Virus record (IMG/VR): IMGVR_UViG_3300037054_000148
Location: 249,598-313,597 of that record
DNA length: 64,000 bases
Direction: 5' to 3' (one strand)
In this document: piece after piece, positions 1 to 64,000 of the stretch
How positions within the stretch are numbered: position 1 is the first letter of the stretch
Layout of the letters: each line of letters starts with the position of its first letter
Program-made: the position numbers and the translations under genes
The notes under the pieces: model-generated
Seen by the model: the letters and a program-made list of their open reading frames with translations, nothing else
What the model was told of the DNA's origin: nothing
The model's database searches: none

Positions 1-3
1 TTT

Positions 4-756
4 ATGCTCAAATTGCAACACGCTTTTGGGGCTGGTGGAGGGGAACTTCGAATTGCTTCTTGTAATGAAGTCTTACCTCATGGACCCCACATCTTCAAGA
101 ATGAAGTGATTGGTGGGGCCAAGTGGGACTGGTTCCAGATGGGTGGTCGGTGGACTGGCTTCTTCAAGCTGAAGGAAGCGGTCGCTCATATCGGTGGGGT
201 GCTGGGCACTCCTGGCCTGATGACTCCTGAAGCTGAAGCTGGACATGCGGATCAACTGATAGCCGGGGATGTGGATTTCGAAGGAATGCGAACCCAGGCT
301 GCGGTCAAGGCGTTCCAGCAGTATGAGGATGTGGCCCATGCGTTCGGCGGAGAGATCCCCAAGATCGAACGCCTCTGGAAAGAAGTGGTCGAGGACCAGA
401 CCATCGGTGATATCCAAGCCCGAAGGGACTTCTACCATGCTCAGCCTGCCCTGGTAAGGCTGAGCATGGTAGAAGTCCAGGATGCCAAGGCCATGCCGGA
501 GTCGGTGGATCGTTTCTTCTTCGATCTGGAAGAGTTCCAGTGCGACGAAGAAGCTTACGTCGAACGGGCCAAGAACTCTGCCTGTGTGCCCTTCGCCTTC
601 GTGAAAGAGGGGCAGTGGTATGAGAGGGGCCGGATGGGCTGGTGGGCCTGTGTGAGCAACGAGAAGGACCGTGACGAGTGGAACCGTCAGTTCAACAAGA
701 TGATGGACGAACTTCCGGCCAACACGCTCCTGACCCTGGTTGATTGCCACATCTGA
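4..756 (+). CDS. Phage hypothetical protein (probably 5'-truncated by window edge)
   Basis: 250-aa ORF with coding-like GC3 bias; AKWDWFQMGGRW and C-terminal LTLVDCHI motifs resemble a common phage hypothetical family. Confidence 0.75.
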   Translation: MLKLQHAFGAGGGELRIASCNEVLPHGPHIFKNEVIGGAKWDWFQMGGRWTGFFKLKEAVAHIGGVLGTPGLMTPEAEAGHADQLIAGDVDFEGMRTQAAVKAFQQYEDVAHAFGGEIPKIERLWKEVVEDQTIGDIQARRDFYHAQPALVRLSMVEVQDAKAMPESVDRFFFDLEEFQCDEEAYVERAKNSACVPFAFVKEGQWYERGRMGWWACVSNEKDRDEWNRQFNKMMDELPANTLLTLVDCHI

Positions 757-1100
757 TGGGAACCTACTACGTCAGAGATCGGCATAACGACACGCTGGTG
801 GACATCGAGGTCTCTCAGAAGGATGGGATCGTCCTGGATGTCTCCAGCGATGTGGACCTTCGAATGTATACGCAGATTCTCCTAACCGAACCATGGGGGA
901 ACCTGACCGACCAGATTCGCTACATTGAACAAATGTGCGGCTGGAGCGAGTTCCGAGGCTACTGGTGGGAGTCGTTCGTCATGCCCAAGGGTAAAGACTT
1001 CGTGCCTACGGCTGATGATATGGATCAAATGATCCGTTTGCTCGTAGCCGAACTGGCTGATCTGATCCCCAGCCGAGGCTTCTGCATCGTCACCGACTGA
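744..1100 (+). CDS. Hypothetical protein
   Basis: ORF; likely start at ATG 756 coupled to upstream TGA (TGATG). Confidence 0.65.
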   Translation: MPHLMGTYYVRDRHNDTLVDIEVSQKDGIVLDVSSDVDLRMYTQILLTEPWGNLTDQIRYIEQMCGWSEFRGYWWESFVMPKGKDFVPTADDMDQMIRLLVAELADLIPSRGFCIVTD

Positions 1101-1124
1101 GTAATAACCCTATAAGGAGAAAGA

Positions 1125-1649
1125 ATGCTTTTTTATCTAATTATCGTCGCCTACATCGTTTGGATCTGCGTGGCTTTCTACAAAGCTCACACTGGGGAGT
1201 GGGATGATGGATCTGGGGTAATGACCCTTTTGTTTGGAGGAATGCTGACCGGTTTGCTAACCCTCATGGTTGCGGCAATCTTCAGCAGCAGCACGACTAA
1301 AGAGGTGACTCGGCATAACGTCTGTCCCATCGTATCCTTACGAGGCGCTTCTGAGGTAAGCGGGATCTTCGTTTTGGGCTGTGGCCACATCGGAACGGAT
1401 GAGAAATACTATTTCATGTATGATCTGGGCAACCAAACCTACCGGAGGGGTCAGATCAATACGTGGGAGACGCTGGTCAGGGAGACGGCTGCGGAGAAGC
1501 CTAACTTTTCCTACGATGAGACGCTGGAGACCAATCGGAAGTGCTACAAGTGGTGGCCCCAATGGTATGTTCAGGAGACCGCTCGAAACGAGAATTTCTT
1601 CCTCAACGTCCCTCCCGGCACGATTATTCAAAAGTTCGAGGTGCAATAA
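1125..1649 (+). CDS. Membrane-anchored hypothetical protein
   Basis: AAGGAG RBS; two N-terminal hydrophobic segments. Confidence 0.75.
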   Translation: MLFYLIIVAYIVWICVAFYKAHTGEWDDGSGVMTLLFGGMLTGLLTLMVAAIFSSSTTKEVTRHNVCPIVSLRGASEVSGIFVLGCGHIGTDEKYYFMYDLGNQTYRRGQINTWETLVRETAAEKPNFSYDETLETNRKCYKWWPQWYVQETARNENFFLNVPPGTIIQKFEVQ

Positions 1650-1816
1650 TGGCTGAATCTAGATCCACTGATAAGCTGAAGCTCGTCACCGAGATGATAG
1701 ATCGGATGCCCAAAGATAAGCTGGCCAAGCTGAAAGCTTTCACCATAGACTGGCAGCAGGTAGGGATCATCGACCCCATCTACGCCCCCATTGTAAAAAT
1801 CGAGTTTTTCCCATAA
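1649..1816 (+). CDS. Small hypothetical protein
   Basis: TAATG coupling with upstream gene. Confidence 0.55.
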   Translation: MAESRSTDKLKLVTEMIDRMPKDKLAKLKAFTIDWQQVGIIDPIYAPIVKIEFFP

Positions 1817-1822
1817 GGAGAA

Positions 1823-2026
1823 GTGATGCAAGAAACCAGATACGAAGGTAATTTGGAGCAGAAGGTCTATTCGGGTAAGGATCAGGATGAGGTCAGGGAG
1901 AAGATGATCGCTGCCCTCCGACCCGGTGAGGAAGTGATTCGTCGTCGTGAACTCTCCTTGGCTGAAGTCCACGCATGGCATAAGCGTAACACTGACAATA
2001 ATAAGGCCAAACGGAAGAAGAAATGA
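1823..2026 (+). CDS. Small basic hypothetical protein
   Basis: AAGGAG RBS; ATGA overlap with next gene. Confidence 0.6.
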   Translation: MMQETRYEGNLEQKVYSGKDQDEVREKMIAALRPGEEVIRRRELSLAEVHAWHKRNTDNNKAKRKKK

Positions 2027-2301
2027 ACATCTTTCAGTTACTCTTCGGAGGACATCCGAGAGGGCGGGTCACAATCCAACTGAGACGGGATACCAATGCT
2101 CGTTGGGTAGATGCAGACCCGATCTTGCTCGAAGGGGAGCCCAGCTATGTGACGGATACCAAGCGGGTGAAGGTGGGGGATGGAACCACACCTTGGAGCA
2201 AATTACCCTTCGTTGGCCTGATCGCACCGGAGGGGATAGTTCAGGGGGACTGGCAAGGACCGTGTAGCCGGATCATCGGATTCAAGGGAACAACTGAGTA
2301 G
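2023..2301 (+). CDS. Stand-alone Mtd_N / hyaluronidase N-terminal-like domain protein
   Basis: IQLRRDT..W...DPILLEGE..Y.TDT.R.KVGDG.T.W..LP motif typical of tail-fibre N-terminal domains. Confidence 0.8.
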   Translation: MNIFQLLFGGHPRGRVTIQLRRDTNARWVDADPILLEGEPSYVTDTKRVKVGDGTTPWSKLPFVGLIAPEGIVQGDWQGPCSRIIGFKGTTE

Positions 2302-2323
2302 TATACTTTAAAGGAGCAATATC

Positions 2324-2677
2324 ATGAATCCAGAAGCAGTGAAGCAAATTCTTGACACTATCCAGCAGGGCGGAACAGTCGCACTGAACGGCATCGCAGC
2401 CAATGCGGTGATGCAATCGTGGGGCAACATTGGTATGATGCTCTTCTTGGTTTTGGTCACTATTGGGGTCGGCTGGCTGGCCAAGTGGTTTATTCAGAAG
2501 ACCATGGCCTGCCACTCCTGTGACAACGAGGGCTGGATCGTCGGATCAGTGGTCGCTTCTGTTGCGACCATCATCCTATTCGTCTGCTCGTTGGTGCAGA
2601 TCAGCAACCTCCCCTCCGAGATCGCAACCATCCAGAACCCCCAGGCGGCGGCAATTCGAATCCTCATTGGGCGGTAA
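2324..2677 (+). CDS. Membrane protein (2 TM)
   Basis: AAGGAG RBS; two hydrophobic helices. Confidence 0.7.
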   Translation: MNPEAVKQILDTIQQGGTVALNGIAANAVMQSWGNIGMMLFLVLVTIGVGWLAKWFIQKTMACHSCDNEGWIVGSVVASVATIILFVCSLVQISNLPSEIATIQNPQAAAIRILIGR

Positions 2678-2678
2678 G

Positions 2679-3248
2679 ATGAAAGTCGCCACTACTGAAG
2701 ACTATGAGGATATGCCTGCGGGTTCATGTCTTCAAGAAGCCAAGCTCATAAACAAGGGAAGATTTTTTGTCGGGCTGTGGTGTAGTTATGGGGGAAGTTA
2801 TAGGGTGAAAGTTCCGGCTGAGATATGTAAGGAGTGGAAGGATCCGTTCGAAGAGCTATTTGAATATCTAGAACAGAATCCTCCTGAACCTGAGCCCACG
2901 GAAGAGCCAGAGGGATTGACTGGTGATGAACGCAATTGCCTCCTTGAAGAGATATTTAAAGCCTTGGAGATACAAGGAGTTGCCTATCCTGATGTGACGA
3001 TTACCACATTTCCTGATGATAAGGGGCCTACCATTGAGTTTGAAATAACGGTATGGCACTATGGTCAAGCGCACTCAATGACACTTAAAATAATGAAACG
3101 ACAACTTGTTGAAAGACGTTACGATATCCTCAAGCGTATGGCTCAAATCGCCGTAATGGACATGTTTCCGAAGATGCCACAGAAGGAATCCACACTTGAC
3201 AGATATTTCGAAGAACGGGAAAAGAAAGAGAGGAGAGAAAATGGATAA
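2679..3248 (+). CDS. Hypothetical protein
   Basis: ORF from ATG 2679 directly after upstream stop. Confidence 0.65.
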   Translation: MKVATTEDYEDMPAGSCLQEAKLINKGRFFVGLWCSYGGSYRVKVPAEICKEWKDPFEELFEYLEQNPPEPEPTEEPEGLTGDERNCLLEEIFKALEIQGVAYPDVTITTFPDDKGPTIEFEITVWHYGQAHSMTLKIMKRQLVERRYDILKRMAQIAVMDMFPKMPQKESTLDRYFEEREKKERRENG

Positions 3249-3492
3249 ATCAATTCTAGGGACTCATTACCATCGAATCCCAGAGCAGATCAACTGGGTC
3301 ATCAGCCCTCTGCCCCTCTATACGGCAGAGTGGGGCAGGCAACTGAGCATGACTCAGGGGGGACCGATGTGTATTCTTGGGTTTCACAAGTCCTCCATGG
3401 AACTGAAACACACCTACGGCCCATTCCCCACCCCAGAGGATATGGTGCGCTTTGCTAGAGAACATCACATTACCCTACCGGGTATGAACTAA
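3241..3492 (+). CDS. Hypothetical protein
   Basis: GAGGAG RBS, overlap with upstream gene. Confidence 0.6.
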   Translation: MDKSILGTHYHRIPEQINWVISPLPLYTAEWGRQLSMTQGGPMCILGFHKSSMELKHTYGPFPTPEDMVRFAREHHITLPGMN

Positions 3493-3502
3493 AGGAGGGA
3501 CA

Positions 3503-3868
3503 ATGACACAGATCGATCCATTTGCTGAATGGGTGGAAGCCTATATCAACTCGTTGCATTGAAGTTTCGGGACTTCTGACTACGAAAAAACTCTTGTAGC
3601 TGGTAATCTTCGGGGCATGGCCTCCTGGATCAACGCTAACCTCCTTAAGCCTGCGATGGAGCCCCGCCTCGTTTATGTAGTAGGGGACATGCTGCCGGGT
3701 GGCACATGGGGCTGTGCGGGAGTGTTTAGCACTGAAGAACAAGCCTGCCTGTGTTGCATCTATCACGACAACTACTTCGTTGGTCCGATCATGGGGGACA
3801 CGTTCCTTGAGACTGACGACGATTGGCCAGAGGCGTTCTACCCCGCAGAGGGGAAGCTCTACGACTAA
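3503..3868 (+). pseudogene. Hypothetical gene interrupted by one in-frame TGA (3560-3562)
   Basis: Strong RBS AAAGGAGG before ATG 3503; 19 codons, TGA, then same frame continues into ORF 3617-3868. Confidence 0.5.
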
Positions 3869-4305
3869 AGCGGACCACCCCTATCAAGCTCTTCGAAGGG
3901 GTCTCCCGGTTCTGTTTTGTAATAGGCTCGACGGAGGAATTGGTCATACACATTTGAGCAGTACATCTCAGATCTGATGGCCGGTTCCCCTTCGGGCCAT
4001 GGCCCTTTTATAACAAAAAGTGCGTAGTCTACCGCAGAATAAGGTTCTGTAGCGATAGTCGGCTCGGCCTCTGGCCATCTTCCCTTAATCACTTCATTTG
4101 CGTAAACCACCGAGTCATACGGATCTTTCATGATTGTAGGCTCACCCTTTGGCCATCTTCCCTTAACTACTCGTCTGGCGTATAGAAGGCTACCCCAGGG
4201 GCTACCCAGAACCTTGTTCATGAAGCTCTGAGGCAGCATATCATTCTGCGCTAGACAGATGATCATCTTCCAAGTAAAATGGGACCGGAGCCATGTAGTT
4301 GCCAT
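3865..4305 (-). CDS. WPE(A/G)E-repeat protein
   Basis: Three ~25-aa repeats YA..V.KG.WP..EP.I; same repeat in 47366-48088 and 54723-57470. Confidence 0.75.
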   Translation of the reverse strand: MATTWLRSHFTWKMIICLAQNDMLPQSFMNKVLGSPWGSLLYARRVVKGRWPKGEPTIMKDPYDSVVYANEVIKGRWPEAEPTIATEPYSAVDYALFVIKGPWPEGEPAIRSEMYCSNVYDQFLRRAYYKTEPGDPFEELDRGGPL

Positions 4306-4364
4306 TTAATCTTTGCCTCACCAAAGAATCCGGAAGTTCCAGTATTATGTATCAGGAGAAAATC

Positions 4365-4661
4365 ATGACCGAAGCGGAAGCAATCACCCTAGCTGATTCT
4401 AAGTTCTGGGAGACAATGACCATGCGGGAAAGGGCTGTTTTTCAGATATTCGAGAGTCGTCTATGTATGCCATTTAGTGTGTTCCACGAAGCTATGGAGG
4501 CCACTTTGGGCCGTCCGGTGTGGACGCATGAGTTTGGGTTGAATGCGGACGGCCTGAAGAAAGAGCTTCTTGGCACCGGCCCCGCTCCCACGTTCGAGGA
4601 GATCATGGACCTGATCCCTGCGGAGAAGCGCATCGTTGTCACCTTCGGTGATGATGTATGA
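4365..4661 (+). CDS. Hypothetical protein
   Basis: AGGAG RBS and upstream TATTAT; coding-like codon bias. Confidence 0.7.
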   Translation: MTEAEAITLADSKFWETMTMRERAVFQIFESRLCMPFSVFHEAMEATLGRPVWTHEFGLNADGLKKELLGTGPAPTFEEIMDLIPAEKRIVVTFGDDV

Positions 4662-4873
4662 CCCGCAGAGAGGGTGCAAAGCTCATAATCGAGCAGACCG
4701 AGCCAACCACATGCTTCTACTGCCACAAAGTGGCTGAACTCAGGCCCTATGGCCCTCAAGGGCAGTCCATTTGTTTTGATTGTGGGATGCACAATCCAGA
4801 AGAAACAGAGCGGCAATTTCTCAAATTACTGGAGGGCTGTAATGGGTTTTCTGACCCGACTGTTCGGGAGTGA
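4658..4873 (+). CDS. Small CxxC...CxxC zinc-finger protein
   Basis: CFYC...CFDC; ATGA overlap. Confidence 0.65.
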   Translation: MTRREGAKLIIEQTEPTTCFYCHKVAELRPYGPQGQSICFDCGMHNPEETERQFLKLLEGCNGFSDPTVRE

Positions 4874-5051
4874 AGGGGTGGTCCGTTATGAGGGGGAGTG
4901 CATGAATGGGCAAACCTTTAGGGGGAAGTGCTCCATCGAAGTCATCGGTATGGATTGGCCGGAGATTGAAGAGAGTATCAAGAACATGCTCTATGTAGAA
5001 AAAGGGCTTAGAATCCGATCCCTTCGGGTTACAGGTTTCTACGAAACTTGA
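4842..5051 (+). CDS. Hypothetical protein
   Basis: GGAGG RBS before ATG 4842. Confidence 0.6.
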   Translation: MGFLTRLFGSEGVVRYEGECMNGQTFRGKCSIEVIGMDWPEIEESIKNMLYVEKGLRIRSLRVTGFYET

Positions 5052-5075
5052 GTAATAACCACTGAGGAGTATCTC

Positions 5076-5345
5076 ATGACCCGACTGGCAACCGAAATTT
5101 CTAACAGCACGATGAGCGAGGATGGTATCCTTAGCTCCTCCATTGATATCGATGGGGTGACGTTGGAGATCAGAATCAAGGGCACTGAAGTGTCCTATCG
5201 GCACACCGAACTCTCCAACTGGAGTTCCTGGGAGCGAATTGATGAAGCTCTGAAGGGAATGCGAACCTGGGTCAGTTACCAGAAGGAAGCGGCTCAACAG
5301 ACCCGTGAAACCTACGACTCCTTACTGAAGTTGATCTCCCAGTGA
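5076..5345 (+). CDS. Hypothetical protein
   Basis: GAGGAG RBS after GAGTAATAA motif. Confidence 0.65.
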   Translation: MTRLATEISNSTMSEDGILSSSIDIDGVTLEIRIKGTEVSYRHTELSNWSSWERIDEALKGMRTWVSYQKEAAQQTRETYDSLLKLISQ

Positions 5346-5467
5346 GCTTACAGACTATCAGCAACCCCCTCTGCCTATTCACTTTTTGCACCCTCGTGGC
5401 CGCTGTTCCTTTGAGTATTTTCTGGGGAGTTACGGCCACACTTCATTATTTTAAAAGAAAGCACTAA
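5342..5467 (+). CDS. 41-aa single-TM microprotein (not in ORF track)
   Basis: GTGA overlap upstream and TAATG overlap downstream; hydrophobic core with basic C-terminus. Confidence 0.5.
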   Translation: MSLQTISNPLCLFTFCTLVAAVPLSIFWGVTATLHYFKRKH

Positions 5468-5748
5468 TGTCCGGACCCATACTTAAACTTGAACATTTTG
5501 TTCCGACTGAGGATGGGGGGCTTCAGATATGGATGTTTCGAAGTAAAAATCTGGAGCGATTGGCTAAGGAAGCTGGGCATCTATGTAGTAATGACCCTAC
5601 TTTACCAACCGGAGAGAGGATGTTATTTCAGTTCGCCGCAGATGTGAGGCTAGGAGATTTCTTGGCCTTTTGCACAGCTTTTGACACCACTTACTGGAGT
5701 CAACATGGTCCAAGGAGGTCCAATGCGAATCCCAATCGCACTACTTGA
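5467..5748 (+). CDS. Hypothetical protein
   Basis: TAATG-coupled ORF. Confidence 0.55.
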   Translation: MSGPILKLEHFVPTEDGGLQIWMFRSKNLERLAKEAGHLCSNDPTLPTGERMLFQFAADVRLGDFLAFCTAFDTTYWSQHGPRRSNANPNRTT

Positions 5749-5902
5749 AGCAGTTCTGAGAAGTAACGAAAACGCTGAAGGTGAATATTTTTCGTTGAGG
5801 GGCAACAGATTCGTCTGGGCTAAATCAGTCTGGGTGGATGTGGAGGGACGGGTTCATCGGGTCGTTGATGTAGAACTCAACCCAGAAGAGCCCCCTAGAT
5901 AA
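5723..5902 (+). CDS. Small hypothetical protein
   Basis: AAGGAGG RBS before ATG 5723. Confidence 0.55.
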   Translation: MRIPIALLEAVLRSNENAEGEYFSLRGNRFVWAKSVWVDVEGRVHRVVDVELNPEEPPR

Positions 5903-5910
5903 AACAAAAG

Positions 5911-5942
5911 TATACCCAAACTGCCCTGACTTAGGGTATAAT
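5911..5942 (+). promoter_or_regulatory. Putative sigma70-type early promoter
   Basis: GGG-TATAAT at 5934-5942 with upstream ACCCAAA, like other early promoters here. Confidence 0.5.
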
Positions 5943-5959
5943 AAGATATGGGGGATCGC

Positions 5960-6340
5960 ATGACCGACTACAACGTCTACGAAACCGATGCACTGAAGGC
6001 CCTGCTGGATGGAAAGCAGGCGAAACGTAACGACCTGGACTACGAGATCAAGCAGATCAGCACGATCCTCAACACCCGTCTGGCTCAGACCTACCGGTTC
6101 ATCCGGTTCACGGCGATGAAGCAGGGGCAGTTGGACTGCATCAAGACGCTGCGTAACGCTTCCTGTGCCCCAGGCGGGTGCTACATGGGGCTGAAGGAGG
6201 CCAAAGAATTGACCGATCAGCTTAAGGGCCAGTTCATCCGCCCGTTCACCGTGGAGTTCAGGCACCTCAGCGATATGCCGGAGGTCATCCAGGCCCTGCA
6301 CGAATGCTTCGAGTGTGTGCCGGTTGAGGGCGGGGAGTAA
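5960..6340 (+). CDS. Protein with ribosomal L7/L12 C-terminal-like motif
   Basis: CIKTLR...MGLKEAKELTD resembles the L7/L12 CTD motif IK.VR..TGLGLKEAKDLVE. Confidence 0.6.
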   Translation: MTDYNVYETDALKALLDGKQAKRNDLDYEIKQISTILNTRLAQTYRFIRFTAMKQGQLDCIKTLRNASCAPGGCYMGLKEAKELTDQLKGQFIRPFTVEFRHLSDMPEVIQALHECFECVPVEGGE

Positions 6341-6720
6341 TGTCCAACCCTGTGTTCTGCTTCGGATCCAATCTGGCAGGAAGGCACGGGGCTGGAGCAG
6401 CCCTGTACGCTGTCCGAACCCAAGGGGCTGTGTGGGGCTGTGGAATCGGCCACCATGGGGATAGCTATGCGATTCCGACCAAGGGCTGTCATCTGGAAGT
6501 GTTGGGTCTGGAGGAGATTGGGGATTACATCACCAACTTCCTCTCTTATGCGGCTCGTCATCCAGAACTGACATTCAATGTCACCCGGATTGGATGTGGT
6601 CTCGCAGGCTATGCGGATGACCAGATGGCCCCGCTGTTCTCACCCGTGGAAAACTGTTTCTACCCTACCGAATGGAAACCTTGGCTGGGAGAGGCGGCTC
6701 ACTATCACGATCTTCACTAA
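6340..6720 (+). CDS. A1S_2505-family phage protein (macrodomain-like)
   Basis: VFCFGSNLAGRHGAGAA, SYAIPTK, VTRIGCGLAGY motifs. Confidence 0.8.
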   Translation: MSNPVFCFGSNLAGRHGAGAALYAVRTQGAVWGCGIGHHGDSYAIPTKGCHLEVLGLEEIGDYITNFLSYAARHPELTFNVTRIGCGLAGYADDQMAPLFSPVENCFYPTEWKPWLGEAAHYHDLH

Positions 6721-6730
6721 AGGCCATCTT

Positions 6731-6847
6731 ATGTTCCCAAAAATTGTAGTAATCTGTGGCAGCAGTAGATTTGTCGATGTAATGTCGGTGATTAGCTGGT
6801 GGATCGAGCGAGACGAGGAAAGAATCACATCTGGAATGTTTGACTAG
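6731..6847 (+). pseudogene. Short, probably truncated gene fragment
   Basis: MFPKIVVICGSSRF resembles the N-terminus of a common phage family (ICGS.RF) but stops after 38 aa. Confidence 0.35.
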
Positions 6848-6891
6848 CCAATTCAGCCCAATCCTGGGTATCATAGGGTAAGGAGACAAGA

Positions 6892-7092
6892 ATGCAACCA
6901 ATTCAAATCAACGATTCTCGTCTGGGGTTCAAGACCCCATCCATGAGTGAACTGCTCCCGCCATATGCGGAGATCCCGAAGGAATTCAAGGATTTCAACG
7001 GTCGCAACAAATGGCTTCAGACGACTACCGACTGGTTCTTCTGTGGCCTGAAGGGGGCTCAATTTGACCCCTCCTCTTTTCTGGCCATATAG
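6892..7092 (+). CDS. Hypothetical protein, possibly C-terminally truncated
   Basis: AAGGAG RBS; LLPPY.EIP.EF..WFF.GL motif. Confidence 0.55.
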   Translation: MQPIQINDSRLGFKTPSMSELLPPYAEIPKEFKDFNGRNKWLQTTTDWFFCGLKGAQFDPSSFLAI

Positions 7093-7311
7093 CCTTCGCT
7101 GTAGCCAATATTCCGTGCATACTGACCTATGCGATTTTGGATCGAGAGCGGCACCTTCTGGAGCACATTATCGAACTCCATCGTATTGGAGATCAGGTGC
7201 GAGAGCAGTTTGATAAGTTCATTAAGTGTGAGGAAAGGGCCAAACAGATGGAGGCGGAGGCCAGAAACACTCCGTTGGTCTTTGATTTCAAATCCAAAGA
7301 ATAGCGATAGC

Positions 7312-7367
7312 AAAATTTCAGGCATATGGAGCCCTTAAGTAGACGGAGCCCATATGCCTGAAATTTT
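7312..7367. repeat. Perfect 18-bp inverted repeat (20-bp spacer) covering the ATG of 7354
   Basis: AAAATTTCAGGCATATGG (7312-7329) / CCATATGCCTGAAATTTT (7350-7367). Confidence 0.95.
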
Positions 7368-7569
7368 TCAATTAACTCTGAACCTGACCACCGCAGGGAC
7401 CGATCAGGCTCTAGCCCCCCAGGATATCGCTACGGTGCTGCAAAATGCCGCCAATTTGCTTCTGCAATACGGGTATCAGAATAACATCTTAGTGTATCAG
7501 AATATGGGAATGGTGGGTGATTATAAATTCAAGCCCTCTCCACCTCAAGGTAGCTCAGCACTAAACTAA
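7354..7569 (+). CDS. Small putative virion protein (paralogue A)
   Basis: GGAG RBS; similar to 7600-7812; late-type promoter motif upstream. Confidence 0.65.
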   Translation: MPEIFQLTLNLTTAGTDQALAPQDIATVLQNAANLLLQYGYQNNILVYQNMGMVGDYKFKPSPPQGSSALN

Positions 7570-7599
7570 GCTACCAAATTCTCAGATAGGAGACCACTC

Positions 7600-7812
7600 A
7601 TGTATACCAATTTCCAATTAAATATTTCACTCACGAACGCTGCCGGTTCAGATCTAACCACCACACAGGTGGCTGCAATTCTGACTGCCGCCGCCTCTAC
7701 GGTCAGCACCAACCTCTATACGAATGAGCCATTGATCTATTCCGGCCAGTTAGTAGGCCATTACTGCTGGCAGCCCACTGGATCGGCTGGGACTCCTGGA
7801 AATGGGGATTAA
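7600..7812 (+). CDS. Small putative virion protein (paralogue B)
   Basis: AGGAG RBS; shares FQL...LT.A, L..AA, L.Y, VG.Y with 7354-7569. Confidence 0.65.
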   Translation: MYTNFQLNISLTNAAGSDLTTTQVAAILTAAASTVSTNLYTNEPLIYSGQLVGHYCWQPTGSAGTPGNGD

Positions 7813-7821
7813 GGCCGTCTA

Positions 7822-8262
7822 ATGCGACTCAACGCCAAGTTGCTGTGTAAAACAGCCGATGAAGACACAAAAGAAAAACTTATCGAAAAAGATAAAAATG
7901 AAGATTATGGAATGGAGGCCATTTTTGACTTGCATAATATCCGTAGCGAGCTTATAACAGTTGAGAGAATTAGAAGGTTTGCTTCTGACCTGTGTGATAA
8001 AATATCTATGGAAAAAGGACCAGCGTTTACATGGGGGACAGACTCTAATAAAGACGAAATGAAGAACCCTAAAGCTATGGGGATATCCCACTTGCAGTTT
8101 GTACATAGTTCCTCTATTACCATGCACTGTTTAGATAAAATAGGTAAAGTTTTTATAAATATTTTTAGTTGTAAATCTTTTGACGACAAAATTGCCCGAG
8201 ATTTTGTAATTAAAACTTGGGGTGGTGATATTGTCTCTGAACATGTGATCACCAGAAAATGA
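7822..8262 (+). CDS. speD: S-adenosylmethionine decarboxylase-like pyruvoyl proenzyme
   Basis: YGMEAIFDL, GIS..QF..SSSITMH, FINIFSCKSFD motifs of the AdoMetDC family. Confidence 0.75.
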   Translation: MRLNAKLLCKTADEDTKEKLIEKDKNEDYGMEAIFDLHNIRSELITVERIRRFASDLCDKISMEKGPAFTWGTDSNKDEMKNPKAMGISHLQFVHSSSITMHCLDKIGKVFINIFSCKSFDDKIARDFVIKTWGGDIVSEHVITRK

Positions 8263-8954
8263 GTAAAGACCTACCTCATCCCACTTCTGGTGTTTATAGA
8301 ATAACTAACATTATAGATGGAAAGTTTTATATTGGGTCTTCTCAGAGTATACGAGTTAGATGGAATAGGCATAAACTTTACTTGGGAAGGGGGATTCACC
8401 CCAACCGCTATTTACAGAATGCCTGGAATCTTTATGGGGGGAGTTCATTTGAATTCTGTGTTATTACTTATTGCGAAGTTTCTTTATTAAAAGACAAAGA
8501 ACAGGAACTTTTAGACAAATATTGGGATAACTGTGAAAGTTGTTATAATATATCAAAAGATGCCACATGTCCAATGCGTGGGAGGCATTTAACTGAAGAA
8601 CAACTATATAGAATGCCATTAAGGTTAAAAGGGAGAAAACAGAGTGAGGAATGGGTAGCAAATAGTGCAAAATCTCGTAATGGTTTGAAGCGGTCTGCGG
8701 CTTTTTGTGAAGCTAACTCATTACGTCAAAAGGGAATGAAGCGGCCTACAAACCATTGCAATAGTATATCTAAAGCAACAACGGGCGAGAAAAACCCTAA
8801 TGCAAAAGTTACAGAAGAAATTGTAACAAGTATAAGAACTGATTATAGATTGGGAATGACATATAATCAGTTAAAAAACAAATATGACACTACTTATACT
8901 ATTGCTAGAAATATCTGTTTAAATATAACCTGGAGGGGGTCTGCACATGAATAA
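8259..8954 (+). CDS. Free-standing GIY-YIG homing endonuclease with NUMOD3-like repeats
   Basis: SGVYRITNIIDGKFYIGSS..IR.RW..H, H.NRYLQNAW, GEKNPNAK; AT-rich. Confidence 0.9.
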   Translation: MSKDLPHPTSGVYRITNIIDGKFYIGSSQSIRVRWNRHKLYLGRGIHPNRYLQNAWNLYGGSSFEFCVITYCEVSLLKDKEQELLDKYWDNCESCYNISKDATCPMRGRHLTEEQLYRMPLRLKGRKQSEEWVANSAKSRNGLKRSAAFCEANSLRQKGMKRPTNHCNSISKATTGEKNPNAKVTEEIVTSIRTDYRLGMTYNQLKNKYDTTYTIARNICLNITWRGSAHE

Positions 8955-9957
8955 ACTAGTTGGTGCCGCTATTTTTCCAACTGGCATTGGACTGTCCATT
9001 GGAGGAGATGCTTCGGCTGGTGCAGTTATCCCATTACTTGCTTCTTGTTCGAAAAAGTTAATAGTCAATCCAAATGGAGTGAATGCGAGTGACTTAGTAG
9101 CCTGGGCTGACAACGTTCTCTATGTGGAAGGATCTACGATTGATCGCTTCCTTGAGGGCTCTATTAACCTTAAAGAATGCAGAACTTACAATAAGATTCT
9201 CTGTGTGGTAAATAAGCCGATGTCCATCGCATCTCAAAATGCTGTCAATGCGGCTCGTTGGACGTTGGGTGCGGATATCGAATTGCTGGAGCTTGACACT
9301 CCACTGCGGATGACAGCATTTATCAATCCAGACGGAACGGCTGGGGGTAAACTCTCTGGCCATCACGAGTTAGTTAAGCAGATTAAGGATGCAAATATTG
9401 ATTATGATATCCTTACGGTGCATACTCCAATTGACTGTCCGGATGAAATCGCCAATGCTTACTGGCGACAAGAGATTCTGGTCAATCCCTGGGGTCGAGT
9501 CGAAGCCTTATTAAGTAAATTTCTTTCCTTCGCACTAGACAAACAGGCTGTCCACTCTCCAGTGGAGTTCTTGGCTGACCCACTCTTTAACAGAATTGCG
9601 GTGAAACCGTCCGAGGCCGCTGAAGTAATTTCGAATACGTTTGCTTGGTGTATGTTCAAGGGAACCCACCGAGCCCCGATGATAGACCCGGATCGTAATC
9701 CTCGTAACCTATCCAATCAGGACATGGATTTTCTCATTTCTCCCTCAGACTGTTGGGGCCGACCCCATGATGCCTGCCTTCAGAACCACATTCCCATTCT
9801 AATCGTCAAAGAAAACACCACATGTTTCAAAGATTTCAAGTATCCGATGGTGGCTCTTGAAAGTTCCAGGGTAATCTTTGTTGAAAATTACCTTGAAGCG
9901 GCTGGGATGCTGATGGCTTGGAACGCTGGAATCGACCCACGGATCATCAGGGCTTGA
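8947..9957 (+). CDS. DUF3326-family protein
   Basis: PTGIGLSIGG, NPNGVNASD, YVEGSTIDRF, NPWGRVEALLS, AAE, VENYLEAAG motifs. Confidence 0.75.
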   Translation: MNKLVGAAIFPTGIGLSIGGDASAGAVIPLLASCSKKLIVNPNGVNASDLVAWADNVLYVEGSTIDRFLEGSINLKECRTYNKILCVVNKPMSIASQNAVNAARWTLGADIELLELDTPLRMTAFINPDGTAGGKLSGHHELVKQIKDANIDYDILTVHTPIDCPDEIANAYWRQEILVNPWGRVEALLSKFLSFALDKQAVHSPVEFLADPLFNRIAVKPSEAAEVISNTFAWCMFKGTHRAPMIDPDRNPRNLSNQDMDFLISPSDCWGRPHDACLQNHIPILIVKENTTCFKDFKYPMVALESSRVIFVENYLEAAGMLMAWNAGIDPRIIRA

Positions 9958-9966
9958 AACTACCTG

Positions 9967-9995
9967 TAGACAAAGCTCCCTGATCTGGGTATTAT
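9967..9995 (+). promoter_or_regulatory. Sigma70-type promoter
   Basis: TAGACA-N17-TATTAT followed by GGAGG RBS. Confidence 0.65.
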
Positions 9996-10000
9996 AAATC

Positions 10001-10195
10001 ATGGAGGGACCGATGCGTTTCAAAGCTGAGATGGACACCACCACCAACCGCATGGTGTATCGTCGGGCACGGAAGCATGAATTGGAGAACAGGGGCTTGA
10101 TCCACTGCTCTTATTGCCGCTACCACAAGGGCGAGAACTCTGGCCCCTACAAGAAGCATGTCGCCAAGCCGAAGGGTCGTGACCATCGTGATTAA
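10001..10195 (+). CDS. Small basic CxxC protein
   Basis: CSYC..H..EN; likely start ATG 10013. Confidence 0.6.
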   Translation: MEGPMRFKAEMDTTTNRMVYRRARKHELENRGLIHCSYCRYHKGENSGPYKKHVAKPKGRDHRD

Positions 10196-10370
10196 GAATC
10201 GTCCCATCAAACACGCTGTAGTTCATGGTATGATTAGCCAGAATCCCGATTATAGTCCAGCGTTCATGAACGGGGTAGCGGCTGGAATCTTGACCTACCA
10301 TCGAGAAGTGATCAAGCCTCTGGAAGAGCGCATCAAAGAGTTGGAGAGGCGGCTCAATGATAAGGACTAA
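10158..10370 (+). CDS. Small hypothetical protein with C-terminal coiled coil
   Basis: Fills gap; LEERIKELERRL. Confidence 0.5.
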   Translation: MSPSRRVVTIVIKNRPIKHAVVHGMISQNPDYSPAFMNGVAAGILTYHREVIKPLEERIKELERRLNDKD

Positions 10371-10620
10371 GACCTACCATTCCCCTCGTGGAGAGGAGGT
10401 CACTCGAACCGACTATACAGAAGAGGGGCGGCTCCACCGTGAGGATGGCCCTGCCATTATCTGTTCAGATGGTTTGGTCGCTTGGTACCGGGAGGGGCGG
10501 CTCCACCGTGAGGATGGCCCTGCCATCTGTTGTGAGGGCTACCAGGGCTGGTTCCTGAATGGCATCTGCCAACGAGCAGAATTTGCTTCAGGAACAATTT
10601 TCTCTATACAAAAAGACTGA
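10357..10620 (+). CDS. LHREDGPA-repeat protein
   Basis: Two EGRLHREDGPAI repeats encoded by an exact 35-bp direct repeat (10423-10457, 10492-10526). Confidence 0.75.
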   Translation: MIRTKTYHSPRGEEVTRTDYTEEGRLHREDGPAIICSDGLVAWYREGRLHREDGPAICCEGYQGWFLNGICQRAEFASGTIFSIQKD

Positions 10621-10634
10621 ATATCGGGTATACT
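10605..10634 (+). promoter_or_regulatory. Sigma70-type promoter
   Basis: TATACA-N18-TATACT; same elements at 63524-63553 on the minus strand. Confidence 0.55.
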
Positions 10635-10649
10635 AGTGTAGGGGGATTT

Positions 10650-10826
10650 ATGAAGCTCACTGCGTCCGAACTCAAAACTGCCTTCGCCAAGATGAGCCGT
10701 GTCGATCTCCAGGACGAAATTACCCATCTGGAACACATGAAGGCTGATACGCTCAGCAGGGTGGCTGGTGCGGATGTTTCCGAACTGGACTGCTGCATCA
10801 ATCTCCGCAAGGAGGCTCTGAAGTAA
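10650..10826 (+). CDS. 58-aa protein, candidate antitoxin (not in ORF track)
   Basis: MKLTASELKTAFAKMSRVDLQ...KEALK; own promoter; TAATG-coupled to RelE-like gene. Confidence 0.6.
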   Translation: MKLTASELKTAFAKMSRVDLQDEITHLEHMKADTLSRVAGADVSELDCCINLRKEALK

Positions 10827-11161
10827 TGGAATACGAGGTCGGAGATCGCATCATCAAAGAGTTGAAGAAAAATCCGGCCCTCCGGAAGCCCTTCGAAGCA
10901 GTATGTGAAAAAATCAAAACCATGACGGAGGAACAGATTCGAGTCTCACCAGGACTCGATCCCCATCCGATTGATGTAAAACCCCCCTATTGGTCTCTCA
11001 AGATGAGCCGAGGGCAACGAGTAGTATTCGCCTTCACCGGGGGGAAAGTTTACCTTTACGACATCCCTGAATCTCACGAGAAAGCCTACCGTCAGGGCAG
11101 TGAAGCCGCTCAATTGACTGAAATGGTTCTGGCCGAACTGGAGCGCCAGTCGGTAACCTAA
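10826..11161 (+). CDS. RelE/ParE-superfamily toxin-like protein
   Basis: Size and pattern PGL..HPI....YWSLKMS.GQRVVF......LYDI..SHEKAY fit a RelE/HigB-type fold. Confidence 0.55.
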   Translation: MEYEVGDRIIKELKKNPALRKPFEAVCEKIKTMTEEQIRVSPGLDPHPIDVKPPYWSLKMSRGQRVVFAFTGGKVYLYDIPESHEKAYRQGSEAAQLTEMVLAELERQSVT

Positions 11162-11198
11162 ATCCCCACAATCAAACAACTTGCTTAAAGGAGAAGAA

Positions 11199-11579
11199 AT
11201 GCATCAGCCGAATCTGTTTGCCTGCATCTGTGACGCGACCGAAGAGGTTCCGGTCGGCACTGAGGGATCCCAGAATGTGGAGTTCTTCGGAGTCCGCACC
11301 GACCGAACCAAGGTCACTGCCGAAGAGGTGCGTGGCCTGATCCAGAACCACATCGGTGAGTTCGATCAGTGCAACCCCTTCGACGGAGAGGAGCACTCCT
11401 ACATCGAACTCGGGGGTTTCGTGGGCGACCAGGAAGGTGCGCTGCGCCTCATGGCCATGGGGGCTGAACTGGGTCTCTGGACCCTTCTGACCCCCACCAG
11501 CCTCATGCCGTTCCTGCCGGAAGAGCTTCGTATGCAGATGGCCGGTGCCGGTTTCGTCTGCATCAAGGCGGGGGTCTGA
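11199..11579 (+). CDS. Hypothetical protein
   Basis: AAGGAG RBS; strong GC3 bias. Confidence 0.7.
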   Translation: MHQPNLFACICDATEEVPVGTEGSQNVEFFGVRTDRTKVTAEEVRGLIQNHIGEFDQCNPFDGEEHSYIELGGFVGDQEGALRLMAMGAELGLWTLLTPTSLMPFLPEELRMQMAGAGFVCIKAGV

Positions 11580-11580
11580 G

Positions 11581-11751
11581 ATGTGGAAAGGTCTGCAACA
11601 GTTCGTCTTCACCCCCTTCGCCAGCGTCTACACGATCCTTGTGGCGAGTGTGGTCCTCTGTGCTCTTCATGACCACTGCTATCTTGCGGCTGCACTGATC
11701 CTGGTTGTCGGAGGGGTCGTTGGAGCCCTCCTTGAGCCCAAGCATGAATAA
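11581..11751 (+). CDS. Small membrane protein
   Basis: Two hydrophobic segments. Confidence 0.55.
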   Translation: MWKGLQQFVFTPFASVYTILVASVVLCALHDHCYLAAALILVVGGVVGALLEPKHE

Positions 11752-11932
11752 TTTGGATCTCATCGCTAGGCTCAGGGCCGAGCTAAGCTGGGCCGTTGCT
11801 CGTAAGGCTGACAATCCAGCCGTGCAGGCCATGCTAGAAATGCGGAAGGCTGAGGATCCCACTTTCGTCAACCCTCTCGTTACCGATCAGAACATCAGGG
11901 AACTTCTTTTCGATCTAAGGAGCGTCAGATGA
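11744..11932 (+). CDS. Small hypothetical protein
   Basis: Overlap-coupled ORF. Confidence 0.5.
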   Translation: MNNLDLIARLRAELSWAVARKADNPAVQAMLEMRKAEDPTFVNPLVTDQNIRELLFDLRSVR

Positions 11933-12348
11933 TCAACCTTGCAAGGCATTTTGACCGTGAACACCCCGTGGCTGACCCAGAGGTTCAGGAGACCGTCAGG
12001 GCTGAACTGACGGAGGCGGGAGTCAAGATAGAGGAGCACGAGTTCCTGCTCGATAGTTGCGGGGAAGTCCCCACCTCTATTATGGGAGTGGCGTGTCACT
12101 GGAGTTTCAGACGGGCGTGGTACTACTGGGTCGCCAAGGGGCCTGGAATCCCCGTGGAGTGGGCCGAGGATTTCAACAAGCGATGGGGGAAGGAAGTAAG
12201 GGCAGAGGGAGATTGTGGATGCCGTGGGCCACTGTTCTGGAACGAGGGCTTTGGGACGGGAAATTACCACATCGATTCCCAAGCCGGTCTGAGTGCTTTT
12301 GTAGAACTTTTGAAGCTGATTCACGTTCCCAGGAAAAAAGAAGACTGA
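11929..12348 (+). CDS. Hypothetical protein
   Basis: AAGGAG RBS; WSFRRAWYYWVAKG, YHIDSQAGL motifs. Confidence 0.7.
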   Translation: MINLARHFDREHPVADPEVQETVRAELTEAGVKIEEHEFLLDSCGEVPTSIMGVACHWSFRRAWYYWVAKGPGIPVEWAEDFNKRWGKEVRAEGDCGCRGPLFWNEGFGTGNYHIDSQAGLSAFVELLKLIHVPRKKED

Positions 12349-12385
12349 GGATTCGAAATATCGAGTATCATCTATACAGAGCACT

Positions 12386-12460
12386 GCGGGTATGATGTAA
12401 TGGTCAGCCTGAAACCTTGCCATGGTTTACGAAGGAGTTCGATTCTCCTTACCCGCTCCA
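12386..12460 (+). tRNA. tRNA-Gly(GCC)
   Basis: Cloverleaf: GCGGGTA/TACCCGC acceptor, AAACC-TTGCCAT-GGTTT anticodon arm, TTCGATT T-loop, U73, encoded CCA. Confidence 0.93.
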
Positions 12461-12479
12461 GTTCCAGATCTTTCTCATT

Positions 12480-12595
12480 TAGACTCTAACAGCACCACCT
12501 ATCTCAAACTGCGATTTGTGGGTTCGATTCCCACCTCTGCGCCTTGCGCGGAGTGGCCAAACTGGAAAAGGCAGCAGTCCCGAAATACGAGTCTA
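12480..12595 (+). ncRNA. Circularly permuted tRNA-like RNA (YrlA-type Y RNA or permuted tRNA)
   Basis: Order: ACTGC(12508)-GATTT-T arm GTGGG/TTCGATT/CCCAC-CTCTGCGC-loop CTT-GCGCGGAG-TG-D arm GCC/AAACTGGAAAA/GGC-A-GCAGT(12578); flanks TAGACTC/GAGTCTA pair. Confidence 0.8.
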
Positions 12596-12604
12596 GTTTT
12601 ATAT

Positions 12605-12680
12605 ATCCGGATGCCTGGAGTGGTATCAGGTCTCTGTCACATGGAGAAACACGTGGGTTCAAATCCCACTCCGGATACCA
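12605..12680 (+). tRNA. tRNA-Val(CAC), atypical
   Basis: ATCCGGA/TCCGGAT acceptor, CCTG/CAGG D-stem, TCTCT-GTCACAT-GGAGA anticodon arm, A73, CCA; no nucleotide 26. Confidence 0.7.
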
Positions 12681-12681
12681 T

Positions 12682-12757
12682 GCACCCGTAACTCAGCGGA
12701 CAGAGTGGTTGGCTTCGAACCAACTGGTCGGGGGTTCGATCCCCTCCGGGTGTACCA
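12682..12757 (+). tRNA. tRNA-Arg(TCG)
   Basis: GCACCCG/CGGGTGT, GTTGG-CTTCGAA-CCAAC, TTCGATC, CCA. Confidence 0.93.
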
Positions 12758-12760
12758 AAT

Positions 12761-12835
12761 GCCCAAGTAGTGATAACGGTAGCACGAAGGTTTCGTACTC
12801 CTTCAGAGACGGTTCGATTCCGTTCTTGGGCTCCA
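12761..12835 (+). tRNA. tRNA-Thr(CGT)
   Basis: GCCCAAG/CTTGGGC, AAGGT-TTCGTAC-TCCTT with U31.U39 mismatch, TTCGATT, CCA. Confidence 0.85.
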
Positions 12836-12851
12836 TTTAAAGGATCAACGC

Positions 12852-13106
12852 ATGAGTCAAGAGGATAAGCATCAGCACATCATCCAGCGTCTCACCTGTC
12901 TTAAGGACTCTTCATTGATCCAGACGGGAATGACGCTGGATTTGTATCAGCGAGAGGGGACGGATCGAAGTGTCTTCTTTGTCAAGATCCCGGCTCTGGC
13001 TGATCAACTTTTCGAGGTGTTCGACAACCATCATGGTTTTTCCTTTGAAGAATGTCGAGCATACATTCGAATTGTGCTAGGTATTAAGGAGCAGCCCTTT
13101 GACTAA
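12852..13106 (+). CDS. Hypothetical protein
   Basis: AAGGA RBS. Confidence 0.6.
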   Translation: MSQEDKHQHIIQRLTCLKDSSLIQTGMTLDLYQREGTDRSVFFVKIPALADQLFEVFDNHHGFSFEECRAYIRIVLGIKEQPFD

Positions 13107-13494
13107 ACAAATGATTGTAATGCGAAAAGATCTCAATATGCGTAAGGGCAAGATGGTGGCTCAGGGGGCTCATGCCTCTGTGGCTGTTTTGCTAAACGCC
13201 GGAGAGTTCGGTGGCGATGGTCCCGTTGATTTTACCCTTCATTTCGAAACTGAAGATGATCCACTTTACTGTTGGATAAGGGGGTTATTCACCAAAATTT
13301 GTGTTTCCGTAGACTCCGAGGAAGAGCTTATGGAAGTATACGGCAAAGCTAAAGAAGCAGGCTTGCTCTGCACTCTCATAACCGACTGTGGTCTGACCGA
13401 GTTCAACGGAGTGCCAACCAAAACTTGCTGTGCGATAGGACCGGCCACTGATGAACAACTTCAGCCAATCACCGGACACCTCAAACTTCTGTAA
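13099..13494 (+). CDS. pth2: Peptidyl-tRNA hydrolase, Pth2 family
   Basis: KQMIVMRKDLNMRKGKMVAQGAHA, KICV.V, ITDCGLTEF, TCCAIGP, ITGHLKLL; AAGGAG RBS with TTG start. Confidence 0.93.
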   Translation: MTKQMIVMRKDLNMRKGKMVAQGAHASVAVLLNAGEFGGDGPVDFTLHFETEDDPLYCWIRGLFTKICVSVDSEEELMEVYGKAKEAGLLCTLITDCGLTEFNGVPTKTCCAIGPATDEQLQPITGHLKLL

Positions 13495-13530
13495 TAAATG
13501 ACTATCTGATTCCTCTTCAGAGGAACCACG

Positions 13531-13794
13531 ATGTCCACACAAGCCTATATCTTCAATGAGTATATCTACGTTGGTGGTGAGCAGGCAGATAACAGCCAGC
13601 CTGCCGCCATTTTTATGTCTACTGGGGACTATGGGAGCTACGACAACTCTTCTCTCAAGTTTTCCCTCTACCCGTCCGCTGGGGCCTATGGGGTCATCCT
13701 GTACGTGCCGTTGCCGGTTGTCGCCTCCATGGTCAGCACTGGAGTCATCGGCACCACTGCGGGGCTCACAGGCAGCCTACCGACCCCTCATTAA
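13531..13794 (+). CDS. Small putative virion protein
   Basis: S/T/G/Y-rich like the tail proteins; late-type promoter motif and RBS hairpin upstream. Confidence 0.6.
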   Translation: MSTQAYIFNEYIYVGGEQADNSQPAAIFMSTGDYGSYDNSSLKFSLYPSAGAYGVILYVPLPVVASMVSTGVIGTTAGLTGSLPTPH

Positions 13795-13805
13795 GGCTAG
13801 TTCAG

Positions 13806-14405
13806 ATGAAACGGATCAGAGCACACTTCTCAGCTAGGCTCCTGGCTGCCCCAATTGAAGGGGATTTGCCAATTGAGGATGAAGAGGATAAGCAGGAGTT
13901 CAGTGGCAAGGATACGAGCCTAACTCCGGCTCAAATGAAGAATAGTGTTCCGGCTTTATTCAACAAAATCCCTTGGCAATCTAGGATCCGAGTGTTTGAC
14001 ATCGGAGCAGGTAAACCATTGATGGCTGACGCACTTAAGCAGTGGTTCGAACTCAAGGACATCACCTACCTCCCCTATGACAAGTTCAATGGTGAGTCGT
14101 ACAACTTTGAAACTGTAAATCAGATTCGAAGGGGTAAGGCAGATGTGGCGACTGCTTCTAATCTACTCAATGTCATTGCTGAACCCAAGAGCCGTTTAAC
14201 TGTCTACAAACAGATGTATAATGCACTTAAGGCTGGTGGAAAATTCTACATCTCTGTCTACTATGATCCAAATAGACGTCCAGGGCAATCCGGCAAGGAC
14301 AAATGGCAGAACCACATTCCCGCCAAAGCGTATCTCGAAGAGGTTCAGACCGTCTTCCCTGATGCTAGAATCCAGAACGGCCTGATCACCGGGACCAAGA
14401 TCTGA
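13806..14405 (+). CDS. Class I SAM-dependent methyltransferase
   Basis: VFDIGAGK motif I, YDKFN, ADVATASNLLNVI, LKAGGKFYI. Confidence 0.75.
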   Translation: MKRIRAHFSARLLAAPIEGDLPIEDEEDKQEFSGKDTSLTPAQMKNSVPALFNKIPWQSRIRVFDIGAGKPLMADALKQWFELKDITYLPYDKFNGESYNFETVNQIRRGKADVATASNLLNVIAEPKSRLTVYKQMYNALKAGGKFYISVYYDPNRRPGQSGKDKWQNHIPAKAYLEEVQTVFPDARIQNGLITGTKI

Positions 14406-14437
14406 GTAATAATCCTTGAGGGGTCTCAGGGAGCAAC

Positions 14438-14821
14438 ATGGTATCAGAGAAGTATATAAGTATCCAGGAGGCCAAATACCTTCTGGCTAAACATGTTCCT
14501 ACGGTGATGGGAGCGTTGATGCTTGAGCGGTTCGAACTGCACCCGCAGAGCCTATATGGAATGGCGGAAATGGTGATCAGCTACTACTCAATCCTGACCC
14601 ACAAGCTCTACGGATTCAGCCAGCCGGTAGAATATGAGATGATCAAAAACAGACCGGATCTGGTGAAATACTACCTGGACCGAGTGTTTGAACACATCTT
14701 CCACGATCTATATCAGAAGGAGATGGAGGACCAGGAAGATCTCCTTCTAAAACGAGTGGAGAACGAGGTTGCGAGGGAACTTGAGGAGAGGATGGGGGCA
14801 CCGCTTGAATCTGGACAGTGA
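14438..14821 (+). CDS. Hypothetical protein
   Basis: GGGAG RBS after GAGTAATAA motif. Confidence 0.6.
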   Translation: MVSEKYISIQEAKYLLAKHVPTVMGALMLERFELHPQSLYGMAEMVISYYSILTHKLYGFSQPVEYEMIKNRPDLVKYYLDRVFEHIFHDLYQKEMEDQEDLLLKRVENEVARELEERMGAPLESGQ

Positions 14822-15113
14822 CTTCGACGTTTTGCATTATGAGATTGATCTTGGCTACGGCCCCGTGAATTGGGCTGATAAGAATGCCATCATTGAGGTG
14901 CATAAGTGCCAGAACGGCTATCTAAAGCACCTCCCGTCCTTGCTTTGCAGTCTGTGCTCTCATGCCGTAACATTTCGAGTCACGATCCATGAATATGAAG
15001 CGAGGAATGAAGCAATCTGTAAATGGAGGAGATCAGAGAACATGCTATCTAAGTTCTCCTTCTCTGAGGACGAGCGCAATTTTGAAAGTCAAATGGACCT
15101 GGGTAGAAGTTAA
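14769..15113 (+). CDS. Hypothetical protein (start uncertain)
   Basis: Fills gap; CxxC. Confidence 0.45.
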   Translation: MRGNLRRGWGHRLNLDSDFDVLHYEIDLGYGPVNWADKNAIIEVHKCQNGYLKHLPSLLCSLCSHAVTFRVTIHEYEARNEAICKWRRSENMLSKFSFSEDERNFESQMDLGRS

Positions 15114-15128
15114 TCTAAAGGAGCAAGA

Positions 15129-15425
15129 ATGTTACAAGACCCAAAGGAGCGGCTAGTCCAGCTTTTCATGAAACCCGTCTCTCGTGAGAAGGCTGAAGCA
15201 CTTGCCCAGGCTCTGCTCGTAGACGTTGCAGAGCTTAAATTAGACGGTCTAGAATCTATGGAGCGAGTCGAACGGGCCTATGAGGCGGGGTTCTACGATG
15301 GCAGGCATGGGACTCCGTGTGAGCAGATTGAGGCTCAAAATGAGGCAGAGAACGCTAAGTTTGAGTTGAACTACCTGAAGGTTGCCCTAGAAAAAAGAGG
15401 GATTCCTCTCCCCGAATCCTTCTAG
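15129..15425 (+). CDS. Hypothetical protein
   Basis: AAGGAG RBS. Confidence 0.65.
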   Translation: MLQDPKERLVQLFMKPVSREKAEALAQALLVDVAELKLDGLESMERVERAYEAGFYDGRHGTPCEQIEAQNEAENAKFELNYLKVALEKRGIPLPESF

Positions 15426-15470
15426 CCGGTAGGCTGAAAAATAACTTCGCTTCTCTCTAGTGGAGAAGCC

Positions 15471-16139
15471 ATGAAATCACCCCTTTTTGAAAAGAGTAAA
15501 ACTGCCATTCAAGTCGAATATGAATTTAGCACGACCCAAGCCATCTATGATGGAGCCACTACCAGAGATTTACTAGATTTTATACACAACACAATTCAGG
15601 ATGAAGATGTGTATGTGGATGAAACGGATGGAATCAAAGGCAAGGAACGTAAGCCTCATATTACTCTGCTTTACGGAATCAGAGAACGCAAACCAGATAT
15701 TCCGAAGTTAGAGCAGCTAATTCAGAACCACCCGGCTCTCAATCATGTAAATTGGATTGGGTTGAGTAAATTCGAATCTGTAAAGCATGATGTGTTAGTA
15801 ATCCTAATCGAATCAGAAGAAGCTCAAGAACTTTTCACAGACCTAATGGCTATGTATCCGGATAATGCAAACAGTTTTCCAGATTATCAGCCTCACACCA
15901 CCCTGGCTTACTTGAAGAAGGGAATGGCGGATAAGTATATTGAGAAGTTCTTTGACTCCTTTGTGGACTCTCCGGTTCCGATCAAGCACCTAGAATTTGA
16001 GAATAATGGGGATATTGTGGTCTTCGACCCCAATTCAGCCCAGATGAAAAAGGTCATTACCGCTGCCGAGCTACTCACCAAGAAAAGAGCGGAACTGGAG
16101 CCCAAAACAGCTTACGAACGCTGGGTATCAGGTGATTAA
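15471..16139 (+). CDS. 2H phosphoesterase, T4 gp57B/Acb1-like (candidate anti-CBASS)
   Basis: Two HxT motifs: PHITLLYGI and YQPHTTLAYLKKG. Confidence 0.8.
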   Translation: MKSPLFEKSKTAIQVEYEFSTTQAIYDGATTRDLLDFIHNTIQDEDVYVDETDGIKGKERKPHITLLYGIRERKPDIPKLEQLIQNHPALNHVNWIGLSKFESVKHDVLVILIESEEAQELFTDLMAMYPDNANSFPDYQPHTTLAYLKKGMADKYIEKFFDSFVDSPVPIKHLEFENNGDIVVFDPNSAQMKKVITAAELLTKKRAELEPKTAYERWVSGD

Positions 16140-16140
16140 T

Positions 16141-16166
16141 AAAAAGGCCCCCGAAGGGGCCTTTAC
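16141..16166. terminator. Bidirectional intrinsic terminator
   Basis: AAAAAGGCCCC-CGAA-GGGGCCTTT between convergent genes. Confidence 0.85.
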
Positions 16167-16187
16167 TTTACTTTGCCTAGCAGCCTA

Positions 16188-16409
16188 TTAGGGCTTCACG
16201 ACCTTGGGGACGATGGGCTTGACTTCCTTCTTCTGAGGAGCAGCCTTGACAGCAGCCTTGGGGGCTACCTTCTTTGCCTTCTTGACGGGCTTCTTTGCCT
16301 TGGGGGCTACTTTGACCACTGGGGCCTTGGAGGCGGCGGGAGCAGGGGCCTGCGCGAATGCGATGGATCCGAGGGCGAGAGCTAGAACTACGAGTGAGAG
16401 TCTCTTCAT
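16188..16409 (-). CDS. Secreted Lys/Ala/Pro-rich small protein
   Basis: AAGGAG RBS; signal peptide MKRLSLVVLALALGSIAFA then K/A/P/V low-complexity tail. Confidence 0.75.
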   Translation of the reverse strand: MKRLSLVVLALALGSIAFAQAPAPAASKAPVVKVAPKAKKPVKKAKKVAPKAAVKAAPQKKEVKPIVPKVVKP

Positions 16410-16448
16410 ATTATCTCCTTAAAAGAAATGAAGTTGAGACATAGAATA

Positions 16449-16464
16449 TGCAGGTTCCATGCCA
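16449..16464 (-). promoter_or_regulatory. Putative sigma54 (-24/-12) promoter
   Basis: TGGCAT-GGAAC-CTGCA: GG-N10-GC spacing, 40 bp upstream of ATG 16409. Confidence 0.55.
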
Positions 16465-16586
16465 GTCTAGTAACTTAGTAATTGCAAGGGTTACATAGCT
16501 GGGTCTTTAATTAGGTGTTGCAGGATGCCTCACATGAGGCAATCCGCATGTTCTCGACTTTTTGGTATATTTGTAAGGAGAAGGAC

Positions 16587-16925
16587 ATGGATAAACCCTC
16601 AGATGTAGAAGTAATTCAAGAAAGTGTAGTAAAGTTAGGGGCCATTCTCTGTAGCAAACTGAACCTCCTGAAGGGGGTGAATGATGAGGTTATGGAGCAG
16701 ATTGAAGACATTCGAACAGCCCTTGAAGCCTCCCTTGAATCTCATTCCGAGATCAGACAGAACCAGACCCAAATCCAAATGACCCAAGCGAAGTATATGA
16801 CAGAGCATGAGCGAATGAATGAAAGTGTAGTAGCCATATTGGCTGGGCTAAGGGGCTCTATCAACGGGCTAGGTGTTCAGATGAGGGAAATCAAGGGACT
16901 CCTGGAGAAAGACAGGTCAGTTTAA
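16587..16925 (+). CDS. Coiled-coil hypothetical protein
   Basis: AAGGAG RBS. Confidence 0.65.
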   Translation: MDKPSDVEVIQESVVKLGAILCSKLNLLKGVNDEVMEQIEDIRTALEASLESHSEIRQNQTQIQMTQAKYMTEHERMNESVVAILAGLRGSINGLGVQMREIKGLLEKDRSV

Positions 16926-16968
16926 AAATCGTAATACCCCGTCCCTTAGTAGAATCTCGGGAGGGATT

Positions 16969-17739
16969 ATGCACACTCCACGCTACGGCTGGCACCCAGA
17001 CTTACCTGATTTCCGTGACTTCCGTTTAACTGCGGCAGCCGCACACACGACCACCCCAGATGTGCTGGATCTCCGTCCAAAGATGCCCGTGGTTTACGAC
17101 CAGGGTGATTTAGGAAGCTGCACTGGTAACTCTAGTGCCGCTGCATTCGAGTACGATTTGATTAGGCAAGGATTGCCTAGCTGGACTCCAAGTCGTCTGG
17201 GCATCTACTATGATGAACGAGTCCTTGAAGGGACTGTCAGCACAGATGCGGGGGCACAAATTCGTGATGCTGTCAAAGTCCTAGCCACGAATGGGGCCGC
17301 ACCTGAGACTTTGTGGCCTTATGTCCCAGCAAATTTCGCTATGGCCCCTCCGGCTGTCTATGTGAAGACGGCTGCTCAGGACTTAGCCCTCCAGTATGCC
17401 CGTGTCGATCAATCTCAGCTTGGAATTGAAGGATGCCTGTCTAAGGGCTATCCGGTTATTTTCGGGTTTACCGTATACTCTTCATTTGAATCAGAGGCCG
17501 TAGCACGGACAGGGGTCATGCCGATGCCCTCCTCCAAGGAAAAATGCTTAGGGGGCCACGCAGTGCTTTGTGTCGGCTACGAGCGTTCCAAGCGGATGTT
17601 CATTATCCGTAACTCATGGGGAGTGGGGTGGGGGGATAAGGGATACTTCTATATGCCTTATAACTACCTACTCAACGCTAACCTAGCTGATGACCTTTGG
17701 GCTCTCTACACGGTCGAAGAGGCAGGTAAGCAAGCCTAG
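16969..17739 (+). CDS. Papain-family (C1) cysteine peptidase
   Basis: DQGDLGSCTGN (Gln/Cys), GGHAVLCVGY (His), IRNSWG (Asn). Confidence 0.93.
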   Translation: MHTPRYGWHPDLPDFRDFRLTAAAAHTTTPDVLDLRPKMPVVYDQGDLGSCTGNSSAAAFEYDLIRQGLPSWTPSRLGIYYDERVLEGTVSTDAGAQIRDAVKVLATNGAAPETLWPYVPANFAMAPPAVYVKTAAQDLALQYARVDQSQLGIEGCLSKGYPVIFGFTVYSSFESEAVARTGVMPMPSSKEKCLGGHAVLCVGYERSKRMFIIRNSWGVGWGDKGYFYMPYNYLLNANLADDLWALYTVEEAGKQA

Positions 17740-17798
17740 GATCTAGACCAGACACAGGGTGGGAAAGTGACTATTCACTTCTAGAAGTGGAGGCTGTT

Positions 17799-18530
17799 AT
17801 GAAACAAGCCAAAGTCAATCTCGATGGAGCAGCCCTTTCTCTACTCCACCCACTAGTGAGCGGGGCCACCACCCTGGCTCTACGCTGCCGTGAGGCACAC
17901 TGGAATGTCAAGGGACCAAATTTCGGTCCTCTCCATGAACTGTTTGGTGACTTTTACGACTTCATGAACGATTGGGCTGACACCCTTGCCGAACGAGTCG
18001 TTCAGCAAGGAGGAGCCGCTTGGGCTCTGGATAGCTATACGGGGCCTGGGCTCATCGGGGACGAGAAGTTTCTACTGGAAAATATCGCTATCGCAGGGAA
18101 TTCCCTGGCTACAATTGTGCATACTACTATCCCTAAGCTAGGGGACGATGAGACTAGCAAGGATGTGCTGATTGAATTTGGCCGAGAGCTTGAGAAATGG
18201 GTTTGGAAGATTGAGGCGCATCTGATGGAGTTTAAACGGTTAGGTGAGGCTAAACCTGAAACAGAAGTAGCGGAAGAGACCATCGCAGGCCCTGTTAAAG
18301 GCACTGGGCGATTCCTCACGGAGGGGGAAATCAGGGCAGCCGCACAGACCCCCACTAAAGACTTCAGCGCCATCGTAACAGCTAGATCTATTCTGGTTAA
18401 ATCTGCATCAGGGCACATTTATGCATTTGATGAGAACGTGATGCCGATTTCCAAGGCAAAAGATCCTTCCGAACAGGATGAGGCTCAGCGGTGGTTACAG
18501 GAAAACTTCAATGAGGTTCTTGGCGATTGA
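17799..18530 (+). CDS. dps: Dps/ferritin-like protein with C-terminal extension
   Basis: AHWNVKGPNFGPLHELF...WADTLAERV Dps signature; GGAGG RBS. Confidence 0.82.
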   Translation: MKQAKVNLDGAALSLLHPLVSGATTLALRCREAHWNVKGPNFGPLHELFGDFYDFMNDWADTLAERVVQQGGAAWALDSYTGPGLIGDEKFLLENIAIAGNSLATIVHTTIPKLGDDETSKDVLIEFGRELEKWVWKIEAHLMEFKRLGEAKPETEVAEETIAGPVKGTGRFLTEGEIRAAAQTPTKDFSAIVTARSILVKSASGHIYAFDENVMPISKAKDPSEQDEAQRWLQENFNEVLGD

Positions 18531-18562
18531 CCAGAACGCAGTAACATCCCTAAGAGGCCGTA

Positions 18563-18892
18563 ATGGAAATCTCCAAGAAATCTGAATTGCTCAACCATGA
18601 TTTGGTCAACATGCTCCAGACAAACGTCGAAGGGCAATTGAGTTTCAAGAATATGAACAAAATCGAGTGGAACAACCTTAGCCCAGAGTCCAAGGCCGAG
18701 TTCTTTATGAGAAATGTGTTTCACGATGGTGTGGACCCCCGCATAAAAGATCAGATTAACGGGGAAATTGACAAACGGGTAGACGTTGCAAAGAACGACC
18801 TACTCCAAAAGGTGGATAACGAAGTCCGCAACGGTGCGATGTCTGAAGTGATCAAACAACTCGTTTCAGAAATCAATTTTACGGAGATTTGA
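18563..18892 (+). CDS. Hypothetical protein
   Basis: GAGG RBS. Confidence 0.6.
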   Translation: MEISKKSELLNHDLVNMLQTNVEGQLSFKNMNKIEWNNLSPESKAEFFMRNVFHDGVDPRIKDQINGEIDKRVDVAKNDLLQKVDNEVRNGAMSEVIKQLVSEINFTEI

Positions 18893-18895
18893 AAT

Positions 18896-18976
18896 AGTTT
18901 TGTATAATAATTGTATTCAAAACTGAACAAATCAAGGTATAATACTAGAGCAGGGGTCGCATCCTTGCTCTTTTCC
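18896..18976 (+). promoter_or_regulatory. Operator-like palindrome, TATAAT promoter and leader terminator-like hairpin
   Basis: AGTTTTG-N15-CAAAACT; TATAAT 18938-18943; GAGCAGGG/CCTTGCTC hairpin + TTTT (18948-18974). Confidence 0.5.
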
Positions 18977-18990
18977 AACTAAGGAGAAAC

Positions 18991-19656
18991 ATGAGCGAAG
19001 AACCAACGATTCACCAAGTAGTCCCCATTTCCATCCTCAAGACCTCCCACATTCCCAGCAGCATCATCTCTGCTCTGGTGAGCGCCCTGGTCGTCCTTGC
19101 TGGGTTGTTTGGTGTCTACACCATGATTCGGAATGCCCAGAAGGACCACATGGAACTGGTCGCGGCACTGAGTCAGAACAATCAGGAAGCAGTATTGCTT
19201 AAAGTTGTCGATGAAAAACTGTCTCTTCCAATGGAGACCAAAGTCCTCATCGCTAGAACTCTGAAGAACATGGTCACAGTCAAACAAATCCCCCTTTCCC
19301 TGGCCTGTGGCCTAATTCACGTAGAGACAGGGGGCACCTGGAGGACCGATCTGATCAGTCCAGCGGGTGCGACTGGCCTCCTACAGGTCATGCCAGCTAC
19401 CGGGAAACCCTACCTGCGATCAGAGCGGATCGATCCGACTAAGAAGGCTCTGATGGATCCGATCAATAGCATCATCGCTGGCATTGGAGCCCTGGCAGAC
19501 TTTCATGATATGGCCGTGGACCTTGGGTTGGAGAAGTCGGACCAGTATGGTGTAAGTCTGGCCATGTATAACCAGGGTCCAAAAGTAAATCGGCCCACTC
19601 AATACTCCAAAGAAGTGCTGGAAGCCTCAAAGTTGTATAAGGCCATGGGGCTGTAA
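18991..19656 (+). CDS. Membrane-anchored lytic transglycosylase (SLT domain)
   Basis: TM helix; IHVETGG (catalytic Glu), GATGLLQVMPAT, MYNQG. Confidence 0.85.
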   Translation: MSEEPTIHQVVPISILKTSHIPSSIISALVSALVVLAGLFGVYTMIRNAQKDHMELVAALSQNNQEAVLLKVVDEKLSLPMETKVLIARTLKNMVTVKQIPLSLACGLIHVETGGTWRTDLISPAGATGLLQVMPATGKPYLRSERIDPTKKALMDPINSIIAGIGALADFHDMAVDLGLEKSDQYGVSLAMYNQGPKVNRPTQYSKEVLEASKLYKAMGL

Positions 19657-19685
19657 ACGAGTAATAAGTAAAAGGAGTTTTACCT

Positions 19686-19955
19686 ATGCATATTGTCACT
19701 CTTCCGAATAAAGAACACTACGAGTATCTAATGTTTGTTTTTCACAAACACGCAGGATCTGGTCTCGATCCGGAAGAGTTGGCGATTGCGGGGCAAGTAT
19801 GGAGCTTCCTGAAAAATTCCAGAGAAATTCTGCCCCCTGCCCAAGAAAAAGGTGAGCCGGAGACCATTCAGATTCCTGGGCCACTACAGATCGTCCACGA
19901 AGGGGACGTAAGTATGCCGTCCAATGAGGTGGGTCGTTCCGAGAGAGGGCAGTAA
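19686..19955 (+). CDS. Hypothetical protein
   Basis: AAGGAG RBS after GAGTAATAA motif. Confidence 0.6.
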   Translation: MHIVTLPNKEHYEYLMFVFHKHAGSGLDPEELAIAGQVWSFLKNSREILPPAQEKGEPETIQIPGPLQIVHEGDVSMPSNEVGRSERGQ

Positions 19956-19959
19956 CCCG

Positions 19960-20496
19960 CTAGCTTTTCCCCAGTTTTGCTAGAATCTCAGCCTTGTACT
20001 GATGAATTCGTTTAACGTAATCAATGGTTTGCTGAGCATTTTTGTGTGTGATATTCGGTAAGGCTTGCTGCCAAGTCGTATTTCCACCAAGTTGCTCAGC
20101 TAACCATACAGCTTTATCATAATTTCCAGGTCCAGCATTGTAGCTGGCCAAAGCTCCATCCCAAGTATTCGTTGGATCTATCCTGACAGCACCTTCTTCA
20201 AGATATACCATGTAACGAGAGTTGGCACTGATGGACGCCTCGGGGTTCTTAGGGTCGGCCCCTTTTGGCTTCCCCCAGATTTTCCATGTGTCCATGGTGA
20301 ATTGGGATAAGCCGAAGGCACAGGGGACTTTCTCCCCTTTCTTGTTGATGATAAAGGACTGGGCATTGGGGTTGAAATTAGACTCCGCCTTAATTTGGCT
20401 GGCCCTATCCACCCATCTGGCTCCGTCATACTGCACAAGCAAGCTCTGGTAAGGGACCACCAGAACCACACTGAAGCATAGATTGCGGAACCACAT
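19960..20496 (-). CDS. SLT-domain endolysin candidate with hydrophobic N-terminus
   Basis: AESNFNPNAQS, GLSQF, ALASYNAGPGN; directly downstream of a membrane protein. Confidence 0.85.
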   Translation of the reverse strand: MWFRNLCFSVVLVVPYQSLLVQYDGARWVDRASQIKAESNFNPNAQSFIINKKGEKVPCAFGLSQFTMDTWKIWGKPKGADPKNPEASISANSRYMVYLEEGAVRIDPTNTWDGALASYNAGPGNYDKAVWLAEQLGGNTTWQQALPNITHKNAQQTIDYVKRIHQYKAEILAKLGKS

Positions 20497-20505
20497 AAGG
20501 CCCCC

Positions 20506-20940
20506 TTATTTGAGCAAAGCCTGAATGAGGGAGTTCAAAATTGCACCAACCAGAGCGGCGAGGAGTATGCCTCCGTTGGAGATCTTTCGACTCTTTACCT
20601 CTTCAGAATCTTCTTCAATTGGCTCTAAATACTGCTTACCCAGGCGGGAGTTTTCTGCTATATTAAATAGCGTAGCGGCAGAGAGAAACCCCAGAGCGAT
20701 AACCGGAAGTGCCATCAGCAACCTCACTAAAGTGAGACGAGCACTAACTACTGCTTGCCACCATGCAGAGTCTGAAGTGACAGGAGTATGGGAAGCATAG
20801 GCAGCCAATGCGACAAAAAATGCTAGAAGACCGCAGGCTACCCAAATCAATATTTTGTTGATATGAGATCTACGCTGGGGATCGATTTTTGAACTGTCGG
20901 AGAACAGATCTTTGATTAAACTTTTTGCCCACTTATTCAT
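20506..20940 (-). CDS. Holin-like membrane protein (3 TM)
   Basis: Three hydrophobic segments; upstream of endolysin; GAGGAG RBS. Confidence 0.55.
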   Translation of the reverse strand: MNKWAKSLIKDLFSDSSKIDPQRRSHINKILIWVACGLLAFFVALAAYASHTPVTSDSAWWQAVVSARLTLVRLLMALPVIALGFLSAATLFNIAENSRLGKQYLEPIEEDSEEVKSRKISNGGILLAALVGAILNSLIQALLK

Positions 20941-20970
20941 TTGAGACTCCTCACCCTGGTATCAGAAAGT

Positions 20971-22047
20971 TTAAGTTGTTGCTGTATCTATAAAAATGAA
21001 GTCCTTAACAAAATCTACGTTCAAAACTACTAAGGCCGTGGACCCTGTTCCGGGGGCGGGAGAAAATGTTACTGATAGAACACCTGAGCTAAAGTCCACA
21101 CTACTAGGGATAAAAGCAGCCCCAGAGATACCAAACGTATCCGAGTAGGCACTACTCACTCCTTTTTTAAATATCATCCACATACTCATGTTGTCCACCT
21201 GATCCAAGATAGCAATAGACTGGTCGGTCACAAGGATCAAGGCGTTTGTAGGGAACCCTTGTGTGTCCCCTCTAGTGGTCTTATCACCCCCTCCGGTAGC
21301 CTCCGAGAACCATGGAGCAATCAGGGTTGGATTTTGAACTCCAGAAGTGTAGTAAAACCCGTCTGCCGCATAACCAGTCAACCCACCGGCAAACGTTGGG
21401 TTATAAAATAAATCTGTGCTTTGTGCAGGGACCAGACAAGAGCAATATACATTATTTCCGTATAGTTGGATATCCCCCAGGAGATCCTGAGAAAAACTGG
21501 AAATAAGGGGGGGATAAGATGAAACGGGGAGATTCAGAATGGTGCTAACATAAACATTATCAATATTAAATGTAATGCCTTGATTAAAGAATAGCTGAGT
21601 AGAAGTGAAAATCAGCGTAATAGTTTGTCCAGCAAACATTGATAAATCATACACACCCTGTTGCACCCAGCCCTTACCTACAAGTGGACTTCCGATGTTG
21701 TAAGTCGCCACAGTAGTGTAGTTACTGAAATGGTCTTCCACTTCGACGGTTAAGCTACAAGAGGGGTTGAGCAGGCTATCAGGGTGGGTTAGGCTATCGT
21801 CTATCTGTAAAACATAGGAGAGGGAGGCCGTGGAGAGGGGGGGGATGGTGAGGGACTGATAAATTATATCTATCTGGTTGTCTGAAATATTATGTCCACA
21901 TAAAGAGGCGCACCATTGCCCTGAGTAGGCTTCAGTATGGTTCATTAAAATATAAGGGGACTCAACGGTCCAGGCGGAGGGGTTGGACCCATCTGGATTA
22001 TTCTGAATCTCGAATCCTGGGTTTACAATGAGTTGTTGGGTAATCAT
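20971..22047 (-). CDS. Putative virion protein with carbohydrate-binding-like N-terminal domain
   Basis: LIVNPGFE...W...AYSGQW...IDNVYV jelly-roll pattern. Confidence 0.65.
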   Translation of the reverse strand: MITQQLIVNPGFEIQNNPDGSNPSAWTVESPYILMNHTEAYSGQWCASLCGHNISDNQIDIIYQSLTIPPLSTASLSYVLQIDDSLTHPDSLLNPSCSLTVEVEDHFSNYTTVATYNIGSPLVGKGWVQQGVYDLSMFAGQTITLIFTSTQLFFNQGITFNIDNVYVSTILNLPVSSYPPLISSFSQDLLGDIQLYGNNVYCSCLVPAQSTDLFYNPTFAGGLTGYAADGFYYTSGVQNPTLIAPWFSEATGGGDKTTRGDTQGFPTNALILVTDQSIAILDQVDNMSMWMIFKKGVSSAYSDTFGISGAAFIPSSVDFSSGVLSVTFSPAPGTGSTALVVLNVDFVKDFIFIDTATT

Positions 22048-22109
22048 GTGCGCTCCACATAAAAGGAATACAGAGTTCTTTCTTGAAGCTGATTTTTAAG
22101 GTGGCGTTC

Positions 22110-25100
22110 ATGTCCCAAAAGATTTACCCATTAGGATCTACCAGCAGAACCTTGGACCCCAGCGGACGAAGTTTTACAACGGTAGTCGGCAAGCATGACA
22201 AACGCATCACCGATGCGGATATCAATCTAATCCAGGACTTGCAGGATCTGAAAAGATACCTGCTCACGGAGAATATGGTCTTTTCTGGAGCACTCCAGGC
22301 TAACCCCTATATTTTCAACGAAGCGCAGGAACAGGTGTTCCTCATTCCTGCTTTCGATGTGATGTTTAATGGTGAGACTGTGACACTGGGTGGGTGCCGC
22401 TCCACAGACTTAGCTATGAACAAAGTAGTCTTACCGGCCCCTAATCCCTGGTCTTATGGAGAGGGCTCAGACTCGGCAGCTATTTATGTGGTCTTTGCAG
22501 AGCTTTGGTATCAGGCCCTAAACCCCTCTAATGGACAAGGTTACTTCGTTGATGTGACTGGGGCCAGATGGATATATGCGTTAGGCTGCATCGACTGTGA
22601 CCCCTCTAATTTGATTGCTGATGATGTGTTGGATCCGTTCCAAGGCTTGAACACAACTTCTCGGGCGCAAGTTCAATGGAATATTCGTATCGTCCGAGTA
22701 CCTCTCAGCTACGATTTCACTCAACGCAGATTTGGACTCGACTCTTTGGGGACCACAGAGGATGCGGTCTTCGGACAGGCGATGCTGGCATCCCCTCCGG
22801 CGCAGATTATCCCTGACCAAGACGCTGGTTATCCGTTTGTAAACATGGGTCAGGTCAACGGCGATTTTGGCCTCTGGCAGGCTGGAACAGGGATCCCGAC
22901 ATCCGGAGCCCCTCCCATCCCCACTCTGGACGGCTACAGCTACGCTATGCCCCTTGCAGTGGTGTTCCAGCGCAATCTTGGGGTATTTGACCCCTCAGTG
23001 AACCCTAATGGCTGTGCTAGCTCTCAGATCTCCAATAGCGGTCTTCTGGCCTCTGGTGTGTCGGGGCGCTATGATTACAAATATGCAGATGCAGTTTATC
23101 CAGAAGATGTGGTAGACACCCGACTGTCAGTCAGCCTCAACGGCTACGATTGGGATAAACTTCTACAAAGCGGGTTTGTGGATATCGTTAACGGGAACAT
23201 CGCTCAGAAAATTGGAAGAGGTGAAATCCCAGGAGCCTCCCCTTCTGTTATGGGGTCGGTCCTTCCATATACAGTGACACTTGGCCCCCAGGATACCTCT
23301 AATACAGACTATCTCGGGCCATTTGACGGCTATATGAATGGCTTTGGTGCAGATATTCGAACCTTCTATTCAATTCAGGCCATCTCAATCAACGAGAAAG
23401 TAACGGGAACCAATGGGGTCAGATGGAGCAAAGGTGATAGTATCACCATTAATCTGGACAGCACGAACACTCGACTCGGTGCCACCATCTCTTACTTAAT
23501 GGTGCAGGCTCAGGTTACTCAAACAAACGGCTCAATTAACCCAGTCCTCCTTCTGAGTGGTCAAATAACCACCACCGGAGTGGGGGGCCGCACTGCCACC
23601 GCAACCTTTAACAGTAACCTATCTGGCACCGCTTTTGATCCGGGTGTAAATGATCTTTATGTGACAATTGGAGTCCTCTACCCCGCAGGGTCTAATTATT
23701 CATTACGCCAGATCCCCACCAGCATCATGGGGGGCTCACTCTATGACGGTCAGATTAACAAAACCTTCCCAATCTTTGGCGTCTCAGAGTACGAGACATT
23801 CCAGCCGATTACTAATCAAAATAACCCATTGAGTGCTTACAACCCCTTGTACTCTAACAAAATATTTGGCACCAGGGCGAGTATTCCTGTGCCTGCCTCT
23901 AGCGGAGTCCCCACTACCTACGATAGCCTAAGTGTCTTGGAATTCACCATCCCTAGAACAAACATTAATGGCTATGTAAACTTCAATGGGATTTTCATTG
24001 TAAGCGCCACTGACTTAGCCTCTGGGGCAAATTATTCCATCTATTACACAGCAGTGGACGCGACTAATTTATATGTGATGACCCAACAGGTTCCATCCAC
24101 TATAAACCTTGTGTTCACTGTACTGCTGAATCAAACAGCCCAACTCAGTTACAACCCAGCCGTCAAAGCTGTGTCTTCTATCAGTGAAACTGTGTTGTTT
24201 GGAAACTACCAGAACTCCTCTAGCAGTCTGTTCCCCCTGGACCCCAGAATTAGCCTTCTCAGTTCCACTCAGATTGGCACCGGCTCCACGGCCACCACTT
24301 CGCTGATCTTCGGAACCACCGATGGGACACTTACGGGCGTGGGTGGCAGCCCTCTCAACAAATACATTTTTGTTGCGGATGACCCATCATTCCCTCAAAA
24401 ATTCAAGGCTTACCCATTATTGAGTGTTCAATTTTTCAACGGAATCACTACTGTAACTGTTCCAGCCACGGCAAATGTCGCAGTCTACCCCTACTTTATG
24501 GTGGGCTCTGTTAACCCCTCCTTTAGCATAAACTCTTCTTTGGCCATAGCCATGGAGTACCTACCCTACCAAGGTGAAGGGGACGCTACCCATACTTACA
24601 CACTTCTTCATTCAGAAGATACAGCCATGGTGACGACCAATGGAACGGGAGCCGCCCCCATCGTCGGGCTAAAGGATGTGTATCCTTATAATAGAGAGCT
24701 TCCAATTATCACCACTTTGCCCTCCCAACCTACTTGGAATGACTCGGACCTCACCAATCAGGCCATCGGAAATTATTTTGGCAATAACTACGAGGCGAAA
24801 CGCTTTAATAACGTGGAACATACTTTCTTCACCCCCCTTCACACCAACGATTTCATCGAGCCGGTTGGTGGCTGGAAGCGTAAATTAATTCAATTATCGT
24901 ACCCAGCGGGTCGTGGTTTTGCGAAAATCGCCCCCCATGTAGGATTTGCCATCACTTCTCCGACCCCTGAGTCCTCTCTCTCCAATGGAGGTGTCATGAC
25001 TATCGCCCCCATCAATCTATACGTTAACAACGTTAGCGGGAATGACGGGAATGACGGTCTTACCGCTCAGACACCGAAATTGACAATATACGGTGCGCTA

Positions 25101-25919
25101 TCTGTTCTCCCTCCGATCCTTCTTCATCCGTGTGCAGTGTATCTGGTGCAGACCGGAACCCCATTCTCTGTGCAAAATCTGTTCAACACCTCTAGTCTTA
25201 GGGATGTCTTCCTAGGGGATGGCACAATTTCTCCGGTGGCGAACTCTTGCATCGCGGGTCTCTCCTACACCGTTCAGGATGAGGGACGCCTTTATATTGG
25301 CAGAGCCCCAGGCGACTCGGGATATATGACTATTACGGCAGTAGGTTATACCCCAAATGACACCCCACTCTCCGCCTTTGTTATAAATAATTCCCGTGTG
25401 TTGTTCAATGGGGTAGCCTTTGATTCATTCCCTGCTGGTAACCCCGCAATTTATGGAGTTGACGCACAAATTGATTTTTCAGATTGTAAATGGACAAATA
25501 ATCAGCAGGCAGGGGGATTTGTAGATTGCTCTGTTAACGTAAGCAAGGGCACCCTTTCAATTGGAACTGGAGTCGGATTTTATCTGAGCGATTCCTCAAT
25601 GACTGTTTCAGGACTGCAACTTATGGCCGCTGGATCCCCAAACAGTCCCGTCTTCTTTGATATAGAACTCACTTCTAATCTAACTCTTGAGAACCATGGA
25701 GTCGGGGAAGAGATGAATGTGACTAACGTGACTCCGGTTGTCTTGGCCTCCTTGGGCTCTACGGTAGTTTGCAACAGTCAGTCACCATGGACCTCAAACG
25801 GCTCTGCTACCATCACTACTCGTTCCACCCTTGTAAGATCGGCCAACGCAACCCCATTTGCGGGAGGAGTTCTGATTGATAGCAGTTCTACTCAACTGAC
25901 AGACAACTCCAATTCCTGA
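22110..25919 (+). CDS. Large tail/baseplate-associated protein with C-terminal beta-helix-like region
   Basis: ~1270 aa; N-terminal D.DINL.QD motif; LYVNNVSGNDGNDGLT..TP..TI motif precedes beta-helix-like repeats. Confidence 0.75.
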   Translation: MSQKIYPLGSTSRTLDPSGRSFTTVVGKHDKRITDADINLIQDLQDLKRYLLTENMVFSGALQANPYIFNEAQEQVFLIPAFDVMFNGETVTLGGCRSTDLAMNKVVLPAPNPWSYGEGSDSAAIYVVFAELWYQALNPSNGQGYFVDVTGARWIYALGCIDCDPSNLIADDVLDPFQGLNTTSRAQVQWNIRIVRVPLSYDFTQRRFGLDSLGTTEDAVFGQAMLASPPAQIIPDQDAGYPFVNMGQVNGDFGLWQAGTGIPTSGAPPIPTLDGYSYAMPLAVVFQRNLGVFDPSVNPNGCASSQISNSGLLASGVSGRYDYKYADAVYPEDVVDTRLSVSLNGYDWDKLLQSGFVDIVNGNIAQKIGRGEIPGASPSVMGSVLPYTVTLGPQDTSNTDYLGPFDGYMNGFGADIRTFYSIQAISINEKVTGTNGVRWSKGDSITINLDSTNTRLGATISYLMVQAQVTQTNGSINPVLLLSGQITTTGVGGRTATATFNSNLSGTAFDPGVNDLYVTIGVLYPAGSNYSLRQIPTSIMGGSLYDGQINKTFPIFGVSEYETFQPITNQNNPLSAYNPLYSNKIFGTRASIPVPASSGVPTTYDSLSVLEFTIPRTNINGYVNFNGIFIVSATDLASGANYSIYYTAVDATNLYVMTQQVPSTINLVFTVLLNQTAQLSYNPAVKAVSSISETVLFGNYQNSSSSLFPLDPRISLLSSTQIGTGSTATTSLIFGTTDGTLTGVGGSPLNKYIFVADDPSFPQKFKAYPLLSVQFFNGITTVTVPATANVAVYPYFMVGSVNPSFSINSSLAIAMEYLPYQGEGDATHTYTLLHSEDTAMVTTNGTGAAPIVGLKDVYPYNRELPIITTLPSQPTWNDSDLTNQAIGNYFGNNYEAKRFNNVEHTFFTPLHTNDFIEPVGGWKRKLIQLSYPAGRGFAKIAPHVGFAITSPTPESSLSNGGVMTIAPINLYVNNVSGNDGNDGLTAQTPKLTIYGALSVLPPILLHPCAVYLVQTGTPFSVQNLFNTSSLRDVFLGDGTISPVANSCIAGLSYTVQDEGRLYIGRAPGDSGYMTITAVGYTPNDTPLSAFVINNSRVLFNGVAFDSFPAGNPAIYGVDAQIDFSDCKWTNNQQAGGFVDCSVNVSKGTLSIGTGVGFYLSDSSMTVSGLQLMAAGSPNSPVFFDIELTSNLTLENHGVGEEMNVTNVTPVVLASLGSTVVCNSQSPWTSNGSATITTRSTLVRSANATPFAGGVLIDSSSTQLTDNSNS

Positions 25920-25950
25920 ATACCGACCGCTCTTATGAGGACTTGAAACG

Positions 25951-28900
25951 ATGGCCTTAACACTCTCTGCCGCAACGACTGATAAACAAAATGTGCTTCT
26001 GACGCTAAATGCTGATAACGAGGGGGCAATTGTAAGGATTGCGGCCTTGCAAACAGCCTATCTGATAACCCTGACGGCTGTGAATCCGGCCAGCACGGTT
26101 AGCTGGGGCCTCTTTCTAAACCCCTCCTGGTTGACCTTAGAGACAAACTCTGCAACTAATACGGCTCAGGTGAAATTCACCAGCCCCAGTGCTGACACTA
26201 GATTGTTCCAGTGCTATGTGAAAGCGGACGATGGGGTAACCCAAACGTATTATCCATTGGCCATTGAAGTTCTAGAGTCGCTATCCATCGTGGTTTCGGG
26301 TAGGACAAATAACTACTTAGCCTACGATTCCGCCGCCACCCCTGTCACACTTCAGGCACTGGGCTTGAACGGCACTCCCATTTCTAACGGACAAGTGAGC
26401 TACGTCACACCCATAGGGTTGCCGAACGGCCTCTCGCTCATCACCGCAGACGGGAACTCCGCCTCGCTTCAGGTTACCCAGCCGAACATCAACTCCATCT
26501 CCGGAGGGGTCACAGCCTCCTCTCCCGCTACCTATGATTTTCTCGCCTTCTGCCCTGGCACTCTTTACGATTCCCTGACCTACCCATACGATCTTAGTCT
26601 AGTGGTCGGCACTCTGGCAACCAAAGTGGGTATCCTAGATGCTGCGATGTCCTGCTATTTTGACAACACGAATCACTATATGGTACTCAACATCCAATCT
26701 GATTATTTGGATGGACTGGGCGGGGGCCTAGCTTTCAATTGGAACACCTCTGGCACAGCTACGGGTATCGTTACCGATGGGGGAACCTCCACTTCTTCCT
26801 TTATGAATTGGACCCCAACTACGGCTGGAACCATTCAATTCCAAGTGGCAGTGCAGGATTCTGTAACAGGGAATACCATTACCAACCTCAACTTCGGCCC
26901 CTTCCAAGTCGGCCCAGCTAGCGGAGTTTGGACTTCTACAAGTGCCATTAAATTACAAGTGGATGCGCCATTTAAAACTGGCCCTGCGGGGAGTTCTGTG
27001 CCATTCATTGTTTCTGTTCCTACAGGAGAATTCCAGGGTGGGGAGACAATTAACGTCACGGTAAGCCTCATTTCAGCTAACGGCGAACCTGCCATCACCC
27101 CCCCATCCACGTTCGCTCTAACATCTATTGCTCCCTCCAGCACCTTTAATTTGACTATTCCCGCCAATGCTCAATTTAAGGGTAAGTGGACTGTGGTCGC
27201 CACAGCGAACAATAGCCTCATCTCCCCAACTCGAACCGGGCAGTTGAGCACCGTATTGCTCTCAACTGGGCTTCCAACATTCAGCATCAATAATAATGCC
27301 ATTATCACTCTAAATCAAGTAACCGGAAGCAATATCACCCCAGTGTCTCTGGTGGCCACCAATAGTGGAACCCTGCAACCTATCACCGATGTGAAGTTCT
27401 CCTTGGTAAACGCCCCTCCAGGACTCTCCATTGTAAACAACCAAATCGTAGGGGCTGTCCCCCAGGTGGGGAGTTTTAATTTCCAAGTAATGGGAACCGA
27501 GCCCAACTACTCCAATTCATTCACAAACGTGTCTTTGGTTGTCACCGGCTCTGCCTCCCCGCTTACGATTACTAGTTTTGGCTCCACCGTTGCCCAAACT
27601 CCGGATAATACACAGTTCAACGTCAACTGGGGGGTTACTGGTTCCCCAGTCTCTCTAACGCTTCAGAGAAATGCGGATGTTCCTCTCAGTGTTCTCAATT
27701 CGGTACAGAGCACTCAGACCATTGTCGGCACGAGTGTGTTCACCCTCATAGGGTCAGATTACCGCACCAGCGTCTATTCGATCCCATCCATCGTGGTTTC
27801 TAATAGCTCTGTCAACGCCACACAGCTTTCGGGAGCCCCCGCTATTGCGGAGATTGATGACTCCAATTTACTGACCATTATCTGGAACCCCCCACAGGTT
27901 AACAATGCCTACAATCTTTACTTGGGTTGGAACATTCAGCTATCTGATAATGGGGCTGCTCCGGTTCAGATTTTAAATAAATCAGGTCTACCACCCACCG
28001 GGTTAGAAATCAGCACTGCTACAAACGACTCTCGACTCTTCACCTACCAGCTAGCTAACAATGATAGCTATACGATGAACATGACGGCTCTGTCATCCAA
28101 TCGTGGGGCTATTCTAGACTCCAACCCATGGTCCCAATTCTTGGCGTTCCCTGGACCAGTGAACAACTCTCTGGTGAGCCTGAGCAGTTCAACTTTATCT
28201 ATTAGTCAGTCCCTTACCATCACTTTAAGTCAGTCTTATGCTGCCGCCGACTATTGGCGTATTACCTACAGTGATGGAACAAATACCGGATGGCTCCCAA
28301 TCAGTCAGAAAACCCAGGCCAAGGCGTTCAACACCCCTGGAAGTCAGACTATTTTTGTCGAATTTTCAAATGACTTTTCCACCCTCACCCCTCCAATTTA
28401 CCTTCGCCGTTCCCTAGCTCTTAGCGTTTTTGTTCAAAATCAGGTCTATAACTCTACCACCGCAGGCGTGATCGGAACTGGGAATGTGGGACTAGGAGGT
28501 GAGGCAGGATTTGAAATTGCCTCTTCCAGTAGCTCTACTTACAAACCCCAGCCCTACATGGTCATTGTTAAGGCCCTGGTACAGGACAATATGACCCAAG
28601 AATTAAAAATTCTGGTAGCCACGAGCCGAACCAACAACGCCTCCTCGCTGTTAAACACCATGTCAGCGGATGTGTTCCCTATTGTTTACCGCCCAAATCT
28701 CAAAGATTTGATTATTCCACCACTGAACTTCTCTTCCAACTTAGCCCTAGTTACCCCTGTATCCATTGCTACTACAGCCCTTCCAGACGCTATCGTGGGT
28801 CAGCCGATGGCAGAAGTCCAGCTTTCGGCTTCGGGCGGAACCGCACCCTACGACTGGTACTCCGATTCACTCCCATTTGGGTTAAACTTGTCTCTAGATG

Positions 28901-31900
28901 GAACGCTCAGTGGGACTCCACTGACTGTAGGAGTCTATAACATCAACTTCTCCGTGCAAGACGCCACTGTCCCAGCTTTCATTGCTGAGGCCACAGTGAT
29001 GCTCACGATTGAGTCAGATCTAGCTGTTCAAGTCATCACTCCTCCATCAGCTAGAGTAGGGACATATTACCAGTCTCAACTTACGGCTACGGGGGGGCTC
29101 CCACCTTACTCTTGGAATGTAGTAGATGGTGCGCTACCTCTTGGACTCTCTCTTGATGCTGGGACTGGTTTGATCAGCGGCTACCCCGTCACTTACAATT
29201 CAGATTCTGATTTTGACACTCCGTTTGTTTTTGTCACGGAAGTAGTGGATTCCATAGGTTCTTACTCTTCGGTCAGTTTCTCCATGAGTTTGCTGCCGAT
29301 GAATCTAACTCTAGGGAATATGGATCAAACCATCATCTCCGAGGGAATGGATTTCAAGATGGCCATTCCGGTCTTTGGGGGTCGAAGCCCTTATACTATC
29401 GCCTCCTTCACTTCTGATAATTCCATTGGAAACGCCCTATCAATTATCTCCCCAGAGGCCGTGGATGTGGTTTCGGGACTTGGAACTCCTGCTCTCACCA
29501 TCATGACCGGAGATCAGGTGTTTAGCCCAACCGCTTATCCATATGTTGTCTCCTTCCCGCTTTCAGCTACGGGTGGAGTGGCCCCCTATGTGTGGAGTCT
29601 GGACATCTCCACCCCCTCACTTAATACAATTTTGAGCCCCATTGTCAGTGCTTCTCTAGCAGGCGGCACCTTCCTTGCAGATGGGGCTTACGCCATTGTA
29701 GCCCATGTGGTGGACCAGACCGGAGCCTCTGTCTCCAAGATCATCAATTTGACCTCTACTCTCAAGGGTGGGTCAGGCGGAACTGGACCCTCTGCTCTTG
29801 AGTATGTCATCATCAACAAGAACAGCAGTTCTTATACGACTGATTGGACTTTCACTCCCCTGAGTAACCTGCCAGATGCCCAGCAGGGGTCTCCCTACCT
29901 TCCACCATCACTCCCCGGATCTTTCTTTGGGATTGCCGTGTGGAACCCAACTTCCAACCAAATTTATGATCTTCGAACTGAGGCTACCCAGATTCAATTC
30001 ACTAACCTCTACTCTACGGTTGGTGGGGCAGGGCAGTCCAATAACAGTAAGTTTATTGTGGATGCTACGGCAACTGGTCTAGGCCAGGGTTTTTCTGGAA
30101 TCCTGCAATCTCTCTTCTCCACTTCGAATAGCACTCTGGTAGACCCCACCACCGGAGCCCCTTATCCCGCTCAATGGCAGGATATTTATGATCCGATCAT
30201 CACCGTCCATCAGCCCAATCTACCAGCCGATCAGCAAGTCTACACGTGGAGTATCGGTGGGGCTACCACCATTCCCTATCCCACTTTCTCCGGAATCAAC
30301 TCTGCCGGGGAGACAGTCGTAGGGCCAGTGGTGACGACCTCCACCGGAACCGTTAACTTGGTCCCCACTACCCTGCTGACCAGTTTCTTCACCACTCCAG
30401 CTTTAGCAGCGTCTAATCCCTATGTGCTAGAGATCGTCGCAACTGATACCAACGCCAATACCTACTCTACCCAATTTGCTTTCTACCCAGTCGCTGGTGG
30501 GACCATAACCAGCACTCAAACCAGTGGAAAGACTGTGGTTAACGAAGTGTTCCCAGGCATCTCCCTCCTGACCCCCAGTGAAGCTGGAGCTATTAGTTCT
30601 GGTGCAGTGGCGCAGAGTGTGACCTCTCAGCAGAGTGGGGTTACCACTCCTTACTTCCCCATGGGGGTAGCCTACTACCAGGGTGACTATTCAAATCTGG
30701 CCCACACTCAAATGAGAGCAGCCGATATGGCAGCCATCACCCCCACTCAGGGTGTCACCACTACGGCTCTGGGCTCCAATCCTTACACATTCGTCATTTT
30801 GGATGACATCGGAACTTCACCTTCAAACTCCACCATAAGCAACCTTGGGAACTTCACGTTAGGCACTGTGGTAACAAATAACAATTTATCCAAGGAAATG
30901 AGTGTGCATTGCTCCGTTCTGGGAGGGGGAGGTGGGAATACCACCACTCCTGTTGTCACCATTACCACCGTGCAGGGGGATACTCTGAATGCAGCCGCAC
31001 TGGGGTATCAGGCCAACACAACTTACGTGAATTGGTTCTATATCCTGAATGCCACTGGTGGGACCGCCCCCTACACATTCTCTCTGGTAAATGGCACCAC
31101 CTTCCCAGGTGTGACGGTCCACAACAACCAGACCACCACCACTTTCCTCAACCCTACTGGAACCTCCGCGCAGACCCCATATACCGGATCCTTCTTGCTG
31201 GTTAACAGCCTTCCAACCGTATCGGCCAATTCCTTAAACTCAACCCTCAACTACACAGTTCAGGTTCGAGCGACCGATGCGAATGGTAATCAATCTACGG
31301 TCGCTACCGTCCCCTTCACAGTTATCCCAATGACTACTTCAAGCTCCGGTTTGGCTCCGGCCCTTCAAACTCTGACCAATACGCTGACCGGTGGACCACT
31401 CTGGGCTGGGGTGAATGTGGCTCCTCTCGCACAATCCATCACCCTCAGCACCAACGCCACATGGACTCTAGACAGCCAGCTTCCGGCTGGATTATTGCTG
31501 GCAGACCCAAGCGGAACCGTTCTGATGCATGGAACCTCCATTTCCGGAGGGGGTAATGCCACGGCCATATACAATCAGACTATCCAATTGATTGGGACTC
31601 CAATTAACACGGCAAACGTGACGGTGAATCTGACTGCCACGGCTCCTGGCTACTCCCCGTTCACTATTGCCCTCCCTCTGACCATCAATCCGCAGACTGC
31701 CACAATCAATATCACCAGCGGAGGGTTGGCTCAGCCTAACACAACCTACAGCCTGTCTCAGGGTAGCCCCTTTGTCAGTCTGCATGTTGAAGGTTTCCTT
31801 TCGACCGCTTCTCCGGCTCCCAGCCTCATTACAAATCTAGGCACCCTGAGCAACCCCGTGGTAGTAAATGTGACGAATATCTATAACTCTTCGTACGCAC

Positions 31901-32751
31901 AGACTTATGATTTGTTCTACACCTTCACCACAGCCTCTGTAGGTGGAACCGGAACTTTCTCCATCCAAAATGCCGGAAGCATAACTGGCTCGACCAGCTT
32001 TACGGTCGCACCTCCCGCTTTGGCAGCCCAAGGAAATACGGTTGCGTTCACTGTCTCTGAGTATACCTCCGCTAACTTCACCATTTCGACTCCCCCTCTG
32101 ACGATTACCGGAGGGACCGCACCTTACGGAGCAATCTGCACCGTAGTAAGCAACCCCACTTACTTTGCTATCGATAGCAACGGTAGACCTTACTTCAAGG
32201 TGGATCTTGGTCTTCCTGGAAACACCTATACGACCAACGTCACCTATCAGGTTGCAGACAGTAGCGGTGTGCCACTGATTACCAGTGCAGTAGCCACCCT
32301 CTCAGTCTATATGCAGCCCGAAACCATGAATACCGTTCAGTTTGTTTCTGCGACTCATGCGTTCACAGTTGGGCAATCTACAGTTTATTCAACGGCTGAG
32401 TGCATTCATGTCCAGCTTGGTCATCCCCCATTTACTTGGAGTATCACCTCTATCTCGATGAGTCCAGGGGCCAGCGCCTTCATCAAGGCCAGCCCATCCA
32501 ATGAACTCCTTGTAGTCAATAACTCTGCCTATCCTGTGAACTACCAGGATTATGCTCCGACTGATAACATCATCGGACTTTGGAACGGAGGGGTGCAATT
32601 ATCCGGTCAGACAGGTCAGACTTTCACAATCCCAGCTTATGTGGGAGCCCCAACCGCAGGGGTTTACACCGTCACCCTTGGCATTACTGTTGTTGATTCA
32701 ACTGGAGTTTCCACTAGTGGGGTCGGCACCATAACCGTGATTGTGGCTTAA
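25951..32751 (+). CDS. Giant putative-Ig (He_PIG-like) repeat virion protein
   Basis: 2266 aa; repeated LSASGGTAPYxW..LP.GL.L..G.LSG.P units; S/T/G/V-rich. Confidence 0.85.
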   Translation: MALTLSAATTDKQNVLLTLNADNEGAIVRIAALQTAYLITLTAVNPASTVSWGLFLNPSWLTLETNSATNTAQVKFTSPSADTRLFQCYVKADDGVTQTYYPLAIEVLESLSIVVSGRTNNYLAYDSAATPVTLQALGLNGTPISNGQVSYVTPIGLPNGLSLITADGNSASLQVTQPNINSISGGVTASSPATYDFLAFCPGTLYDSLTYPYDLSLVVGTLATKVGILDAAMSCYFDNTNHYMVLNIQSDYLDGLGGGLAFNWNTSGTATGIVTDGGTSTSSFMNWTPTTAGTIQFQVAVQDSVTGNTITNLNFGPFQVGPASGVWTSTSAIKLQVDAPFKTGPAGSSVPFIVSVPTGEFQGGETINVTVSLISANGEPAITPPSTFALTSIAPSSTFNLTIPANAQFKGKWTVVATANNSLISPTRTGQLSTVLLSTGLPTFSINNNAIITLNQVTGSNITPVSLVATNSGTLQPITDVKFSLVNAPPGLSIVNNQIVGAVPQVGSFNFQVMGTEPNYSNSFTNVSLVVTGSASPLTITSFGSTVAQTPDNTQFNVNWGVTGSPVSLTLQRNADVPLSVLNSVQSTQTIVGTSVFTLIGSDYRTSVYSIPSIVVSNSSVNATQLSGAPAIAEIDDSNLLTIIWNPPQVNNAYNLYLGWNIQLSDNGAAPVQILNKSGLPPTGLEISTATNDSRLFTYQLANNDSYTMNMTALSSNRGAILDSNPWSQFLAFPGPVNNSLVSLSSSTLSISQSLTITLSQSYAAADYWRITYSDGTNTGWLPISQKTQAKAFNTPGSQTIFVEFSNDFSTLTPPIYLRRSLALSVFVQNQVYNSTTAGVIGTGNVGLGGEAGFEIASSSSSTYKPQPYMVIVKALVQDNMTQELKILVATSRTNNASSLLNTMSADVFPIVYRPNLKDLIIPPLNFSSNLALVTPVSIATTALPDAIVGQPMAEVQLSASGGTAPYDWYSDSLPFGLNLSLDGTLSGTPLTVGVYNINFSVQDATVPAFIAEATVMLTIESDLAVQVITPPSARVGTYYQSQLTATGGLPPYSWNVVDGALPLGLSLDAGTGLISGYPVTYNSDSDFDTPFVFVTEVVDSIGSYSSVSFSMSLLPMNLTLGNMDQTIISEGMDFKMAIPVFGGRSPYTIASFTSDNSIGNALSIISPEAVDVVSGLGTPALTIMTGDQVFSPTAYPYVVSFPLSATGGVAPYVWSLDISTPSLNTILSPIVSASLAGGTFLADGAYAIVAHVVDQTGASVSKIINLTSTLKGGSGGTGPSALEYVIINKNSSSYTTDWTFTPLSNLPDAQQGSPYLPPSLPGSFFGIAVWNPTSNQIYDLRTEATQIQFTNLYSTVGGAGQSNNSKFIVDATATGLGQGFSGILQSLFSTSNSTLVDPTTGAPYPAQWQDIYDPIITVHQPNLPADQQVYTWSIGGATTIPYPTFSGINSAGETVVGPVVTTSTGTVNLVPTTLLTSFFTTPALAASNPYVLEIVATDTNANTYSTQFAFYPVAGGTITSTQTSGKTVVNEVFPGISLLTPSEAGAISSGAVAQSVTSQQSGVTTPYFPMGVAYYQGDYSNLAHTQMRAADMAAITPTQGVTTTALGSNPYTFVILDDIGTSPSNSTISNLGNFTLGTVVTNNNLSKEMSVHCSVLGGGGGNTTTPVVTITTVQGDTLNAAALGYQANTTYVNWFYILNATGGTAPYTFSLVNGTTFPGVTVHNNQTTTTFLNPTGTSAQTPYTGSFLLVNSLPTVSANSLNSTLNYTVQVRATDANGNQSTVATVPFTVIPMTTSSSGLAPALQTLTNTLTGGPLWAGVNVAPLAQSITLSTNATWTLDSQLPAGLLLADPSGTVLMHGTSISGGGNATAIYNQTIQLIGTPINTANVTVNLTATAPGYSPFTIALPLTINPQTATINITSGGLAQPNTTYSLSQGSPFVSLHVEGFLSTASPAPSLITNLGTLSNPVVVNVTNIYNSSYAQTYDLFYTFTTASVGGTGTFSIQNAGSITGSTSFTVAPPALAAQGNTVAFTVSEYTSANFTISTPPLTITGGTAPYGAICTVVSNPTYFAIDSNGRPYFKVDLGLPGNTYTTNVTYQVADSSGVPLITSAVATLSVYMQPETMNTVQFVSATHAFTVGQSTVYSTAECIHVQLGHPPFTWSITSISMSPGASAFIKASPSNELLVVNNSAYPVNYQDYAPTDNIIGLWNGGVQLSGQTGQTFTIPAYVGAPTAGVYTVTLGITVVDSTGVSTSGVGTITVIVA

Positions 32752-32789
32752 ACAAACGGATTTTCGACATCCTTAATAGAAGGCATCCG

Positions 32790-35700
32790 ATGACTCAGAT
32801 TTTGCGCCCAGTAACTGAAACCACTAATGACGGGTTTTATTTTGATCCTACCTTGCATCCAGCGAGTGTAGTGGTTAGCCCTCCGGGGGGAAATGAATTC
32901 CCGTTCACCAGTGGGGGATGGTGGTATAGCTCCTCCCTTCCGGCTGGGCAAGTCTCTCCTTTCGGCGTAAATGGGCAAATCATAAACCCTTGGGCCACCA
33001 ATTTAAACTCTAACATTTTGGTTCAACAGTATCACACTGGGTTCAAAGCCTTAGCAGCCCCTGCATCTGTTCAGGGAATGAATACTAAGGAGGTCATTTA
33101 TGGGTCGTTTCCAGTCTTAACCGATAGCTGGACAGATGGGCTATTGTCAGTAGTTTGCGGCTACAACGCGATTGCGGCCCTAAAGACCGATGACACTGTT
33201 CCAGTTATGAATTTGGAATATTCTATTGACAACGGCAACACCTGGACCTCCATCACCAGCTTGTCTTGGCCCACCACTTCTGATAATACTGGCCTGAGTG
33301 GGGGACTCTATTGGTGCTATCTGGTGGAGACTCTTGGTCCGAACACGGTTATTTCCCATGGTACAAGCCTTCCCAACGGGTCTGTTCAGCCATGGTGGGG
33401 CATCACATCAGGAAACCAGTACGACACCACCATACCCGGCATTACGGCTCTGGAAGTAGCCAACATCCTAGTTCGTTTCACTCTGTCTGGGGGTTACGTC
33501 CTCCCAGTAGGTTACCCTTACACGGCCAACGGAGCCCCTTATTATGTGGGGACCGGATGGCAGATTGCTGACGTCAGCCTAACCGATGCGGCCACTGTGG
33601 CTGTTCCACCTAACTCTGCCACAGGCACCACCGGGGTTTCCGGCCCCGCCAATGCAGTTACCATTACGACTGGACCCGGAGCCTTCGGACAGTCGGATCT
33701 GGACTGGCAGGTAGCTACGATGACTGGAAATGTAGTGACAGGAACCTATATTCCAACAAAAGTCATGCAGCCTAACGCCTTCTGGGGAACCATCGCTGGG
33801 ACTACATGGGTCAACGCAGGAGATGGGCCTATTCCGTCCACTTCAGCCACTCATGTGGGGGGTTTAAACACCCGCTACCGCTATCAGACAACTTTCCTCC
33901 TGCCCAGCAACTTCTCTACAGCCAGTTTAAACTTAGCGTTGCTGTGCTCTGATTACTCCCCACGAATCGCCTTGAACGGCAATGTAATCGGAACTCAATC
34001 GGCCATCACTAATAACGCCCCCAACCCCAACCCTGTGGCCCCTCCGGCTACTTTCGCGGCCTCCACGGGCTTTGTGACTGGCACCAATATTTTAGAAATT
34101 GATGTTCAGAATGGAGGAGACTGGACAGGACTAGATGTCTTGGCCCAAGTGGATTACCAGTTGAGTTCATCTTCCCTCTCAGGAAGCGGGATCACAACCC
34201 CAAGCACCACGGTCGGACTTGTAGCCGTGGGGGGCACCGCACCCTATGGTTTCTCCATCGTGTATTCTGATCCTCAGACGACTCTTCCAGACCCAACAAG
34301 CAACGCCAGCATTGTGAGTATTAGCGGTCAGCCCTACCTACAAATTGATGGATCTTACGTCCCAGCCGGAACTTACACGATTCGTGTTCATGTTGTGGAT
34401 ACAGAAGGGGACTCAAACGATCAAATTGTTCCTGTCAATGTGCTGAGTAACACGAAATTCAATATCCTGAATGAGTCCATTGCGGTTGTTCCCGCCTCTT
34501 TCCCCTACACAGCTTCCCTAGAGTTGGAGCAGTATGGGGGGTCAGGCTCTGTGACTTGGAATATCCTACCGGCCTCAACTACAGTTGCTTCCGCCCTAGT
34601 TGAGGCTGCGGCTCTAAGCTACACGGTTAACGGATTTGGGACTTACCATATCGGACTGGTTGCAGTCGATTCTCTGGGCAATACCACCTCTAAGATCATT
34701 GCTATCATTGCCACCTCTGATACAGGGTATAAATTAGTGGACGGGCAAATCGAAATCCTATTTGTTGATGAGGCTGGAATAAAGACCGGCTCTCATCAAT
34801 TTAACATTGGACTCTTGGATAGCGCAAGTAACACCAGCACACGAACCTACAACTACCTATTAAATACCACGGATTCTGTTATTGCCCCAGTGCCATACGC
34901 TATTAATAAGTATTGGGCAACCTCAGATACCACACCTTACAATTTCCAAATTTCTGGAAATCAGTCTGGGGTTATAATCGGGACTTCTCCAGCCGTAACC
35001 CTAGCCAATGGCCTTACGGTATACGTAGACGGCCCTTCAAAATTCATCGAAATTTCTGGACCACCCGTAACTTCTATCAATGCGATTGCCAACGTAAAGA
35101 TTCCTTTGATTCGTGCCAGTCAGGTGATTGGCACTATCAATCGCTCCTACGTCACTGTCCCTTATGCGGGGAGCAATCTAGAGAATCTAGGGGCAAATAC
35201 AGTCCAGACTGTCCCTGCGGTTGTGGGGGATTTCTTCACTCTTAATGTTCAGAAGCCCTATTTCAACTCTCCGGATAACAATAGGGATGTCACATGGTAT
35301 GTTCGAGTCCAGGCAGGGTCGTCCCTTCCAACTGGTCTAAGCCTAGATCGAAATACAGGGCTGATCTATGGGCCAGTTGAAAGTGCCAGTACTTCCCCAG
35401 GTGTTATTGAGTTTGTTAACAAGAGCGGAGTTGTTGTCGGAACCTTCACCATCAATTTCAATTTCTTTGCCAGTGACTACACCTTGATTGAAAGTCTCCC
35501 TATCGGGAAGCTTGGATCTGTGTACAATGGTTTCATAACTTCAACTTCAACCGATGCGCTGACTACGGGCTCTGTGATATATGGAAATATGCCATCCGGT
35601 CTAACTCTAACCACCAGTGGAAACACCCTGCTTGTAACCGGAACTCCAACTGAAGCTGGGTATTTTGATTTCTGGGTTAACTCCATTAGCAGCACTGGAA

Positions 35701-37937
35701 AGAAAGGTTACATCTATAAACGACTTGAGGTTACATTCATCGCCCCAATCGCCATCACTTCAACCACCATTCCTTCCGTTATTTCCACTCAGAGCTATTC
35801 TAAGCAACTTACCGCTGTGGGGGGAGTTGGGGGTTATACTTGGAGTGTGAGTTCGGGAACACTTCCCAGCGGAATTACCCTTAGTCCGACTGGTTTGCTG
35901 AGTGGGGTTTCCACAAACGTAGGATATGCACAATCCATCACTTTCACTGTGACGGATTCGGATGGTAACACTATTCATCAGGGTATCCAGGTGACGGTGG
36001 AGTCCGCTCTCACCATTCTTAATGCTTCGCCGCTACCCAACGTAGAGTTGAACGTCCCCTATTCTTTATCCCTCTTAGCTCAGGGAGGAACTGGAACTGG
36101 TTACACCTGGGGGGTCTCTCCATCCCTTCCGACCGGGCTCTCATTGAACACCAGCACTGGAGTTATCAGCGGAACAGTAGTGGGTGCCACTCTCCCCGTT
36201 CCTGCCTCAGTTTTGTATGGCATCACTATTACAGTGACGGATTCGGGTAGTAATACAGACTCTTCTCCATTCAATTTATCTGTAGTGCCGAAGCCTCCTC
36301 CTTTGGGCATTGATGTGTCTGGTGTGGGTCCAATCTCTAGAGGTGCAAACTATTCTGCTACACTAAAGGCCACCGGCTCTGGAGTCCTTCCTTATACTTG
36401 GCTATTCTCTAACCCAGCTTCCACCCCTCCTGGATTGCAAATTAATGCAAACCCTGTGGATCAAGGTGGGACCGCTTTCATCAGTGGAGTGACAACGGCT
36501 GTGTTGACCAACATATCTGTTGAAGTTACTCTGGCTGATAGCGCAGGGGGTTTGGTTAACGGTTATGTGATTCTGACTTCTGTGCCTAGCGTAGAGATTC
36601 TCACCCCTGGACCAAGCCTTCCACAAGGACAAGCGGGGTCCAACTACTCCTTCAATCTCTCTGGGAGGAGTGCTAATTTACCCTTGACCTGGGCCACAAC
36701 AACTCCCCTACCCCCTGGGATGTCCATGAACTCAGCGGGAACTATTACGGCTGGTAACATTACGGCTGCGACTGGAACCTACAATGTCACCTTCCAATTA
36801 ACGGATGGGATAGCGGATACAGCGACTACCACCTTTAGTATCCAAATTGTAAACACAACGTTAGCCATCACTACCACATCGCTTCCAATCATCCCCAATG
36901 GCCAGCCCTTCAGTACCACATTGACTGCCACTGGAGGGAGTGGAACCGGCTATGTCTGGGAATGCTCTGATCCGGCAAGCGGGGGGCTACTGGCAAATGG
37001 TTGGACTGTTACGGTTTCGGCTACTGGAACCCTTACTGCTACTGGTGCGACTGGCTCTTACACTGTCTCGGCTACGGGAGGAAGCGGGGTCTACTCCGGC
37101 ACTGGATTGTTCCCTTGGTCCGCTCTGACCGGAACCGTCCCCGCTGTTTCCGGATTGACCAAAACGCTGTTCTACAATTATATTGGAACCGTTCAAGTCA
37201 CTGACACAATTACAAATCAAACTATCCGTGGAGTAATCAATATCCCCTTCCAGCTTTCCCCAACGGACACTTTGCCTAAGACCATCACCTCTTCACAAAC
37301 TCTTACCAATAGCTGTAATCTGGCATCTGTCCTTCCGACTGGGGTTAGTTTTTCTGAGGGTGGAATTCTAGCCACCACTGGAACGACTGCAATTTTCAAT
37401 CAGCCGGTAGAGTTTACTGTAACCGATTCAAATGGGGCTACGGTAAGCACTTCCCTGAATCTACAGGTTCAGACCATTACCCCATTGGGTGCGCTACAGA
37501 CTGGGCCAGACTACATCAATGGAACTCAGACCAGTTATCTGGGTGCTATCAGTTTGGTCCCCGGAGACATCCAGGCCATAAACCCACGACCGAATCAGAG
37601 CTTCTTTATCTATGGAAGTGTCCCCGTTGGCGTGACCGCTTCTCAGCTTAACGTCACCACTACTGTAAACAGCAATACGGGAGCTTACTCGAATGTGGTT
37701 GGGGTGGTGGACTCAATTAGCAGCACTGGAATTGTTATAATCAAACTAGTGTTTGAGGGGCTCCAGAATGGTTATATGACTAATCCTCCTCTTGGAATCC
37801 AAAGCAATTCAGTGGATATTACGCTGATTAACACCGCTAGTGGGGCTAAAGCCGTAGGAACCTTCTCATTCCAAACCATAAATCCTGGAGTATTAACAAT
37901 ATTGCAGGGCTTCTTGGCCGCTCTTCCAACTTTTTAA
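32790..37937 (+). CDS. Giant putative-Ig (He_PIG-like) repeat virion protein
   Basis: 1715 aa; many LTA.GG.G.Y.W...LP.G..L..TG.ISG repeats. Confidence 0.85.
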   Translation: MTQILRPVTETTNDGFYFDPTLHPASVVVSPPGGNEFPFTSGGWWYSSSLPAGQVSPFGVNGQIINPWATNLNSNILVQQYHTGFKALAAPASVQGMNTKEVIYGSFPVLTDSWTDGLLSVVCGYNAIAALKTDDTVPVMNLEYSIDNGNTWTSITSLSWPTTSDNTGLSGGLYWCYLVETLGPNTVISHGTSLPNGSVQPWWGITSGNQYDTTIPGITALEVANILVRFTLSGGYVLPVGYPYTANGAPYYVGTGWQIADVSLTDAATVAVPPNSATGTTGVSGPANAVTITTGPGAFGQSDLDWQVATMTGNVVTGTYIPTKVMQPNAFWGTIAGTTWVNAGDGPIPSTSATHVGGLNTRYRYQTTFLLPSNFSTASLNLALLCSDYSPRIALNGNVIGTQSAITNNAPNPNPVAPPATFAASTGFVTGTNILEIDVQNGGDWTGLDVLAQVDYQLSSSSLSGSGITTPSTTVGLVAVGGTAPYGFSIVYSDPQTTLPDPTSNASIVSISGQPYLQIDGSYVPAGTYTIRVHVVDTEGDSNDQIVPVNVLSNTKFNILNESIAVVPASFPYTASLELEQYGGSGSVTWNILPASTTVASALVEAAALSYTVNGFGTYHIGLVAVDSLGNTTSKIIAIIATSDTGYKLVDGQIEILFVDEAGIKTGSHQFNIGLLDSASNTSTRTYNYLLNTTDSVIAPVPYAINKYWATSDTTPYNFQISGNQSGVIIGTSPAVTLANGLTVYVDGPSKFIEISGPPVTSINAIANVKIPLIRASQVIGTINRSYVTVPYAGSNLENLGANTVQTVPAVVGDFFTLNVQKPYFNSPDNNRDVTWYVRVQAGSSLPTGLSLDRNTGLIYGPVESASTSPGVIEFVNKSGVVVGTFTINFNFFASDYTLIESLPIGKLGSVYNGFITSTSTDALTTGSVIYGNMPSGLTLTTSGNTLLVTGTPTEAGYFDFWVNSISSTGKKGYIYKRLEVTFIAPIAITSTTIPSVISTQSYSKQLTAVGGVGGYTWSVSSGTLPSGITLSPTGLLSGVSTNVGYAQSITFTVTDSDGNTIHQGIQVTVESALTILNASPLPNVELNVPYSLSLLAQGGTGTGYTWGVSPSLPTGLSLNTSTGVISGTVVGATLPVPASVLYGITITVTDSGSNTDSSPFNLSVVPKPPPLGIDVSGVGPISRGANYSATLKATGSGVLPYTWLFSNPASTPPGLQINANPVDQGGTAFISGVTTAVLTNISVEVTLADSAGGLVNGYVILTSVPSVEILTPGPSLPQGQAGSNYSFNLSGRSANLPLTWATTTPLPPGMSMNSAGTITAGNITAATGTYNVTFQLTDGIADTATTTFSIQIVNTTLAITTTSLPIIPNGQPFSTTLTATGGSGTGYVWECSDPASGGLLANGWTVTVSATGTLTATGATGSYTVSATGGSGVYSGTGLFPWSALTGTVPAVSGLTKTLFYNYIGTVQVTDTITNQTIRGVINIPFQLSPTDTLPKTITSSQTLTNSCNLASVLPTGVSFSEGGILATTGTTAIFNQPVEFTVTDSNGATVSTSLNLQVQTITPLGALQTGPDYINGTQTSYLGAISLVPGDIQAINPRPNQSFFIYGSVPVGVTASQLNVTTTVNSNTGAYSNVVGVVDSISSTGIVIIKLVFEGLQNGYMTNPPLGIQSNSVDITLINTASGAKAVGTFSFQTINPGVLTILQGFLAALPTF

Positions 37938-37946
37938 GAGGAATTA

Positions 37947-40472
37947 ATGTCTTCCACTAATCCAGTTCCCTACATCCCGCTCTTAGAGGGCTATTCAGGA
38001 TATGTCTATCTCACAAATAGCACGACAGTCACAGGAATAAATTATGCCACTGGAGGGGACCAAGCGGCCACTCAGCCACTAGCCCTTCAGAATAATGTAA
38101 TTGGGTTTTCAAAGGCTCTGGGATCTGGACAGGGAAGATTACAGATCGCTTACGACTCTGTAAGTGACACCACCCAGCTTCAATATATTGGTGGGAGTCC
38201 TACCTCTCCAAATACCTGGGATGCCGCTATGGCTGATAATTTCCCTGTCTCCATTTCACTCACTGACATTGCTTACATAAATGCAGCCAACCAATATGAT
38301 TTGTACACATTTGTGCCCCCCGCCTCTGGGGCAAATGGAGCCGGTGCGGGAGGCTCTCAATTTACCTTTGAAGTGTGGGCTCTTTGTCAACCACAAATCG
38401 CCTCTATTTCCCCGACCAGTATTACGGCGGATGGGTCGGCTCACATTATTACAATTTCTTTGGCTCGAAGGCTTCACAGTTCTCAATCCCCAACTATTTC
38501 ACCCTCCATCACTGGGAGTGGGGTCACGCTTGGCACCCCTACTCCAATAACTAATGCGAACGGGCAGTTGACAGGATGGAGTATGACTGCCACCGCATTA
38601 GCCGCTCAGCCTACTTCTACGCAAAGTATCACTTTCGCTTTGACTGAGAATGCCACTTATCTGAGTGGGGATTCAATCGTCACTAACGCGCTGACCTACC
38701 CATCTAGCACTCAGAGTCTAGGTGTCATCTCAGAGGTCTCTTCATCCATCCCTATTGCCGCCACAGCCGCTACCCTGGTTGGGGGCTCCGGAACAGACGT
38801 TACCCATGGCCTAGTCACTGCCACATCCGGTGTTATCGCCGGAGGATTGACGGCTCAGGTTACCCTTACTTCTGGCACTCTATCAGATTTAACGGCTCCG
38901 GTAAACGTTGTCGCTCTTCCTTACAACTTTGCCACAGGGACGACTTCTTACACGAACCCGACCTTGAAGGCCATTAATAACCGCACCACTATTGCAACAA
39001 TGACTCCAGTCGGAGCCCCCACCATTGTAATTAATGCTCAAGGGAATAACGTTTATCAACAGCAATACTACGCAAATTTTGATACTTCTGCTCTGCTGTT
39101 GGATCCTTCTGGGAGCGCCTACCCTCAATGGCAAATCGGTTACTCCGCAACTGGCCCCACCGTCCCCTATACGAATTGGTTTGGAACCTATGTTAATGGT
39201 AATCTCACTGGGAACACCGCAGCTTACACAGTGTACGCCCTAGTTGGTGGAGATGAGTATGCCTACTCATCGGGTGTGTGGGAGGATGCGGCTGGGAACC
39301 CAGCCATAAACTTGTATTTCAGCGGCACAGTCCAGTTTTATATCTCCCCAAATTGGAACCCGGAAAATGTTATAAACTCTGCTCCAGAAGTGCTTACCTT
39401 GATCCAATACCAAATAGATGGAGGCACACTAACCTCTTCCAACTTAGCTACAACTTATACCGCAGGGAATGGGGATATCGCCATGGGTCTCGCATCCATT
39501 GATACGACAAAGTTCTCAGTGCCGACAGGGAACCACTCAATCACCTGGAAGTTGATCACCGATCTGGATACTGGTGCCACACAAACTCAAGTGCAAACCG
39601 CCACTGTAGCCTTCTCTACAAATCAAAGTGCTATTGGTGGGGCAATCCCTGATTACACCGTCTCCAGCACTTCCGCAACGACTCAATCCTTCGTGCAAAA
39701 CCAAAGCTCTTCTGTCTCCTGGGTACTCACTTACAAACCCAATATTCTATTCGCTGGCAGCTTGAGTTTCGGCATTACGGGACTTCCCTCTACTGGGACG
39801 ACCTTTGTGTTCACCCCTTCCACCCTGAGCCTTCTGCCAGGAGGGACCGCACTCAACACCACACTAACCCTAACAGCCTCAAGCGCACCAGTTGGGAACT
39901 ACCCCATCACCATTCACGCCACATCTGGGGCTTCAGATGACGCTCCTTTCAACGCGCTCTTATCCGTAGAGGCTCAGGTTATTGCTCCTGCCCCCCCTTA
40001 TCAGGAAACCGGCCGCTGCTGCTTCTTAGCTGGCACGAAGATAACAATGGAAAATGGGGTATTAAAAGACATAAAGGAACTAGAGGTAGGAGATAGGGTT
40101 GCCTCCTACGATATTTCTTCTAAAACCATGACCGTAGGGACTGTGGAGTTTATCCATAATCCTATCCGGAGTCATATCAATCATGTACAGTTTGAGGATG
40201 GAAAGGTGCTAAATGTTACCTCTGATCACCCACTTTACACAACTGAAGGTTGGAAATCATTAGATCCGGAATCAACCCAAGTTGGGTATGGCATGACCTG
40301 TAGGAGATTAGCTGAGGGGGATCAGGTCATGAATTTAAAGGGGGATTTCCTTACCATCACCAATATTGAATTTGAAGCTGGAGAGTTCCAAACATACGCT
40401 CCTGGAAGAGTGTCCGACTGCTCTACCTACTTTGCTGATGGCCTCTTAGCCCACAACTGTGGGGGCGGCTAG
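37947..40472 (+). CDS. Virion protein with C-terminal Hint (intein-like) domain
   Basis: CFLAGTKI (40020), TSDHP block B, YFADGLLAHN (40457) followed by CGGG-stop. Confidence 0.88.
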   Translation: MSSTNPVPYIPLLEGYSGYVYLTNSTTVTGINYATGGDQAATQPLALQNNVIGFSKALGSGQGRLQIAYDSVSDTTQLQYIGGSPTSPNTWDAAMADNFPVSISLTDIAYINAANQYDLYTFVPPASGANGAGAGGSQFTFEVWALCQPQIASISPTSITADGSAHIITISLARRLHSSQSPTISPSITGSGVTLGTPTPITNANGQLTGWSMTATALAAQPTSTQSITFALTENATYLSGDSIVTNALTYPSSTQSLGVISEVSSSIPIAATAATLVGGSGTDVTHGLVTATSGVIAGGLTAQVTLTSGTLSDLTAPVNVVALPYNFATGTTSYTNPTLKAINNRTTIATMTPVGAPTIVINAQGNNVYQQQYYANFDTSALLLDPSGSAYPQWQIGYSATGPTVPYTNWFGTYVNGNLTGNTAAYTVYALVGGDEYAYSSGVWEDAAGNPAINLYFSGTVQFYISPNWNPENVINSAPEVLTLIQYQIDGGTLTSSNLATTYTAGNGDIAMGLASIDTTKFSVPTGNHSITWKLITDLDTGATQTQVQTATVAFSTNQSAIGGAIPDYTVSSTSATTQSFVQNQSSSVSWVLTYKPNILFAGSLSFGITGLPSTGTTFVFTPSTLSLLPGGTALNTTLTLTASSAPVGNYPITIHATSGASDDAPFNALLSVEAQVIAPAPPYQETGRCCFLAGTKITMENGVLKDIKELEVGDRVASYDISSKTMTVGTVEFIHNPIRSHINHVQFEDGKVLNVTSDHPLYTTEGWKSLDPESTQVGYGMTCRRLAEGDQVMNLKGDFLTITNIEFEAGEFQTYAPGRVSDCSTYFADGLLAHNCGGG

Positions 40473-40494
40473 CGGAAGCTGATGAAAGCCTAAA

Positions 40495-41187
40495 ATGACT
40501 TCTCCTTATAAATATGCTCTTCCTGGCCCCCCCTTCAACTTTCTGGGGCACATGTCTCAAACCCAGAATAATGCTTTGTATGCTTGGATCAATCGAAACA
40601 GTGCAAATCAACCATTAGCTATGGCGTGGTATCAGATCAGAGCCAACCAATTAAGAAAATCTGCTGGTCTGTTAGAGGGTTACTATGCAACCAAATACCC
40701 AGATCCGTCTGCTCCACAAGCAATGACTCCTAGCTTCCAGAAAGCCGAATGGCAGCCTGGACCTAATGGTCATTTTACCTACGTAAACGGGAATGACCAG
40801 CTTAGTTCCGTAACAGTCAGCAAGATAAAAGACTACTATCGTTATATGATGCAACGTGATGATGAGGGCATGTTCTGGATGAATTGGCTGAGAAACCATA
40901 TAGAGCGGCATGAGGATATGGCTAACTTACACAATGATGCCGTCATCCAAGTCCCACTCCTCCAGACTGAGTTAACTACCATGTTTGGTCTTCCAGAAAA
41001 TCAGAACGTTCTTGTGGATGATATTACCACTCCTGTCGAGGGTGTGAACAACGCCTCCCTACCGGGGCCTTACTTCCGAGTTAACCAGTTAGACCAGCCC
41101 ACCGCCTGGGAACTCTCTCAATTTAGCCATCTATCCAGCGGTAAGGCCATTCCGGGGACACCTCAGCAGACTGGTGCCGGAAGCTAA
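40495..41187 (+). CDS. Hypothetical structural-region protein
   Basis: 230-aa ORF in tail operon. Confidence 0.7.
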   Translation: MTSPYKYALPGPPFNFLGHMSQTQNNALYAWINRNSANQPLAMAWYQIRANQLRKSAGLLEGYYATKYPDPSAPQAMTPSFQKAEWQPGPNGHFTYVNGNDQLSSVTVSKIKDYYRYMMQRDDEGMFWMNWLRNHIERHEDMANLHNDAVIQVPLLQTELTTMFGLPENQNVLVDDITTPVEGVNNASLPGPYFRVNQLDQPTAWELSQFSHLSSGKAIPGTPQQTGAGS

Positions 41188-41226
41188 TCCAATCATTCGG
41201 CTATCTGGAGCTATTTTGAGAGAACT

Positions 41227-42006
41227 ATGTCCTACGACTTTGATGTGCGCCTATCCCCTTGCAACCACCTTCAGGTGAAGGAGAGGATGACTGTTGATTT
41301 GACAGACCTTCGAACTCTGCTTTACGCCAGTCCTAATCAATATCAGGATGCGGTTCATATCAGAGGAACGGTTGCGGCGAAAGCCTCAGTAAAGTTGTTC
41401 ATCTCCGGTATTGAAGTGCCCCAGAGCCACCCTCAATACGGTTGGGATGTGTGGCCAGATACCTCATTTCCCGCCTCAGCACAGCTTTCGAAAATTATGT
41501 TTCGACAACAGATGCGGCTGACTAACCCGGTGATTGAGATACAGTATATTACTATCGCGGCCTATTGTTTGAAGTGCAATGGGTTTAGTAAAGTGAACGA
41601 TTACACAATCGCTCAGAATGGCTCGTTCTTACACGTTTGGGAGTTCTATAAACTTGTCCAACGGATATACAAGTTTATTTTGACCTCAAACTGCATATTC
41701 TACCCTGCCTTTACTTCCCAACTAAAAAATTTCATTGGGCAGAAATTCTTAGGGACGGAAGACGACATTTCAAATGAGTGTTCGAACGCACTGGACAATT
41801 TGAAGCGGATCCAGTTAGCTCAAAAAAACATACAAGTTTTATCCCCCCAGGAAGTGTTGAAAAACATCGAGAGTATTAGCTCAGTGAGAAATGCCGAAGA
41901 CCCTACAATCATTACAACAAATATGATGGTTTCTTCTTACGGAACCCCCCGTGCGACCCCACTGAGTTTTACGTTACAAACCACGAACAACAATATCCAA
42001 AATTAA
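41227..42006 (+). CDS. Baseplate wedge protein, gp25/GPW-like (tentative)
   Basis: Position before baseplate-J-like gene; KLVQRIYKFILT..FYP..S.L..FIG pattern. Confidence 0.5.
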   Translation: MSYDFDVRLSPCNHLQVKERMTVDLTDLRTLLYASPNQYQDAVHIRGTVAAKASVKLFISGIEVPQSHPQYGWDVWPDTSFPASAQLSKIMFRQQMRLTNPVIEIQYITIAAYCLKCNGFSKVNDYTIAQNGSFLHVWEFYKLVQRIYKFILTSNCIFYPAFTSQLKNFIGQKFLGTEDDISNECSNALDNLKRIQLAQKNIQVLSPQEVLKNIESISSVRNAEDPTIITTNMMVSSYGTPRATPLSFTLQTTNNNIQN

Positions 42007-42016
42007 GAGGTCGAGA

Positions 42017-45000
42017 ATGACAGTCATACCGCAAATTACCCTGAGTCCACTGATCCTCATCAGCCCTACGATGGAGGGCCAAGAGCTTGGTATTGACACG
42101 AACGGGATAGATATGGTCTACCAAGCCTCCACAACTGTTCAGGCCGTAACCGTATCGATTGAGGGAGGTAATTTCACTTCTTTAACCCCCACCTTAATGG
42201 CTGGTTATAACAACTTCACTGTAAGCATCACAGGGATAACCCCTTCGTCCTCTGTCATTCAAGTGCTGGCAGTGGGGACGAGCTACAACCCTGCGGAGCC
42301 ACCAATGACTGGGCCTTACTACGCGACTCCCACTTCTTCATTTGGGCTAGTGTACACTGGCCTCTCTGGATCTCTCCCTGTGCTTAACCCCCCATCGGGC
42401 GTCAGCACCTATAATGGGCTGAATCAGGCACAATTAGAATGGGTGCTCCCCACAACTCCCGGCCTTCTAGGTGTTCGAGTCCAATACAGCACTGATTCCA
42501 CTGGGGTGAATGTTCCTTATCAGCAATATGGGCCGCTGGTAACTCAAATTACCAGGGCTGCCAACAACGTTACTAATTCTGAAACCTCAACAGCGGTTAT
42601 AGGAGATCAGACCACCATCACGACCGTGGACACCACCATCCCTGTCAGCTATAGTTCAGTCATATTCCCGCAATCTATCGCCGGAGGAGCCAACTTTTTC
42701 TATGCGGTCCTCTCTACCGTAGTGCAGGATCCAATAACCAACACGGTATATGAGTCCAATTTCAACGGTCCATTCCAACTCGGGTTTGTTGATCTGCGTC
42801 AAGTAAACCCCTATGACTACCAGTATCTCCAACAGAAAGAGGACATCGCCTCTAGACTGATTAGCTCAGCGATGGCTAACTACCCACAGCTTGATCTAAC
42901 TCCTCGGTCTGAACTTAGAGACCTTCATATCGATCCAATCAGCCTGGAGCTATCTCAGCAATCCGTTAGAGAGTGGTTTGGTAGGTGCTCACAATCCATC
43001 AGTGCAGTGGCAACGATTGATGATTATGATGGAGATGGAGTTTCTGACCCATTTAACACCAGCCCTTTCAAATCCCAAATCGCTACCGCATGGAACTTAT
43101 CTGCCTCTAATACCCAGCTTCTGATTGATAAGCAATTTGACATCTTGGGAGAGAGGGCCGGAATCACCAGAGGTGGGGCCACCCGATCTGTTGCGATGAT
43201 GACCCTCTACACCTATTCCAAACCCACCACACAAGTTACGTTTACCCAATCTGCAATGACCTTCTCTGCCGCTGGAAATAGCCAGTCCCCAGCGGTAAAT
43301 TTTGCTGCGGTGGGGTCAGCAGTTGTGACTTTGCAGAGTATCAATGCGATCTATAGCTCTGCAAATAATTGGTGGAGCGTGGATGTGCCAGCAGAATGTA
43401 CAGTCACTGGCTCCATCGGCAATGTGGGGGCGGGGGCAATCTCTCAGGCTTCTGGTCTTCCCTCCGGATGGCTTTGTATTAATCAGGGACCAGCCACATA
43501 CGGCACTGATCAGCAATCCAACTCATCCTATGCGGTCATGATTAAAAATCGTCTGGTTGTGGGTGTGGATAGTGGTAGCCGGTTAGGGTATCTGAACACC
43601 ACTCTGGCTACTCCAGGAGTCATTGGAGCGAATGTTGTGGCGGCGGGTGATGTGGAAATGGAACGAGATTGGCTCACTCAGCCCACATTGGCCGGTGGAG
43701 GAAAACACATCTTTGGTTGCGTTGATATCTATGTCAGAGGTATAACGGACTCCCAGCAGGCGGATGGACAAGTGTTCTCTTGGGGGAGTAGCTCCTCAAC
43801 TTATAGAAGTTTCACCAGCTACACTCCTCTGCAAATTTCTAATAAGAGTCTTTTGGCGATTAAGCCTGCTTCTACGCTTTCGGGGCTTATCTACACCCCA
43901 ATCGAAATCGTTGCTACACAGGGGACGAACCAGATTTTCTTTGGTGTTCAGACCTGTAAAGTAGATCCAACAACCAACACCATGTATTTAAACCCCACGG
44001 AACTTTGCTATCAACTTACCAATGTGGGTGGGGCGAATGAACAGTACCAGATATTTCAGCTTAATGGTGTGAACGCCACCAATCAGATGGTCATTAATTA
44101 CCTAAATCCGCAGGCACCCAATGTCTCAGTCGTCGGATGGTTGAGGATGCAGACCCCACTTCAGTGCTACCCCACGGCCCAACCTGTTTCCACAGTCTAT
44201 AGCGTAGTGGGAAATGGGGACAGCGGGACTTTATCACCTCTGGGAGTTCGGTTAATTCACAGCCAGGATCCACTGCTTAATGGGTTTTCCAATAAAGCAA
44301 ATGATATAGTTCAGATTGACACCACGGCTAACGCCACCTACCCAAACATTACCCCAACAGTGCTCTCTACCATGCCTGGGCTGGCTCCTGGTTCACGAGT
44401 TCCATTCGCTTTTGTGACAAATGGACCAACTATCGAGCCTATTGATACCGACATGCAGGTGAGTCTTGATAACCAAGGTCGTGTGTACGGCATCAATTCC
44501 GTAAGATCCGCAGACCTGAGCACCGTTTACAAAATAAATGTAGACTATGCGATTATCCCAACAGGGATCCCTTCCTATTCTGGCAACCCTTCAATTTCTA
44601 GCCCTCAGATCGCCCCTACGTGTAACTATAATGCTTACAGTATTCAGTGGCTCCCCTCTGGAAGCATCCCTCTGGGTCAAGAGTTGCTGATCGGATACAA
44701 TAAATATACTCTCCATGAATACTGCACTCTTGTTACCGGAGAATCACAAACACTTACTGGGTCAACTCCTGCCCCACTTGCAAATCCAGGGTTTATTAAG
44801 AACGTGTGGACTCCAGAGTCTTATGGGTACACCGTTATCTCCATGGACTCAGCTTTAGCGTCAGCGTTTATTCCCAAGCAAAATCGGTATATCAAGGTTA
44901 CTTACGACAATGGGTCGGGTCCGACCGTAATGGTGGAAGGGCAGGACTATACCCTCACCATTGACCAGAACACCTATCAGGCGTATGTAGCTAGGATCCT

Positions 45001-45883
45001 TACGGGACGGATTCCTGATAAATCCTCTGTGCTGGTGTCCTACTTCTACAACGAAATGTTCTCGGTGACGACTGGCTACCCAGGCTATATTGAGCAAGTG
45101 GCAAATGCTATCGCCCAGACCAAGAATGCCGGGGGAGATGTGTTGATTAAACAAATGATGGCCAATGCGGTGGACATCATCCTATCGGTAGAACTCAACC
45201 CAAACGTAACTCCGGTGGCCATGGATGGCCAAATTCGAACTGTGCTAGGAGTGGTGTTAAGTAACGCCAGTTCAACTGTCACCCAGTCCGAAGTGATCCG
45301 ACAGGTGAAGTCCATTCCTGGAATTGCAAATGTCATTGTTCCACTGACAAAGTTAGCCAAATCCGATGGATCTTATGACGTTGGGGTTATTATCCCATCT
45401 GGCACCACTTGGATTCCCATCACGCAGGACACCACTTTAGGCAGCCTTCCCTTCGCCGCTAACACATGGATCACTTCGACTGCGACCAAAGTCCTTCCCG
45501 ACCAGACCATCCCATCTGGGGGTCTACCAGACGCCTACGTTGGAATGCTGTATGAGGGGGATCAGTTCAGACGGGCAAGTAGCATTATGGATTTGGTGAC
45601 TAACCCTCCGACTAGCACCACCGATTTGGACGGAGCTTTTTATATCATCGGTGTGGGGGATCAGATCAACTCTATCACCCCTATTCCCTCAGTCTATGAG
45701 GGTTGTATCATCGCCACCTTCCCCTCCTACCTCTCGAACATCACTAAGAGTATTACTCCAAGCGGGTTCAGCTACAAAGTAACCTATCAGGCTTGGCGTG
45801 AGGGTGGGTATCGAGACATCACTCTTAGCTCAACAGAGTATCTTACCCTAGGCAGTGTCACCATTGATTATATAACGTCATGA
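42017..45883 (+). CDS. Baseplate J/gp6-like wedge protein
   Basis: DLTPRSELRDL, GITRGG, VPAEC..TGSIGNVGAGAI, G.D.QSN, G.VDIYV motifs. Confidence 0.75.
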   Translation: MTVIPQITLSPLILISPTMEGQELGIDTNGIDMVYQASTTVQAVTVSIEGGNFTSLTPTLMAGYNNFTVSITGITPSSSVIQVLAVGTSYNPAEPPMTGPYYATPTSSFGLVYTGLSGSLPVLNPPSGVSTYNGLNQAQLEWVLPTTPGLLGVRVQYSTDSTGVNVPYQQYGPLVTQITRAANNVTNSETSTAVIGDQTTITTVDTTIPVSYSSVIFPQSIAGGANFFYAVLSTVVQDPITNTVYESNFNGPFQLGFVDLRQVNPYDYQYLQQKEDIASRLISSAMANYPQLDLTPRSELRDLHIDPISLELSQQSVREWFGRCSQSISAVATIDDYDGDGVSDPFNTSPFKSQIATAWNLSASNTQLLIDKQFDILGERAGITRGGATRSVAMMTLYTYSKPTTQVTFTQSAMTFSAAGNSQSPAVNFAAVGSAVVTLQSINAIYSSANNWWSVDVPAECTVTGSIGNVGAGAISQASGLPSGWLCINQGPATYGTDQQSNSSYAVMIKNRLVVGVDSGSRLGYLNTTLATPGVIGANVVAAGDVEMERDWLTQPTLAGGGKHIFGCVDIYVRGITDSQQADGQVFSWGSSSSTYRSFTSYTPLQISNKSLLAIKPASTLSGLIYTPIEIVATQGTNQIFFGVQTCKVDPTTNTMYLNPTELCYQLTNVGGANEQYQIFQLNGVNATNQMVINYLNPQAPNVSVVGWLRMQTPLQCYPTAQPVSTVYSVVGNGDSGTLSPLGVRLIHSQDPLLNGFSNKANDIVQIDTTANATYPNITPTVLSTMPGLAPGSRVPFAFVTNGPTIEPIDTDMQVSLDNQGRVYGINSVRSADLSTVYKINVDYAIIPTGIPSYSGNPSISSPQIAPTCNYNAYSIQWLPSGSIPLGQELLIGYNKYTLHEYCTLVTGESQTLTGSTPAPLANPGFIKNVWTPESYGYTVISMDSALASAFIPKQNRYIKVTYDNGSGPTVMVEGQDYTLTIDQNTYQAYVARILTGRIPDKSSVLVSYFYNEMFSVTTGYPGYIEQVANAIAQTKNAGGDVLIKQMMANAVDIILSVELNPNVTPVAMDGQIRTVLGVVLSNASSTVTQSEVIRQVKSIPGIANVIVPLTKLAKSDGSYDVGVIIPSGTTWIPITQDTTLGSLPFAANTWITSTATKVLPDQTIPSGGLPDAYVGMLYEGDQFRRASSIMDLVTNPPTSTTDLDGAFYIIGVGDQINSITPIPSVYEGCIIATFPSYLSNITKSITPSGFSYKVTYQAWREGGYRDITLSSTEYLTLGSVTIDYITS

Positions 45884-46308
45884 AGCGTGGAAATAGCCTA
45901 AGAGTTCTTATGGAAAAGGGCCTTCTGAGTGAGAGGCTAAAGGCCATTTTAGACTCTTATTTCACGTATGAGTGGGGGTGGATGAGCACCTTTCCAGACA
46001 CTGCTAAAGTGAATCATATTTTCAGTGGGCACGTAACCATAGCCAGTAAATTCATACAAGGCAAAGGAATGGAGACGGTCAAGAAAATTCAAATACCTTC
46101 AAAAAACGGGAAGGTATTTCTAATAGAAGCCCTAAAACAAGCCTACATGCAGCCGTATCTAGTGGTGGCGTTGTATAGTATGACAGACATGCTGAAAAAT
46201 GGAAGTTCTACAATGACTGGACTTAGGTGGGAAAAGAGCGTTCCTTCAGAAGTTTTTGTGTTTCATCTGGATGAATCAAAAAACGTAGAAGGTGAACAGA
46301 TCCTATAG
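45880..46308 (+). CDS. Hypothetical protein
   Basis: ATGA overlap; composition unlike neighbouring structural genes. Confidence 0.55.
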   Translation: MKRGNSLRVLMEKGLLSERLKAILDSYFTYEWGWMSTFPDTAKVNHIFSGHVTIASKFIQGKGMETVKKIQIPSKNGKVFLIEALKQAYMQPYLVVALYSMTDMLKNGSSTMTGLRWEKSVPSEVFVFHLDESKNVEGEQIL

Positions 46309-46340
46309 TAGGACTTTTCGATACTTCTCTGAAGGTAACG

Positions 46341-47366
46341 ATGGCAAATCCTGACCAACTCTACAACCAAACCCGAGATGCCCTGATCCAATATGAGGAT
46401 TCAGAGTTCACCTACCTGCTAGGCAATGTCCCTAATTTTTACATCAGCCAGACCGATCAGACCATTTGGGGCTCTCTGCTCCGTAATGTAGCTACCGAAC
46501 TGGCCCGTCTTGAATACGCGCACACCTATGATATCATTGGGAAAAATCCGGCTAACCTGACACCCCCAGATGCAAAAAGACAATGGGGGGACGTTCTTTT
46601 TATTAATCGCAACTCCCCTTATCCTGGGCAGTACGACCTAGACTACTCAAATCTTGTAGTGAACCTGATCAAAGCATTCCAAACTGGGTGTCGGGTAGTC
46701 ACACTAGAAAATATCATACAAGCCTATACGGGACAGAGCATTGTCGTCCAGGAACTCTACCAATTAATTGGTAATGGGGTCTATGACGCAACAGATCGTA
46801 ATACCTTGCAAATTTCCGTTCAAGTGGCCGGAACGGCTCCAGGCTCTATTATCAACGTAGCTTCTGAGACTGCCACCATTTCCGGAACCATCAGCACTTT
46901 ACAAACCATCACAAACGACCTTTACACCGCAATAGATTTAGCAAAGCCTGCACACGTGGGCCTTAACTTGTCAGCTATTTTTGGGCAAGATGAACACATT
47001 GGAGACTATGTATATGGCCGCTATGGTATTGATGACTCTTTGACAATTATCGCATCTATGGTAGAAGACCTCCCATTCCCACTCCCTCTCTATCAGGCCC
47101 CCTCTTTCGACTCCGATTCCCCGGATACCGGTTTGGCTAGCACTGACACGGATAGCAACGAGTACAACTCCTTCGTACAGGCATCCTCTGGGGCTCCTCC
47201 GCTCCAGGAAACATACACGCTTGCTGAGTTCAATACCTATAGCACTTATGCTAAGGGAAACATTGTTCCAGTTGGTAACCAGCCTCCATTCCCAGGTGAG
47301 ATCGGACCTACTTTGGTCGTTTGGGAAGTCTCAGATGACAATCTTGACATCATGGATATGGACTAA
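46341..47366 (+). CDS. Baseplate wedge / tail protein I-like subunit
   Basis: Follows J-like gene; IDLAKPAHV motif typical of gpI/gp48-like subunits. Confidence 0.6.
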   Translation: MANPDQLYNQTRDALIQYEDSEFTYLLGNVPNFYISQTDQTIWGSLLRNVATELARLEYAHTYDIIGKNPANLTPPDAKRQWGDVLFINRNSPYPGQYDLDYSNLVVNLIKAFQTGCRVVTLENIIQAYTGQSIVVQELYQLIGNGVYDATDRNTLQISVQVAGTAPGSIINVASETATISGTISTLQTITNDLYTAIDLAKPAHVGLNLSAIFGQDEHIGDYVYGRYGIDDSLTIIASMVEDLPFPLPLYQAPSFDSDSPDTGLASTDTDSNEYNSFVQASSGAPPLQETYTLAEFNTYSTYAKGNIVPVGNQPPFPGEIGPTLVVWEVSDDNLDIMDMD

Positions 47367-48088
47367 TGGATGCCGACCACTTTTATCGAATTTTATATAA
47401 GCTGCATATAAATGGGTTAAGCAAGAAATTTACGGATTCGCTGCTTAAGAATTACTCTCACATCCCTAAAGCTGCCTTCAGTTATGCGATTACGAATGAA
47501 ATTCCTTTTCCAGAAGGGGAAGCTGCAATTGCGACTAATGGAAGATACAGCTATGAGTATGCTGCTTTTTGTTTAAACAATCAGCGGTTCCCAGCCGGTG
47601 AAGATGCGATCATTGACGGAGTGTCTCATATTTACGATTATGCTCGTGATGTCCTAGGACATAGCTGGCCCGAAGCTGAGAAGATGCTGTTTTCTGGAAA
47701 AAATGATGAAGTTGCAGCAGAATACTTTGAAGAGTATATAGGTAAAGAGGGCTGGGAAAACCCAACCAATGAACTAAGAGACTGGATGATTCGACAGTTT
47801 GGAGAGTGTGCGGAATGTGGAGGACCCCTCCCAACCAGCCGGAGAGATTGTTATTCGGATAGTGAGGGGTTTGATACCTACTGTTCAGAGGACTGTGCCA
47901 TTAGGGCAAGTGAGCGTTTAGAATGGGATCAGGTGGATTTAGAGGTAGAAGATGCTATGACCTCTGCCAAACCAGATATAACTACGGAAGAAATAGAGAA
48001 GGCTCAGCAGTATATTCGAAGACATGGCTACTCCGGAGACCTCACTGAATATCTGATTGAAGAGGGCTTTCTGCCAGAGGGAGAGTAG
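47366..48088 (+). CDS. WPEAE-repeat plus zinc-finger protein
   Basis: FPEGEAAI/FPAGEDAI/WPEAEK repeats; CAECG...YCSEDC. Confidence 0.75.
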   Translation: MDADHFYRILYKLHINGLSKKFTDSLLKNYSHIPKAAFSYAITNEIPFPEGEAAIATNGRYSYEYAAFCLNNQRFPAGEDAIIDGVSHIYDYARDVLGHSWPEAEKMLFSGKNDEVAAEYFEEYIGKEGWENPTNELRDWMIRQFGECAECGGPLPTSRRDCYSDSEGFDTYCSEDCAIRASERLEWDQVDLEVEDAMTSAKPDITTEEIEKAQQYIRRHGYSGDLTEYLIEEGFLPEGE

Positions 48089-48138
48089 GCTCAGGCTCAA
48101 ACTCCCCGACTATGGGTATCAATATTGAGAGTGTGAGC

Positions 48139-51100
48139 ATGAAGAGAGCATTTGTCCTACCTGAGCAGGGTGTCATTAATATCTATTTCATCCGAGATGA
48201 GCGGCCCCGAATCCAGTGGCTGATTGACTTGGGTATTCCTCGATTTTCAGTATTCATGCTAGAACTCCCTATCCCTTTGGACAACCCAGGACACACCCAG
48301 ATTGTATTTCATGAAGGGACTGCACTTATCCTAGAACAAATCAAGGCTTTCTTATCCGAGACTGAGTTCGGAGAGGATGCGGGGGTCATCAAGGCGATGA
48401 TGCAGGCTATCAAGCAGACCGAGATCGACTTCTACGGAACTGAATTGATGTACGGTTATGAAATCCTGTTCCCTTTGAGCCAGCAATTCTACGATCTAGT
48501 TCATGAGCGAATTGTCAATCAGAAGACGGCCAGTGAAGACTCTGGTGCATGGAGCAGGCTTTATGATGATAACGTCAGTGATGAAGAGTTCTTAGAACGT
48601 CATGCAGGACGGGAAGAGGGCATCTCCAAATCTGTTTGGAGAGCACCGGACACAAATAAGCGTATGATGGTGGACCTGGGCAAACCAGTGCAGAAACGAG
48701 ATAAACAGGAATTAAATGACGCTCGTAAGATAATCGACCGCTACAAGCAGACCATCTACAAGAGCACCCCAGGCCCTTTGTTCGTCATCCTATACGACCG
48801 CAATGGGCTTCCACGAGGCGTTAGTCGTGTAACCAATAAGGGACTGACCAAATGGGCCGATGGCTCTGAAGTACCTAGGGAACTTTTAACTGCATTGATT
48901 GACATCTTTGGGGAACAGGACGCCGATCAAGTCAAAGTGGCTGAAGAGAAGCCTAAAAATATCCCAAAGGATCTGCTCAAAAAACTTCCCGGCATTCACG
49001 AAATATCACCAGAAGGTCAGGATGAAGGGGAGGGGGATAACAATTGGGAGGAGCCTAATGGCTACTCTCAGACCGTCAGGGATCGCTTAAAGCTCCTGAG
49101 AGAGCGAACCGGAATGGAGCTTCCAGTTTTAGGGGAAGGGTCTTCCCGTATGGTCGTCGGGGTAAATGAACATGTTGCAATCAAGCTAGCGATCAATCAG
49201 CCCGGTGTGGCTCAGAACAAAGCCGAACTCAGAATGTATGAGAAGGTTGAGGATTGCACTATTATCACTCGCATTTTTTACTATGATACTGAGTTTCACT
49301 GGCTCGTAGTTGAGCGAGTCCTAAGAGGGGCCACCTATTCAGATTTCGAACGATATGGAGCAACCGACGCCTACAACTTTTGTAAAAAAGTAGAGCGTGG
49401 GGGAACAGAATTTCTTACAGATAGGCAGGCAGTGAAATCTCTTCAGTTCTTATGCCAGACACTTGGTGTTAAATGGTGGGACATTGATCGAGAGAGCCAG
49501 TGGGGGCTGGTCGAACGTAGGGGTGAGCGGTATCCGGTCTTGGTAGACTACGGACTTGATGAAGAGGTGGCCCGACAACACTACAGCAGCAAACTTGCCG
49601 CAGGGTGGGGTAGTTTCATCAATGGTGAATACTGGGTAGATGGCGACTCAGCGAACAACTATGCAGAATGCAGTGGAGACGGGGACTATACCCACGAAAC
49701 CTATGCCAGAGAACAGATTCTCAATGACAAGTGGGACCAAATTCTTAGTGCTTGTCAGCGTCATCTTCAGGAGGCCCACGAAGAAGAAGATGACAACAAC
49801 CCAGGAGAGGTGGAGGAAGAGTGGCGAAAGCTCCATGCGATGAAGTATGGGGAGCCTGACTTTCCAATGGAAGATGTGTTCTTTACCCTCATCTGGGGCT
49901 ATGTTTCGTTAGAAGAGTGCGATGCCATCTTCAATGGTGAATACGACATGTTCAAGAATGAGGTTCGGGAATTCTTCATGCGATTCTACAACCAGATCCG
50001 GGTCGTGGACAAAAATTTCGAAGTGTGGAAACTCACCCCTCGAAACCTTGACACCATCATCGATTGGGTATTTAATGAGAGTGGGCTGGATGAATCCGAC
50101 TTAGCTCAGATGAAGGATGAGGTTTATATTGAGCAATACGAAGGTGGCAGAAAATACGCAGGGATTCCAATTGGGGAGCTTCTAAACATGAAGAACCCAG
50201 GCGAAGTTTGGCGTTATCAAGGAATGACCGTGGCCTCGAAGCAGGCTGCGATGGTTGAACTTCCACACGATAAGGAAGTCAAGCTCCCCCTCTACATGCT
50301 GAAGAAACTCAAACAAATGGCCCAAAAGTTTGATCCCCAGGCTGACTTCCGCTTTGTCGGGGGCTGCGTACGTGATATGCTCCTGGACCGCAAACCAAAG
50401 GATTTCGATGTCGTCACCAACACCACGGCTGACACTTTACAGAAGATGGGTTTGGAGAACGTGGGAAAGGCTTTTCCTGTCTACCTCTACCATGACCCCA
50501 CGTATGGCCAGATTGAAATCGCTGTGGCTCGTTCGGAAGAAAAGACTGGGGTGGGGCATAAGGACTTTGATATCGTTCCAACCGGCAATTTCGAAGGAGA
50601 TATGGTTCGCAGAGACCTGAATGTGAACGCCATGATGGTGGATGCGGATGGAAAACTCTTCGGCCCCACTGAAGCCCTACAGAACATCAAGGACAAGACC
50701 CTCCAGAATGTCAGTGAGAAGTTCGCTGAGGATGCGTTGCGCGTTTTCCGAGCCGCACGATTCAGTGCTCAGTTTGGGTCAGAGTGGAGGGTCAGTCCCC
50801 AACTGGTGGACATGATGCACCGGATGCAACCTGAACTTCAATATCTTCCGGCTGATCGTATCAGGGAAGAAACTAAACGTGCGCTGGTCGGTAAAGTTCC
50901 CATGCGCTTCTTTGAAGTGCTGCGTGAGGGGGGTTGCCTGGAACCCTGGTTCAGCGAGTTCGATCAAAACTGGAGTCAAATAGCTGAATCGGTCAACTAC
51001 GGTCATCAGAATGGCTGGGATTTTGACTTGCAGATCGTTGGGATTGAATCACAGCTTCCCATTCCGGATAGCCTGAATAACCGGCTTGGTCTGTCGAATC

Positions 51101-54100
51101 AGATCAAGCAGGCGGCTCAGTTTGTTAAAAAAAATAGGGGGAATATTAAACAAGCCAGGGCTCTTCCTAAAGAAACAGTAGTTGGGATCGTTCAAAGCGG
51201 GGTTAGAGGTGCGTTTGAGTTCGTGCAGCTACTGGACTGTGCGTTGCTCGGGACTAACCCAGACTCCAAGGACTTCTTACTCAAATGTGCGGAAGCCATC
51301 AAGGGCACCGATATGACAGGAGTGACAAGCCGCAATGAGGCTACAGAACGTTTGGTAGGGGCCATTTCAAAGGTCGGACACTCTAAGAGAGCTATGTCAG
51401 CACAGCAGGCAGTAAATGAGGCTGTAAAATTGATCACTCAAGAAGAGATCAAGCAGCCCAAACCGTGGCAAACTCCGCAATTTAGAGCGTGGTTTGGAGA
51501 CTCCAAAGTCGTAAATAAGGATGGAACCCCCAAGCGCGTCATGCATGGAACCACTCATGAATTCGATCAATTTTCCTTGCACAATGCATTTGAGGAAGGC
51601 TGGTATGGCAAGGGGTTTTATTTTACAGATTGTGAAAAGGATGTGGAGAACTACGCTTCCTTAGAGGGGCCAGATCTCACGGCCAGGATAGAGTTGGTCG
51701 CTGAGCGTCTAATGGATGACGGGGGCGACTGGGAAGAGAGCATGGGAGAGGAGCATGAGGACAACTCAAAGAGTATCCGTGAGTTAGCTCATCAAAAAGC
51801 TCAAGAAATGATTGCTGGGAAGCATCACGGGACAGTTTACCTCACCTATTTGAAGATGGAGAACCCTGTTATTGTTACCCCCAACGGAGGAACCTATCTT
51901 GGGGGGGACAGTGGATCTGACCCAGAGAACGAGGATGAATGGCTAGATGGCCCCGAAACCACCAAGCTATACGAGGCGATTCAGGCTGCTTGCTCACAGT
52001 TTGGCCTAAATGAGAAACGTATCTGGGATAGCCAACTATCTGATAGGCTGTTGGAAGGCTGCACAGCTTACGAGTTTGAAAAAGACTTACGGGAGAATGA
52101 TGAAACTTTAGATGCAGAGGGGGGAGCGGGTCCAGTGATATCCGCCATCTATGAGGCTATGGGGTTTGATGGGATCATTATGGATGCTAAGGCTCAATTC
52201 GGAAATGGGAATACGGGGATGAAGATGTCTCCTAAGACCCGCCATTACATCGTATGGAACCCCCGTCAGGTTAAGTCGGCTATAGGGAACAAAGGGACGT
52301 TTGACCCCTCCAGTCCCCTGCTAACGGCTGCGGTAAAGCCTAGAACGCAGGGTGGAGGATTGAACGTAGATCCTGTAGAACAGATAGTTGATGAGGAAAC
52401 CCCAGAGAAAGAGAAGACCACCCCTCTGACTCAGGAGGAAGAGGATATGGCTAAGTCGCTGGCGGATAAGCGAATCAGCCCTGCGGCTCCAAGCAACGTG
52501 CTTAAGCCCGGTGCGATTGATCCGCATAGTCATGCCCAGAGTCAGCCCGACTTGAAAAAAATGATGGAGAACGAAAAGTTCGAGTTCAACGTCAACCTAG
52601 CGGTAGACAACTATCCTAACTTCAAATACATGCGAGAAGGTCGCTATAAGCAATTTGATGCTCATGAGAAGGCTGAGGAAATCATCAATCACATGGCTGC
52701 AAATTTGATTTGGCTCTATAAGACCTGGGATAAGGCCCTGTCAGATAGAGCCAAACTCTGGTATGTAGGGGGTAACCGTATAATCCATCGGTGGGCTGAT
52801 AAGTTCCATCTAGACCCGCATAAAGTGGCAGCAGTGATTGCCGCTCTATCCCCACAGGCACATTGGTTCCAGAATGTTACAACCGCAGAGCGTACCATCG
52901 AAGCCTTGGTAGAACTCAAAGACTTCCGCTGGGATTGGAAGATGGACCGTGTGGCCCTGCATCGTAACTGGACCCCTGAAGACTTGGAAGATGAGATGAA
53001 GGAATCGGTCAAAGTCGGAGAGGCTGCGGAGAAGAAGAAAAACAAAAAGGAGAGTGCCAAGAAAGAGAAAGAGCCCAAGATCAAGTGGTCCGCAGCACTG
53101 GCTATCCCCCTGCTTCGTGGCAAGACTCTGAATGAAGTAATGACCGAAAACAGTCCCGAATCAGGCCGAGAGTACTTAGCCTCTGTGTGGATCAGGGCCT
53201 GGGCCGAAGGGCACACAGATAACAAACTCCGTGAAGTCACCCCAGAGGGGAACTTTGGGGACTGGTTTAAGACTGGAAAGGCTGACGCCAAAGTCCGTTG
53301 GACATCCTTCGCTGCCATTACCAAAGCTGTCCGGATTTTAGAGTCTAACTCTGTCAACGATATCTCTAAATTGGTTGGGACTAACCACAAGGTTCGCTCA
53401 TTCTATAACAATCTCATCGCCCCTATGGCGGATGAAGGGGATGTAACAATTGATACCCATGCAGTTGCTGCCGCTCTTATTCGTCCGCTGAGTGGAGCTT
53501 CTGTAGAGGTGGCTCATAACTTTGGCAGTGGGTTTACCCCCAAAAAGGATAAGAACGGCAAAATTTGGGTTTGGGATGAGGATGAGGGGGAGTATGTCGA
53601 GGGGGATCCTGATGCAGAAAAGATCCCAGGACCAAGCAACAGTTCAATCACCGGCCTCAACGGACTCTATGCTCTTTACGCTGAGGCATACCGTAGGGCC
53701 GCGAAAGATCCTGCGGTGGGGGTTCTACCCCGCGAACTCCAGTCGATCACCTGGGAGGCTGTGAGAGCCCTTTTCAACCCGGCTGACAAACGGGACAAGA
53801 AGTTCATACGTATGGCAAACGAGATCTGGGCCTCGCACGATCCAGAGGATGGAGGGCTCAATGCCGAACAAGCTAGGGAAAAAATCACCGCTGTTATCAA
53901 AGAACGAAGAGGTGGAAAAGAAGTCTTCGAAACCCCAAGTTGGATCGGATCCGATCCTGAGATTCATGGAGACGCACAAGGTTCCTCTTACAAGAGAGGC
54001 TTATCTGGGTCTGGCATACCCGGATCACAAGCCGGGGGCATTACTCCCACCGGAATTGGAGGCGGAGCTTCCCGAAGAACTTCGAGAAAAATAAACTCCC

Positions 54101-54687
54101 CACTGCTGATGAAGATTGGAGCCCTGACGTTCAAACATGAGCACAGAGACTACCGATATGGACAGAACTACTTCGTCTTGTTTGCTTTTAACGGCAAGTT
54201 CTGTGTGGGTGAGATTCGCTACTCAGTTTATGAGGACGGCCCCTATATTGATAACATTGATGTAGGGAACCATGTTCTAACCAATCTAGAAACAAAAAAG
54301 CTCATGTCAGAACGGTTGCGTAAGGCAACTGATCCAACAGAGTATGTGGGCCATGAGATGCTCAAGTATTTACAAAAACTCTATCCGGATAAAGACCTTG
54401 GGGTGAGACATGCCGATGCCGCTAAGGGGCTAGATTTTGATGAAATGGAAACTGAATATGCCCCTCTGATGGATGAAAAAGAGGCGCTGACTAAAGAGCA
54501 ACAAAACATTGACCAAGCTCTAGAGGAAAACTCCAAAAGGAACGTAGCTTATCAAGACTGGGAGGATCATTATAAGAAACTCATGGATCGTTGGAATTGG
54601 ATTGACGACAGGCTCTACGAGATTGAGCAGGCTCTGAACGTCTACCCCACTCCGGTAAGACAGAAACGTCTTATCAGAACAACATAA
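48139..54687 (+). CDS. Large polyvalent protein: kinase-like, CCA-adding nucleotidyltransferase, ADP-ribosyltransferase-like, glycosylase-like and GNAT-like domains
   Basis: LGEGSSR..AIKLA..E..VDYG (~49130-49560); VGGCVRD..KDFDV, RRDLNVNAM, EDALRVFRAARF (~50350-51350); FRAWFGDSKVV..MHGT..GFYFT..QVKSAIGNKGTFD (~51470-52310); AALSPQ..KVRSFYNN..VTIDTHA..ELQSITW (~52600-53950); GNAT-like tail is tentative. Confidence 0.88.
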   Translation: MKRAFVLPEQGVINIYFIRDERPRIQWLIDLGIPRFSVFMLELPIPLDNPGHTQIVFHEGTALILEQIKAFLSETEFGEDAGVIKAMMQAIKQTEIDFYGTELMYGYEILFPLSQQFYDLVHERIVNQKTASEDSGAWSRLYDDNVSDEEFLERHAGREEGISKSVWRAPDTNKRMMVDLGKPVQKRDKQELNDARKIIDRYKQTIYKSTPGPLFVILYDRNGLPRGVSRVTNKGLTKWADGSEVPRELLTALIDIFGEQDADQVKVAEEKPKNIPKDLLKKLPGIHEISPEGQDEGEGDNNWEEPNGYSQTVRDRLKLLRERTGMELPVLGEGSSRMVVGVNEHVAIKLAINQPGVAQNKAELRMYEKVEDCTIITRIFYYDTEFHWLVVERVLRGATYSDFERYGATDAYNFCKKVERGGTEFLTDRQAVKSLQFLCQTLGVKWWDIDRESQWGLVERRGERYPVLVDYGLDEEVARQHYSSKLAAGWGSFINGEYWVDGDSANNYAECSGDGDYTHETYAREQILNDKWDQILSACQRHLQEAHEEEDDNNPGEVEEEWRKLHAMKYGEPDFPMEDVFFTLIWGYVSLEECDAIFNGEYDMFKNEVREFFMRFYNQIRVVDKNFEVWKLTPRNLDTIIDWVFNESGLDESDLAQMKDEVYIEQYEGGRKYAGIPIGELLNMKNPGEVWRYQGMTVASKQAAMVELPHDKEVKLPLYMLKKLKQMAQKFDPQADFRFVGGCVRDMLLDRKPKDFDVVTNTTADTLQKMGLENVGKAFPVYLYHDPTYGQIEIAVARSEEKTGVGHKDFDIVPTGNFEGDMVRRDLNVNAMMVDADGKLFGPTEALQNIKDKTLQNVSEKFAEDALRVFRAARFSAQFGSEWRVSPQLVDMMHRMQPELQYLPADRIREETKRALVGKVPMRFFEVLREGGCLEPWFSEFDQNWSQIAESVNYGHQNGWDFDLQIVGIESQLPIPDSLNNRLGLSNQIKQAAQFVKKNRGNIKQARALPKETVVGIVQSGVRGAFEFVQLLDCALLGTNPDSKDFLLKCAEAIKGTDMTGVTSRNEATERLVGAISKVGHSKRAMSAQQAVNEAVKLITQEEIKQPKPWQTPQFRAWFGDSKVVNKDGTPKRVMHGTTHEFDQFSLHNAFEEGWYGKGFYFTDCEKDVENYASLEGPDLTARIELVAERLMDDGGDWEESMGEEHEDNSKSIRELAHQKAQEMIAGKHHGTVYLTYLKMENPVIVTPNGGTYLGGDSGSDPENEDEWLDGPETTKLYEAIQAACSQFGLNEKRIWDSQLSDRLLEGCTAYEFEKDLRENDETLDAEGGAGPVISAIYEAMGFDGIIMDAKAQFGNGNTGMKMSPKTRHYIVWNPRQVKSAIGNKGTFDPSSPLLTAAVKPRTQGGGLNVDPVEQIVDEETPEKEKTTPLTQEEEDMAKSLADKRISPAAPSNVLKPGAIDPHSHAQSQPDLKKMMENEKFEFNVNLAVDNYPNFKYMREGRYKQFDAHEKAEEIINHMAANLIWLYKTWDKALSDRAKLWYVGGNRIIHRWADKFHLDPHKVAAVIAALSPQAHWFQNVTTAERTIEALVELKDFRWDWKMDRVALHRNWTPEDLEDEMKESVKVGEAAEKKKNKKESAKKEKEPKIKWSAALAIPLLRGKTLNEVMTENSPESGREYLASVWIRAWAEGHTDNKLREVTPEGNFGDWFKTGKADAKVRWTSFAAITKAVRILESNSVNDISKLVGTNHKVRSFYNNLIAPMADEGDVTIDTHAVAAALIRPLSGASVEVAHNFGSGFTPKKDKNGKIWVWDEDEGEYVEGDPDAEKIPGPSNSSITGLNGLYALYAEAYRRAAKDPAVGVLPRELQSITWEAVRALFNPADKRDKKFIRMANEIWASHDPEDGGLNAEQAREKITAVIKERRGGKEVFETPSWIGSDPEIHGDAQGSSYKRGLSGSGIPGSQAGGITPTGIGGGASRRTSRKINSPLLMKIGALTFKHEHRDYRYGQNYFVLFAFNGKFCVGEIRYSVYEDGPYIDNIDVGNHVLTNLETKKLMSERLRKATDPTEYVGHEMLKYLQKLYPDKDLGVRHADAAKGLDFDEMETEYAPLMDEKEALTKEQQNIDQALEENSKRNVAYQDWEDHYKKLMDRWNWIDDRLYEIEQALNVYPTPVRQKRLIRTT

Positions 54688-54722
54688 TTCGCAACCCTCT
54701 ATTGAACTGTTTGGAGCCCCAC

Positions 54723-57470
54723 ATGTCTGAAGTCATCACTCTTCTTGCCTCTCTGGCTTCTCCGTTGATCCGTAAAGAGGCTATCAGCGAGAGGAAAATT
54801 GAGTTTCTATCCGGACCCACCCGTTACGGCCCGAAGCTCTATCACTACGTAACCACCCATAATCTGGTCAATCTGATGGATGAAACTCTGGGTGAAGAAG
54901 CAGAACAGAAAGAGGCGAAAAAGCAAAATGAGCAGATGCTTAATGCAAAATACGCTCAGATTCTGACTCAAATTGCAGCGGCTGACCCCACGGACGGGAT
55001 CAACAAGAATGACTTTACTGAGTGGCTGTTGAAGGTCTGGTTGGCCATGGATGATGCGGCACGAGGTCACTGGGGTGAGGATACGGCAAATATCAAACAG
55101 AGCCTCACGGACTTTGTGGATCTTCGCAAGAGCCCGGAATGGAAAAAACAGGAGCTACCCACTGATTTGAATCGATTCTCTGATCTGGCAAATCTTAGAA
55201 GCACCTTGACAAAATTTAACTCCGCCTCAGATATCTATACTCTTCCTGAGCTAAGCCCAGAAGGGGCAACGATCATCTACCAGGATAAGACATATATTTT
55301 GTGGCAAGTAACCAGTGCAAAAGATCTGACCGCTTTATCTCGCTTCCCTGAAAACAACCCACCCGCATGGTGTACCAACGATGAGGGCACTGCTGCACGT
55401 TACCTTTCTTCTGGTCCGGACTATGTGGCTTATAAGAATGGAGACCCATTCTTTCAGCTTGACCCATCAGAAGATGAGCACCACGATAAATCCAAAGCTC
55501 AGTTTATGAGCCGCAACAATACACACATGTATGGGACTAAATTGATGAACCCAGAGTGTGCGGAACTGATTGAAAAAGCCCTCGCACATGGAAAAATGAA
55601 TGAGAGGGCCAGAGAAGACCTAACTAAGACAATGGGATGTTACCAAGTTCCCAATTTAAATGACGCAGAGACCTTCTCCTACCTGCAAGAATACGTAATG
55701 GTTAATGGCGGAAATATAAAAAAGGATAAAAAGTTTCTGGATGCAGAAGAAAAATATGTTCGCCCCAGATATGAGCTTTTAGAGCCTGATGAGCTTCGGG
55801 AACTGTGTAACCGTTATGCTCGTACCGGAGAGGCGGTCGCCCCTTACTATGAAGCCAACAAAAATGTGACTGAAATATCCAAGAAAATTGATAATACAAA
55901 ATCTTACACTGATTTTGTAAAATCAATGAGCACTCCAGACACAGACCCTAACCATCTCACACCCGCAGAGTATGGGTTGGCTTTTAGAATTGACCCGTTG
56001 TTTAAGAAGGTATTCAACCTCTTCTCCAAAGAATACGATTGGGATGAGAAGTTTGCAAAATTCAGAGCGGCTGTCAAAGAAGGAAGCGAAAAAGCTGTGA
56101 ACGAGGGGGAGGCCCTAGTTAACCTTCTGAATAGCAAGTTCCCCAGCAGCACTTACAGCTATGATAGAAGCGATGGAAATGTCACTGGGTTCACCATCCA
56201 ACTAATGGGGGGGTATGGGGCTCATGGGATGCAGACCAAGGATTTCACTAGAAATATGGCGGTTCAACCTTATATCAAAATGATCAAGAACATGTTCCGG
56301 CCCTTTGTCAATCAGGCTTGGGAGAAAGCTGTTGAACAGGCTAAGGCAGAGCCAGATTACGGTGTTGCACACCAGCTGCTGAAGGATGCGGGGGACACAT
56401 ACAAGCGTAGAGTATCGGGAGATGGGGGGGCAGAGGAACGCGCACAGGCGGCTGTCAGACAAGCTCTGAAGGATATCGAAATCCCAGCTAGGGAGAAGCT
56501 GGATGCAGCCTTAGCTGGGTTCACCAAGCTCAAGGAGGTGGCAACTTACGGACGAGAGAACTTCCTAAATGGTAGTCCCTTTAAGATCAGAAAAATTCCC
56601 TCTTGGGCACAGCCCTCCTTTGAGAAGAAGATCACAGAGATTGAGCTTCTTACTGAGAAAGCCATGGAGGACAAGCTCCAGAAAGTGGACAGAGGTGAAG
56701 TTAAGATTCGTACCACTCCAAAGCGTGAATATGAATTCTGGAAAGATAATCATCGGGATAAGGATCTTCCAGACCCAACGGACAAGGTGCTGGAGTGGGT
56801 CATCAACTCTCCTTCGTTTGATGATAACAACATCATGGACGCACTGATTGAAATGAAGAACATCTCTGCGGTCGGTGAGGCTTGGATATTGCAGAAGGCA
56901 CGTTATATCGGATCATGGAGACTAGACAAATACATGGAGAAGTTCCATCCAAAACGATGGCCGGAATTGGAAACGGCGTATCCGGCTATTCTCGATGATG
57001 ATGATTATGTCAATCGAGTATATGAAAAGAATGAGCGAATTCCTCGTCAGGAAGAGGCTATTCTGGCCGGAGTCGGACGAAGGAGAGGCGTCAGCAGTGC
57101 TATTGCATACATCAAAGAACGAATGAACAGTAAGCCATGGCCTGAACTTGAAAAAGCGGTAGCGAAGGAGTTCAAGAGCCGAAAGTGGTCTGAGAGCTTC
57201 TATGATGGTCCAGGAAATATAGCTGGGGAGATTCTTGAGTATATCGCTGAAATTAAAAAGAGTCGCTGGAAAGATATCGAAGAGAAAATGTTTGAGAACC
57301 AGGATTGGGGATATAAATACCTCTTCCAGGTGTTGGGGGCTGATGAGGCTTCTAAACGTATCCGTAAGCTATTGGATGAAGAGAGTGAGACGCTTCCTAG
57401 GGGGGAGAAACAATCTCGACTCCATCAGGTTCTATTCGCCAAAGTAATATCCTATAAGGAGTCCGTATGA
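54723..57470 (+). CDS. Large modular protein (DPT/WCT N-terminal domain plus WPELE repeats)
   Basis: ADPT..FTEWL and WCT.DE.TA..YL..GP.YV shared with 58064-59785; C-terminal RWPELE/PWPELE/RWKDIE repeats. Confidence 0.8.
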   Translation: MSEVITLLASLASPLIRKEAISERKIEFLSGPTRYGPKLYHYVTTHNLVNLMDETLGEEAEQKEAKKQNEQMLNAKYAQILTQIAAADPTDGINKNDFTEWLLKVWLAMDDAARGHWGEDTANIKQSLTDFVDLRKSPEWKKQELPTDLNRFSDLANLRSTLTKFNSASDIYTLPELSPEGATIIYQDKTYILWQVTSAKDLTALSRFPENNPPAWCTNDEGTAARYLSSGPDYVAYKNGDPFFQLDPSEDEHHDKSKAQFMSRNNTHMYGTKLMNPECAELIEKALAHGKMNERAREDLTKTMGCYQVPNLNDAETFSYLQEYVMVNGGNIKKDKKFLDAEEKYVRPRYELLEPDELRELCNRYARTGEAVAPYYEANKNVTEISKKIDNTKSYTDFVKSMSTPDTDPNHLTPAEYGLAFRIDPLFKKVFNLFSKEYDWDEKFAKFRAAVKEGSEKAVNEGEALVNLLNSKFPSSTYSYDRSDGNVTGFTIQLMGGYGAHGMQTKDFTRNMAVQPYIKMIKNMFRPFVNQAWEKAVEQAKAEPDYGVAHQLLKDAGDTYKRRVSGDGGAEERAQAAVRQALKDIEIPAREKLDAALAGFTKLKEVATYGRENFLNGSPFKIRKIPSWAQPSFEKKITEIELLTEKAMEDKLQKVDRGEVKIRTTPKREYEFWKDNHRDKDLPDPTDKVLEWVINSPSFDDNNIMDALIEMKNISAVGEAWILQKARYIGSWRLDKYMEKFHPKRWPELETAYPAILDDDDYVNRVYEKNERIPRQEEAILAGVGRRRGVSSAIAYIKERMNSKPWPELEKAVAKEFKSRKWSESFYDGPGNIAGEILEYIAEIKKSRWKDIEEKMFENQDWGYKYLFQVLGADEASKRIRKLLDEESETLPRGEKQSRLHQVLFAKVISYKESV

Positions 57471-58054
57471 TAGGCAATGACAAAATGACTATTCCAGTAA
57501 AAGGTTATATTCGAGTATTCGAAGAGGCCAATCCGAAGAACATCATCTTCGAAGAGCATAATGTGATATGCCTGAATACGCAGTATCTGTTCGCTAGAAT
57601 GATGGCCAATATCGCAGATCCGGTCGCCGGGGTCTGGGGTCTTGCGATTGGGGCGGGTGCGCCAGACTGGCCACTCAACAATCAACCGGATGCGTTGCCC
57701 ACCCAGCAGAACATCATCACTCCCATCCTTCGTAAGCCCTGCCGCTACATTCAGTTCGTGGATGTGAACCTGAATGTTATTCCGAGTGGGGGGTTCTCCA
57801 ACATAGTTGATTTCCAGACTATTCTGAACGCGACAACTGATAGCATCAATACCCCCATCAGAGAGCTAGGGCTCATCGGTGGAGGCAGCACTGCTTCGTC
57901 TACAAACCTTCAGGTAGCCCCCTTCTTCAACAATGCCACTCAGTCTAGTATCAACGATACAAACACGGCCCTCCTGATCAATTACAAAACTCTCCCGCCC
58001 CTGGTGCTTCCAGCCGGAATCAATTTCATCATGAGTTGGGTCTTGACATTCTAA
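57467..58054 (+). CDS. Tail-fibre/baseplate adaptor-like protein
   Basis: EHNVI, LAIGAG, IRELGL, final WVLTF pattern typical of tail-collar/gpH N-terminal-like proteins. Confidence 0.6.
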   Translation: MIGNDKMTIPVKGYIRVFEEANPKNIIFEEHNVICLNTQYLFARMMANIADPVAGVWGLAIGAGAPDWPLNNQPDALPTQQNIITPILRKPCRYIQFVDVNLNVIPSGGFSNIVDFQTILNATTDSINTPIRELGLIGGGSTASSTNLQVAPFFNNATQSSINDTNTALLINYKTLPPLVLPAGINFIMSWVLTF

Positions 58055-58063
58055 GAGGCCCAA

Positions 58064-59785
58064 ATGCCATCTTCATTATTAACCAGACAAGCCATTCTGA
58101 TTGACGCAGCCGCTTCAGCAAATAGACAGCAGGCCCTATTGGATAAGTATCCCGTGGACCGAGCGGAGGTGGAGCAACTTGCGAATGTTGACCCTACTCC
58201 TAATGGCACCTACACGGAGTTCCTTGTCAGAGAATTCACGAAGAGGCGGTTTGGTCTCAATCGGATGGCTCTGGATGAAGCACATGATGCGTTGGTTAAA
58301 TTCAATCGACTGAAGAACTCACAAGAGTTTCGAAATATGCCCAATACCCATACGGATATTTTGGCCTATGATTACCACACATTCTTAGCCCAAATGGCAG
58401 AAGCAGGACGGGCACAGCTATCAAAAAATGAGCAAGAACGAGAACTAAAGCGCAGAAGGCAGAAATATTTAGACGAGGGCTGTGAGTTGTTGACCGAGCA
58501 AAGAGGGTATGCCTTCTTCAAAGTCACCACTCCAGAGGCGGCAGTCCTGATGGGCCAGGGCTCTCACTGGTGTACAAAAGATGAGGCTACCGCACGTAAT
58601 TATTTGCGCCGTGGGCCACTCTATGTGATAACTCAAGAAACTGAGGGGGGAAATTACGGATCAGACCGTTACGCTCAGTTCTCTATTCCCAGTAGTGCCT
58701 ATGATATTGCTGCATTCGAATGTCAAGATGTGGACGGAAATGACTTCGGGAGTAAGGAGGCTGGGGATCGCTGTTACTACTTTAGTAATAAAGACTATTG
58801 GTGGCTTGTGGAAGTGCTAGAAAACTATGATGAAGTCCTGACCTTCTGGGTAAAAGAGGGATACGTTTTTAATGATTATGATAATATGCGCTATCTCGAA
58901 CAATGCTCAGAGTGCGGAAAATATGTGGATGAGAACTCAGAAGATTTATATTATACAGATGATGGGACTTTCTGCTGTAGAAGCTGCTTCTTAGCTCATT
59001 ACGAAAACAAAATTGAAGAAGAAGTGCATCGTCTGTATCACCCAGACTTAGAAGAGCATGACAAAATTGCAGCGGAAATAGAATTTTACATCAATAGCCC
59101 TGAATCCCCAGAGCATAAATACTTTGCTCTAGTGGATCAAGCCAAGCAGGTTGAATACCCAGATACCGAAAAATGGGGGTTTGCCACCCAACTTTCTAAT
59201 GCAAGGGGCTGTGCTACCGTCTCGCAAGAGAAAATCGATAAGATGATACCGGGCGTTAGAAAAGAAGACGGAGAGCGAGTTTACAAGCATTTGAAGGGGC
59301 TGATGGACCAGCTTAAGGATGAGGATGACTTGATTGAGGCAGCCTTTGACTATGTGAAAGAAGAGTTTGCTCCGGAAAATATGGATGTGGCTGAAATTTT
59401 ACGCGAGGGGGGCTACATAGACACCCAGCCTAAAAATAGCTCTCTGTTGAAGAAAGCTCGTAAAAACATTGGGGCCACCCTCACGGAAGAGCCAGAACAG
59501 GCCGATATTCTCACCAATTACCCAGTCCCTCAAGATATTAAAACCGCATCTCTAGCCTTAAAATCTGAATTTGAAAATTACAAACAAGGACGAAAAGGGA
59601 CACTGGAAAACGGACTTGTTGACTCTTTTTTGAAGGGGTCTGAAGTCTGGAAAAAGTTAGCGACTGCTCTTAACTCTCAAAACAGACGACTTGTCTTACA
59701 GGAACTAAGCCGCGAGGGAATCCAAAGAGGACATGCCAATGTCAGACACAGTTCGCAAATGGGTGATGGAGATCCAAGACGATGA
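58064..59785 (+). CDS. Modular protein (DPT/WCT domain plus zinc finger)
   Basis: VDPT..YTEFL, GSHWCT..YLRRGPLYVI; CSECG...FCCRSC. Confidence 0.8.
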   Translation: MPSSLLTRQAILIDAAASANRQQALLDKYPVDRAEVEQLANVDPTPNGTYTEFLVREFTKRRFGLNRMALDEAHDALVKFNRLKNSQEFRNMPNTHTDILAYDYHTFLAQMAEAGRAQLSKNEQERELKRRRQKYLDEGCELLTEQRGYAFFKVTTPEAAVLMGQGSHWCTKDEATARNYLRRGPLYVITQETEGGNYGSDRYAQFSIPSSAYDIAAFECQDVDGNDFGSKEAGDRCYYFSNKDYWWLVEVLENYDEVLTFWVKEGYVFNDYDNMRYLEQCSECGKYVDENSEDLYYTDDGTFCCRSCFLAHYENKIEEEVHRLYHPDLEEHDKIAAEIEFYINSPESPEHKYFALVDQAKQVEYPDTEKWGFATQLSNARGCATVSQEKIDKMIPGVRKEDGERVYKHLKGLMDQLKDEDDLIEAAFDYVKEEFAPENMDVAEILREGGYIDTQPKNSSLLKKARKNIGATLTEEPEQADILTNYPVPQDIKTASLALKSEFENYKQGRKGTLENGLVDSFLKGSEVWKKLATALNSQNRRLVLQELSREGIQRGHANVRHSSQMGDGDPRR

Positions 59786-60017
59786 GGACATGATCCGTAT
59801 CCTTCTAGTGGGGGAGCGGCAGGCGGAATTGAAATACATCGCAATGTCTCAGCTAGATGCAACTGAATTAATTTCAGCCCTCGAATGGGTCGATAGCTTT
59901 CGCAATGGGATGGTGGGGATACCCAAACCAGCCAAGAGGAAACGTGTGATTAAACCTAAACCTAAGACGGTGATTCTGGAGCTTGAGGAGAATCAGAACC
60001 AGAAGTCGCAGGGCTAG
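59733..60017 (+). CDS. Small hypothetical protein
   Basis: GAGGA RBS; overlaps both neighbours. Confidence 0.5.
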   Translation: MPMSDTVRKWVMEIQDDEDMIRILLVGERQAELKYIAMSQLDATELISALEWVDSFRNGMVGIPKPAKRKRVIKPKPKTVILELEENQNQKSQG

Positions 60018-60549
60018 TCTTCCTTAGCTCTGCCCTCAGTCTGGCTGTTTCCTTACGATGGCAAGCTAGACAGAGAAGTCGGAGATTCTCTTCCCCACAC
60101 TGCCCCCCACCCTTGACGACCTCCTGAATGTGATCGATATCATAGAAGGTGGATCTCCCATGAGTATTCACCCATTCCATGTTGTGGAGGTCAAAAAACT
60201 CCACCTGGAGCGCCTTCATAGCGTGGCGGTAATTCTGGTGCCCTGCATAGACTGGGCTCTTTTGGAGTTCCTGTATGTGATCGTTGACATACCGCCAAAG
60301 TTGCCATACGAATCCTTTACAGTCCAAACCACATATCTGACAAATGTATTTGTCTCGTTTGGCAATGTAAATTCGAATATAACTTGCACTGGATCTGATG
60401 TTAAACTCGTGCACACACTCATCCGAACAAAAAGTTCGTCTCTTTTTACTCAGACGATGAACATCCAAGCCGCACCAGCGACATAGTTTATCTGTCTTGG
60501 CCCTTTCGGATGATTCAGCCTTTTGTTCTGGGGTGAGAAATCGGGTCAT
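59962..60549 (-). CDS. HNH endonuclease
   Basis: CRWC..FCSDEC; RDKYICQICG; DIDHIQEVVKGGG...NLRLLCLACHRKET. Confidence 0.9.
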   Translation of the reverse strand: MTRFLTPEQKAESSERAKTDKLCRWCGLDVHRLSKKRRTFCSDECVHEFNIRSSASYIRIYIAKRDKYICQICGLDCKGFVWQLWRYVNDHIQELQKSPVYAGHQNYRHAMKALQVEFFDLHNMEWVNTHGRSTFYDIDHIQEVVKGGGQCGEENLRLLCLACHRKETARLRAELRKTSPATSGSDSPQAPESPS

Positions 60550-60737
60550 TTCTCTTTCGGTTCGGTCGGTGTTTCGACTGGGAATACCTCCAAGTCATTC
60601 TGAACCTGCATCTCACCGATTATCGAATCGATGTAATATCCGAAGTAGCTGGTCTTCTGAAAGCTGTGGCCTCCAGGTTCAAGCCGAAAATAGCCTTTTA
60701 GAGGGATGTCTTTAAATTTCATATGCTTCCTTTCCAT
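60546..60737 (-). CDS. Small hypothetical protein
   Basis: AAGGA RBS (likely start 60722); ATGA overlap with HNH gene. Confidence 0.55.
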   Translation of the reverse strand: MERKHMKFKDIPLKGYFRLEPGGHSFQKTSYFGYYIDSIIGEMQVQNDLEVFPVETPTEPKEK

Positions 60738-60901
60738 ACCTTATAATACTTACTTTGGAAGCTGCTCGAACATGCGAAGCTGCCAATCCGCATACCACAT
60801 CTGAAATTGCATGGAGGGGCCATCACGGAAGAACCAAATGGCGGCAAGCCAGAGGGGCCAAAAACCCATTCAAAAGTATTCATATGACTCCTATAGAACT
60901 G

Positions 60902-60924
60902 AAAAAGGGGCCATGAGGCCCCTT
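60902..60924 (-). terminator. Intrinsic terminator
   Basis: AAGGGGCC-TCAT-GGCCCCTTTTT downstream of 60947-62143. Confidence 0.8.
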
Positions 60925-60946
60925 AGTTTACTGCCTACCCTACTTA

Positions 60947-62143
60947 TTACCCAATGCTGCACCGAGTCAGAAGGGTCTGTTTGGTTCCCTTGTAATCGGT
61001 GTGATCCTTGACCGTGCCCTTGACGCTGTAGGTCTGGCCGATTTCCATGGAAGGATTGGAGGTAGCCTTCCAGACGATGCAGTTACCCTGCTCGTCGTTG
61101 AAGATGAACATGGTGGTAGTGCCATAAGCCGTGTCGTAGGAGTAGATGTTCTTGACGGTGAGGGTCAGAATAACCCGTTCACCCTTGGTGGCGACCCACT
61201 CACTAACAGTACGGGGCTTGGGGGCCAGCGCAGCCTTGGCAGCCGCTTCAGCCTTCTTGATCGTATCGATCCAGATCTTGGTAGCGTAGGCGACGAGACC
61301 CTGGTAGCGGAGCGACTGGGCCAGGATGGCGACCCGGCAGTTGTGCTCGAACTCGCTCAGGTTGTCCTTTTCCATCCAGAAGTCCACGGCCAGTTCCTGG
61401 ACGCTCTGTTCGCCGTAGGTGGCCTTGAGCCAAGCGGAACGCTCTTCGTGAGCGGCGTAGAAGGCAGCCCGTTCCTTGGCATCAGCGTAGCTGCTGAGGG
61501 GGGCATCCAGGTAGGAGGCATAGTCGGAGGTGCTCTGACCCTCGGTCTCCTGGGCCTGCTTCTTGGTCACGAAACCCTTGGTCGAGGCGACCCAGGCGAT
61601 GGTGGCGATGAAGGAGGCGGTGTCTTCGTAATGTTTGCGGCTCCCACCGGCCATGCCCCAGTCGTCGCTGTCGAGGATGGAGTGAACGTGGTAGGAAGTG
61701 CTGAGGATCTTCGCAACGTCCACACCGAAGTAGATATCGACACAGGTGTCACCGATATGCTTCTGGGCACCAGTGAGGTCGATGACGATCCAGGAGCCCT
61801 TACGGTTGCGCTTGAAGCCGCAGTGCTGGCATTCGATGGCAGCGGTGCGGTAAGCATCAAGGTTACCCTCGTAGCCACCGATGCGGGTAACCATGTTGAG
61901 CCCTTCGACGTTTTCGATACGGGCCACGACCTGGGTGCCAGCAATGCGGATCAGTTCCTCGGGGACGGTGATTTCGGCGTCATAGACCACGTAGGTGATG
62001 TTCTGGCCACCCTCGGTGGTGCAGTTGACCTTGCGGGGGGTGACGGAGGCGACGATCAGGATCGGCAGGCCCATCTTCACCAGGGGCTTGTTCGCCTTAG
62101 CGACCAGTTCGTTCATGCGGGTCTCAGAGCGGAAAGTGAACAT
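60947..62143 (-). CDS. Early phage protein with zinc-binding motif and C-terminal OB-fold
   Basis: CQHCG..RNR..IG.TC; C-terminal GER...YG.T..F.DEQGN..VWK..VKGTVKDH..YKG.KQT.LTR; GAGGAG RBS; strong GC3 bias. Confidence 0.8.
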   Translation of the reverse strand: MFTFRSETRMNELVAKANKPLVKMGLPILIVASVTPRKVNCTTEGGQNITYVVYDAEITVPEELIRIAGTQVVARIENVEGLNMVTRIGGYEGNLDAYRTAAIECQHCGFKRNRKGSWIVIDLTGAQKHIGDTCVDIYFGVDVAKILSTSYHVHSILDSDDWGMAGGSRKHYEDTASFIATIAWVASTKGFVTKKQAQETEGQSTSDYASYLDAPLSSYADAKERAAFYAAHEERSAWLKATYGEQSVQELAVDFWMEKDNLSEFEHNCRVAILAQSLRYQGLVAYATKIWIDTIKKAEAAAKAALAPKPRTVSEWVATKGERVILTLTVKNIYSYDTAYGTTTMFIFNDEQGNCIVWKATSNPSMEIGQTYSVKGTVKDHTDYKGTKQTLLTRCSIG

Positions 62144-62164
62144 GGGTTAATCTCCTCTACCTCT

Positions 62165-62194
62165 ATTATACACAGGTTTCGGAGATTTTGTCCA
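62165..62194 (-). promoter_or_regulatory. Sigma70-type early promoter
   Basis: TGGACA-N18-TATAAT with TGTG extension. Confidence 0.65.
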
Positions 62195-62209
62195 TGTTTT
62201 TTGCGCTGC

Positions 62210-62467
62210 TCAGAGCTTTAATTTCAGGTTCCAGGGATCCTTTCCCTGTAACCGTTTGTGTTCACAATCCACCCATTCTTTAAGCTCAACCTGGAGCTTA
62301 TCTTTGGGCGTGTAGGACATGAGGCCGCAACGGGTGAGTCGCCGTTGAATCTCTTCGTCTCTCATGATTTGATAGATGCCCCAACAGGTGCCGATTCCAA
62401 TCAGGAGGAGTAGTATTCCTGCGATGGTGTGCATATTATTCCTCCTCCTCTTCTTTCTTATCCCCAC
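62210..62467 (-). CDS. Small membrane-anchored protein (likely start 62434)
   Basis: GGAGGAGG RBS; hydrophobic N-terminus. Confidence 0.55.
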   Translation of the reverse strand: MGIRKKRRRNNMHTIAGILLLLIGIGTCWGIYQIMRDEEIQRRLTRCGLMSYTPKDKLQVELKEWVDCEHKRLQGKDPWNLKLKL

Positions 62468-62606
62468 AGAAGTGGCTGATGAGGGAGGAGACGATTACGA
62501 CCGTTCCAATCCCAATCCACCCATAGGCCGCTGTTGTCATGCAGCCGATAGCGATGCTGATGATGACGCCACCCAGTATGAGACCTTCCTGATTGCTGTT
62601 TGTCAT
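62436..62606 (-). CDS. Small 2-TM membrane protein
   Basis: AAAGGA RBS before MTNSNQ; two hydrophobic segments. Confidence 0.55.
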   Translation of the reverse strand: MTNSNQEGLILGGVIISIAIGCMTTAAYGWIGIGTVVIVSSLISHFCGDKKEEEEE

Positions 62607-62607
62607 G

Positions 62608-63504
62608 CTATTTCCTTTCGAGACCGATGTCCTTGACACCGAAGATGTTACGCGCACAGTCGCAGCCGATCCACATACCGATGTGGCCAATCCTGCGGTC
62701 ATCAGCTTCGATGGGAACGAACCGGCCCGAAGGGATGCTTTTACCACAGGCTTCACAGTTGCAGTTCAGGCCGCTGAAGCGCGTGACCATATGCTTGGTG
62801 CCGGGGGTCCACGCCACGTAATAGGCTTTTTCCAGAAGGGCATATGAACCATCCCTGCTCATCATGATCTTCCCAAAATCAGGGCTCTTGCTATCCGCAT
62901 AACGCTTGGGGACCAGACGGTACTTGATCTCAGCCATCTTGATGGTAGGGAGATCAACCCGCAAATCCATATCCACCAGGGTAGCGGTGACACGAGGAGA
63001 GAGGCCAATGTCGGTGATGACGGGCTTGGGACGGGCCTCCGTAAGAGCCGCACAGATGATCCGCTTCTCTTCGCACAGAGCCACCCACGCTTTGATGAAC
63101 TTGACGGAGTGCTTGCCACGGATCAACTTTTCGGTGCGGTCGGACTTCCAGGTTTCCAGCCGATTGACGAGGTAGTCCACGTTGGTGTGGGTTGGATGCC
63201 CGTAGGCGAGGCACATGTGCAGGGCGAATTGAGGCTCATGATCCGGATTGGGGATCTGCTCTTCGAAGGTGCCGTAGGTGTTGGTAATCATCTTACCCGT
63301 CCCCATGTAGCTGCTGGAGTCGGGGATGCGGATGCCAGTGCCCTGATAGAAGCCGCTGTCGGCTTTCACGGAGCCCCGGAGCACCCAGGCGTCCTGAGCA
63401 GCGGAGGTATTGATGACCTGGACGGACTCATCGAACTTCCTCAACCACGCACCCTTCTTTTCGTTCCGGATGATGGCGACCAGTTCAGGGTTCAGACCGT
63501 TCAT
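62608..63504 (-). CDS. Early hypothetical protein with C-terminal zinc finger
   Basis: GGAGGAG RBS; CEACGK...GCDCA. Confidence 0.75.
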   Translation of the reverse strand: MNGLNPELVAIIRNEKKGAWLRKFDESVQVINTSAAQDAWVLRGSVKADSGFYQGTGIRIPDSSSYMGTGKMITNTYGTFEEQIPNPDHEPQFALHMCLAYGHPTHTNVDYLVNRLETWKSDRTEKLIRGKHSVKFIKAWVALCEEKRIICAALTEARPKPVITDIGLSPRVTATLVDMDLRVDLPTIKMAEIKYRLVPKRYADSKSPDFGKIMMSRDGSYALLEKAYYVAWTPGTKHMVTRFSGLNCNCEACGKSIPSGRFVPIEADDRRIGHIGMWIGCDCARNIFGVKDIGLERK

Positions 63505-63523
63505 GGGTAACTCCTCCACAATC

Positions 63524-63553
63524 AGTATACCGCAGAATGAAGAGTTTTGTATA
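63524..63553 (-). promoter_or_regulatory. Sigma70-type early promoter
   Basis: TATACA-N18-TATACT, same elements as 10605-10634. Confidence 0.55.
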
Positions 63554-63560
63554 GCGAAAT

Positions 63561-63899
63561 TTAAAGGTTCAGTTTTTTCTTGAGACGATTATACTCCGCC
63601 AAGTCCTTTTTATTTCGCTTTTCCCATTGCAAGTAAACATCAACTACATTCTGAGCACCTTTGGTCAGACGAAGGGACGAACGGAAATCTGGCCTAAAAT
63701 CCAAATAGTCCTCAATGCTTCTCAGCAGGGCCTCCCTTGGCTTACCCTCAATGGGGCAGAATACGATCCAGGTATCTGAAGTATCGGTTCCGGTTTGCCG
63801 ATGGTCAATATCATGACCCTTGATCCATTGTTTAGACAACCAGATTATGATTTCCGGAGGGGTGACAGGGGGGTGGGTGGGCTCAATCGGAGTGGTCAT
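63561..63899 (-). CDS. Hypothetical protein
   Basis: 112-aa ORF. Confidence 0.6.
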   Translation of the reverse strand: MTTPIEPTHPPVTPPEIIIWLSKQWIKGHDIDHRQTGTDTSDTWIVFCPIEGKPREALLRSIEDYLDFRPDFRSSLRLTKGAQNVVDVYLQWEKRNKKDLAEYNRLKKKLNL

Positions 63900-64000
63900 A
63901 GGTTGGGGGCCGGTTCCCAGAGGGCAATGCTCATCACCACAAAACCGGGCTTCTGTTCAAAGTCGGTTAGGTAGGTCACACGAGCATATTGGGTGTGGCC

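What the first reader, a model, noticed from the sequence alone, without database searches (positions are those of the whole stretch)
7312..7367. 18-bp perfect hairpin that buries a start codon unless transcription starts inside its loop
Seen: arms 7312-7329 and 7350-7367; the right arm holds the ATG and first codons of 7354. The late motif (7322-7341) predicts a start near 7341, downstream of the left arm. Known: T4 genes e, soc and 49 use this logic, where early read-through RNA folds over the initiation site and a late promoter inside the hairpin frees it. Inference: a temporal translation switch for a late gene stranded among early genes.
Basis: partly seen in the sequence, partly recalled or inferred. 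Interest (0 to 1): 0.6.

Follow-up and report, generated by a model that had tools for sequence, protein, structure and literature searches.

The report
Conserved hairpin locking a start codon
A very stable RNA hairpin, conserved in related peat phages, buries the ribosome-binding site and start codon of a small gene of unknown function; this is a known kind of translational lock, and no promoter that would unlock it, as in phage T4, could be found.

Summary
The hairpin is real: arms 7312-7329 and 7350-7367 pair perfectly over 18 bp, and the fold is far more stable than shuffled sequence (-36.6 kcal/mol, z -5.4). It is the second longest perfect hairpin in this 313.6-kb uncultured peat jumbo phage. 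The ATG of the 71-aa ORF 7354-7569 lies in the right arm. The Shine-Dalgarno GGAG (7345-7348) is also paired, by an inner stem.

Five further sequence variants from other metagenomes keep the same ~22-pair structure (-25 to -31 kcal/mol). Two pairs show compensatory changes, one of them at a synonymous codon position. The upstream genes differ between lineages, and homology begins at the left arm. The gene is under purifying selection (pN/pS 0.09-0.29), so it must be translated. Freeing its ribosome site costs about 27 kcal/mol on full-length RNA and about 6 on RNA starting at 7330 or later.

The translational lock is therefore well supported. The proposed key is not. None of the three recurrent promoter-like words (GAGTAWTA, TAGACA/TATACA-N17-18-GGTATAAT, CACATAAAA) occurs in the hairpin, the apical loop varies between lineages, and nothing marks the gene as late. 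The RNA contigs do not cover the site. This is a new member of a known kind, and how the lock is relieved is unresolved.

The parts
7312..7329 (+). Left (5') arm of the hairpin. It is non-coding and lies 7 nt after the stop (7302-7304) of the upstream ORF remnant.
   Evidence: Its outer 12-13 nt are almost invariant in six sequence variants, although the DNA upstream of it is unrelated between lineages.
7330..7349 (+). The 20 nt between the arms. An inner stem pairs 7331-7334 with 7345-7349, leaving a 10-nt apical loop at 7335-7344.
   Evidence: MFE and centroid fold. The consensus structure pairs the SD in all six variants, using different left-side letters (CCC in the window, CUCU elsewhere). 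The apical loop varies between lineages.
7345..7348 (+). Shine-Dalgarno GGAG, 5 nt before the ATG. It is paired in the inner stem.
   Evidence: Sequence. Invariant in all variants and paired in the consensus fold.
7350..7367 (+). Right (3') arm. It holds the last 4 nt of the leader, the ATG (7354-7356) and codons 2-5.
   Evidence: Codons 1-6 are identical in lineages whose synonymous divergence is 0.36-0.75. In L022 a GAA>GAG change is matched by T>C in the left arm.
7364..7368 (+). Run of five T at the 3' base of the stem, mirrored by AAAA at 7312-7315. This is the feature that makes the hairpin look like a terminator.
   Evidence: Sequence. The 13 canonical intergenic terminator-like sites of this genome look different: GC-rich 6-13-bp stems and mostly 4-nt loops.
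7354..7569 (+). The locked gene: a 71-aa ORFan with a predicted beta-alpha-beta-beta fold.
   Evidence: Coding score +42.7. pN/pS 0.09-0.29. No family or fold match.
7600..7812 (+). Tandem paralogue (70 aa, about 30-34% identity) with an ordinary, unstructured initiation region.
   Evidence: Upstream sequence.
7137..7304 (+). Upstream ORF. In this genome it is the 3' two-thirds of an 86-aa gene that is intact in relative L004, and it has no SD or ATG of its own here.
   Evidence: Coding score +15.6 for this frame, against -45.2 for the overlapping ORF 7129-7338. L004 ORFs and blastn comparison.
7062..7122 (.). 61 nt that are an exact inverted copy of the homologous stretch in L004. It marks a rearrangement breakpoint just upstream of the locus.
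   Evidence: blastn of the window against L004; sequences.
5935..5942 (+). GGTATAAT, the nearest recognisable upstream promoter-like site on the + strand. It is the inferred source of read-through RNA that would carry the whole hairpin.
   Evidence: Motif census. All called genes from 5948 to 9957 are co-directional and closely spaced. No GAGTAWTA or GGTATAAT word lies between 5942 and 14405 on the + strand.

Best explanation
The element is a conserved cis-acting RNA hairpin of about 22 base pairs in the leader and first five codons of gene 7354. It acts as a translational lock. On any + strand transcript that includes the left arm, which means every transcript coming from the recognisable upstream promoters, both the Shine-Dalgarno sequence and the AUG are base-paired in a helix of about -30 kcal/mol, so 30S subunits cannot bind. 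Because the protein is under purifying selection, some condition must produce an RNA in which the right arm is free. How that happens is not resolved. A 5' end created downstream of 7329, by internal initiation or by processing, would be sufficient. So would a factor that melts the helix. Shown here: the structure, its conservation with compensatory changes, the energetics, selection on the gene, and the fact that the hairpin stays with the gene across different upstream contexts. Inferred: that it blocks translation, from established rules relating initiation-region stability to translation; and that the RNA comes from upstream promoters.
For: The structure is far beyond chance. Opening the ribosome site (-16..+12) costs 27.0 kcal/mol. 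That is 3.7 sd above the genome mean (10.9 +/- 4.3) and among the four highest of about 360 called ORFs. The -55..+25 MFE is the third lowest of 363 and the lowest for a start that I take to be real. Six distinct sequence variants from different metagenomes all fold the same way (-25 to -31 kcal/mol). There are 22 consensus pairs, 92% of cells are paired against 20-55% when partners are slid, and two pairs changed on both sides. One of these pairs a synonymous GAA>GAG change with T>C in the non-coding arm. The SD is paired in every variant by different left-side letters. The upstream genes differ between lineages and homology begins at the left arm. The non-coding arm is better conserved than synonymous sites of the gene (pS 0.36-0.9). 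pN/pS of 0.09-0.29 shows the gene is expressed as protein. No copy of either arm exists elsewhere in the genome and no Rfam family matches.
Against: There is no transcript or translation data. The four metatranscriptome runs, held as contigs only, have no contig over 7123-7545. Covariation support is thin: six sequences, two compensatory pairs, and 31 of 500 shuffles reach the observed score. Plus- and minus-strand folding energies are similar, so RNA strand specificity rests on gene orientation, not on G.U pairs. The relief mechanism is unknown, so the explanation is incomplete. The same hairpin also has an A-tract/U-tract frame and could act in termination.
Confidence: 0.62

Rival explanations
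1. A promoter lies inside the hairpin, with its elements in the left arm or loop and its start site near 7341-7350. It makes a short RNA that lacks the left arm and is translated, while earlier read-through RNA is silent. This is a special case of the lock above, with the relief mechanism specified.
For: An RNA beginning at 7330-7350 would have an open initiation region (5-7 kcal/mol). T4 e, soc, 49 and I-TevI work this way (PMC3014915). The same genome has one clear example at 4748-4785 on the minus strand: the left arm is the 18-nt spacer of a TAGACA-18-TATAAT promoter, the -10 box is in the loop and the SD is in the right arm. This phage has compact 8-bp promoter words (GAGTAWTA), some only 13-14 nt from the ATG, so very short leaders seem to be used. 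It is the simplest way to free the right arm.
Against: The cited 20-mer is unique, and near matches occur at chance rate. The best loop match to GAGTAWTA has 4 mismatches in 8. There is no sigma-70-like site and no CACATAAAA. Left-arm words are not enriched before genes. The apical loop and adjoining bases differ at about 7 of 20 positions between lineages while the pairing is kept, unlike the conserved TATAAATA of T4 relatives. No phage RNA polymerase or sigma factor was detectable. Nothing shows the gene to be late.
Confidence: 0.2
2. An intrinsic (Rho-independent) terminator or attenuator that ends the upstream transcription unit at about 7368-7372. The overlap with the start of 7354 is incidental or a second use. 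Downstream genes would then depend on read-through.
For: The layout is AAAA, a 14-bp core stem, then TTTTT followed by CAATT, like a bidirectional terminator. With the inner stem the apical loop is 10 nt. The A and T runs are kept in all lineages. The hairpin follows a stop codon by 1-10 nt in all lineages.
Against: The 13 canonical intergenic terminators of this genome have GC-rich 6-13-bp stems and mostly 4-nt loops. This one has three A-U pairs next to the U run and a long composite stem. The consensus terminator scan does not list it. No recognisable promoter follows it for about 7 kb of co-directional genes and tRNAs, so an efficient stop here would silence them. A terminator does not need the conserved pairing of the SD by varying sequences. 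The T run is also constrained by the Ile-Phe codons.
Confidence: 0.2
3. An RNase III (double-strand-specific) processing site. The roughly 22-bp helix is cut, which either activates the gene by removing the left arm or inactivates it by cutting off the AUG, and it separates the upstream and downstream mRNAs.
For: The helix is about two turns long, and in several lineages it has a symmetric internal loop at the AUG. From general knowledge of the lambda N leader and the T7 R sites, this is the substrate type. It lies between cistrons of a polycistronic array.
Against: There is no direct evidence. A cut in the stem near the AUG would destroy the message rather than free it. The host and its RNase III specificity are unknown.
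Confidence: 0.12
4. Relief by a trans-acting factor, or by ribosomes translating the upstream gene. The factor version resembles Com acting on the Mu mom leader. The ribosome version is translational coupling.
For: Because the gene is under selection, some opener is needed. Another hairpin in this genome (196221-196271) shows classic coupling: the left arm lies inside the upstream ORF and the stop and start overlap as ATGA.
Against: For coupling: the upstream stop lies 1-10 nt before the left arm in every lineage, never inside it. A terminating ribosome would therefore open at most the first few pairs; this is an inference from the known ribosome footprint. In this genome the upstream ORF is a truncated remnant without a start. 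The only ORF that reads through the arm (7129-7338) scores as non-coding. For a factor: nothing is testable here.
Confidence: 0.1
5. A DNA-level palindrome with no RNA role: a protein-binding site, a recombination or mosaic-junction site, or a by-product of template-switch repair that made an imperfect palindrome perfect.
For: The locus is rearranged in this genome: a 61-nt exact inversion at 7062-7122 and gene gain and loss. Homology between lineages starts at the left arm. Folding energies are similar on both strands. The window lineage has the only perfect version.
Against: The breakpoints lie at 6761/7062/7122, not at the hairpin. The pairing persists, with compensatory changes and with mismatches and bulges at different places, in lineages with pS up to 0.9, which argues for selection on pairing rather than a recent accident. 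The arms are 20 bp apart, which is unlike typical operators. No second copy exists in the genome.
Confidence: 0.06

Closest known systems
Inhibitory initiation-region hairpins of phage T4 genes e, soc, 49 and I-TevI, bypassed by late promoters (review PMC3014915)
   Same: A stable helix sequesters the SD and/or the AUG on transcripts that come from upstream. The 5' strand of the helix lies in the non-coding leader just after the preceding gene. An RNA that starts inside the structure would be translatable.
   Different: No promoter could be identified in or beside the 5' arm. In T4 and its relatives a conserved TATAAATA sits there and the 5' ends have been mapped. Here the loop varies. The helix is much longer (about 22 bp, -30 kcal/mol). 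The gene has no known late function. The phage is unrelated to T4 and lacks a detectable late-sigma system.
The hairpin at genome 4748-4785 (minus strand) of this same phage
   Same: A perfect 16-bp stem that follows an upstream stop codon and buries the SD of the next gene. Its opening energy is 24 kcal/mol.
   Different: That one contains an obvious TAGACA-18-TATAAT promoter whose spacer is the left arm. The hairpin studied here has nothing comparable.
Intrinsic bidirectional terminators (A-tract, stem, U-tract)
   Same: A4 and U5 runs flank a long stem, placed just after a stop codon.
   Different: The stem base is AU-rich, the composite stem is long, the loop is 10-20 nt, and it overlaps the next gene's start. 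It is unlike the canonical terminators of this genome.
RNase III-processed leader hairpins (lambda N leader, T7 intercistronic R sites) and the Com-activated mom leader of phage Mu (from general knowledge, not tested here)
   Same: A long intercistronic helix that occludes an initiation region and needs a trans-acting activity to be relieved.
   Different: No cleavage or binding data exist here, and there are no sequence determinants to compare.

Membership tests
T4-type late-promoter-bypassed translational hairpin (e, soc, 49, I-TevI) | An RNA helix sequesters the SD and/or the AUG of the gene | tested here: met
   The AUG lies in the 18-bp stem and the SD in the inner stem. Opening energy is 27 kcal/mol against a genome mean of 10.9.
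T4-type late-promoter-bypassed translational hairpin (e, soc, 49, I-TevI) | A promoter in or next to the DNA encoding the 5' strand, so that its transcripts lack that strand | tested here: inconclusive
No match to any recurrent promoter-like word of this genome, and none from the sigma-70 scan. The late promoter of this phage is not known independently, so absence cannot be proven.
T4-type late-promoter-bypassed translational hairpin (e, soc, 49, I-TevI) | Longer transcripts from upstream (earlier) promoters run through the structure | not testable with these tools
   This is inferred only, from co-directional packed genes and the nearest promoter-like site at 5935. RNA contigs do not cover 7123-7545.
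T4-type late-promoter-bypassed translational hairpin (e, soc, 49, I-TevI) | The product is needed late, or is harmful early | tested here: inconclusive
   The gene is an ORFan with no family, sequence or fold relative of known function.
Intrinsic (Rho-independent) terminator | A GC-rich stem with a short loop, immediately followed by a U run | tested here: inconclusive
   The U5 run is present. However, the stem base is A-U, the loop is 10-20 nt, the site is not listed by the consensus scan, and it is unlike the 13 canonical sites of the genome.
Intrinsic (Rho-independent) terminator | Lies at the end of a transcription unit | tested here: not met
   Co-directional genes and four tRNAs follow for about 7 kb with no recognisable promoter word. 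The hairpin overlaps the next gene's first five codons.
RNase III processing site | About two turns of near-perfect double-stranded RNA | tested here: met
   18 perfect pairs plus 4 inner pairs; 22 consensus pairs.
RNase III processing site | Cleavage by RNase III | not testable with these tools
   Needs an enzyme assay or mapping of processed ends.
Translational coupling hairpin | The 5' arm lies inside the upstream reading frame, so that ribosomes melt it | tested here: not met
   The upstream stop is 1-10 nt before the arm in all lineages. The frame that reads through the arm scores as non-coding.

The most novel reading that the evidence does not exclude
The lock is opened neither by a T4-like internal promoter nor by upstream ribosomes. 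Instead it is opened by something not yet described for this kind of phage. Examples would be a phage-encoded RNA-binding or unwinding activator that acts on a 22-bp helix, or a non-canonical late promoter with no recognisable word that yields a nearly leaderless mRNA starting at about 7350. The hairpin would then also serve as the portable 5' boundary of a gene cassette that moves between phage genomes together with its own translational control.
Probability: 0.2. Interest if true: 0.55.

Novelty: new member of a known kind. Interest (0 to 1): 0.38.

Why it matters
Regulation in uncultured jumbo phages is almost unknown. This is a clean, conserved example of post-transcriptional control that can be tested with simple reporters, in a peat phage lineage whose only cultured relative found here infects Acidobacteriota. 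It shows that the T4 idea of locking an initiation region in RNA structure recurs far from T4, and that the structure stays with the gene through mosaic recombination. With the promoter-bearing hairpin at genome 4748-4785 and the promoter-word census, it gives a first sketch of how this phage organises expression. It does not open a new class of mechanism unless the relief mechanism turns out to be unusual.

Tried and rejected
The 20-mer and two overlapping windows were searched in the window and the whole genome with up to 6-7 mismatches. Only chance-level matches were found.
- **T4-type late words.** TATAAATA and CTAAATA are not enriched before genes.
- **A loop-derived word.** CCTTA-N1-2-TAG(A) looked promising: three sites just before starts, all in this window. 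It is best read as part of the TAAGGAG-type ribosome-site context, and with so few sites, picked after the fact, it is not a promoter.
- **Motif discovery by EM.** My run on upstream regions drifted to the Shine-Dalgarno motif and was abandoned in favour of word-enrichment tables.
- **Near-identical relatives.** L003, L004 and L013 gave no information on covariation.
- **Phage record search.** The megablast search found nothing.
- **Metatranscriptomes.** The runs are held as contigs only, and none covers the hairpin.
- **Function of the 71-aa protein.** Pfam, PHROGs, the word-index search, the exhaustive profile search, the ESM Atlas, an AlphaFold model (pLDDT 70.6) and Foldseek against viral and PDB libraries gave nothing usable. 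The repeat match to the 1272-aa P0006 is weak and was not pursued.
- **Mini-ORF starting at ATG 7325 in the left arm.** It is not conserved in L014 or L022 (by reading the sequences).
- **ORF 7129-7338 reading through the arm.** It scores as non-coding.
- **Minus-strand ORF 7059-7325.** It is an artefact of the palindrome and of the inverted remnant.
- **A 14-nt match of the loop at genome 188084.** It lies inside a DNA-ligase-like coding sequence and is taken as chance.
- **Strand assignment from G.U pairs.** This was not decisive.

Full report
**Source.** The window is the last 64 kb of a 313,597-bp IMG/VR virus record, G000:C1:249598-313597. Near-identical DNA is held by many peat and some freshwater metagenomes. 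The phage collection has no close relative. A baseplate protein in the window is 39% identical to one of Tunturiibacter phage Tunturi_5, a 309-kb phage of an acidobacterial host. The window carries small accessory genes and four tRNAs in its first 20 kb and very large structural genes from 22 to 60 kb.

**The observation.** The inverted repeat is as described: arms 7312-7329 and 7350-7367, 18 nt, perfectly complementary. It extends to 23 nt at 91%.
- As RNA, 7290-7400 folds at -36.6 kcal/mol. The shuffle mean is -18.7, z is -5.4, and none of 200 shuffles folds as well.
- The genome has 13 perfect hairpins with a stem of at least 12 and a loop of at most 40, against 1-3 in shuffled genomes whose longest stem is 13. 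This one is the second longest.
- The ATG of ORF 7354-7569 lies in the right arm. It is the true start, because the tandem paralogue 7600-7812 and all homologues align from residue 1.
In the fold, 7331-7334 pair with 7345-7349, so the Shine-Dalgarno GGAG (7345-7348) is also sequestered and the apical loop is only 10 nt.

**Energetics.** Making the ribosome site (-16..+12) single-stranded costs 26-27 kcal/mol on RNAs that start at or before 7312. It costs 16 from 7320 and 5-7 from 7330 onward. The mean over about 360 called ORFs is 10.9 +/- 4.3, and this start is among the four highest. In the -55..+25 MFE ranking it is third of 363. The two below it are opposite-strand ORFs, one of them the mirror image of this same palindrome. 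A full-length transcript should therefore be essentially untranslatable for this gene, and a transcript lacking the left arm should be normal.

**Conservation.** The 71-aa protein has no relatives of known function, but homologues exist in other metagenome contigs. Together with the window they give six distinct versions of the leader: window/L004/L013, L007-L012, L014/L019/L020, L015, L021 and L022/L023.
- All six fold into the same hairpin, at -25 to -31 kcal/mol.
- RNAalifold predicts 22 pairs. 92% of cells are paired, against 20-55% when the partners are slid. Two pairs changed on both sides.
- In L022 the synonymous change GAA>GAG in codon 3 is matched by T>C in the non-coding arm.
- The SD is paired in every version, by CCC in the window and by CUCU elsewhere.
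- With six sequences the statistics are modest: 31 of 500 shuffles reach the observed covariation score.
- The context adds weight. The upstream gene is different in different lineages and homology begins at the left arm. The non-coding arm is nearly invariant, while synonymous sites of the gene have diverged by 0.36-0.9.
- The gene itself is under purifying selection, with pN/pS of 0.09-0.29. It must therefore be translated under some condition.

**The local rearrangement.** Relative to L004, the window has gained 6762-7061, which carries a phrog_36680 gene. It carries 7062-7122 as an exact inverted copy, and it has lost the 5' third of an 86-aa gene. The ORF 7137-7304 is therefore a remnant without its own start. 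The alternative ORFs over the arm are not credible. ORF 7129-7338 (+) scores as non-coding, and ORF 7059-7325 (-) is a by-product of the palindrome and the inverted remnant. The hairpin is unchanged by all this and stays with gene 7354.

**The proposed promoter.** I derived this genome's recurrent promoter-like words from upstream regions.
- GAGTAWTA occurs 63 times, typically 13-26 nt before an ATG, with no -35 partner. Six sites lie at 13-14 nt.
- A sigma-70-like TAGACA/TATACA-N17-18-GGTATAAT is also recurrent.
- CACATAAAA lies about 53 nt before the first gene of each of the two large structural blocks.

None of these occurs in the hairpin. The best loop match to GAGTAWTA has four mismatches in eight, and the consensus scan finds no sigma-70 site there. 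Words from the left arm are not enriched before genes. Between lineages, the stretch that should hold such a promoter changes at many positions while the pairing is kept. In T4 relatives, by contrast, the late promoter in the 5' strand is conserved (PMC3014915). No phage RNA polymerase or sigma factor was detected with Pfam models. The four metatranscriptome runs are contigs only and leave 7123-7545 uncovered, which proves nothing either way. The internal start site therefore remains a hypothesis without positive evidence.

Two things keep it alive. It is the simplest way to free the right arm. And the same phage uses exactly this design elsewhere. At genome 4748-4785 (minus strand), a 16-bp perfect hairpin has its left arm as the spacer of a TAGACA-18-TATAAT promoter, the -10 box in the loop and the SD in the right arm.

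**Rivals.**
- *Terminator.* The AAAA-stem-TTTTT frame resembles a bidirectional terminator. It is unlike the 13 canonical terminators of this genome, and it is not at the end of a unit: about 7 kb of co-directional genes follow without a recognisable promoter. A terminator role also does not explain the conserved pairing of the SD.
- *Translational coupling.* This is disfavoured because the upstream stop always lies before the arm. Another hairpin at genome 196221 shows what real coupling looks like here.
- *RNase III processing or a trans-acting opener.* Both are compatible with the anatomy but cannot be tested here.
- *A purely DNA-level palindrome.* This is unlikely given that the pairing persists with compensation across deep synonymous divergence. 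However, strand energies do not discriminate between RNA and DNA readings.

**The gene.** It has no Pfam or PHROG family, only close homologues plus the paralogue, and no informative Atlas or fold match. The model has pLDDT 70.6 and a beta-alpha-beta-beta fold. Its neighbours in all lineages are small accessory genes, with an AdoMet decarboxylase and a DUF3326 protein downstream. Nothing supports calling it a late gene stranded among early genes.

**Verdict.** The structure and its role as a lock on the initiation region are well supported by sequence, energetics and comparison. The T4-like relief mechanism, a promoter in the loop, is neither shown nor excluded and has lost its only cited support. 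I file this as a new member of a known kind, translation-blocking leader hairpins of phages, with moderate interest.

Noticed in passing
genome 4748-4785, minus strand (outside the window; locus L025:549-586): A 16-bp perfect hairpin whose left arm is the 18-nt spacer of a TAGACA-18-TATAAT promoter. The -10 box is in the loop, the SD is in the right arm and the ATG follows 5 nt later. An upstream minus-strand ORF stops just before the -35. The gene has a weak receiver-domain match (PF20274, E 3e-4, below the cut-off). This is a clear promoter-inside-hairpin design.
   Followed up: partly
window 426-478: The longest perfect hairpin of the genome (22-bp stem, 9-nt loop) lies inside a 501-aa ORF that has no Pfam match. 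Its purpose is unknown.
   Followed up: no
window 6762-7122, compared with L004:2475-2768: A mosaic rearrangement. A 300-bp segment carrying a phrog_36680 gene is present here and absent in L004. 61 nt (7062-7122) are an exact inverted copy of L004 2632-2692. The 86-aa gene of L004 is truncated to 7137-7304. One RNA-library contig (X15) shows the L004-type junctions.
   Followed up: yes
window 8259-8954: A GIY-YIG homing-endonuclease gene in a low-GC stretch (0.41) sits between the AdoMet decarboxylase and DUF3326 genes. Those two genes are adjacent in the contig that carries P0008, so this looks like a recent insertion.
   Followed up: partly
whole genome; in the window at 1100, 4341, 5051, 14405, 19660, 57443 (GAGTAWTA), 5935, 18936 (GGTATAAT) and 22058 (CACATAAAA): Three recurrent promoter-like words. 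GAGTAWTA has no -35 partner and lies 13-26 nt before the ATG; six sites at 13-14 nt suggest leaderless mRNAs. TAGACA/TATACA-N17-18-GGTATAAT is sigma-70-like. CACATAAAA lies about 53 nt before both large structural operons. Their timing classes are unknown.
   Followed up: partly
genome 128.2, 199.5, 243.4-244.1 and 245.4 kb (outside the window): The palindromic word GGCCGGTGCC(GA) recurs beside several GAGTAWTA sites and forms two of the long hairpins (243432 and 244077). It may be a regulator-binding site.
   Followed up: no
genome 196221-196271 (outside the window): A 13-bp hairpin with its left arm inside the upstream ORF, the SD and ATG in the loop, and an ATGA stop/start overlap. This is the classic layout for translational coupling.
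   Followed up: no
window 7520-7530: A TATAAAT word lies inside the 3' part of gene 7354, about 70 nt before the paralogue's start. RNA-library contigs begin at 7546 and 7559. The word is not conserved at synonymous sites in L004, so it is probably not a promoter.
   Followed up: partly

What the first reader, a model, noticed from the sequence alone, without database searches (positions are those of the whole stretch)
12461..12604. Circularly permuted tRNA-like RNA hidden in the tRNA cluster (Y RNA/YrlA-like or permuted tRNA)
Seen: the spacer between tRNA-Gly and tRNA-Val holds a complete tRNA body in permuted order. The 3' half comes first (ACTGC 12508-12512, variable loop GATTT, T arm GTGGG-TTCGATT-CCCAC, acceptor strand CTCTGCGC), then a 3-nt loop CTT, then the 5' half (GCGCGGAG, U8-G9, D arm with conserved GG, GCAGT ending 12578). 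The acceptor stem is 8 bp, the anticodon stem GCAGT/ACTGC is perfect, and the flanks TAGACTC (12480-12486) and GAGTCTA (12589-12595) close a 116-nt structure. Known: bacterial YrlA Y RNAs have this topology (T arm before D arm, loop-closed acceptor stem, anticodon stem extended into a Ro60-binding stem with a CGAA-containing 3' strand); here that strand reads GTCCCGAAAT. True permuted tRNA genes are known from some algae and an archaeon. Inference: either (a) a phage Y RNA released by processing of the flanking tRNAs, with no Ro60/TROVE gene in this window, possibly hijacking host Rsr-PNPase or decoying tRNA-targeting defences; or (b) a permuted tRNA that, joined at 32/33, gives a canonical CU-CUC-AA loop and would need CCA addition, which this phage encodes. 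Standard tRNA finders would probably miss it.
Basis: partly seen in the sequence, partly recalled or inferred. Interest (0 to 1): 0.9.

Follow-up and report, generated by a model that had tools for sequence, protein, structure and literature searches.

The report
Phage Y-like RNA with tRNA-shaped core
The spacer between two phage tRNA genes encodes a conserved, abundantly expressed small RNA with a permuted tRNA-like core, belonging to a very large family of phage RNAs that travel with a Ro60-like protein, and its ends appear to be joined into a circle.

Summary
Window 12477-12601 encodes a ~125-nt RNA: a 7-bp outer helix (12480-86/12589-95) encloses a T arm, a loop-closed 8-bp acceptor hairpin, a D arm and an anticodon-like stem.

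All six helices covary across 45 phage homologues. Rfam YrlA matches only the tRNA-like core (25 bits; gathering score 69).

The invariant part is not the tRNA body. It is a frame: helix + nn + ACAGCA(A) ... complementary strand + G.

This frame marks a large family, mostly 50-70-nt units, often in tandem arrays and in tRNA clusters. The family is tightly linked to a ~500-aa DUF2828/DUF7788 protein whose predicted fold is Ro60 (TROVE ring + vWA). In phage Bas63 this protein (gp130) counters the Ppl defence system.

The permuted-tRNA reading is not supported.

No Ro60-like gene lies from about 9 kb upstream to 51 kb downstream of the element.

At least 19 metatranscriptomes hold the RNA. In two of four runs examined, contigs join 12600/12601 back to 12477, giving a 124-125-nt circle. 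Circularity is supported but not proven.

Verdict: a new variant of a known kind (phage Y RNA / YrlA-like).

The parts
12386..12460 (+). tRNA-Gly(GCC) with encoded CCA; upstream neighbour in the same precursor
   Evidence: ARAGORN; Rfam tRNA 51.6 bits; RNA contig X17 12325-12601 runs through it
12461..12476 (+). 5' spacer, absent from the joined RNA form
   Evidence: Junction contigs start the unit at 12477
12477..12479 (+). 5' tail AUU of the mature/joined RNA
   Evidence: Joint 12601->12477 (X20) and 12600->12477 (X25)
12480..12486 (+). Frame helix, 5' strand UAGACUC
   Evidence: Pairs with 12589-95; 98.7% paired, 6 of 7 pairs with double changes; free positions complementary in 105/139 pattern matches
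12487..12495 (+). nn + ACAGCA(A)-type box (UA-ACAGCA-C); proposed recognition box for a Ro60-like protein
   Evidence: Invariant in relatives. ACAGCAA is the top strand-specific 7-mer upstream of Ro60-like genes, 48 sense vs 2 antisense of 75
12496..12507 (+). Remainder of the 5' internal loop (CACCUAUCUCAA); variable in the family
12508..12512 (+). Anticodon-like stem, 5' strand (pairs with 12574-78)
   Evidence: Helices 2-3: 4 of 4 core pairs with double changes, 94.6% paired
12513..12517 (+). Variable-loop equivalent GAUUU
   Evidence: Aligned to the YrlA V region
12518..12534 (+). T arm GUGGG-UUCGAUU-CCCAC
   Evidence: helix 4 (99.5% paired); T54:A58 in 44/45
12535..12553 (+). Acceptor-like 8-bp hairpin closed by CUU; no CCA
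   Evidence: Helix 5: 8 of 8 pairs with double changes; compensatory changes in L010
12554..12573 (+). U8-G9, D arm (GCC / AAACUGGAAAA / GGC), A26
   Evidence: helix 6, 100% paired; G18:psi55 in 40/45 and G19:C56 in 31/45
12574..12578 (+). Anticodon-like stem, 3' strand GCAGU
12579..12588 (+).
   Evidence: CAAAACAU in L010; CGAA present in 2 of 45
12589..12595 (+). Frame helix, 3' strand GAGUCUA
12596..12601 (+). Conserved unpaired G followed by the 3' tail UUUU(A); 3' end of the joined RNA at 12600 or 12601
   Evidence: G in 87% of 157 units; junction coordinates; contig X17 ends at 12601
12602..12604 (+). 3' spacer before tRNA-Val, absent from the joined form
12605..12835 (+). tRNA-Val(CAC), tRNA-Arg(UCG), tRNA-Thr(CGU), all with encoded CCA; downstream part of the same cluster
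   Evidence: RNA contig X27 12470-12689 is colinear across the element/tRNA-Val boundary

Best explanation
The element is a phage Y-RNA-like small RNA of the YrlA type. It is transcribed within the tRNA-cluster precursor and cut out about 3 nt before and 5-6 nt after a 7-bp terminal helix, giving a stable 124-125-nt RNA. The terminal helix, the adjacent single-stranded ACAGCA(A) box and the 3' unpaired G form the constant 'frame' of a large RNA family. I infer that the frame is the binding site of a Ro60-like protein (TROVE ring + vWA; Pfam DUF2828 + DUF7788). The variable interior, here a permuted tRNA-like module (T arm, loop-closed acceptor hairpin, D arm, anticodon-like stem), would be the effector module. 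As proposed for YrlA, it would present a tRNA shape to tRNA-binding enzymes or nucleases. The resulting particle would act in phage RNA surveillance or repair, or in counter-defence. A fraction of the RNA has its two ends covalently joined (circular). That would protect it from exonucleases, and the joining is plausibly done by an RtcB- or Rnl-type ligase. Shown here: the structure and its covariation, membership of the frame family, the family's linkage to the Ro60-fold protein, the presence of the RNA in many RNA libraries, and head-to-tail junction contigs. Inferred: protein binding, the processing enzymes, the ligase, true circularity and the biological role.
For: Structure and conservation. 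Frame family: the 16-mer recurs in unrelated AT-rich phage tRNA clusters with different interiors. Of 139 pattern matches, 105 have both free helix positions complementary and 80 lie within 300 nt of a same-strand tRNA. Protein link: 16 of 59 deduplicated large ORFs near elements carry DUF2828+DUF7788. Reciprocally, 80 protein-anchored IMG/VR loci give 157 sense, 9 antisense and 6 shuffled frame hits, with 62 of 80 loci positive. In genome assemblies the counts are 194, 8 and 5, with 70 of 80 positive. The Ro60-like gene is present in 19 of 70 real loci against 1 of 29 chance loci. ACAGCAA is the top unbiased 7-mer. Protein fold: AF2 model pLDDT 82.5 and pTM 0.82. The six best Foldseek PDB matches are full-length Ro60/TROVE structures, including phage phiLo Ro60 (E 1e-8 to 1e-6). 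The vWA MIDAS motif DxSxS is invariant. Mycobacteriophage annotations call the protein 'Ro-like RNA binding protein'. Bridge to YrlA: in Jobypre three frame units follow the Ro-like gene, and the middle one is matched by Rfam YrlA over model positions 1-114 (39.3 bits) and by my model. Function: Bas63 gp130 is this protein and counters Ppl (preprint 10.1101/2024.10.10.617714). Bas63 has two unannotated frame units, one with the same tRNA-like interior. phiLo Ro60 binds adjacent Y-like RNAs and host PNPase (PMC12135203). Expression: at least 19 RNA runs hold 64-91% of the element's sampled words. RNA contigs cover only about 12325-12764, with nothing over the flanking ORFs. Joined ends: X20 has a 155-nt contig, which is a 125-nt circle plus the 30-nt k-1 overlap, and X25 has the 12600->12477 junction. 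Five DNA contigs hold one colinear copy each, and the junction is absent from IMG/VR. RNA-repair genes (RtcB, RNA ligase, RlaP, phosphoesterases) recur beside the Ro60-like gene.
Against: No Ro60-like gene (DUF2828, DUF7788 or TROVE) lies within the window or the 9 kb upstream of it, so the element sits at least 12 kb from any such gene. About 240 kb of the 313.6-kb genome was not seen. Binding of the frame by the protein is inferred from co-occurrence only. The element misses Rfam's YrlA gathering score (25 against 69 bits) and lacks the GNCGAA box. Circularity rests on assembled contigs from two runs. A few reverse-transcriptase template-switch reads on an abundant linear RNA could close a de Bruijn unitig in the same way. 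The X25 contig stops 21 nt past the junction, which suggests low junction coverage. My two first DNA tests of the junction used a mistyped pattern and are void. The A2 alignment was fitted to the model, and most of its members were collected with a pattern that fixes part of the frame.
Confidence: 0.7

Rival explanations
1. A tRNA-mimic decoy that works without any Ro60-like protein. In this reading the frame is a processing and circularisation signal, and the stable (circular) tRNA-shaped RNA soaks up tRNA-targeting defence nucleases or tRNA-modifying enzymes.
For: No Ro60-like gene lies within about 60 kb. The element sits inside a tRNA cluster beside PTH2 and a 2H phosphoesterase. Junction contigs exist. 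Only 19 of 70 RNA-anchored loci show the protein in the DNA fetched.
Against: Most family units are 50-70 nt and have no tRNA-like body, so the constant frame cannot be explained by tRNA mimicry. The strand-specific linkage to the Ro60-fold gene is very strong in three collections. The fetched loci are short, so a missing gene is weak evidence.
Confidence: 0.15
2. A true circularly permuted tRNA gene. The precursor is circularised, as in Cyanidioschyzon merolae, opened at the acceptor stem, given CCA, and used as tRNA-Glu(CUC).
For: ARAGORN calls the rotated circle tRNA-Glu(CUC) with a 47-nt insertion in the anticodon loop. A circular form is suggested. The corresponding triplets in the window (CUC) and in L010 (UUC) are both Glu anticodons. 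A PolyA_pol/CCA-type nucleotidyltransferase domain exists in the window (48112-54687).
Against: The observed junction joins the outer tails and leaves about 54 nt inside the 'anticodon loop'. No junction at 32/33 was seen. I found no bulge-helix-bulge motif by inspection, and the window encodes no splicing endonuclease. The acceptor is closed by 3 nt without CCA, while all four neighbouring tRNAs encode CCA. Homologues lack the anticodon stem (L020) or any tRNA body. ARAGORN's choice of loop with free intron placement is weak evidence.
Confidence: 0.03
3. A decaying tandem duplication of a tRNA gene: the 3' half of one copy followed by the 5' half of the next, with no function.
For: A 5-nt CAGCA match between the upstream spacer and the D/anticodon junction hints at an old duplication (by inspection). 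Tandem-tRNA junctions in other phages score weakly with my model.
Against: Compensatory changes keep every helix. The element has a conserved position in diverged relatives, a 3-nt acceptor loop with no CCA or spacer, abundant RNA, and membership of a family with a conserved non-tRNA frame.
Confidence: 0.02
4. The head-to-tail junction is not an RNA circle. It would reflect either a strain with two tandem DNA copies (arrays are typical of this family) or reverse-transcriptase template switching on an abundant linear RNA.
For: Family units often stand in arrays with 8-13-nt spacers, the same length as the joined tails here. Only contigs were available, not reads. The X25 contig ends 21 nt after the junction. 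DNA sampling is thin, with five colinear contigs.
Against: Two runs from different studies give junctions 1 nt apart (124 and 125 nt). That fits trimmed RNA ends better than two independent duplications. In X20 the unitig is closed with no branch into either flank, whereas a tandem precursor would be cut at the junction as efficiently as at the flanks. The corrected junction string is absent from IMG/VR DNA.
Confidence: 0.35

Closest known systems
YrlA (Rfam RF02553), the tRNA-like bacterial and phage Y RNA partner of Rsr/Ro60 (Chen et al. 2014, PMC4201824)
   Same: Both have a terminal 5'-3' stem and an internal loop carrying a short conserved box. The module order is the same: V loop, T arm, loop-closed acceptor-like hairpin, D arm, closed by an anticodon-like stem. 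The tRNA tertiary partners are conserved. Both are encoded beside a Ro60-fold protein at family level and occur in phages.
   Different: The Rfam score is 25 bits against a gathering score of 69, and only model positions 23-85 match. There is no GNCGAAN0-1G box; the box here is ACAGCA(A). YrlA's second 7-bp stem is absent (consensus seen). The partner protein family is DUF2828/DUF7788, not Pfam TROVE. In this genome the partner is not within 4 kb. The element is embedded in a tRNA cluster. There is possible end-joining.
Thermus phage phiLo phiRo60 with Yrl1/Yrl2 (NAR 2025, PMC12135203)
   Same: A phage-encoded Ro60-fold protein with small stem/internal-loop RNAs encoded next to it. A role in hijacking host PNPase or escaping defence has been proposed. 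phiLo Ro60 structures are among the best fold matches of the partner protein.
   Different: The phiLo RNAs were picked by a CGAA motif and have no described tRNA-like module. The protein families are only fold-related (11-17% identity).
Bas63 gp130, a Ro60-like anti-Ppl factor (PhageMaP preprint 10.1101/2024.10.10.617714)
   Same: gp130 is a member of the same DUF2828-type protein family and lies directly upstream of a tRNA block. That block holds two frame units, one with the same tRNA-like interior.
   Different: The preprint only guessed that some annotated tRNAs might be Y RNAs. The units found here are unannotated spacers, one of them under an antisense CDS. The window's phage has no gp130 homologue nearby.
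Permuted tRNA genes of Cyanidioschyzon merolae and other algae and archaea
   Same: The 3' half precedes the 5' half in the gene, and a circular RNA form is involved.
   Different: Those are circularised at a BHB motif by the splicing endonuclease and ligase, then opened at the acceptor end to give a normal tRNA. Here the acceptor end is a closed 3-nt loop without CCA, the junction lies beyond an extra 7-bp helix, and a 54-nt insert would remain.
Phage T4 stable RNAs rnaC and rnaD (species 1 and 2) in the T4 tRNA cluster
   Same: Stable small RNAs of unknown function, co-transcribed and processed with phage tRNAs. rnaC has a T-arm-like 3' part.
   Different: They have no frame helix or ACAGCA box arrangement and give no hit with my model. 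This is an analogy only.

Membership tests
YrlA (Rfam RF02553; Chen et al. 2014) | tRNA-like module in the order T arm, loop-closed acceptor-like stem, D arm | tested here: met
   Rfam alignment to model 23-85; covariation in 45 homologues; conserved T54:A58, G18:psi55 and G19:C56
YrlA (Rfam RF02553; Chen et al. 2014) | Score at or above the curated gathering threshold (69 bits) | tested here: not met
   25.0 bits for the window; 39.3 bits for the Jobypre sister element; no YrlA hit at gathering score in 14 family loci
YrlA (Rfam RF02553; Chen et al. 2014) | GNCGAAN0-1G box near the 5' end (putative Rsr site) | tested here: not met
   The 5' side carries UAACAGCA. GNCGAA occurs anywhere in only 3 of 45 homologues, and CGAA in the 3' loop in only 2 of 45. 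It is lost in L010
YrlA (Rfam RF02553; Chen et al. 2014) | Encoded within 4 kb of a Ro60 orthologue on the same strand | tested here: not met
   No TROVE or DUF2828 gene from about -9 kb to +51 kb. At family level the criterion is met for a Ro60-fold paralogue
Y RNA in the broad sense (Ro60-bound small RNA) | 5'-3' terminal stem plus internal loop with a conserved box | tested here: met
   Frame helix with covariation; ACAGCAA box
Y RNA in the broad sense (Ro60-bound small RNA) | Physical binding to a Ro60-family protein | not testable with these tools
   Only genomic linkage to a protein with a Ro60 fold is shown
ACAGCA-frame RNA family defined here (partner: DUF2828/DUF7788 Ro60-like protein) | 7-bp helix (consensus WAGACnC) + nn + ACAGCA(A) ... 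complementary strand + unpaired G | tested here: met
   Window 12480-12596 fits exactly
ACAGCA-frame RNA family defined here (partner: DUF2828/DUF7788 Ro60-like protein) | Partner gene in the same genome | tested here: inconclusive
   Not in the roughly 73 kb examined of a 313.6-kb genome
Permuted tRNA gene (C. merolae type) | Leader and trailer form a BHB motif; the circular intermediate is opened at the acceptor end to give a CCA-ended tRNA with a normal anticodon loop | tested here: not met
   No BHB by inspection of 12461-12486 and 12589-12610. The junction is at the outer tails. The acceptor loop is 3 nt without CCA. A 47-54-nt insert remains in the anticodon loop
Canonical tRNA (RF00005 / ARAGORN) | Colinear cloverleaf | tested here: not met
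   Not called by ARAGORN or Rfam in the genomic order
drum RNA (RF02958), another small RNA found near phage tRNAs | Match to the drum consensus | tested here: not met
   The drum hit in L036 has an unrelated consensus. There is no drum hit on the window

The most novel reading that the evidence does not exclude
The helix + ACAGCA(A) frame defines a very widespread class of Y-like RNAs in phages and prophages that has not been described. They stand in tandem arrays and in tRNA clusters, and include well-studied phages such as Felix O1/Bas63, Listeria P100-like phages and mycobacteriophages. They would be the RNA partners of the DUF2828-type Ro60 homologue, and at least some are circularised in vivo, giving an exonuclease-proof circular tRNA mimic used in counter-defence.
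Probability: 0.35. Interest if true: 0.8.

Novelty: new variant of a known kind. Interest (0 to 1): 0.62.

Why it matters
Y RNAs and Ro60 are known from animals to bacteria, but what they do in phages is only beginning to be studied. This element led to a simple sequence signature, a stem plus the ACAGCA(A) box. That signature finds the likely RNA partners of a Ro60-like protein present in about 700 cultured phage genomes and in hundreds of metagenomic phages and bacterial assemblies. One of those proteins, Bas63 gp130, has a measured anti-defence phenotype, but its RNA partner had only been guessed at. The signature gives testable candidates in an E. coli K-12 phage. It also explains many unannotated 'spacers' in phage tRNA clusters and flags probable mis-annotated antisense ORFs. 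If the joined ends are real, this would be a natural circular tRNA mimic in a bacterial virus. I found no report of that for Y RNAs.

Tried and rejected
1. Megablast and blastn of the region against cultured phages found no relative; only the tRNAs matched.
2. An exact core 25-mer in IMG/VR found only near-identical copies, so it gave no covariation.
3. The PTH2 neighbour used as a synteny anchor found the same three contigs.
4. The hits of my model in phage Phosso and in T4 are tandem-tRNA junctions, which are false positives.
5. T4 rnaC and rnaD do not share the frame.
6. drum RNA has an unrelated consensus.
8. The junction patterns were mistyped (an extra T) and could not match, so both results are void.
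9. The colinear control in metagenome contigs found only 2 contigs, so DNA sampling is thin.
10. The Chen 2014 supplements are not held in the library.
11. The Levitt 15:48 covariation could not be judged because the loop alignment is unreliable.
12. The 518-aa ORF straddling the window's left edge is not Ro60-like.
13. More distant relatives of the lineage (L229, L230) lack the element at the syntenic place.
14. A profile search of PDB sequences found only a weak vWA hit. The Ro60 relationship needed the fold search.
15. A sigma-70 promoter scan around the cluster found nothing.
Full report
1. WHAT IS THERE

The window is the last 64 kb of a 313,597-bp peat-metagenome jumbo-phage contig. SLT lysozymes point to a bacterial host.

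ARAGORN and Rfam find four tRNAs, all with encoded CCA: Gly 12386-12460, Val 12605-12680, Arg 12682-12757 and Thr 12761-12835. Neither tool finds anything in the 144-nt Gly/Val spacer.

In order along the strand:
- outer helix UAGACUC 12480-86 with GAGUCUA 12589-95;
- anticodon-like stem 12508-12 with 12574-78;
- T arm 12518-34;
- an 8-bp acceptor-like hairpin closed by CUU, 12535-53;
- U8-G9, then the D arm 12556-72.

A sensitive Rfam scan gives YrlA at 12510-12576. The score is 25.0 bits against a gathering score of 69, with E = 0.005, and only model positions 23-85 match, which is the tRNA-like module. ARAGORN calls a tRNA body only after the sequence is rotated and a 47-nt 'intron' is allowed. 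Folding energy alone is unremarkable (z = -1.4).

2. IT IS CONSERVED AND IT COVARIES

Homologues of the phage-specific gene just upstream led to relatives with 73% and 70% protein identity. These keep the same order: Gly, element, Val, Arg, Thr.

My covariance model R1 finds the element there at 133 and 81 bits. The acceptor hairpin and the D stem carry compensatory changes. The outer helix and the following UAACAGCA are invariant.

3. THE CONSTANT PART IS A FRAME, NOT THE tRNA BODY

The invariant 16-mer also occurs in unrelated AT-rich phage tRNA clusters, with completely different interiors. One of those phages has a second copy with a doubly compensated helix (UAGACCU/AGGUCUA) and again a T arm, closed acceptor and D arm inside.

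A pattern that leaves two helix positions free returned more than 118 IMG/VR loci. Of the 139 matches:
- 105 have both free positions complementary, against about 14% expected by chance;
- many different base pairs are used at those positions;
- 80 lie within 300 nt of a same-strand tRNA, most within 20 nt;
- 81 of the 105 contain a T-loop word.

R1 aligned 45 members. In that alignment 95.5% of cells are paired, against 65% when shuffled and 35-45% when slid. Twenty-five of 28 pairs change on both sides, and all six helices are supported. One caveat applies: the alignment is fitted to the model, and many members were collected with a pattern that fixes part of the frame.

No Rfam family reaches its gathering score on these elements. 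drum RNA and T4 rnaC/rnaD are unrelated.

4. THE PARTNER PROTEIN

Sixteen of 59 deduplicated large ORFs next to elements carry DUF2828 + DUF7788 and are about 500 aa long. An RtcB and an RNA ligase also appear among these ORFs.

The C-terminal half of the protein is a vWA domain with an invariant DxSxS MIDAS motif. The AlphaFold model is confident (pLDDT 82.5, pTM 0.82). Its six best PDB matches are full-length Ro60/TROVE structures: Xenopus Ro, human Ro60 and Thermus phage phiLo Ro60 (probability 1.00, E 1e-8 to 1e-6, TM about 0.5). A sequence profile alone did not see this relationship.

The protein occurs in 697 cultured phage records. Mycobacteriophage annotators already call it 'Ro-like RNA binding protein'.

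Reciprocal tests, starting from loci chosen only by the protein:

| Test | Result |
|---|---|
| 80 IMG/VR loci, relaxed frame search | 157 sense, 9 antisense, 6 shuffled; 62 of 80 loci positive, mostly tandem arrays just upstream of the gene |
| 80 loci from bacterial and archaeal assemblies | 194 sense, 8 antisense, 5 shuffled; 70 of 80 loci positive |
| RNA-anchored loci containing the gene | 19 of 70 real loci, 1 of 29 chance loci |
| Unbiased 7-mer count upstream of the gene (75 loci) | ACAGCAA 48 sense vs 2 antisense; GGTTCGA 36 vs 0 |

The consensus from 157 units is WAGACnC + nn + ACAGCA-A ... GnGUCUU + G. Ninety-one of the 157 units are only 50-69 nt long, so the tRNA-like insert defines a subset.

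5. BRIDGES TO WHAT IS KNOWN

Chen et al. 2014 defined YrlA by three features: adjacency to Ro60 (within 4 kb, same strand), a 5' GNCGAAN0-1G box, and the T/AS/D module. They reported YrlA in 22 phages.

In mycobacteriophage Jobypre three frame units follow the Ro-like gene. The middle unit has the tRNA-like interior. Rfam YrlA matches it over model positions 1-114 at 39.3 bits, still below the gathering score, and R1 matches it at E = 8e-7.

The YrlA consensus has a different box and an extra 7-bp stem. CGAA occurs in only 2 of 45 homologues in the 3' loop, and GNCGAA in only 3 of 45 anywhere. I therefore file the window's RNA as a YrlA-like Y RNA of a distinct variant, not as a member of RF02553.

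Phage Ro60 with adjacent Y-like RNAs that recruits host PNPase is documented for phiLo (PMC12135203). Iyer and colleagues note TROVE proteins with a tRNA-like partner in jumbo-phage RNA repair (PMC7824862).

In Bas63, gp130 is this protein (bas63_0130). The PhageMaP preprint shows that it counters the Ppl defence system and guesses that some annotated tRNAs are Y RNAs. I find two unannotated frame units in its tRNA block:
- a 58-nt mini unit;
- a 126-nt unit with the same T arm, closed acceptor and D arm interior, which lies under an antisense 'hypothetical protein' CDS.

Felix O1-like phage garuso has four units. Listeria phage LMTA-34 has three, with an RtcB gene 1.3 kb from the Ro-like gene. 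RNA ligase, RlaP, Band-7 and phosphoesterase genes recur nearby. I found no paper describing the ACAGCA frame.

6. THIS GENOME

The window holds exactly one frame unit. It has no TROVE, DUF2828, RtcB or Rnl gene.

The 9 kb upstream on the source contig also lack these genes. The 518-aa ORF that straddles the window's edge is unrelated to the Ro60-like family. About 240 kb of the genome remain unseen.

The neighbours of the element are a PTH2 peptidyl-tRNA hydrolase, a methyltransferase-like protein and a 2H phosphoesterase (LigT/Acb1-like). A PolyA_pol/CCA-type domain sits inside a 2191-aa polyvalent protein.

7. RNA EVIDENCE

At least 19 peat, permafrost and bioreactor metatranscriptomes hold 64-91% of the element's sampled words. 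That is more than they hold of the flanks.

I laid the contigs of four runs from different studies on 12150-13050:
- RNA contigs cover only about 12325-12764. Nothing covers the flanking ORFs, so DNA carry-over is unlikely.
- X17's contig is 12325-12601 and X27's is 12470-12689. Both are colinear with the genome, as expected of a precursor.
- X20's 155-nt contig reads 12563..12601 joined to 12477..12592. That is a closed 125-nt unitig plus the 30-nt k-1 overlap.
- X25's contig reads 12409..12600 joined to 12477..12497, a 124-nt version.

The ends therefore lie 3 nt before and 5-6 nt after the frame helix.

Five DNA contigs hold a single colinear copy each. The corrected junction string is absent from IMG/VR.

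One correction is needed.

Because only contigs could be examined, a few template-switch reads on an abundant linear RNA could also close the unitig. I put true circularity at roughly 60%.

8. MECHANISM

Shown here:
- a conserved, covarying RNA;
- its membership of the frame family;
- the family's linkage to a Ro60-fold protein;
- its presence in RNA libraries;
- head-to-tail junction contigs.

Inferred:
- release from the tRNA precursor, with RNase P cutting at the tRNA-Val 5' end, 3' trimming back to 12600/1, and an endonucleolytic cut at 12476|12477;
- binding of the frame by the Ro60-like protein;
- the tRNA-like module acting as a tether or decoy, as proposed for YrlA;
- ligation by an RtcB- or Rnl-type enzyme;
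- a role in RNA surveillance or repair, or in counter-defence.

9. RIVALS

- A Ro60-independent tRNA-mimic decoy: about 0.15.
- A true permuted tRNA-Glu: about 0.03. The junction is in the wrong place, the acceptor is closed without CCA, and many family members have no tRNA body.
- A decayed tandem duplication: about 0.02. Covariation and expression refute it.

10. VERDICT

The permuted-tRNA reading is not supported. The element is a new variant of a known kind, and it points to a large, apparently undescribed RNA family with testable members in model phages.

Noticed in passing
window 8259-8954: A GIY-YIG endonuclease gene sits between the AdoMet-decarboxylase-like gene (7822-8262) and the DUF3326 gene (8947-9957). 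In relative L008 those two genes are directly adjacent. GC falls to 0.41 here. This looks like a homing-endonuclease insertion.
   Followed up: partly
window 48112-54687: A 2191-aa polyvalent protein combines a PolyA_pol/CCA-type nucleotidyltransferase head and RNA-binding domain (aa 747-951), ART-PolyVal (ADP-ribosyltransferase) and DUF7178. Whether it adds CCA is unknown.
   Followed up: no
window 15471-16139: A 2H phosphoesterase (2'-5' RNA ligase superfamily / Acb1-like) lies 3 kb downstream of the tRNA cluster. It is syntenic in relatives and forms part of a 540-aa protein in L010. It could act on cyclic-phosphate RNA ends or on cyclic-nucleotide signals.
   Followed up: partly
window 13099-13494: A PTH2-type peptidyl-tRNA hydrolase lies immediately after the tRNA cluster and is conserved in all close relatives.
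   Followed up: partly
window 37947-40472: An 841-aa structural-module protein ends in a Hint/intein-like (PT-HINT, AXH) domain, aa 691-837. The neighbouring giant ORFs (2266 and 1715 aa) carry He_PIG Ig-like repeats.
   Followed up: no
L231:1-2588 (-), source contig about 240.7-243.3 kb, upstream of the window: A protein of more than 860 aa has C2c1/Cas12-type RuvC-like and Cas12f1-like TNB domains. It is a TnpB/Cas12-like nuclease in a jumbo phage.
   Followed up: no
L036:2541-2667, 7558-8229, 12269-12780: One phage tRNA cluster (28 tRNAs in 14.6 kb) also carries drum, ROOL and GOLLD RNAs together with a frame unit. A ROOL-like hit (88.5 bits, below its gathering score) also lies next to the Ro-like gene of Listeria phage LMTA-34 (L225:1488-2039).
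   Followed up: no
L228:5888-6162 (Bas63, bas63_0137 and bas63_0138): Two short antisense 'hypothetical protein' CDSs are annotated in a gap of the Bas63 tRNA block. bas63_0137 (5888-6040) overlaps the 126-nt frame unit on the other strand and is probably a mis-annotation. bas63_0138 (6052-6162) lies just beyond the unit.
   Followed up: partly
L045:964-1085 and L139:2504-2667: Rfam tRNA hits of 122 and 164 nt match the full model. These are phage tRNAs with long insertions, either introns or embedded elements.
   Followed up: no
L124:1469-1582 (-): A frame unit whose interior is a colinear, not permuted, tRNA-like sequence (Rfam tRNA 48 bits, full model). The frame can therefore enclose tRNA-like bodies in either order.
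   Followed up: partly
L229:19759-20184 and 17549-18649: A distant relative of the window's phage lineage encodes a tmRNA and an IS605 OrfB/TnpB next to tRNAs.
   Followed up: no
window 12621: A T>C variant in the tRNA-Val D region appears in RNA contigs of two runs and in the IMG/VR contig L002. This is strain variation, not editing.
   Followed up: partly
L234, L236, L291 (genome contigs): The DUF2828-type Ro60-like gene, with frame units upstream in L234 and L236, also occurs on contigs binned as Promethearchaeota (Asgard) and other archaea. This may reflect viral contigs in MAGs or a wider host range.
   Followed up: no

What the first reader, a model, noticed from the sequence alone, without database searches (positions are those of the whole stretch)
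40011..40472. Intact intein-like Hint domain with a 4-residue C-extein (CGGG) on a tail protein
Seen: GRC|CFLAGT...TSDH...AHN|CGGG-stop, a 146-aa Hint domain retaining Cys1, block-B TxxH, terminal His-Asn and Cys+1. Known: these residues support splicing or cleavage in inteins and bacterial intein-like domains. Inference: splicing would leave ...TGRC-CGGG (vicinal cysteines plus a Gly-Gly-Gly end). Alternatively the thioester could covalently link this Ig-rich protein to another virion part or a host molecule.
Basis: partly seen in the sequence, partly recalled or inferred. Interest (0 to 1): 0.6.

Follow-up and report, generated by a model that had tools for sequence, protein, structure and literature searches.

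The report
Self-removing Hint domain ending a phage tail protein
A jumbo-phage tail/baseplate protein ends in an intact 146-residue self-processing (Hint) domain of the bacterial-intein-like type followed by only four residues (CGGG), so the domain probably cuts itself off after translation; the chemistry is known, but its use at the tip of a phage tail protein has not been described.

Summary
ORF 37947-40472 (+, 841 aa) of a 313.6-kb jumbo phage ends in a 146-aa Hint domain (Cys692 to Asn837). It has Cys1, block-B T-S-D-H, terminal His-Asn, Cys+1 and a 4-residue C-extein, CGGG.

By profile and by predicted fold, its nearest relatives are bacterial intein-like (BIL) domains: Tetrahymena BUBL BIL2 and Clostridium thermocellum BIL. 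Canonical inteins are more distant.

The gene sits in a baseplate module syntenic with Tunturiibacter phage Tunturi_5.

- **Orthologues with the Hint domain:** those 62-99% identical across the Hint, and one distant orthologue at 47%, keep a Hint of exactly 146 aa. Four of five lineages keep Cys+1, and the distant one ends in CGGG again. One has a 12-nt insertion that puts Arg at +1.
- **Orthologues without it:** two lineages lack the domain and stop 1-2 residues past the junction, with unchanged gene order.
- **The wider family:** Lys at +1 dominates (62%). Terminal copies ending ...HNK-stop are common in viral contigs.

Most likely the domain removes itself. Here that is probably by cis-splicing, leaving ...GRC-CGGG, with cleavage by-products. 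It is dispensable, and may be an assembly aid or a passenger. Cross-linking through the thioester, as in BUBL, remains a minority possibility. Nothing has been tested at the bench.

The parts
37947..40472 (+). Gene for the 841-aa tail/baseplate-associated protein (P0001), stop codon included
   Evidence: ORF list and translation. The N-terminal 285 aa are homologous to Tunturi_5 gp244 'minor tail protein'.
37947..40019 (+). N-extein, aa 1-691, ending ...APAPPYQETGRC. This is the part shared with Hint-less orthologues of 692-703 aa.
   Evidence: Alignment A1. The Hint-less alleles P0006/L015-L017 and P0007/L004 end 1-2 residues past this point.
40017..40019 (+). Cys-1 (C691), the first Cys of the 'CC' junction
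   Evidence: Invariant in Hint-bearing orthologues and absent from Hint-less ones. Cys at -1 occurs in 53 of 239 family domains.
40020..40457 (+). BIL-type Hint domain, C692-N837, 146 aa
   Evidence: Pfam Hint, AXH and PT-HINT matches. PDB profile search: BIL2 at 3e-25 and C. thermocellum BIL at 2e-17. AF2 pLDDT 89.6. Foldseek TM 0.82-0.88 to 6tmm/6y75.
40020..40022 (+). Catalytic Cys1 (C692), start of block A: C-F-L-A-G-T-K-I
   Evidence: Alignment A2. Residue 1 is Cys in 237 of 239 family domains.
40218..40229 (+). Block B: T758-S-D-H761 (T67 and H70 in Hint numbering)
   Evidence: Thr and His are invariant columns of A2. Position.
40452..40457 (+). Terminal His836-Asn837 (block G)
40458..40472 (+). 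C-extein Cys838-Gly-Gly-Gly841 plus the TAG stop
   Evidence: In orthologues the C-extein is CGGGGSGS (a 2-nt indel away), CAGGGS, RQDFCGN, and CGGG again in the distant L011.
40495..41187 (+). Conserved 230-aa downstream gene, which follows directly in both Hint-bearing and Hint-less relatives (context)
41227..45883 (+). Baseplate protein (259 aa) and baseplate wedge / Baseplate_J-like subunit (1288 aa) (context)
   Evidence: 34% and 40% identity to Tunturi_5 gp242 and gp241. Weak Pfam Baseplate_J match.

Best explanation
The last 150 residues of this jumbo-phage tail/baseplate protein are a catalytically intact Hint autoprocessing module of the bacterial-intein-like (BIL, A-type-like) lineage. 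It carries its own minimal flanks: Cys-1 on one side and Cys+1-Gly-Gly-Gly-stop on the other.

Proposed mechanism:
1. After translation, Cys692 attacks the Cys691 carbonyl (N-S acyl shift, assisted by T758/H761) and forms a thioester.
2. Because Cys838 sits at +1, the acyl group most likely moves to it.
3. Asn837 cyclises (assisted by His836), and an S-N shift follows.
4. The products are a 695-aa mature protein ending ...GRC-CGGG and a free 146-aa Hint domain. Hydrolytic N- and C-cleavage products (a 691-aa protein and free CGGG) are expected as by-products.

The net effect is removal of the domain. The mature protein is almost the same length as in orthologues that never had the domain (692 aa).

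The domain is dispensable. Its role is either a removable folding or assembly aid, analogous to the S74 intramolecular-chaperone domains of tail fibres, or a near-neutral passenger cassette.

Shown: the domain, its class, its residues, its conservation, its presence/absence among orthologues and its genomic context. Inferred: every chemical step and the biological role.
For: - **Motifs and fold.**
- **Class.** The nearest solved relatives by profile and by fold are BIL2 of Tetrahymena BUBL1 (E 3e-25; TM 0.82-0.88) and C. thermocellum BIL (E 2e-17). DnaB mini-inteins come later, at 1e-11.
- **Splicing competence of BILs.** BIL domains become efficient splicers when given a +1 nucleophile (PMC7664689). 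Here Cys+1 is natural.
- **Conservation.** All orthologue Hints are exactly 146 aa and keep C1, TxxH and HN. Cys+1 is kept in 4 of 5 lineages. The most distant orthologue (Hint 47% identical, neighbouring genes 36-38%) again ends in CGGG, with different codons.
- **Purifying selection.** Hint dN is 0.279, against a flank dS of about 1.3.
- **A clade on phage tail proteins.** In a tree of 327 related domains, the tail-protein Hints cluster with the terminal Hint of an unrelated jumbo-phage tail-fibre protein that ends HN|CQ-stop.
- **Dispensability.** Hint-less alleles have identical synteny and stop 1-2 residues after the junction.
- **A common architecture.** 38 of 155 nearest representatives and 29 of 70 IMG/VR ORFs have 12 or fewer residues after the last Hint.
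Against: - No biochemical evidence exists.
- BIL domains mostly cleave rather than splice (PMC7664689; PMC7765530).
- Lys, not Cys, is the family's usual +1 residue.
- One orthologue has Arg at +1.
- The C-extein tolerates a frameshifting 2-nt indel between strains that are 99% identical, so the exact tail is not critical.
- The Hint evolves about 11 times faster at the protein level than the N-extein in one pair.
- Loss in two lineages shows little or no fitness need, which fits a passenger as well as it fits a helper.
Confidence: 0.6

Rival explanations
1. Thioester-driven intermolecular ligation, as in BUBL. The Hint activates the C-terminus of the tail protein. The acyl group then passes to a lysine, or to an N-terminal cysteine, of another baseplate or fibre protein or of a host surface molecule, and covalently fixes the protein.
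For: - The closest solved relative, Tetrahymena BUBL1 BIL2, conjugates its N-extein to lysines of other proteins by forming an isopeptide bond (PMC8616854; structural match).
- Lys is the dominant +1 residue in the family, at 149 of 239 domains.
- The Hint sits at the end of the variable C-terminal part of a virion protein; only the N-terminal 285 aa are shared with Tunturi_5 gp244.
Against: - A cis Cys+1 four residues from the stop should capture the thioester before any outside nucleophile does.
- Hint-less orthologues with the same neighbours evidently assemble without such a link.
- No partner has been identified.
- Inteins with HN and Cys+1 normally process quickly in the cytoplasm.
Confidence: 0.1
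2. A purely selfish or neutral cassette. This would be a mini-intein-like element, carrying its own -1 and +1 residues, that landed at the 3' end of the gene. It persists only because it splices itself out harmlessly and gives the phage no benefit.
For: - Presence is patchy among close relatives: Hint-less P0006 is 90% identical to Hint-bearing P0004 across the N-extein.
- The same genome carries two canonical inteins, in the RNR large subunit (with LAGLIDADG) and in a UvrD helicase.
- The protein substitution rate is elevated, and the Hint and N-extein trees disagree for P0003.
- An indel is tolerated in the C-extein.
Against: - There is no homing endonuclease, and the site is not conserved.
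- The nearest relatives are BIL domains, which are not regarded as mobile (PMC7765530).
- A terminal domain can be lost by a single nonsense mutation near the junction. Yet it is retained, at exactly 146 aa, with all catalytic residues and CGGG, down to 47% identity.
- This rival shares the mechanism of the best explanation and differs only in the reason the domain is there.
Confidence: 0.25
3. A non-catalytic structural or binding domain that stays on the virion, with the Hint fold reused as in AXH domains.
For: The top Pfam hit is formally AXH (E 6e-12). The profile also hits ataxin-1 AXH structures at about 1e-14.
Against: C1, T-x-x-H and H-N are all kept in every orthologue. The AXH matches cover only the N-terminal two thirds, whereas the BIL matches cover the full length and score better.
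Confidence: 0.05

Closest known systems
Bacterial intein-like (BIL) domains, A-type (Amitai et al. 2003; C. thermocellum BIL, PDB 2lwy)
   Same: - Best full-length sequence and fold matches among bacterial proteins (E 2e-17; TM 0.75/0.87).
- About 140-150 aa, with no endonuclease.
- Cys1, TxxH and terminal His-Asn.
- Located in a variable, non-conserved part of a surface-type protein.
- Related copies often occur in tandem arrays.
   Different: - BILs are characterised as lacking a +1 nucleophile and giving mainly cleavage (PMC7664689). This one has Cys+1, conserved in most orthologues.
- The host is a phage virion protein.
- The domain is terminal, with a 4-residue C-extein.
BIL2 of the Tetrahymena thermophila BUBL1 polyubiquitin-like locus (PDB 6tmm, 6y75)
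   Same: Closest solved structure (28% identity, TM 0.82-0.88, profile E 3e-25), with the same catalytic motifs.
   Different: BIL2 sits between two ubiquitin-like domains and ligates the upstream one to lysines (PMC8616854). Here there is no Ubl domain, no downstream domain, and Cys rather than Lys chemistry at +1.
Canonical class-1 mini-inteins (e.g. Ssp/Npu DnaB, gp41-1)
   Same: The full residue set for splicing (Cys1, TxxH, HN, Cys+1), the same fold (TM about 0.70-0.75) and mini-intein size.
   Different: - Not inserted in a conserved site of an essential enzyme.
- The C-extein is 4 residues, not a protein half.
- Intein-free alleles simply end there.
- No homing endonuclease.
- Sequence is closer to BILs.
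- The same genome has two true inteins, in RNR and UvrD, for contrast.
Hedgehog C-terminal autoprocessing (Hog) domain
   Same: A Hint domain placed at the C-terminal end of a protein, whose job is to activate and release the N-terminal part through a thioester.
   Different: Hog has a sterol-recognition region and lacks the HN/+1 splicing end. It transfers to cholesterol. The structural match is weaker (1at0, TM 0.65).
Peptidase S74 intramolecular-chaperone domains of phage tail fibres and tailspikes
   Same: A self-cleaving C-terminal domain on phage tail fibre or spike proteins, discarded after assembly (Iyer et al. 2021, PMC7824862). This is a functional analogy for the 'removable helper' reading.
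   Different: Unrelated fold and chemistry (Ser-Lys dyad). No sequence match here.

Membership tests
Hint (Hedgehog/intein) superfamily | Hint fold with block A, B, F and G motifs | tested here: met
   Pfam PF01079 above its cut-off. AF2 model at pLDDT 89.6. 66 PDB Hint/intein matches at E<=1e-3.
Canonical class-1 intein | Cys/Ser at position 1, block-B TxxH, terminal His-Asn, and Cys/Ser/Thr at +1 | tested here: met
   C692, T758..H761, H836-N837 and C838. One orthologue has Arg at +1.
Canonical class-1 intein | In-frame insertion inside a conserved host-protein site, with a functional C-extein that splicing restores; intein-free alleles are collinear across the site | tested here: not met
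   The C-extein is 4 residues. Hint-less orthologues terminate 1-2 residues after the junction. The region is the variable C-terminal part of the protein.
Canonical class-1 intein | Homing endonuclease domain, or other evidence of homing | tested here: not met
   146 aa with no insert between blocks B and F. In contrast, the RNR intein of the same genome carries LAGLIDADG.
Canonical class-1 intein | Demonstrated protein splicing | not testable with these tools
   Needs expression and mass analysis.
BIL domain (A-type) | Closer in sequence and structure to BIL domains than to inteins or Hog domains | tested here: met
   Profile E 3e-25 (BUBL BIL2) and 2e-17 (Cth BIL), against 1e-11 for the best intein. 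Foldseek gives the same order.
BIL domain (A-type) | Conserved C-terminal His-Asn | tested here: met
   The definition follows PMC7765530.
BIL domain (A-type) | No nucleophile at +1 | tested here: not met
   Cys838 in the window and Cys in 4 of 5 orthologue lineages. The wider family does fit: K at 149 of 239 and C at 12 of 239.
BIL domain (A-type) | Resides in variable regions of non-conserved (surface or secreted) proteins | tested here: met
   It lies at the end of the variable C-terminal part of a tail protein, and is present or absent among orthologues.
Pretoxin HINT (PT-HINT) of polymorphic toxins | Hint immediately upstream of a C-terminal toxin domain | tested here: not met
   Only CGGG follows. 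PF07591 scores 26.3 bits, below the 27.7 cut-off, on the protein; it scores 29.1 in the six-frame scan.
Hedgehog Hog domain | Sterol-recognition region after the Hint, and no HN/+1 splice end | tested here: not met
   There is no sequence after the Hint beyond 4 residues, and HN-Cys is present.

The most novel reading that the evidence does not exclude
Phage virion proteins use terminal BIL-type Hint domains as built-in, ATP-independent ligases. The thioester made at the end of this tail protein would be passed to a lysine or cysteine of a neighbouring baseplate or fibre subunit, or of the host surface. That would weld the jumbo-phage tail together, or weld it to its receptor, as BUBL BIL2 welds ubiquitin-like domains to targets. 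The many '...HNK-stop' terminal Hints in viral contigs would belong to the same system.
Probability: 0.1. Interest if true: 0.8.

Novelty: new variant of a known kind. Interest (0 to 1): 0.45.

Why it matters
Inteins in phages are known from replication and packaging enzymes, and BIL domains from bacterial surface proteins and a ciliate ubiquitin-like locus.

Here a BIL-lineage domain with a complete splicing residue set sits at the very end of a tail protein, followed by only four residues. Related terminal Hints turn out to be frequent in viral contigs (29 of 70 sampled ORFs), including on another jumbo-phage tail fibre. I found no paper describing this arrangement.

If the domain is a removable assembly aid, it would be a second, chemically distinct answer to the problem that S74 chaperone domains solve. 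If it ligates, it would be a new way of building covalent virions.

A compact, naturally terminal Hint with a 4-residue C-extein is also a practical candidate for protein-engineering tags. The Hint-less natural alleles provide ready-made controls.

Tried and rejected
- **Close phage matches.** Megablast of the gene against 50,697 GenBank phages found nothing. tblastn found only the N-terminal match to Tunturi_5 and weak Hint matches to helicase inteins of Vibrio phages.
- **PHROGs.** No family for the whole protein or for its N-extein. The Hint alone hits phrog_21587, of unknown function, weakly.
- **ESM Atlas.** The feature search on the N-extein gave no usable hit.
- **Full-length AF2 model.** With the 7-row alignment it was poor (pLDDT 45.6). 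It was not used for fold search, so 'Ig-rich' stays unverified.
- **Read-through or frameshift into the next ORF.** Rejected. The next gene (start 40495) is in another frame, 22 nt downstream. It begins with a conserved N-terminus (M-T-S/Y-P-Y) in the closer relatives, Hint-bearing and Hint-less alike; L005 and the distant L011 begin differently.
- **Gly codons of the C-extein acting as a ribosome-binding site for the next gene.** Rejected for the window because of the spacing. The CGGG codons also differ between the window and L011.
- **Toxin-release (PT-HINT) reading.** Rejected, because no toxin domain follows.
- **'Vicinal Cys' as a special feature.** Rejected, because Cys at -1 occurs in 22% of family domains whatever the +1 residue.
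- **Recombination versus acceleration for the divergent Hint of P0003.** Unresolved. dS is saturated at 1.3-3.9, so the two cannot be separated.
- **Missing DNA.** ENA DNA for P0004 and P0006 was not available. IMG/VR loci L015-L017 stood in for the Hint-less allele.
Full report
**What is there**

The window is the last 64 kb of a 313,597-bp IMG/VR jumbo-phage record. ORF 37947-40472 (+) encodes an 841-aa protein, P0001. Its end reads ...YQETGRC|CFLAGTKITMENG...NVTSDHPLY...FADGLLAHN|CGGG-stop. Exact positions come:

| Element | Residues | Nucleotides |
|---|---|---|
| N-extein | aa 1-691 | 37947-40019 |
| Cys-1 | C691 | 40017-40019 |
| Hint domain (146 aa) | C692-N837 | 40020-40457 |
| Block B | T758-S-D-H761 | 40218-40229 |
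| Terminal His-Asn | H836-N837 | 40452-40457 |
| C-extein | C838-G-G-G841 | 40458-40469 |
| Stop | | 40470-40472 |

Start 40011 is the Gly689 codon of 'GRC'.

The domain is real:
- Pfam Hint matches at E 9.4e-10, above its cut-off. There are cross-matches to AXH, PT-HINT, Vint and Intein_splicing.
- An AF2 model built on a 12-row alignment has mean pLDDT 89.6.

**What kind of Hint domain**

A profile of the domain and its relatives (alignment A2) was searched against all PDB sequences. The hits rank as follows:
- BIL2 domain of the Tetrahymena thermophila BUBL1 locus (6tmm/6y75): E 3e-25.
- Clostridium thermocellum bacterial intein-like domain (2lwy): E 2e-17.
- Ataxin-1 AXH: about 1e-14, covering the N-terminal two thirds only.
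- Ssp DnaB mini-intein: 1e-11.

Foldseek on the model gives the same order. BIL2 scores TM 0.82-0.88 at 28% identity, 2lwy scores 0.75/0.87, DnaB, gp41-1 and RecA mini-inteins score about 0.70-0.75, and Hedgehog 1at0 scores 0.65.

So by descent the domain belongs to the BIL lineage, while it carries the full residue set of a class-1 intein.

BIL domains are described as lacking the +1 nucleophile and producing mainly N- and C-cleavage. They become efficient splicers after a single mutation that supplies one (PMC7664689; PMC7765530). BIL2 ligates its N-extein, a ubiquitin-like domain, to lysines of other proteins through an isopeptide bond (PMC8616854).

**Context**

The protein lies in a tail/baseplate module:
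- Two giant upstream ORFs carry He_PIG Ig-like domains.
- Downstream come a 230-aa gene, a 259-aa gene and a 1288-aa gene with a weak Baseplate_J match.
- The order matches Tunturiibacter phage Tunturi_5, a 308.7-kb phage of a soil acidobacterium.
- P0001 aa 6-285 match its gp244 'minor tail protein' (28%, E 2e-17).
- The 259-aa protein matches its baseplate protein (34%).
- The 1288-aa protein matches its baseplate wedge subunit (40% over the full length).

gp244 is 418 aa and has no Hint. Only the N-terminal third is shared. The Hint therefore sits at the end of the variable, presumably distal, part of the protein.

No Ig family is detected in P0001 itself. The full-length AF2 model is poor (pLDDT 45.6), apart from a beta domain at aa ~150-260. 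'Ig-rich' is unverified.

**Orthologues: presence, absence and flanks**

A word-indexed search of 5.8 billion proteins found seven relatives (alignment A1). IMG/VR gave further loci.

Hint-bearing forms:

| Form | Identity | C-extein |
|---|---|---|
| P0002 / L002 | 99% overall | CGGGGSGS |
| P0003 / L005 | 94% N-extein, 62% Hint | RQDFCGN |
| P0004 | 78% N-extein, 69% Hint | CAGGGS |
| L011 (distant orthologue at a contig start) | 47% Hint; neighbouring genes 38% and 36% | CGGG |

Details of the flanks:
- L011 again reads GC|CFLAGT...AHN|CGGG-stop, with different codons.
- All of these Hints are exactly 146 aa.
- The window and L002 differ in the C-extein by a 2-nt indel that shifts the frame.
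- P0003 has a 12-nt insertion between the Asn and Cys codons, which puts Arg at +1.

Hint-less forms:
- P0006 and the IMG/VR loci L015-L017 are 692 aa, 79% identical to P0001 and 90% identical to Hint-bearing P0004. They end ...GRGY or ...GQGY, followed by two stop codons, and the 230-aa gene starts 10 nt later.
- P0007/L004 is 703 aa and 48% identical, with a downstream gene 65% identical.

Hint-less L004 is closer to the window than Hint-bearing L011, and Hint-less P0006 is nested beside P0004. The simplest history is therefore an ancestral Hint lost at least twice. Repeated gain cannot be excluded.

**Selection**

Between the window and L005:
- the N-extein has dN 0.025 and dS about 1.3;
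- the Hint has dN 0.279 with saturated dS.

The Hint is thus under purifying selection, at roughly 0.2 relative to the flank dS. It changes about 11 times faster at the protein level than the body of the protein.

Nucleotide identity drops from 79-88% in the flanks to 57-69% across the Hint. P0003's Hint is equally distant (62%) from P0001 and P0004, although its N-extein is 94% identical to P0001. This means either exchange of the 3' module or acceleration after the +1 change. Synonymous saturation prevents a decision.

**The wider family**

An exhaustive HMMER search of 1.84 billion representatives found 4,719 proteins at E<=1e-3. Among the 150 best plus the orthologues:
- 115 of 155 proteins carry two to seven tandem copies.
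- Residue 1 is Cys in 237 of 239 complete domains.
- The -1 residue is Ser in 73, Cys in 53 and Gly in 29.
- The +1 residue is Lys in 149, Arg in 24, Ala in 16 and Cys in only 12.
- 38 proteins end within 12 residues of the last His-Asn, typically ...VHNK-stop.

In IMG/VR, 29 of 70 scorable Hint-bearing ORFs are terminal in this sense. PHROG 21587, of unknown function, carries the Hint at the end of its profile.

So a terminal BIL-type Hint with a tiny C-extein is a common but uncharacterised architecture in phage-derived sequence. A Cys-Cys junction is a family habit rather than a peculiarity of this gene.

What sets the tail-protein clade apart is the nucleophile at +1. In a FastTree of 327 domains, the Hints of P0001, P0004, P0003 and L011 group together (support 0.70-0.83) with the terminal Hint of P0020. 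P0020 is a 791-aa protein on a 243-kb contig, lying between T4 gp15- and gp13-like genes. Its N-terminus hits PHROG tail families at 1e-18, and it ends HN|CQ-stop. Two unrelated small proteins also end HN|CGGPCGW and HN|CGGGGGGG....

**Mechanism, and how sure**

The catalytic residues are complete and conserved, so autoprocessing is the expected behaviour. I put this at about 0.75.

The family background is BIL, and BILs splice efficiently once given a +1 nucleophile. This clade keeps Cys+1 followed by small residues. I therefore consider cis-splicing to ...GRC-CGGG (695 aa) the most likely main route, at about 0.45 on its own, with hydrolytic N- and C-cleavage as by-products. Either way the Hint is removed, and the mature protein is nearly the same length as the natural Hint-less version (692 aa).

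Why the domain is there is less clear:
- **Against a purely selfish element.** There is no endonuclease and no conserved insertion site, and the ancestry is BIL. A terminal domain could be shed by one nonsense mutation, yet it persists with an invariant length and an intact active site down to 47% identity.
- **For a passenger, or at most a mild helper.** It was lost twice, it evolves fast, its C-extein is indel-tolerant, and the same genome holds two true inteins: one in the RNR large subunit, with LAGLIDADG, and one in a UvrD helicase.
- **The functional analogy for a helper.** S74 self-cleaving chaperone domains do this job on tail fibres (PMC7824862).
- **The cross-linking reading.** It has a genuine precedent in BIL2, but a cis Cys+1 and viable Hint-less relatives argue against it. 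I give it about 0.1.

**Literature**

Full-text searches found no description of a Hint or BIL domain on a phage tail protein:
- 'Hint domain' + phage + tail gave 13 papers, all concerning inteins in enzymes or unrelated matters.
- 'intein-like' + 'tail fiber' gave none.
- The jumbo-phage comparative survey mentions inteins only in essential enzymes, and S74 domains on fibres.

Subscription-only papers, including Amitai et al. 2003 and Dassa et al. 2004, could not be read. Their content is cited through the reviews above.

**Verdict**

The feature is a real, conserved BIL-lineage Hint with intein-type ends, sitting at the tip of a jumbo-phage tail protein. This is a new variant of a known kind, of moderate interest, with a clear bench test.

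Noticed in passing
Own genome outside the window: G000:C1:50232-51218 (-) and ~105792-105911 (-) (loci L006, L007): The same phage carries two canonical inteins. One is in the ribonucleotide reductase large subunit, with a LAGLIDADG endonuclease. The other is in a UvrD-type helicase.
   Followed up: partly
window 48112-54687 (+): A 2191-aa 'polyvalent' protein combines a poly(A) polymerase head domain with its RNA-binding domain, an ART-PolyVal ADP-ribosyltransferase and DUF7178 repeats.
   Followed up: no
window 16969-17739 (+) and 8947-9957 (+): A papain-family cysteine protease (PF00112, E 5e-14) and a full-length DUF3326 protein (E 7e-52) are encoded in the phage.
   Followed up: no
P0020 (ENA ERZ1426850, 243-kb contig; no DNA held): Another jumbo-phage tail-fibre-like protein has a long run of CTGxC-type repeats, flagged as a radical-SAM-target Cxxx repeat (PF27846). 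Two tandem terminal Hint domains follow the repeats. A 634-aa radical SAM enzyme is encoded two genes downstream. This points to a possibly cross-linked, RiPP-like tail fibre.
   Followed up: partly
window 40458-40472 versus L002 4459-4485: Two phages that are 99% identical differ by a 2-nt indel inside the C-extein. It changes CGGG-stop into CGGGGSGS-stop.
   Followed up: yes
L005 ~3997-4008: A 12-nt insertion (encoding RQDF) lies exactly between the Asn and Cys+1 codons of the orthologue P0003. That orthologue's Hint is also unusually diverged (62%, against 94% for the N-extein).
   Followed up: partly
P0010-P0012 and many IMG/VR loci (e.g. L020, L022-L025, L036, L046, L048, L057): A recurrent viral protein family of about 750-970 aa has an uncharacterised N-terminal part and two to four tandem Hint domains running to the last residue (...VHNK-stop or ...VLVSDES...). 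It matches PHROG 21587, of unknown function.
   Followed up: partly
P0001 aa 693-797: Pfam AXH (the ataxin-1/HBP1 module) is formally the top Pfam hit, at 46.5 bits against a cut-off of 33. The domain profile also hits ataxin-1 AXH crystal structures at about 1e-14. BIL-type Hints and AXH are thus close enough in sequence to cause misannotation.
   Followed up: no
window 24001-48000: GC skew is clearly negative (-0.05 to -0.17) across the block of giant Thr/Ser/Gly-rich structural genes, and positive on both sides of it. All the large structural ORFs between 22083 and 59785, which span this block and the positive-skew stretch that follows it, are on the + strand.
   Followed up: no
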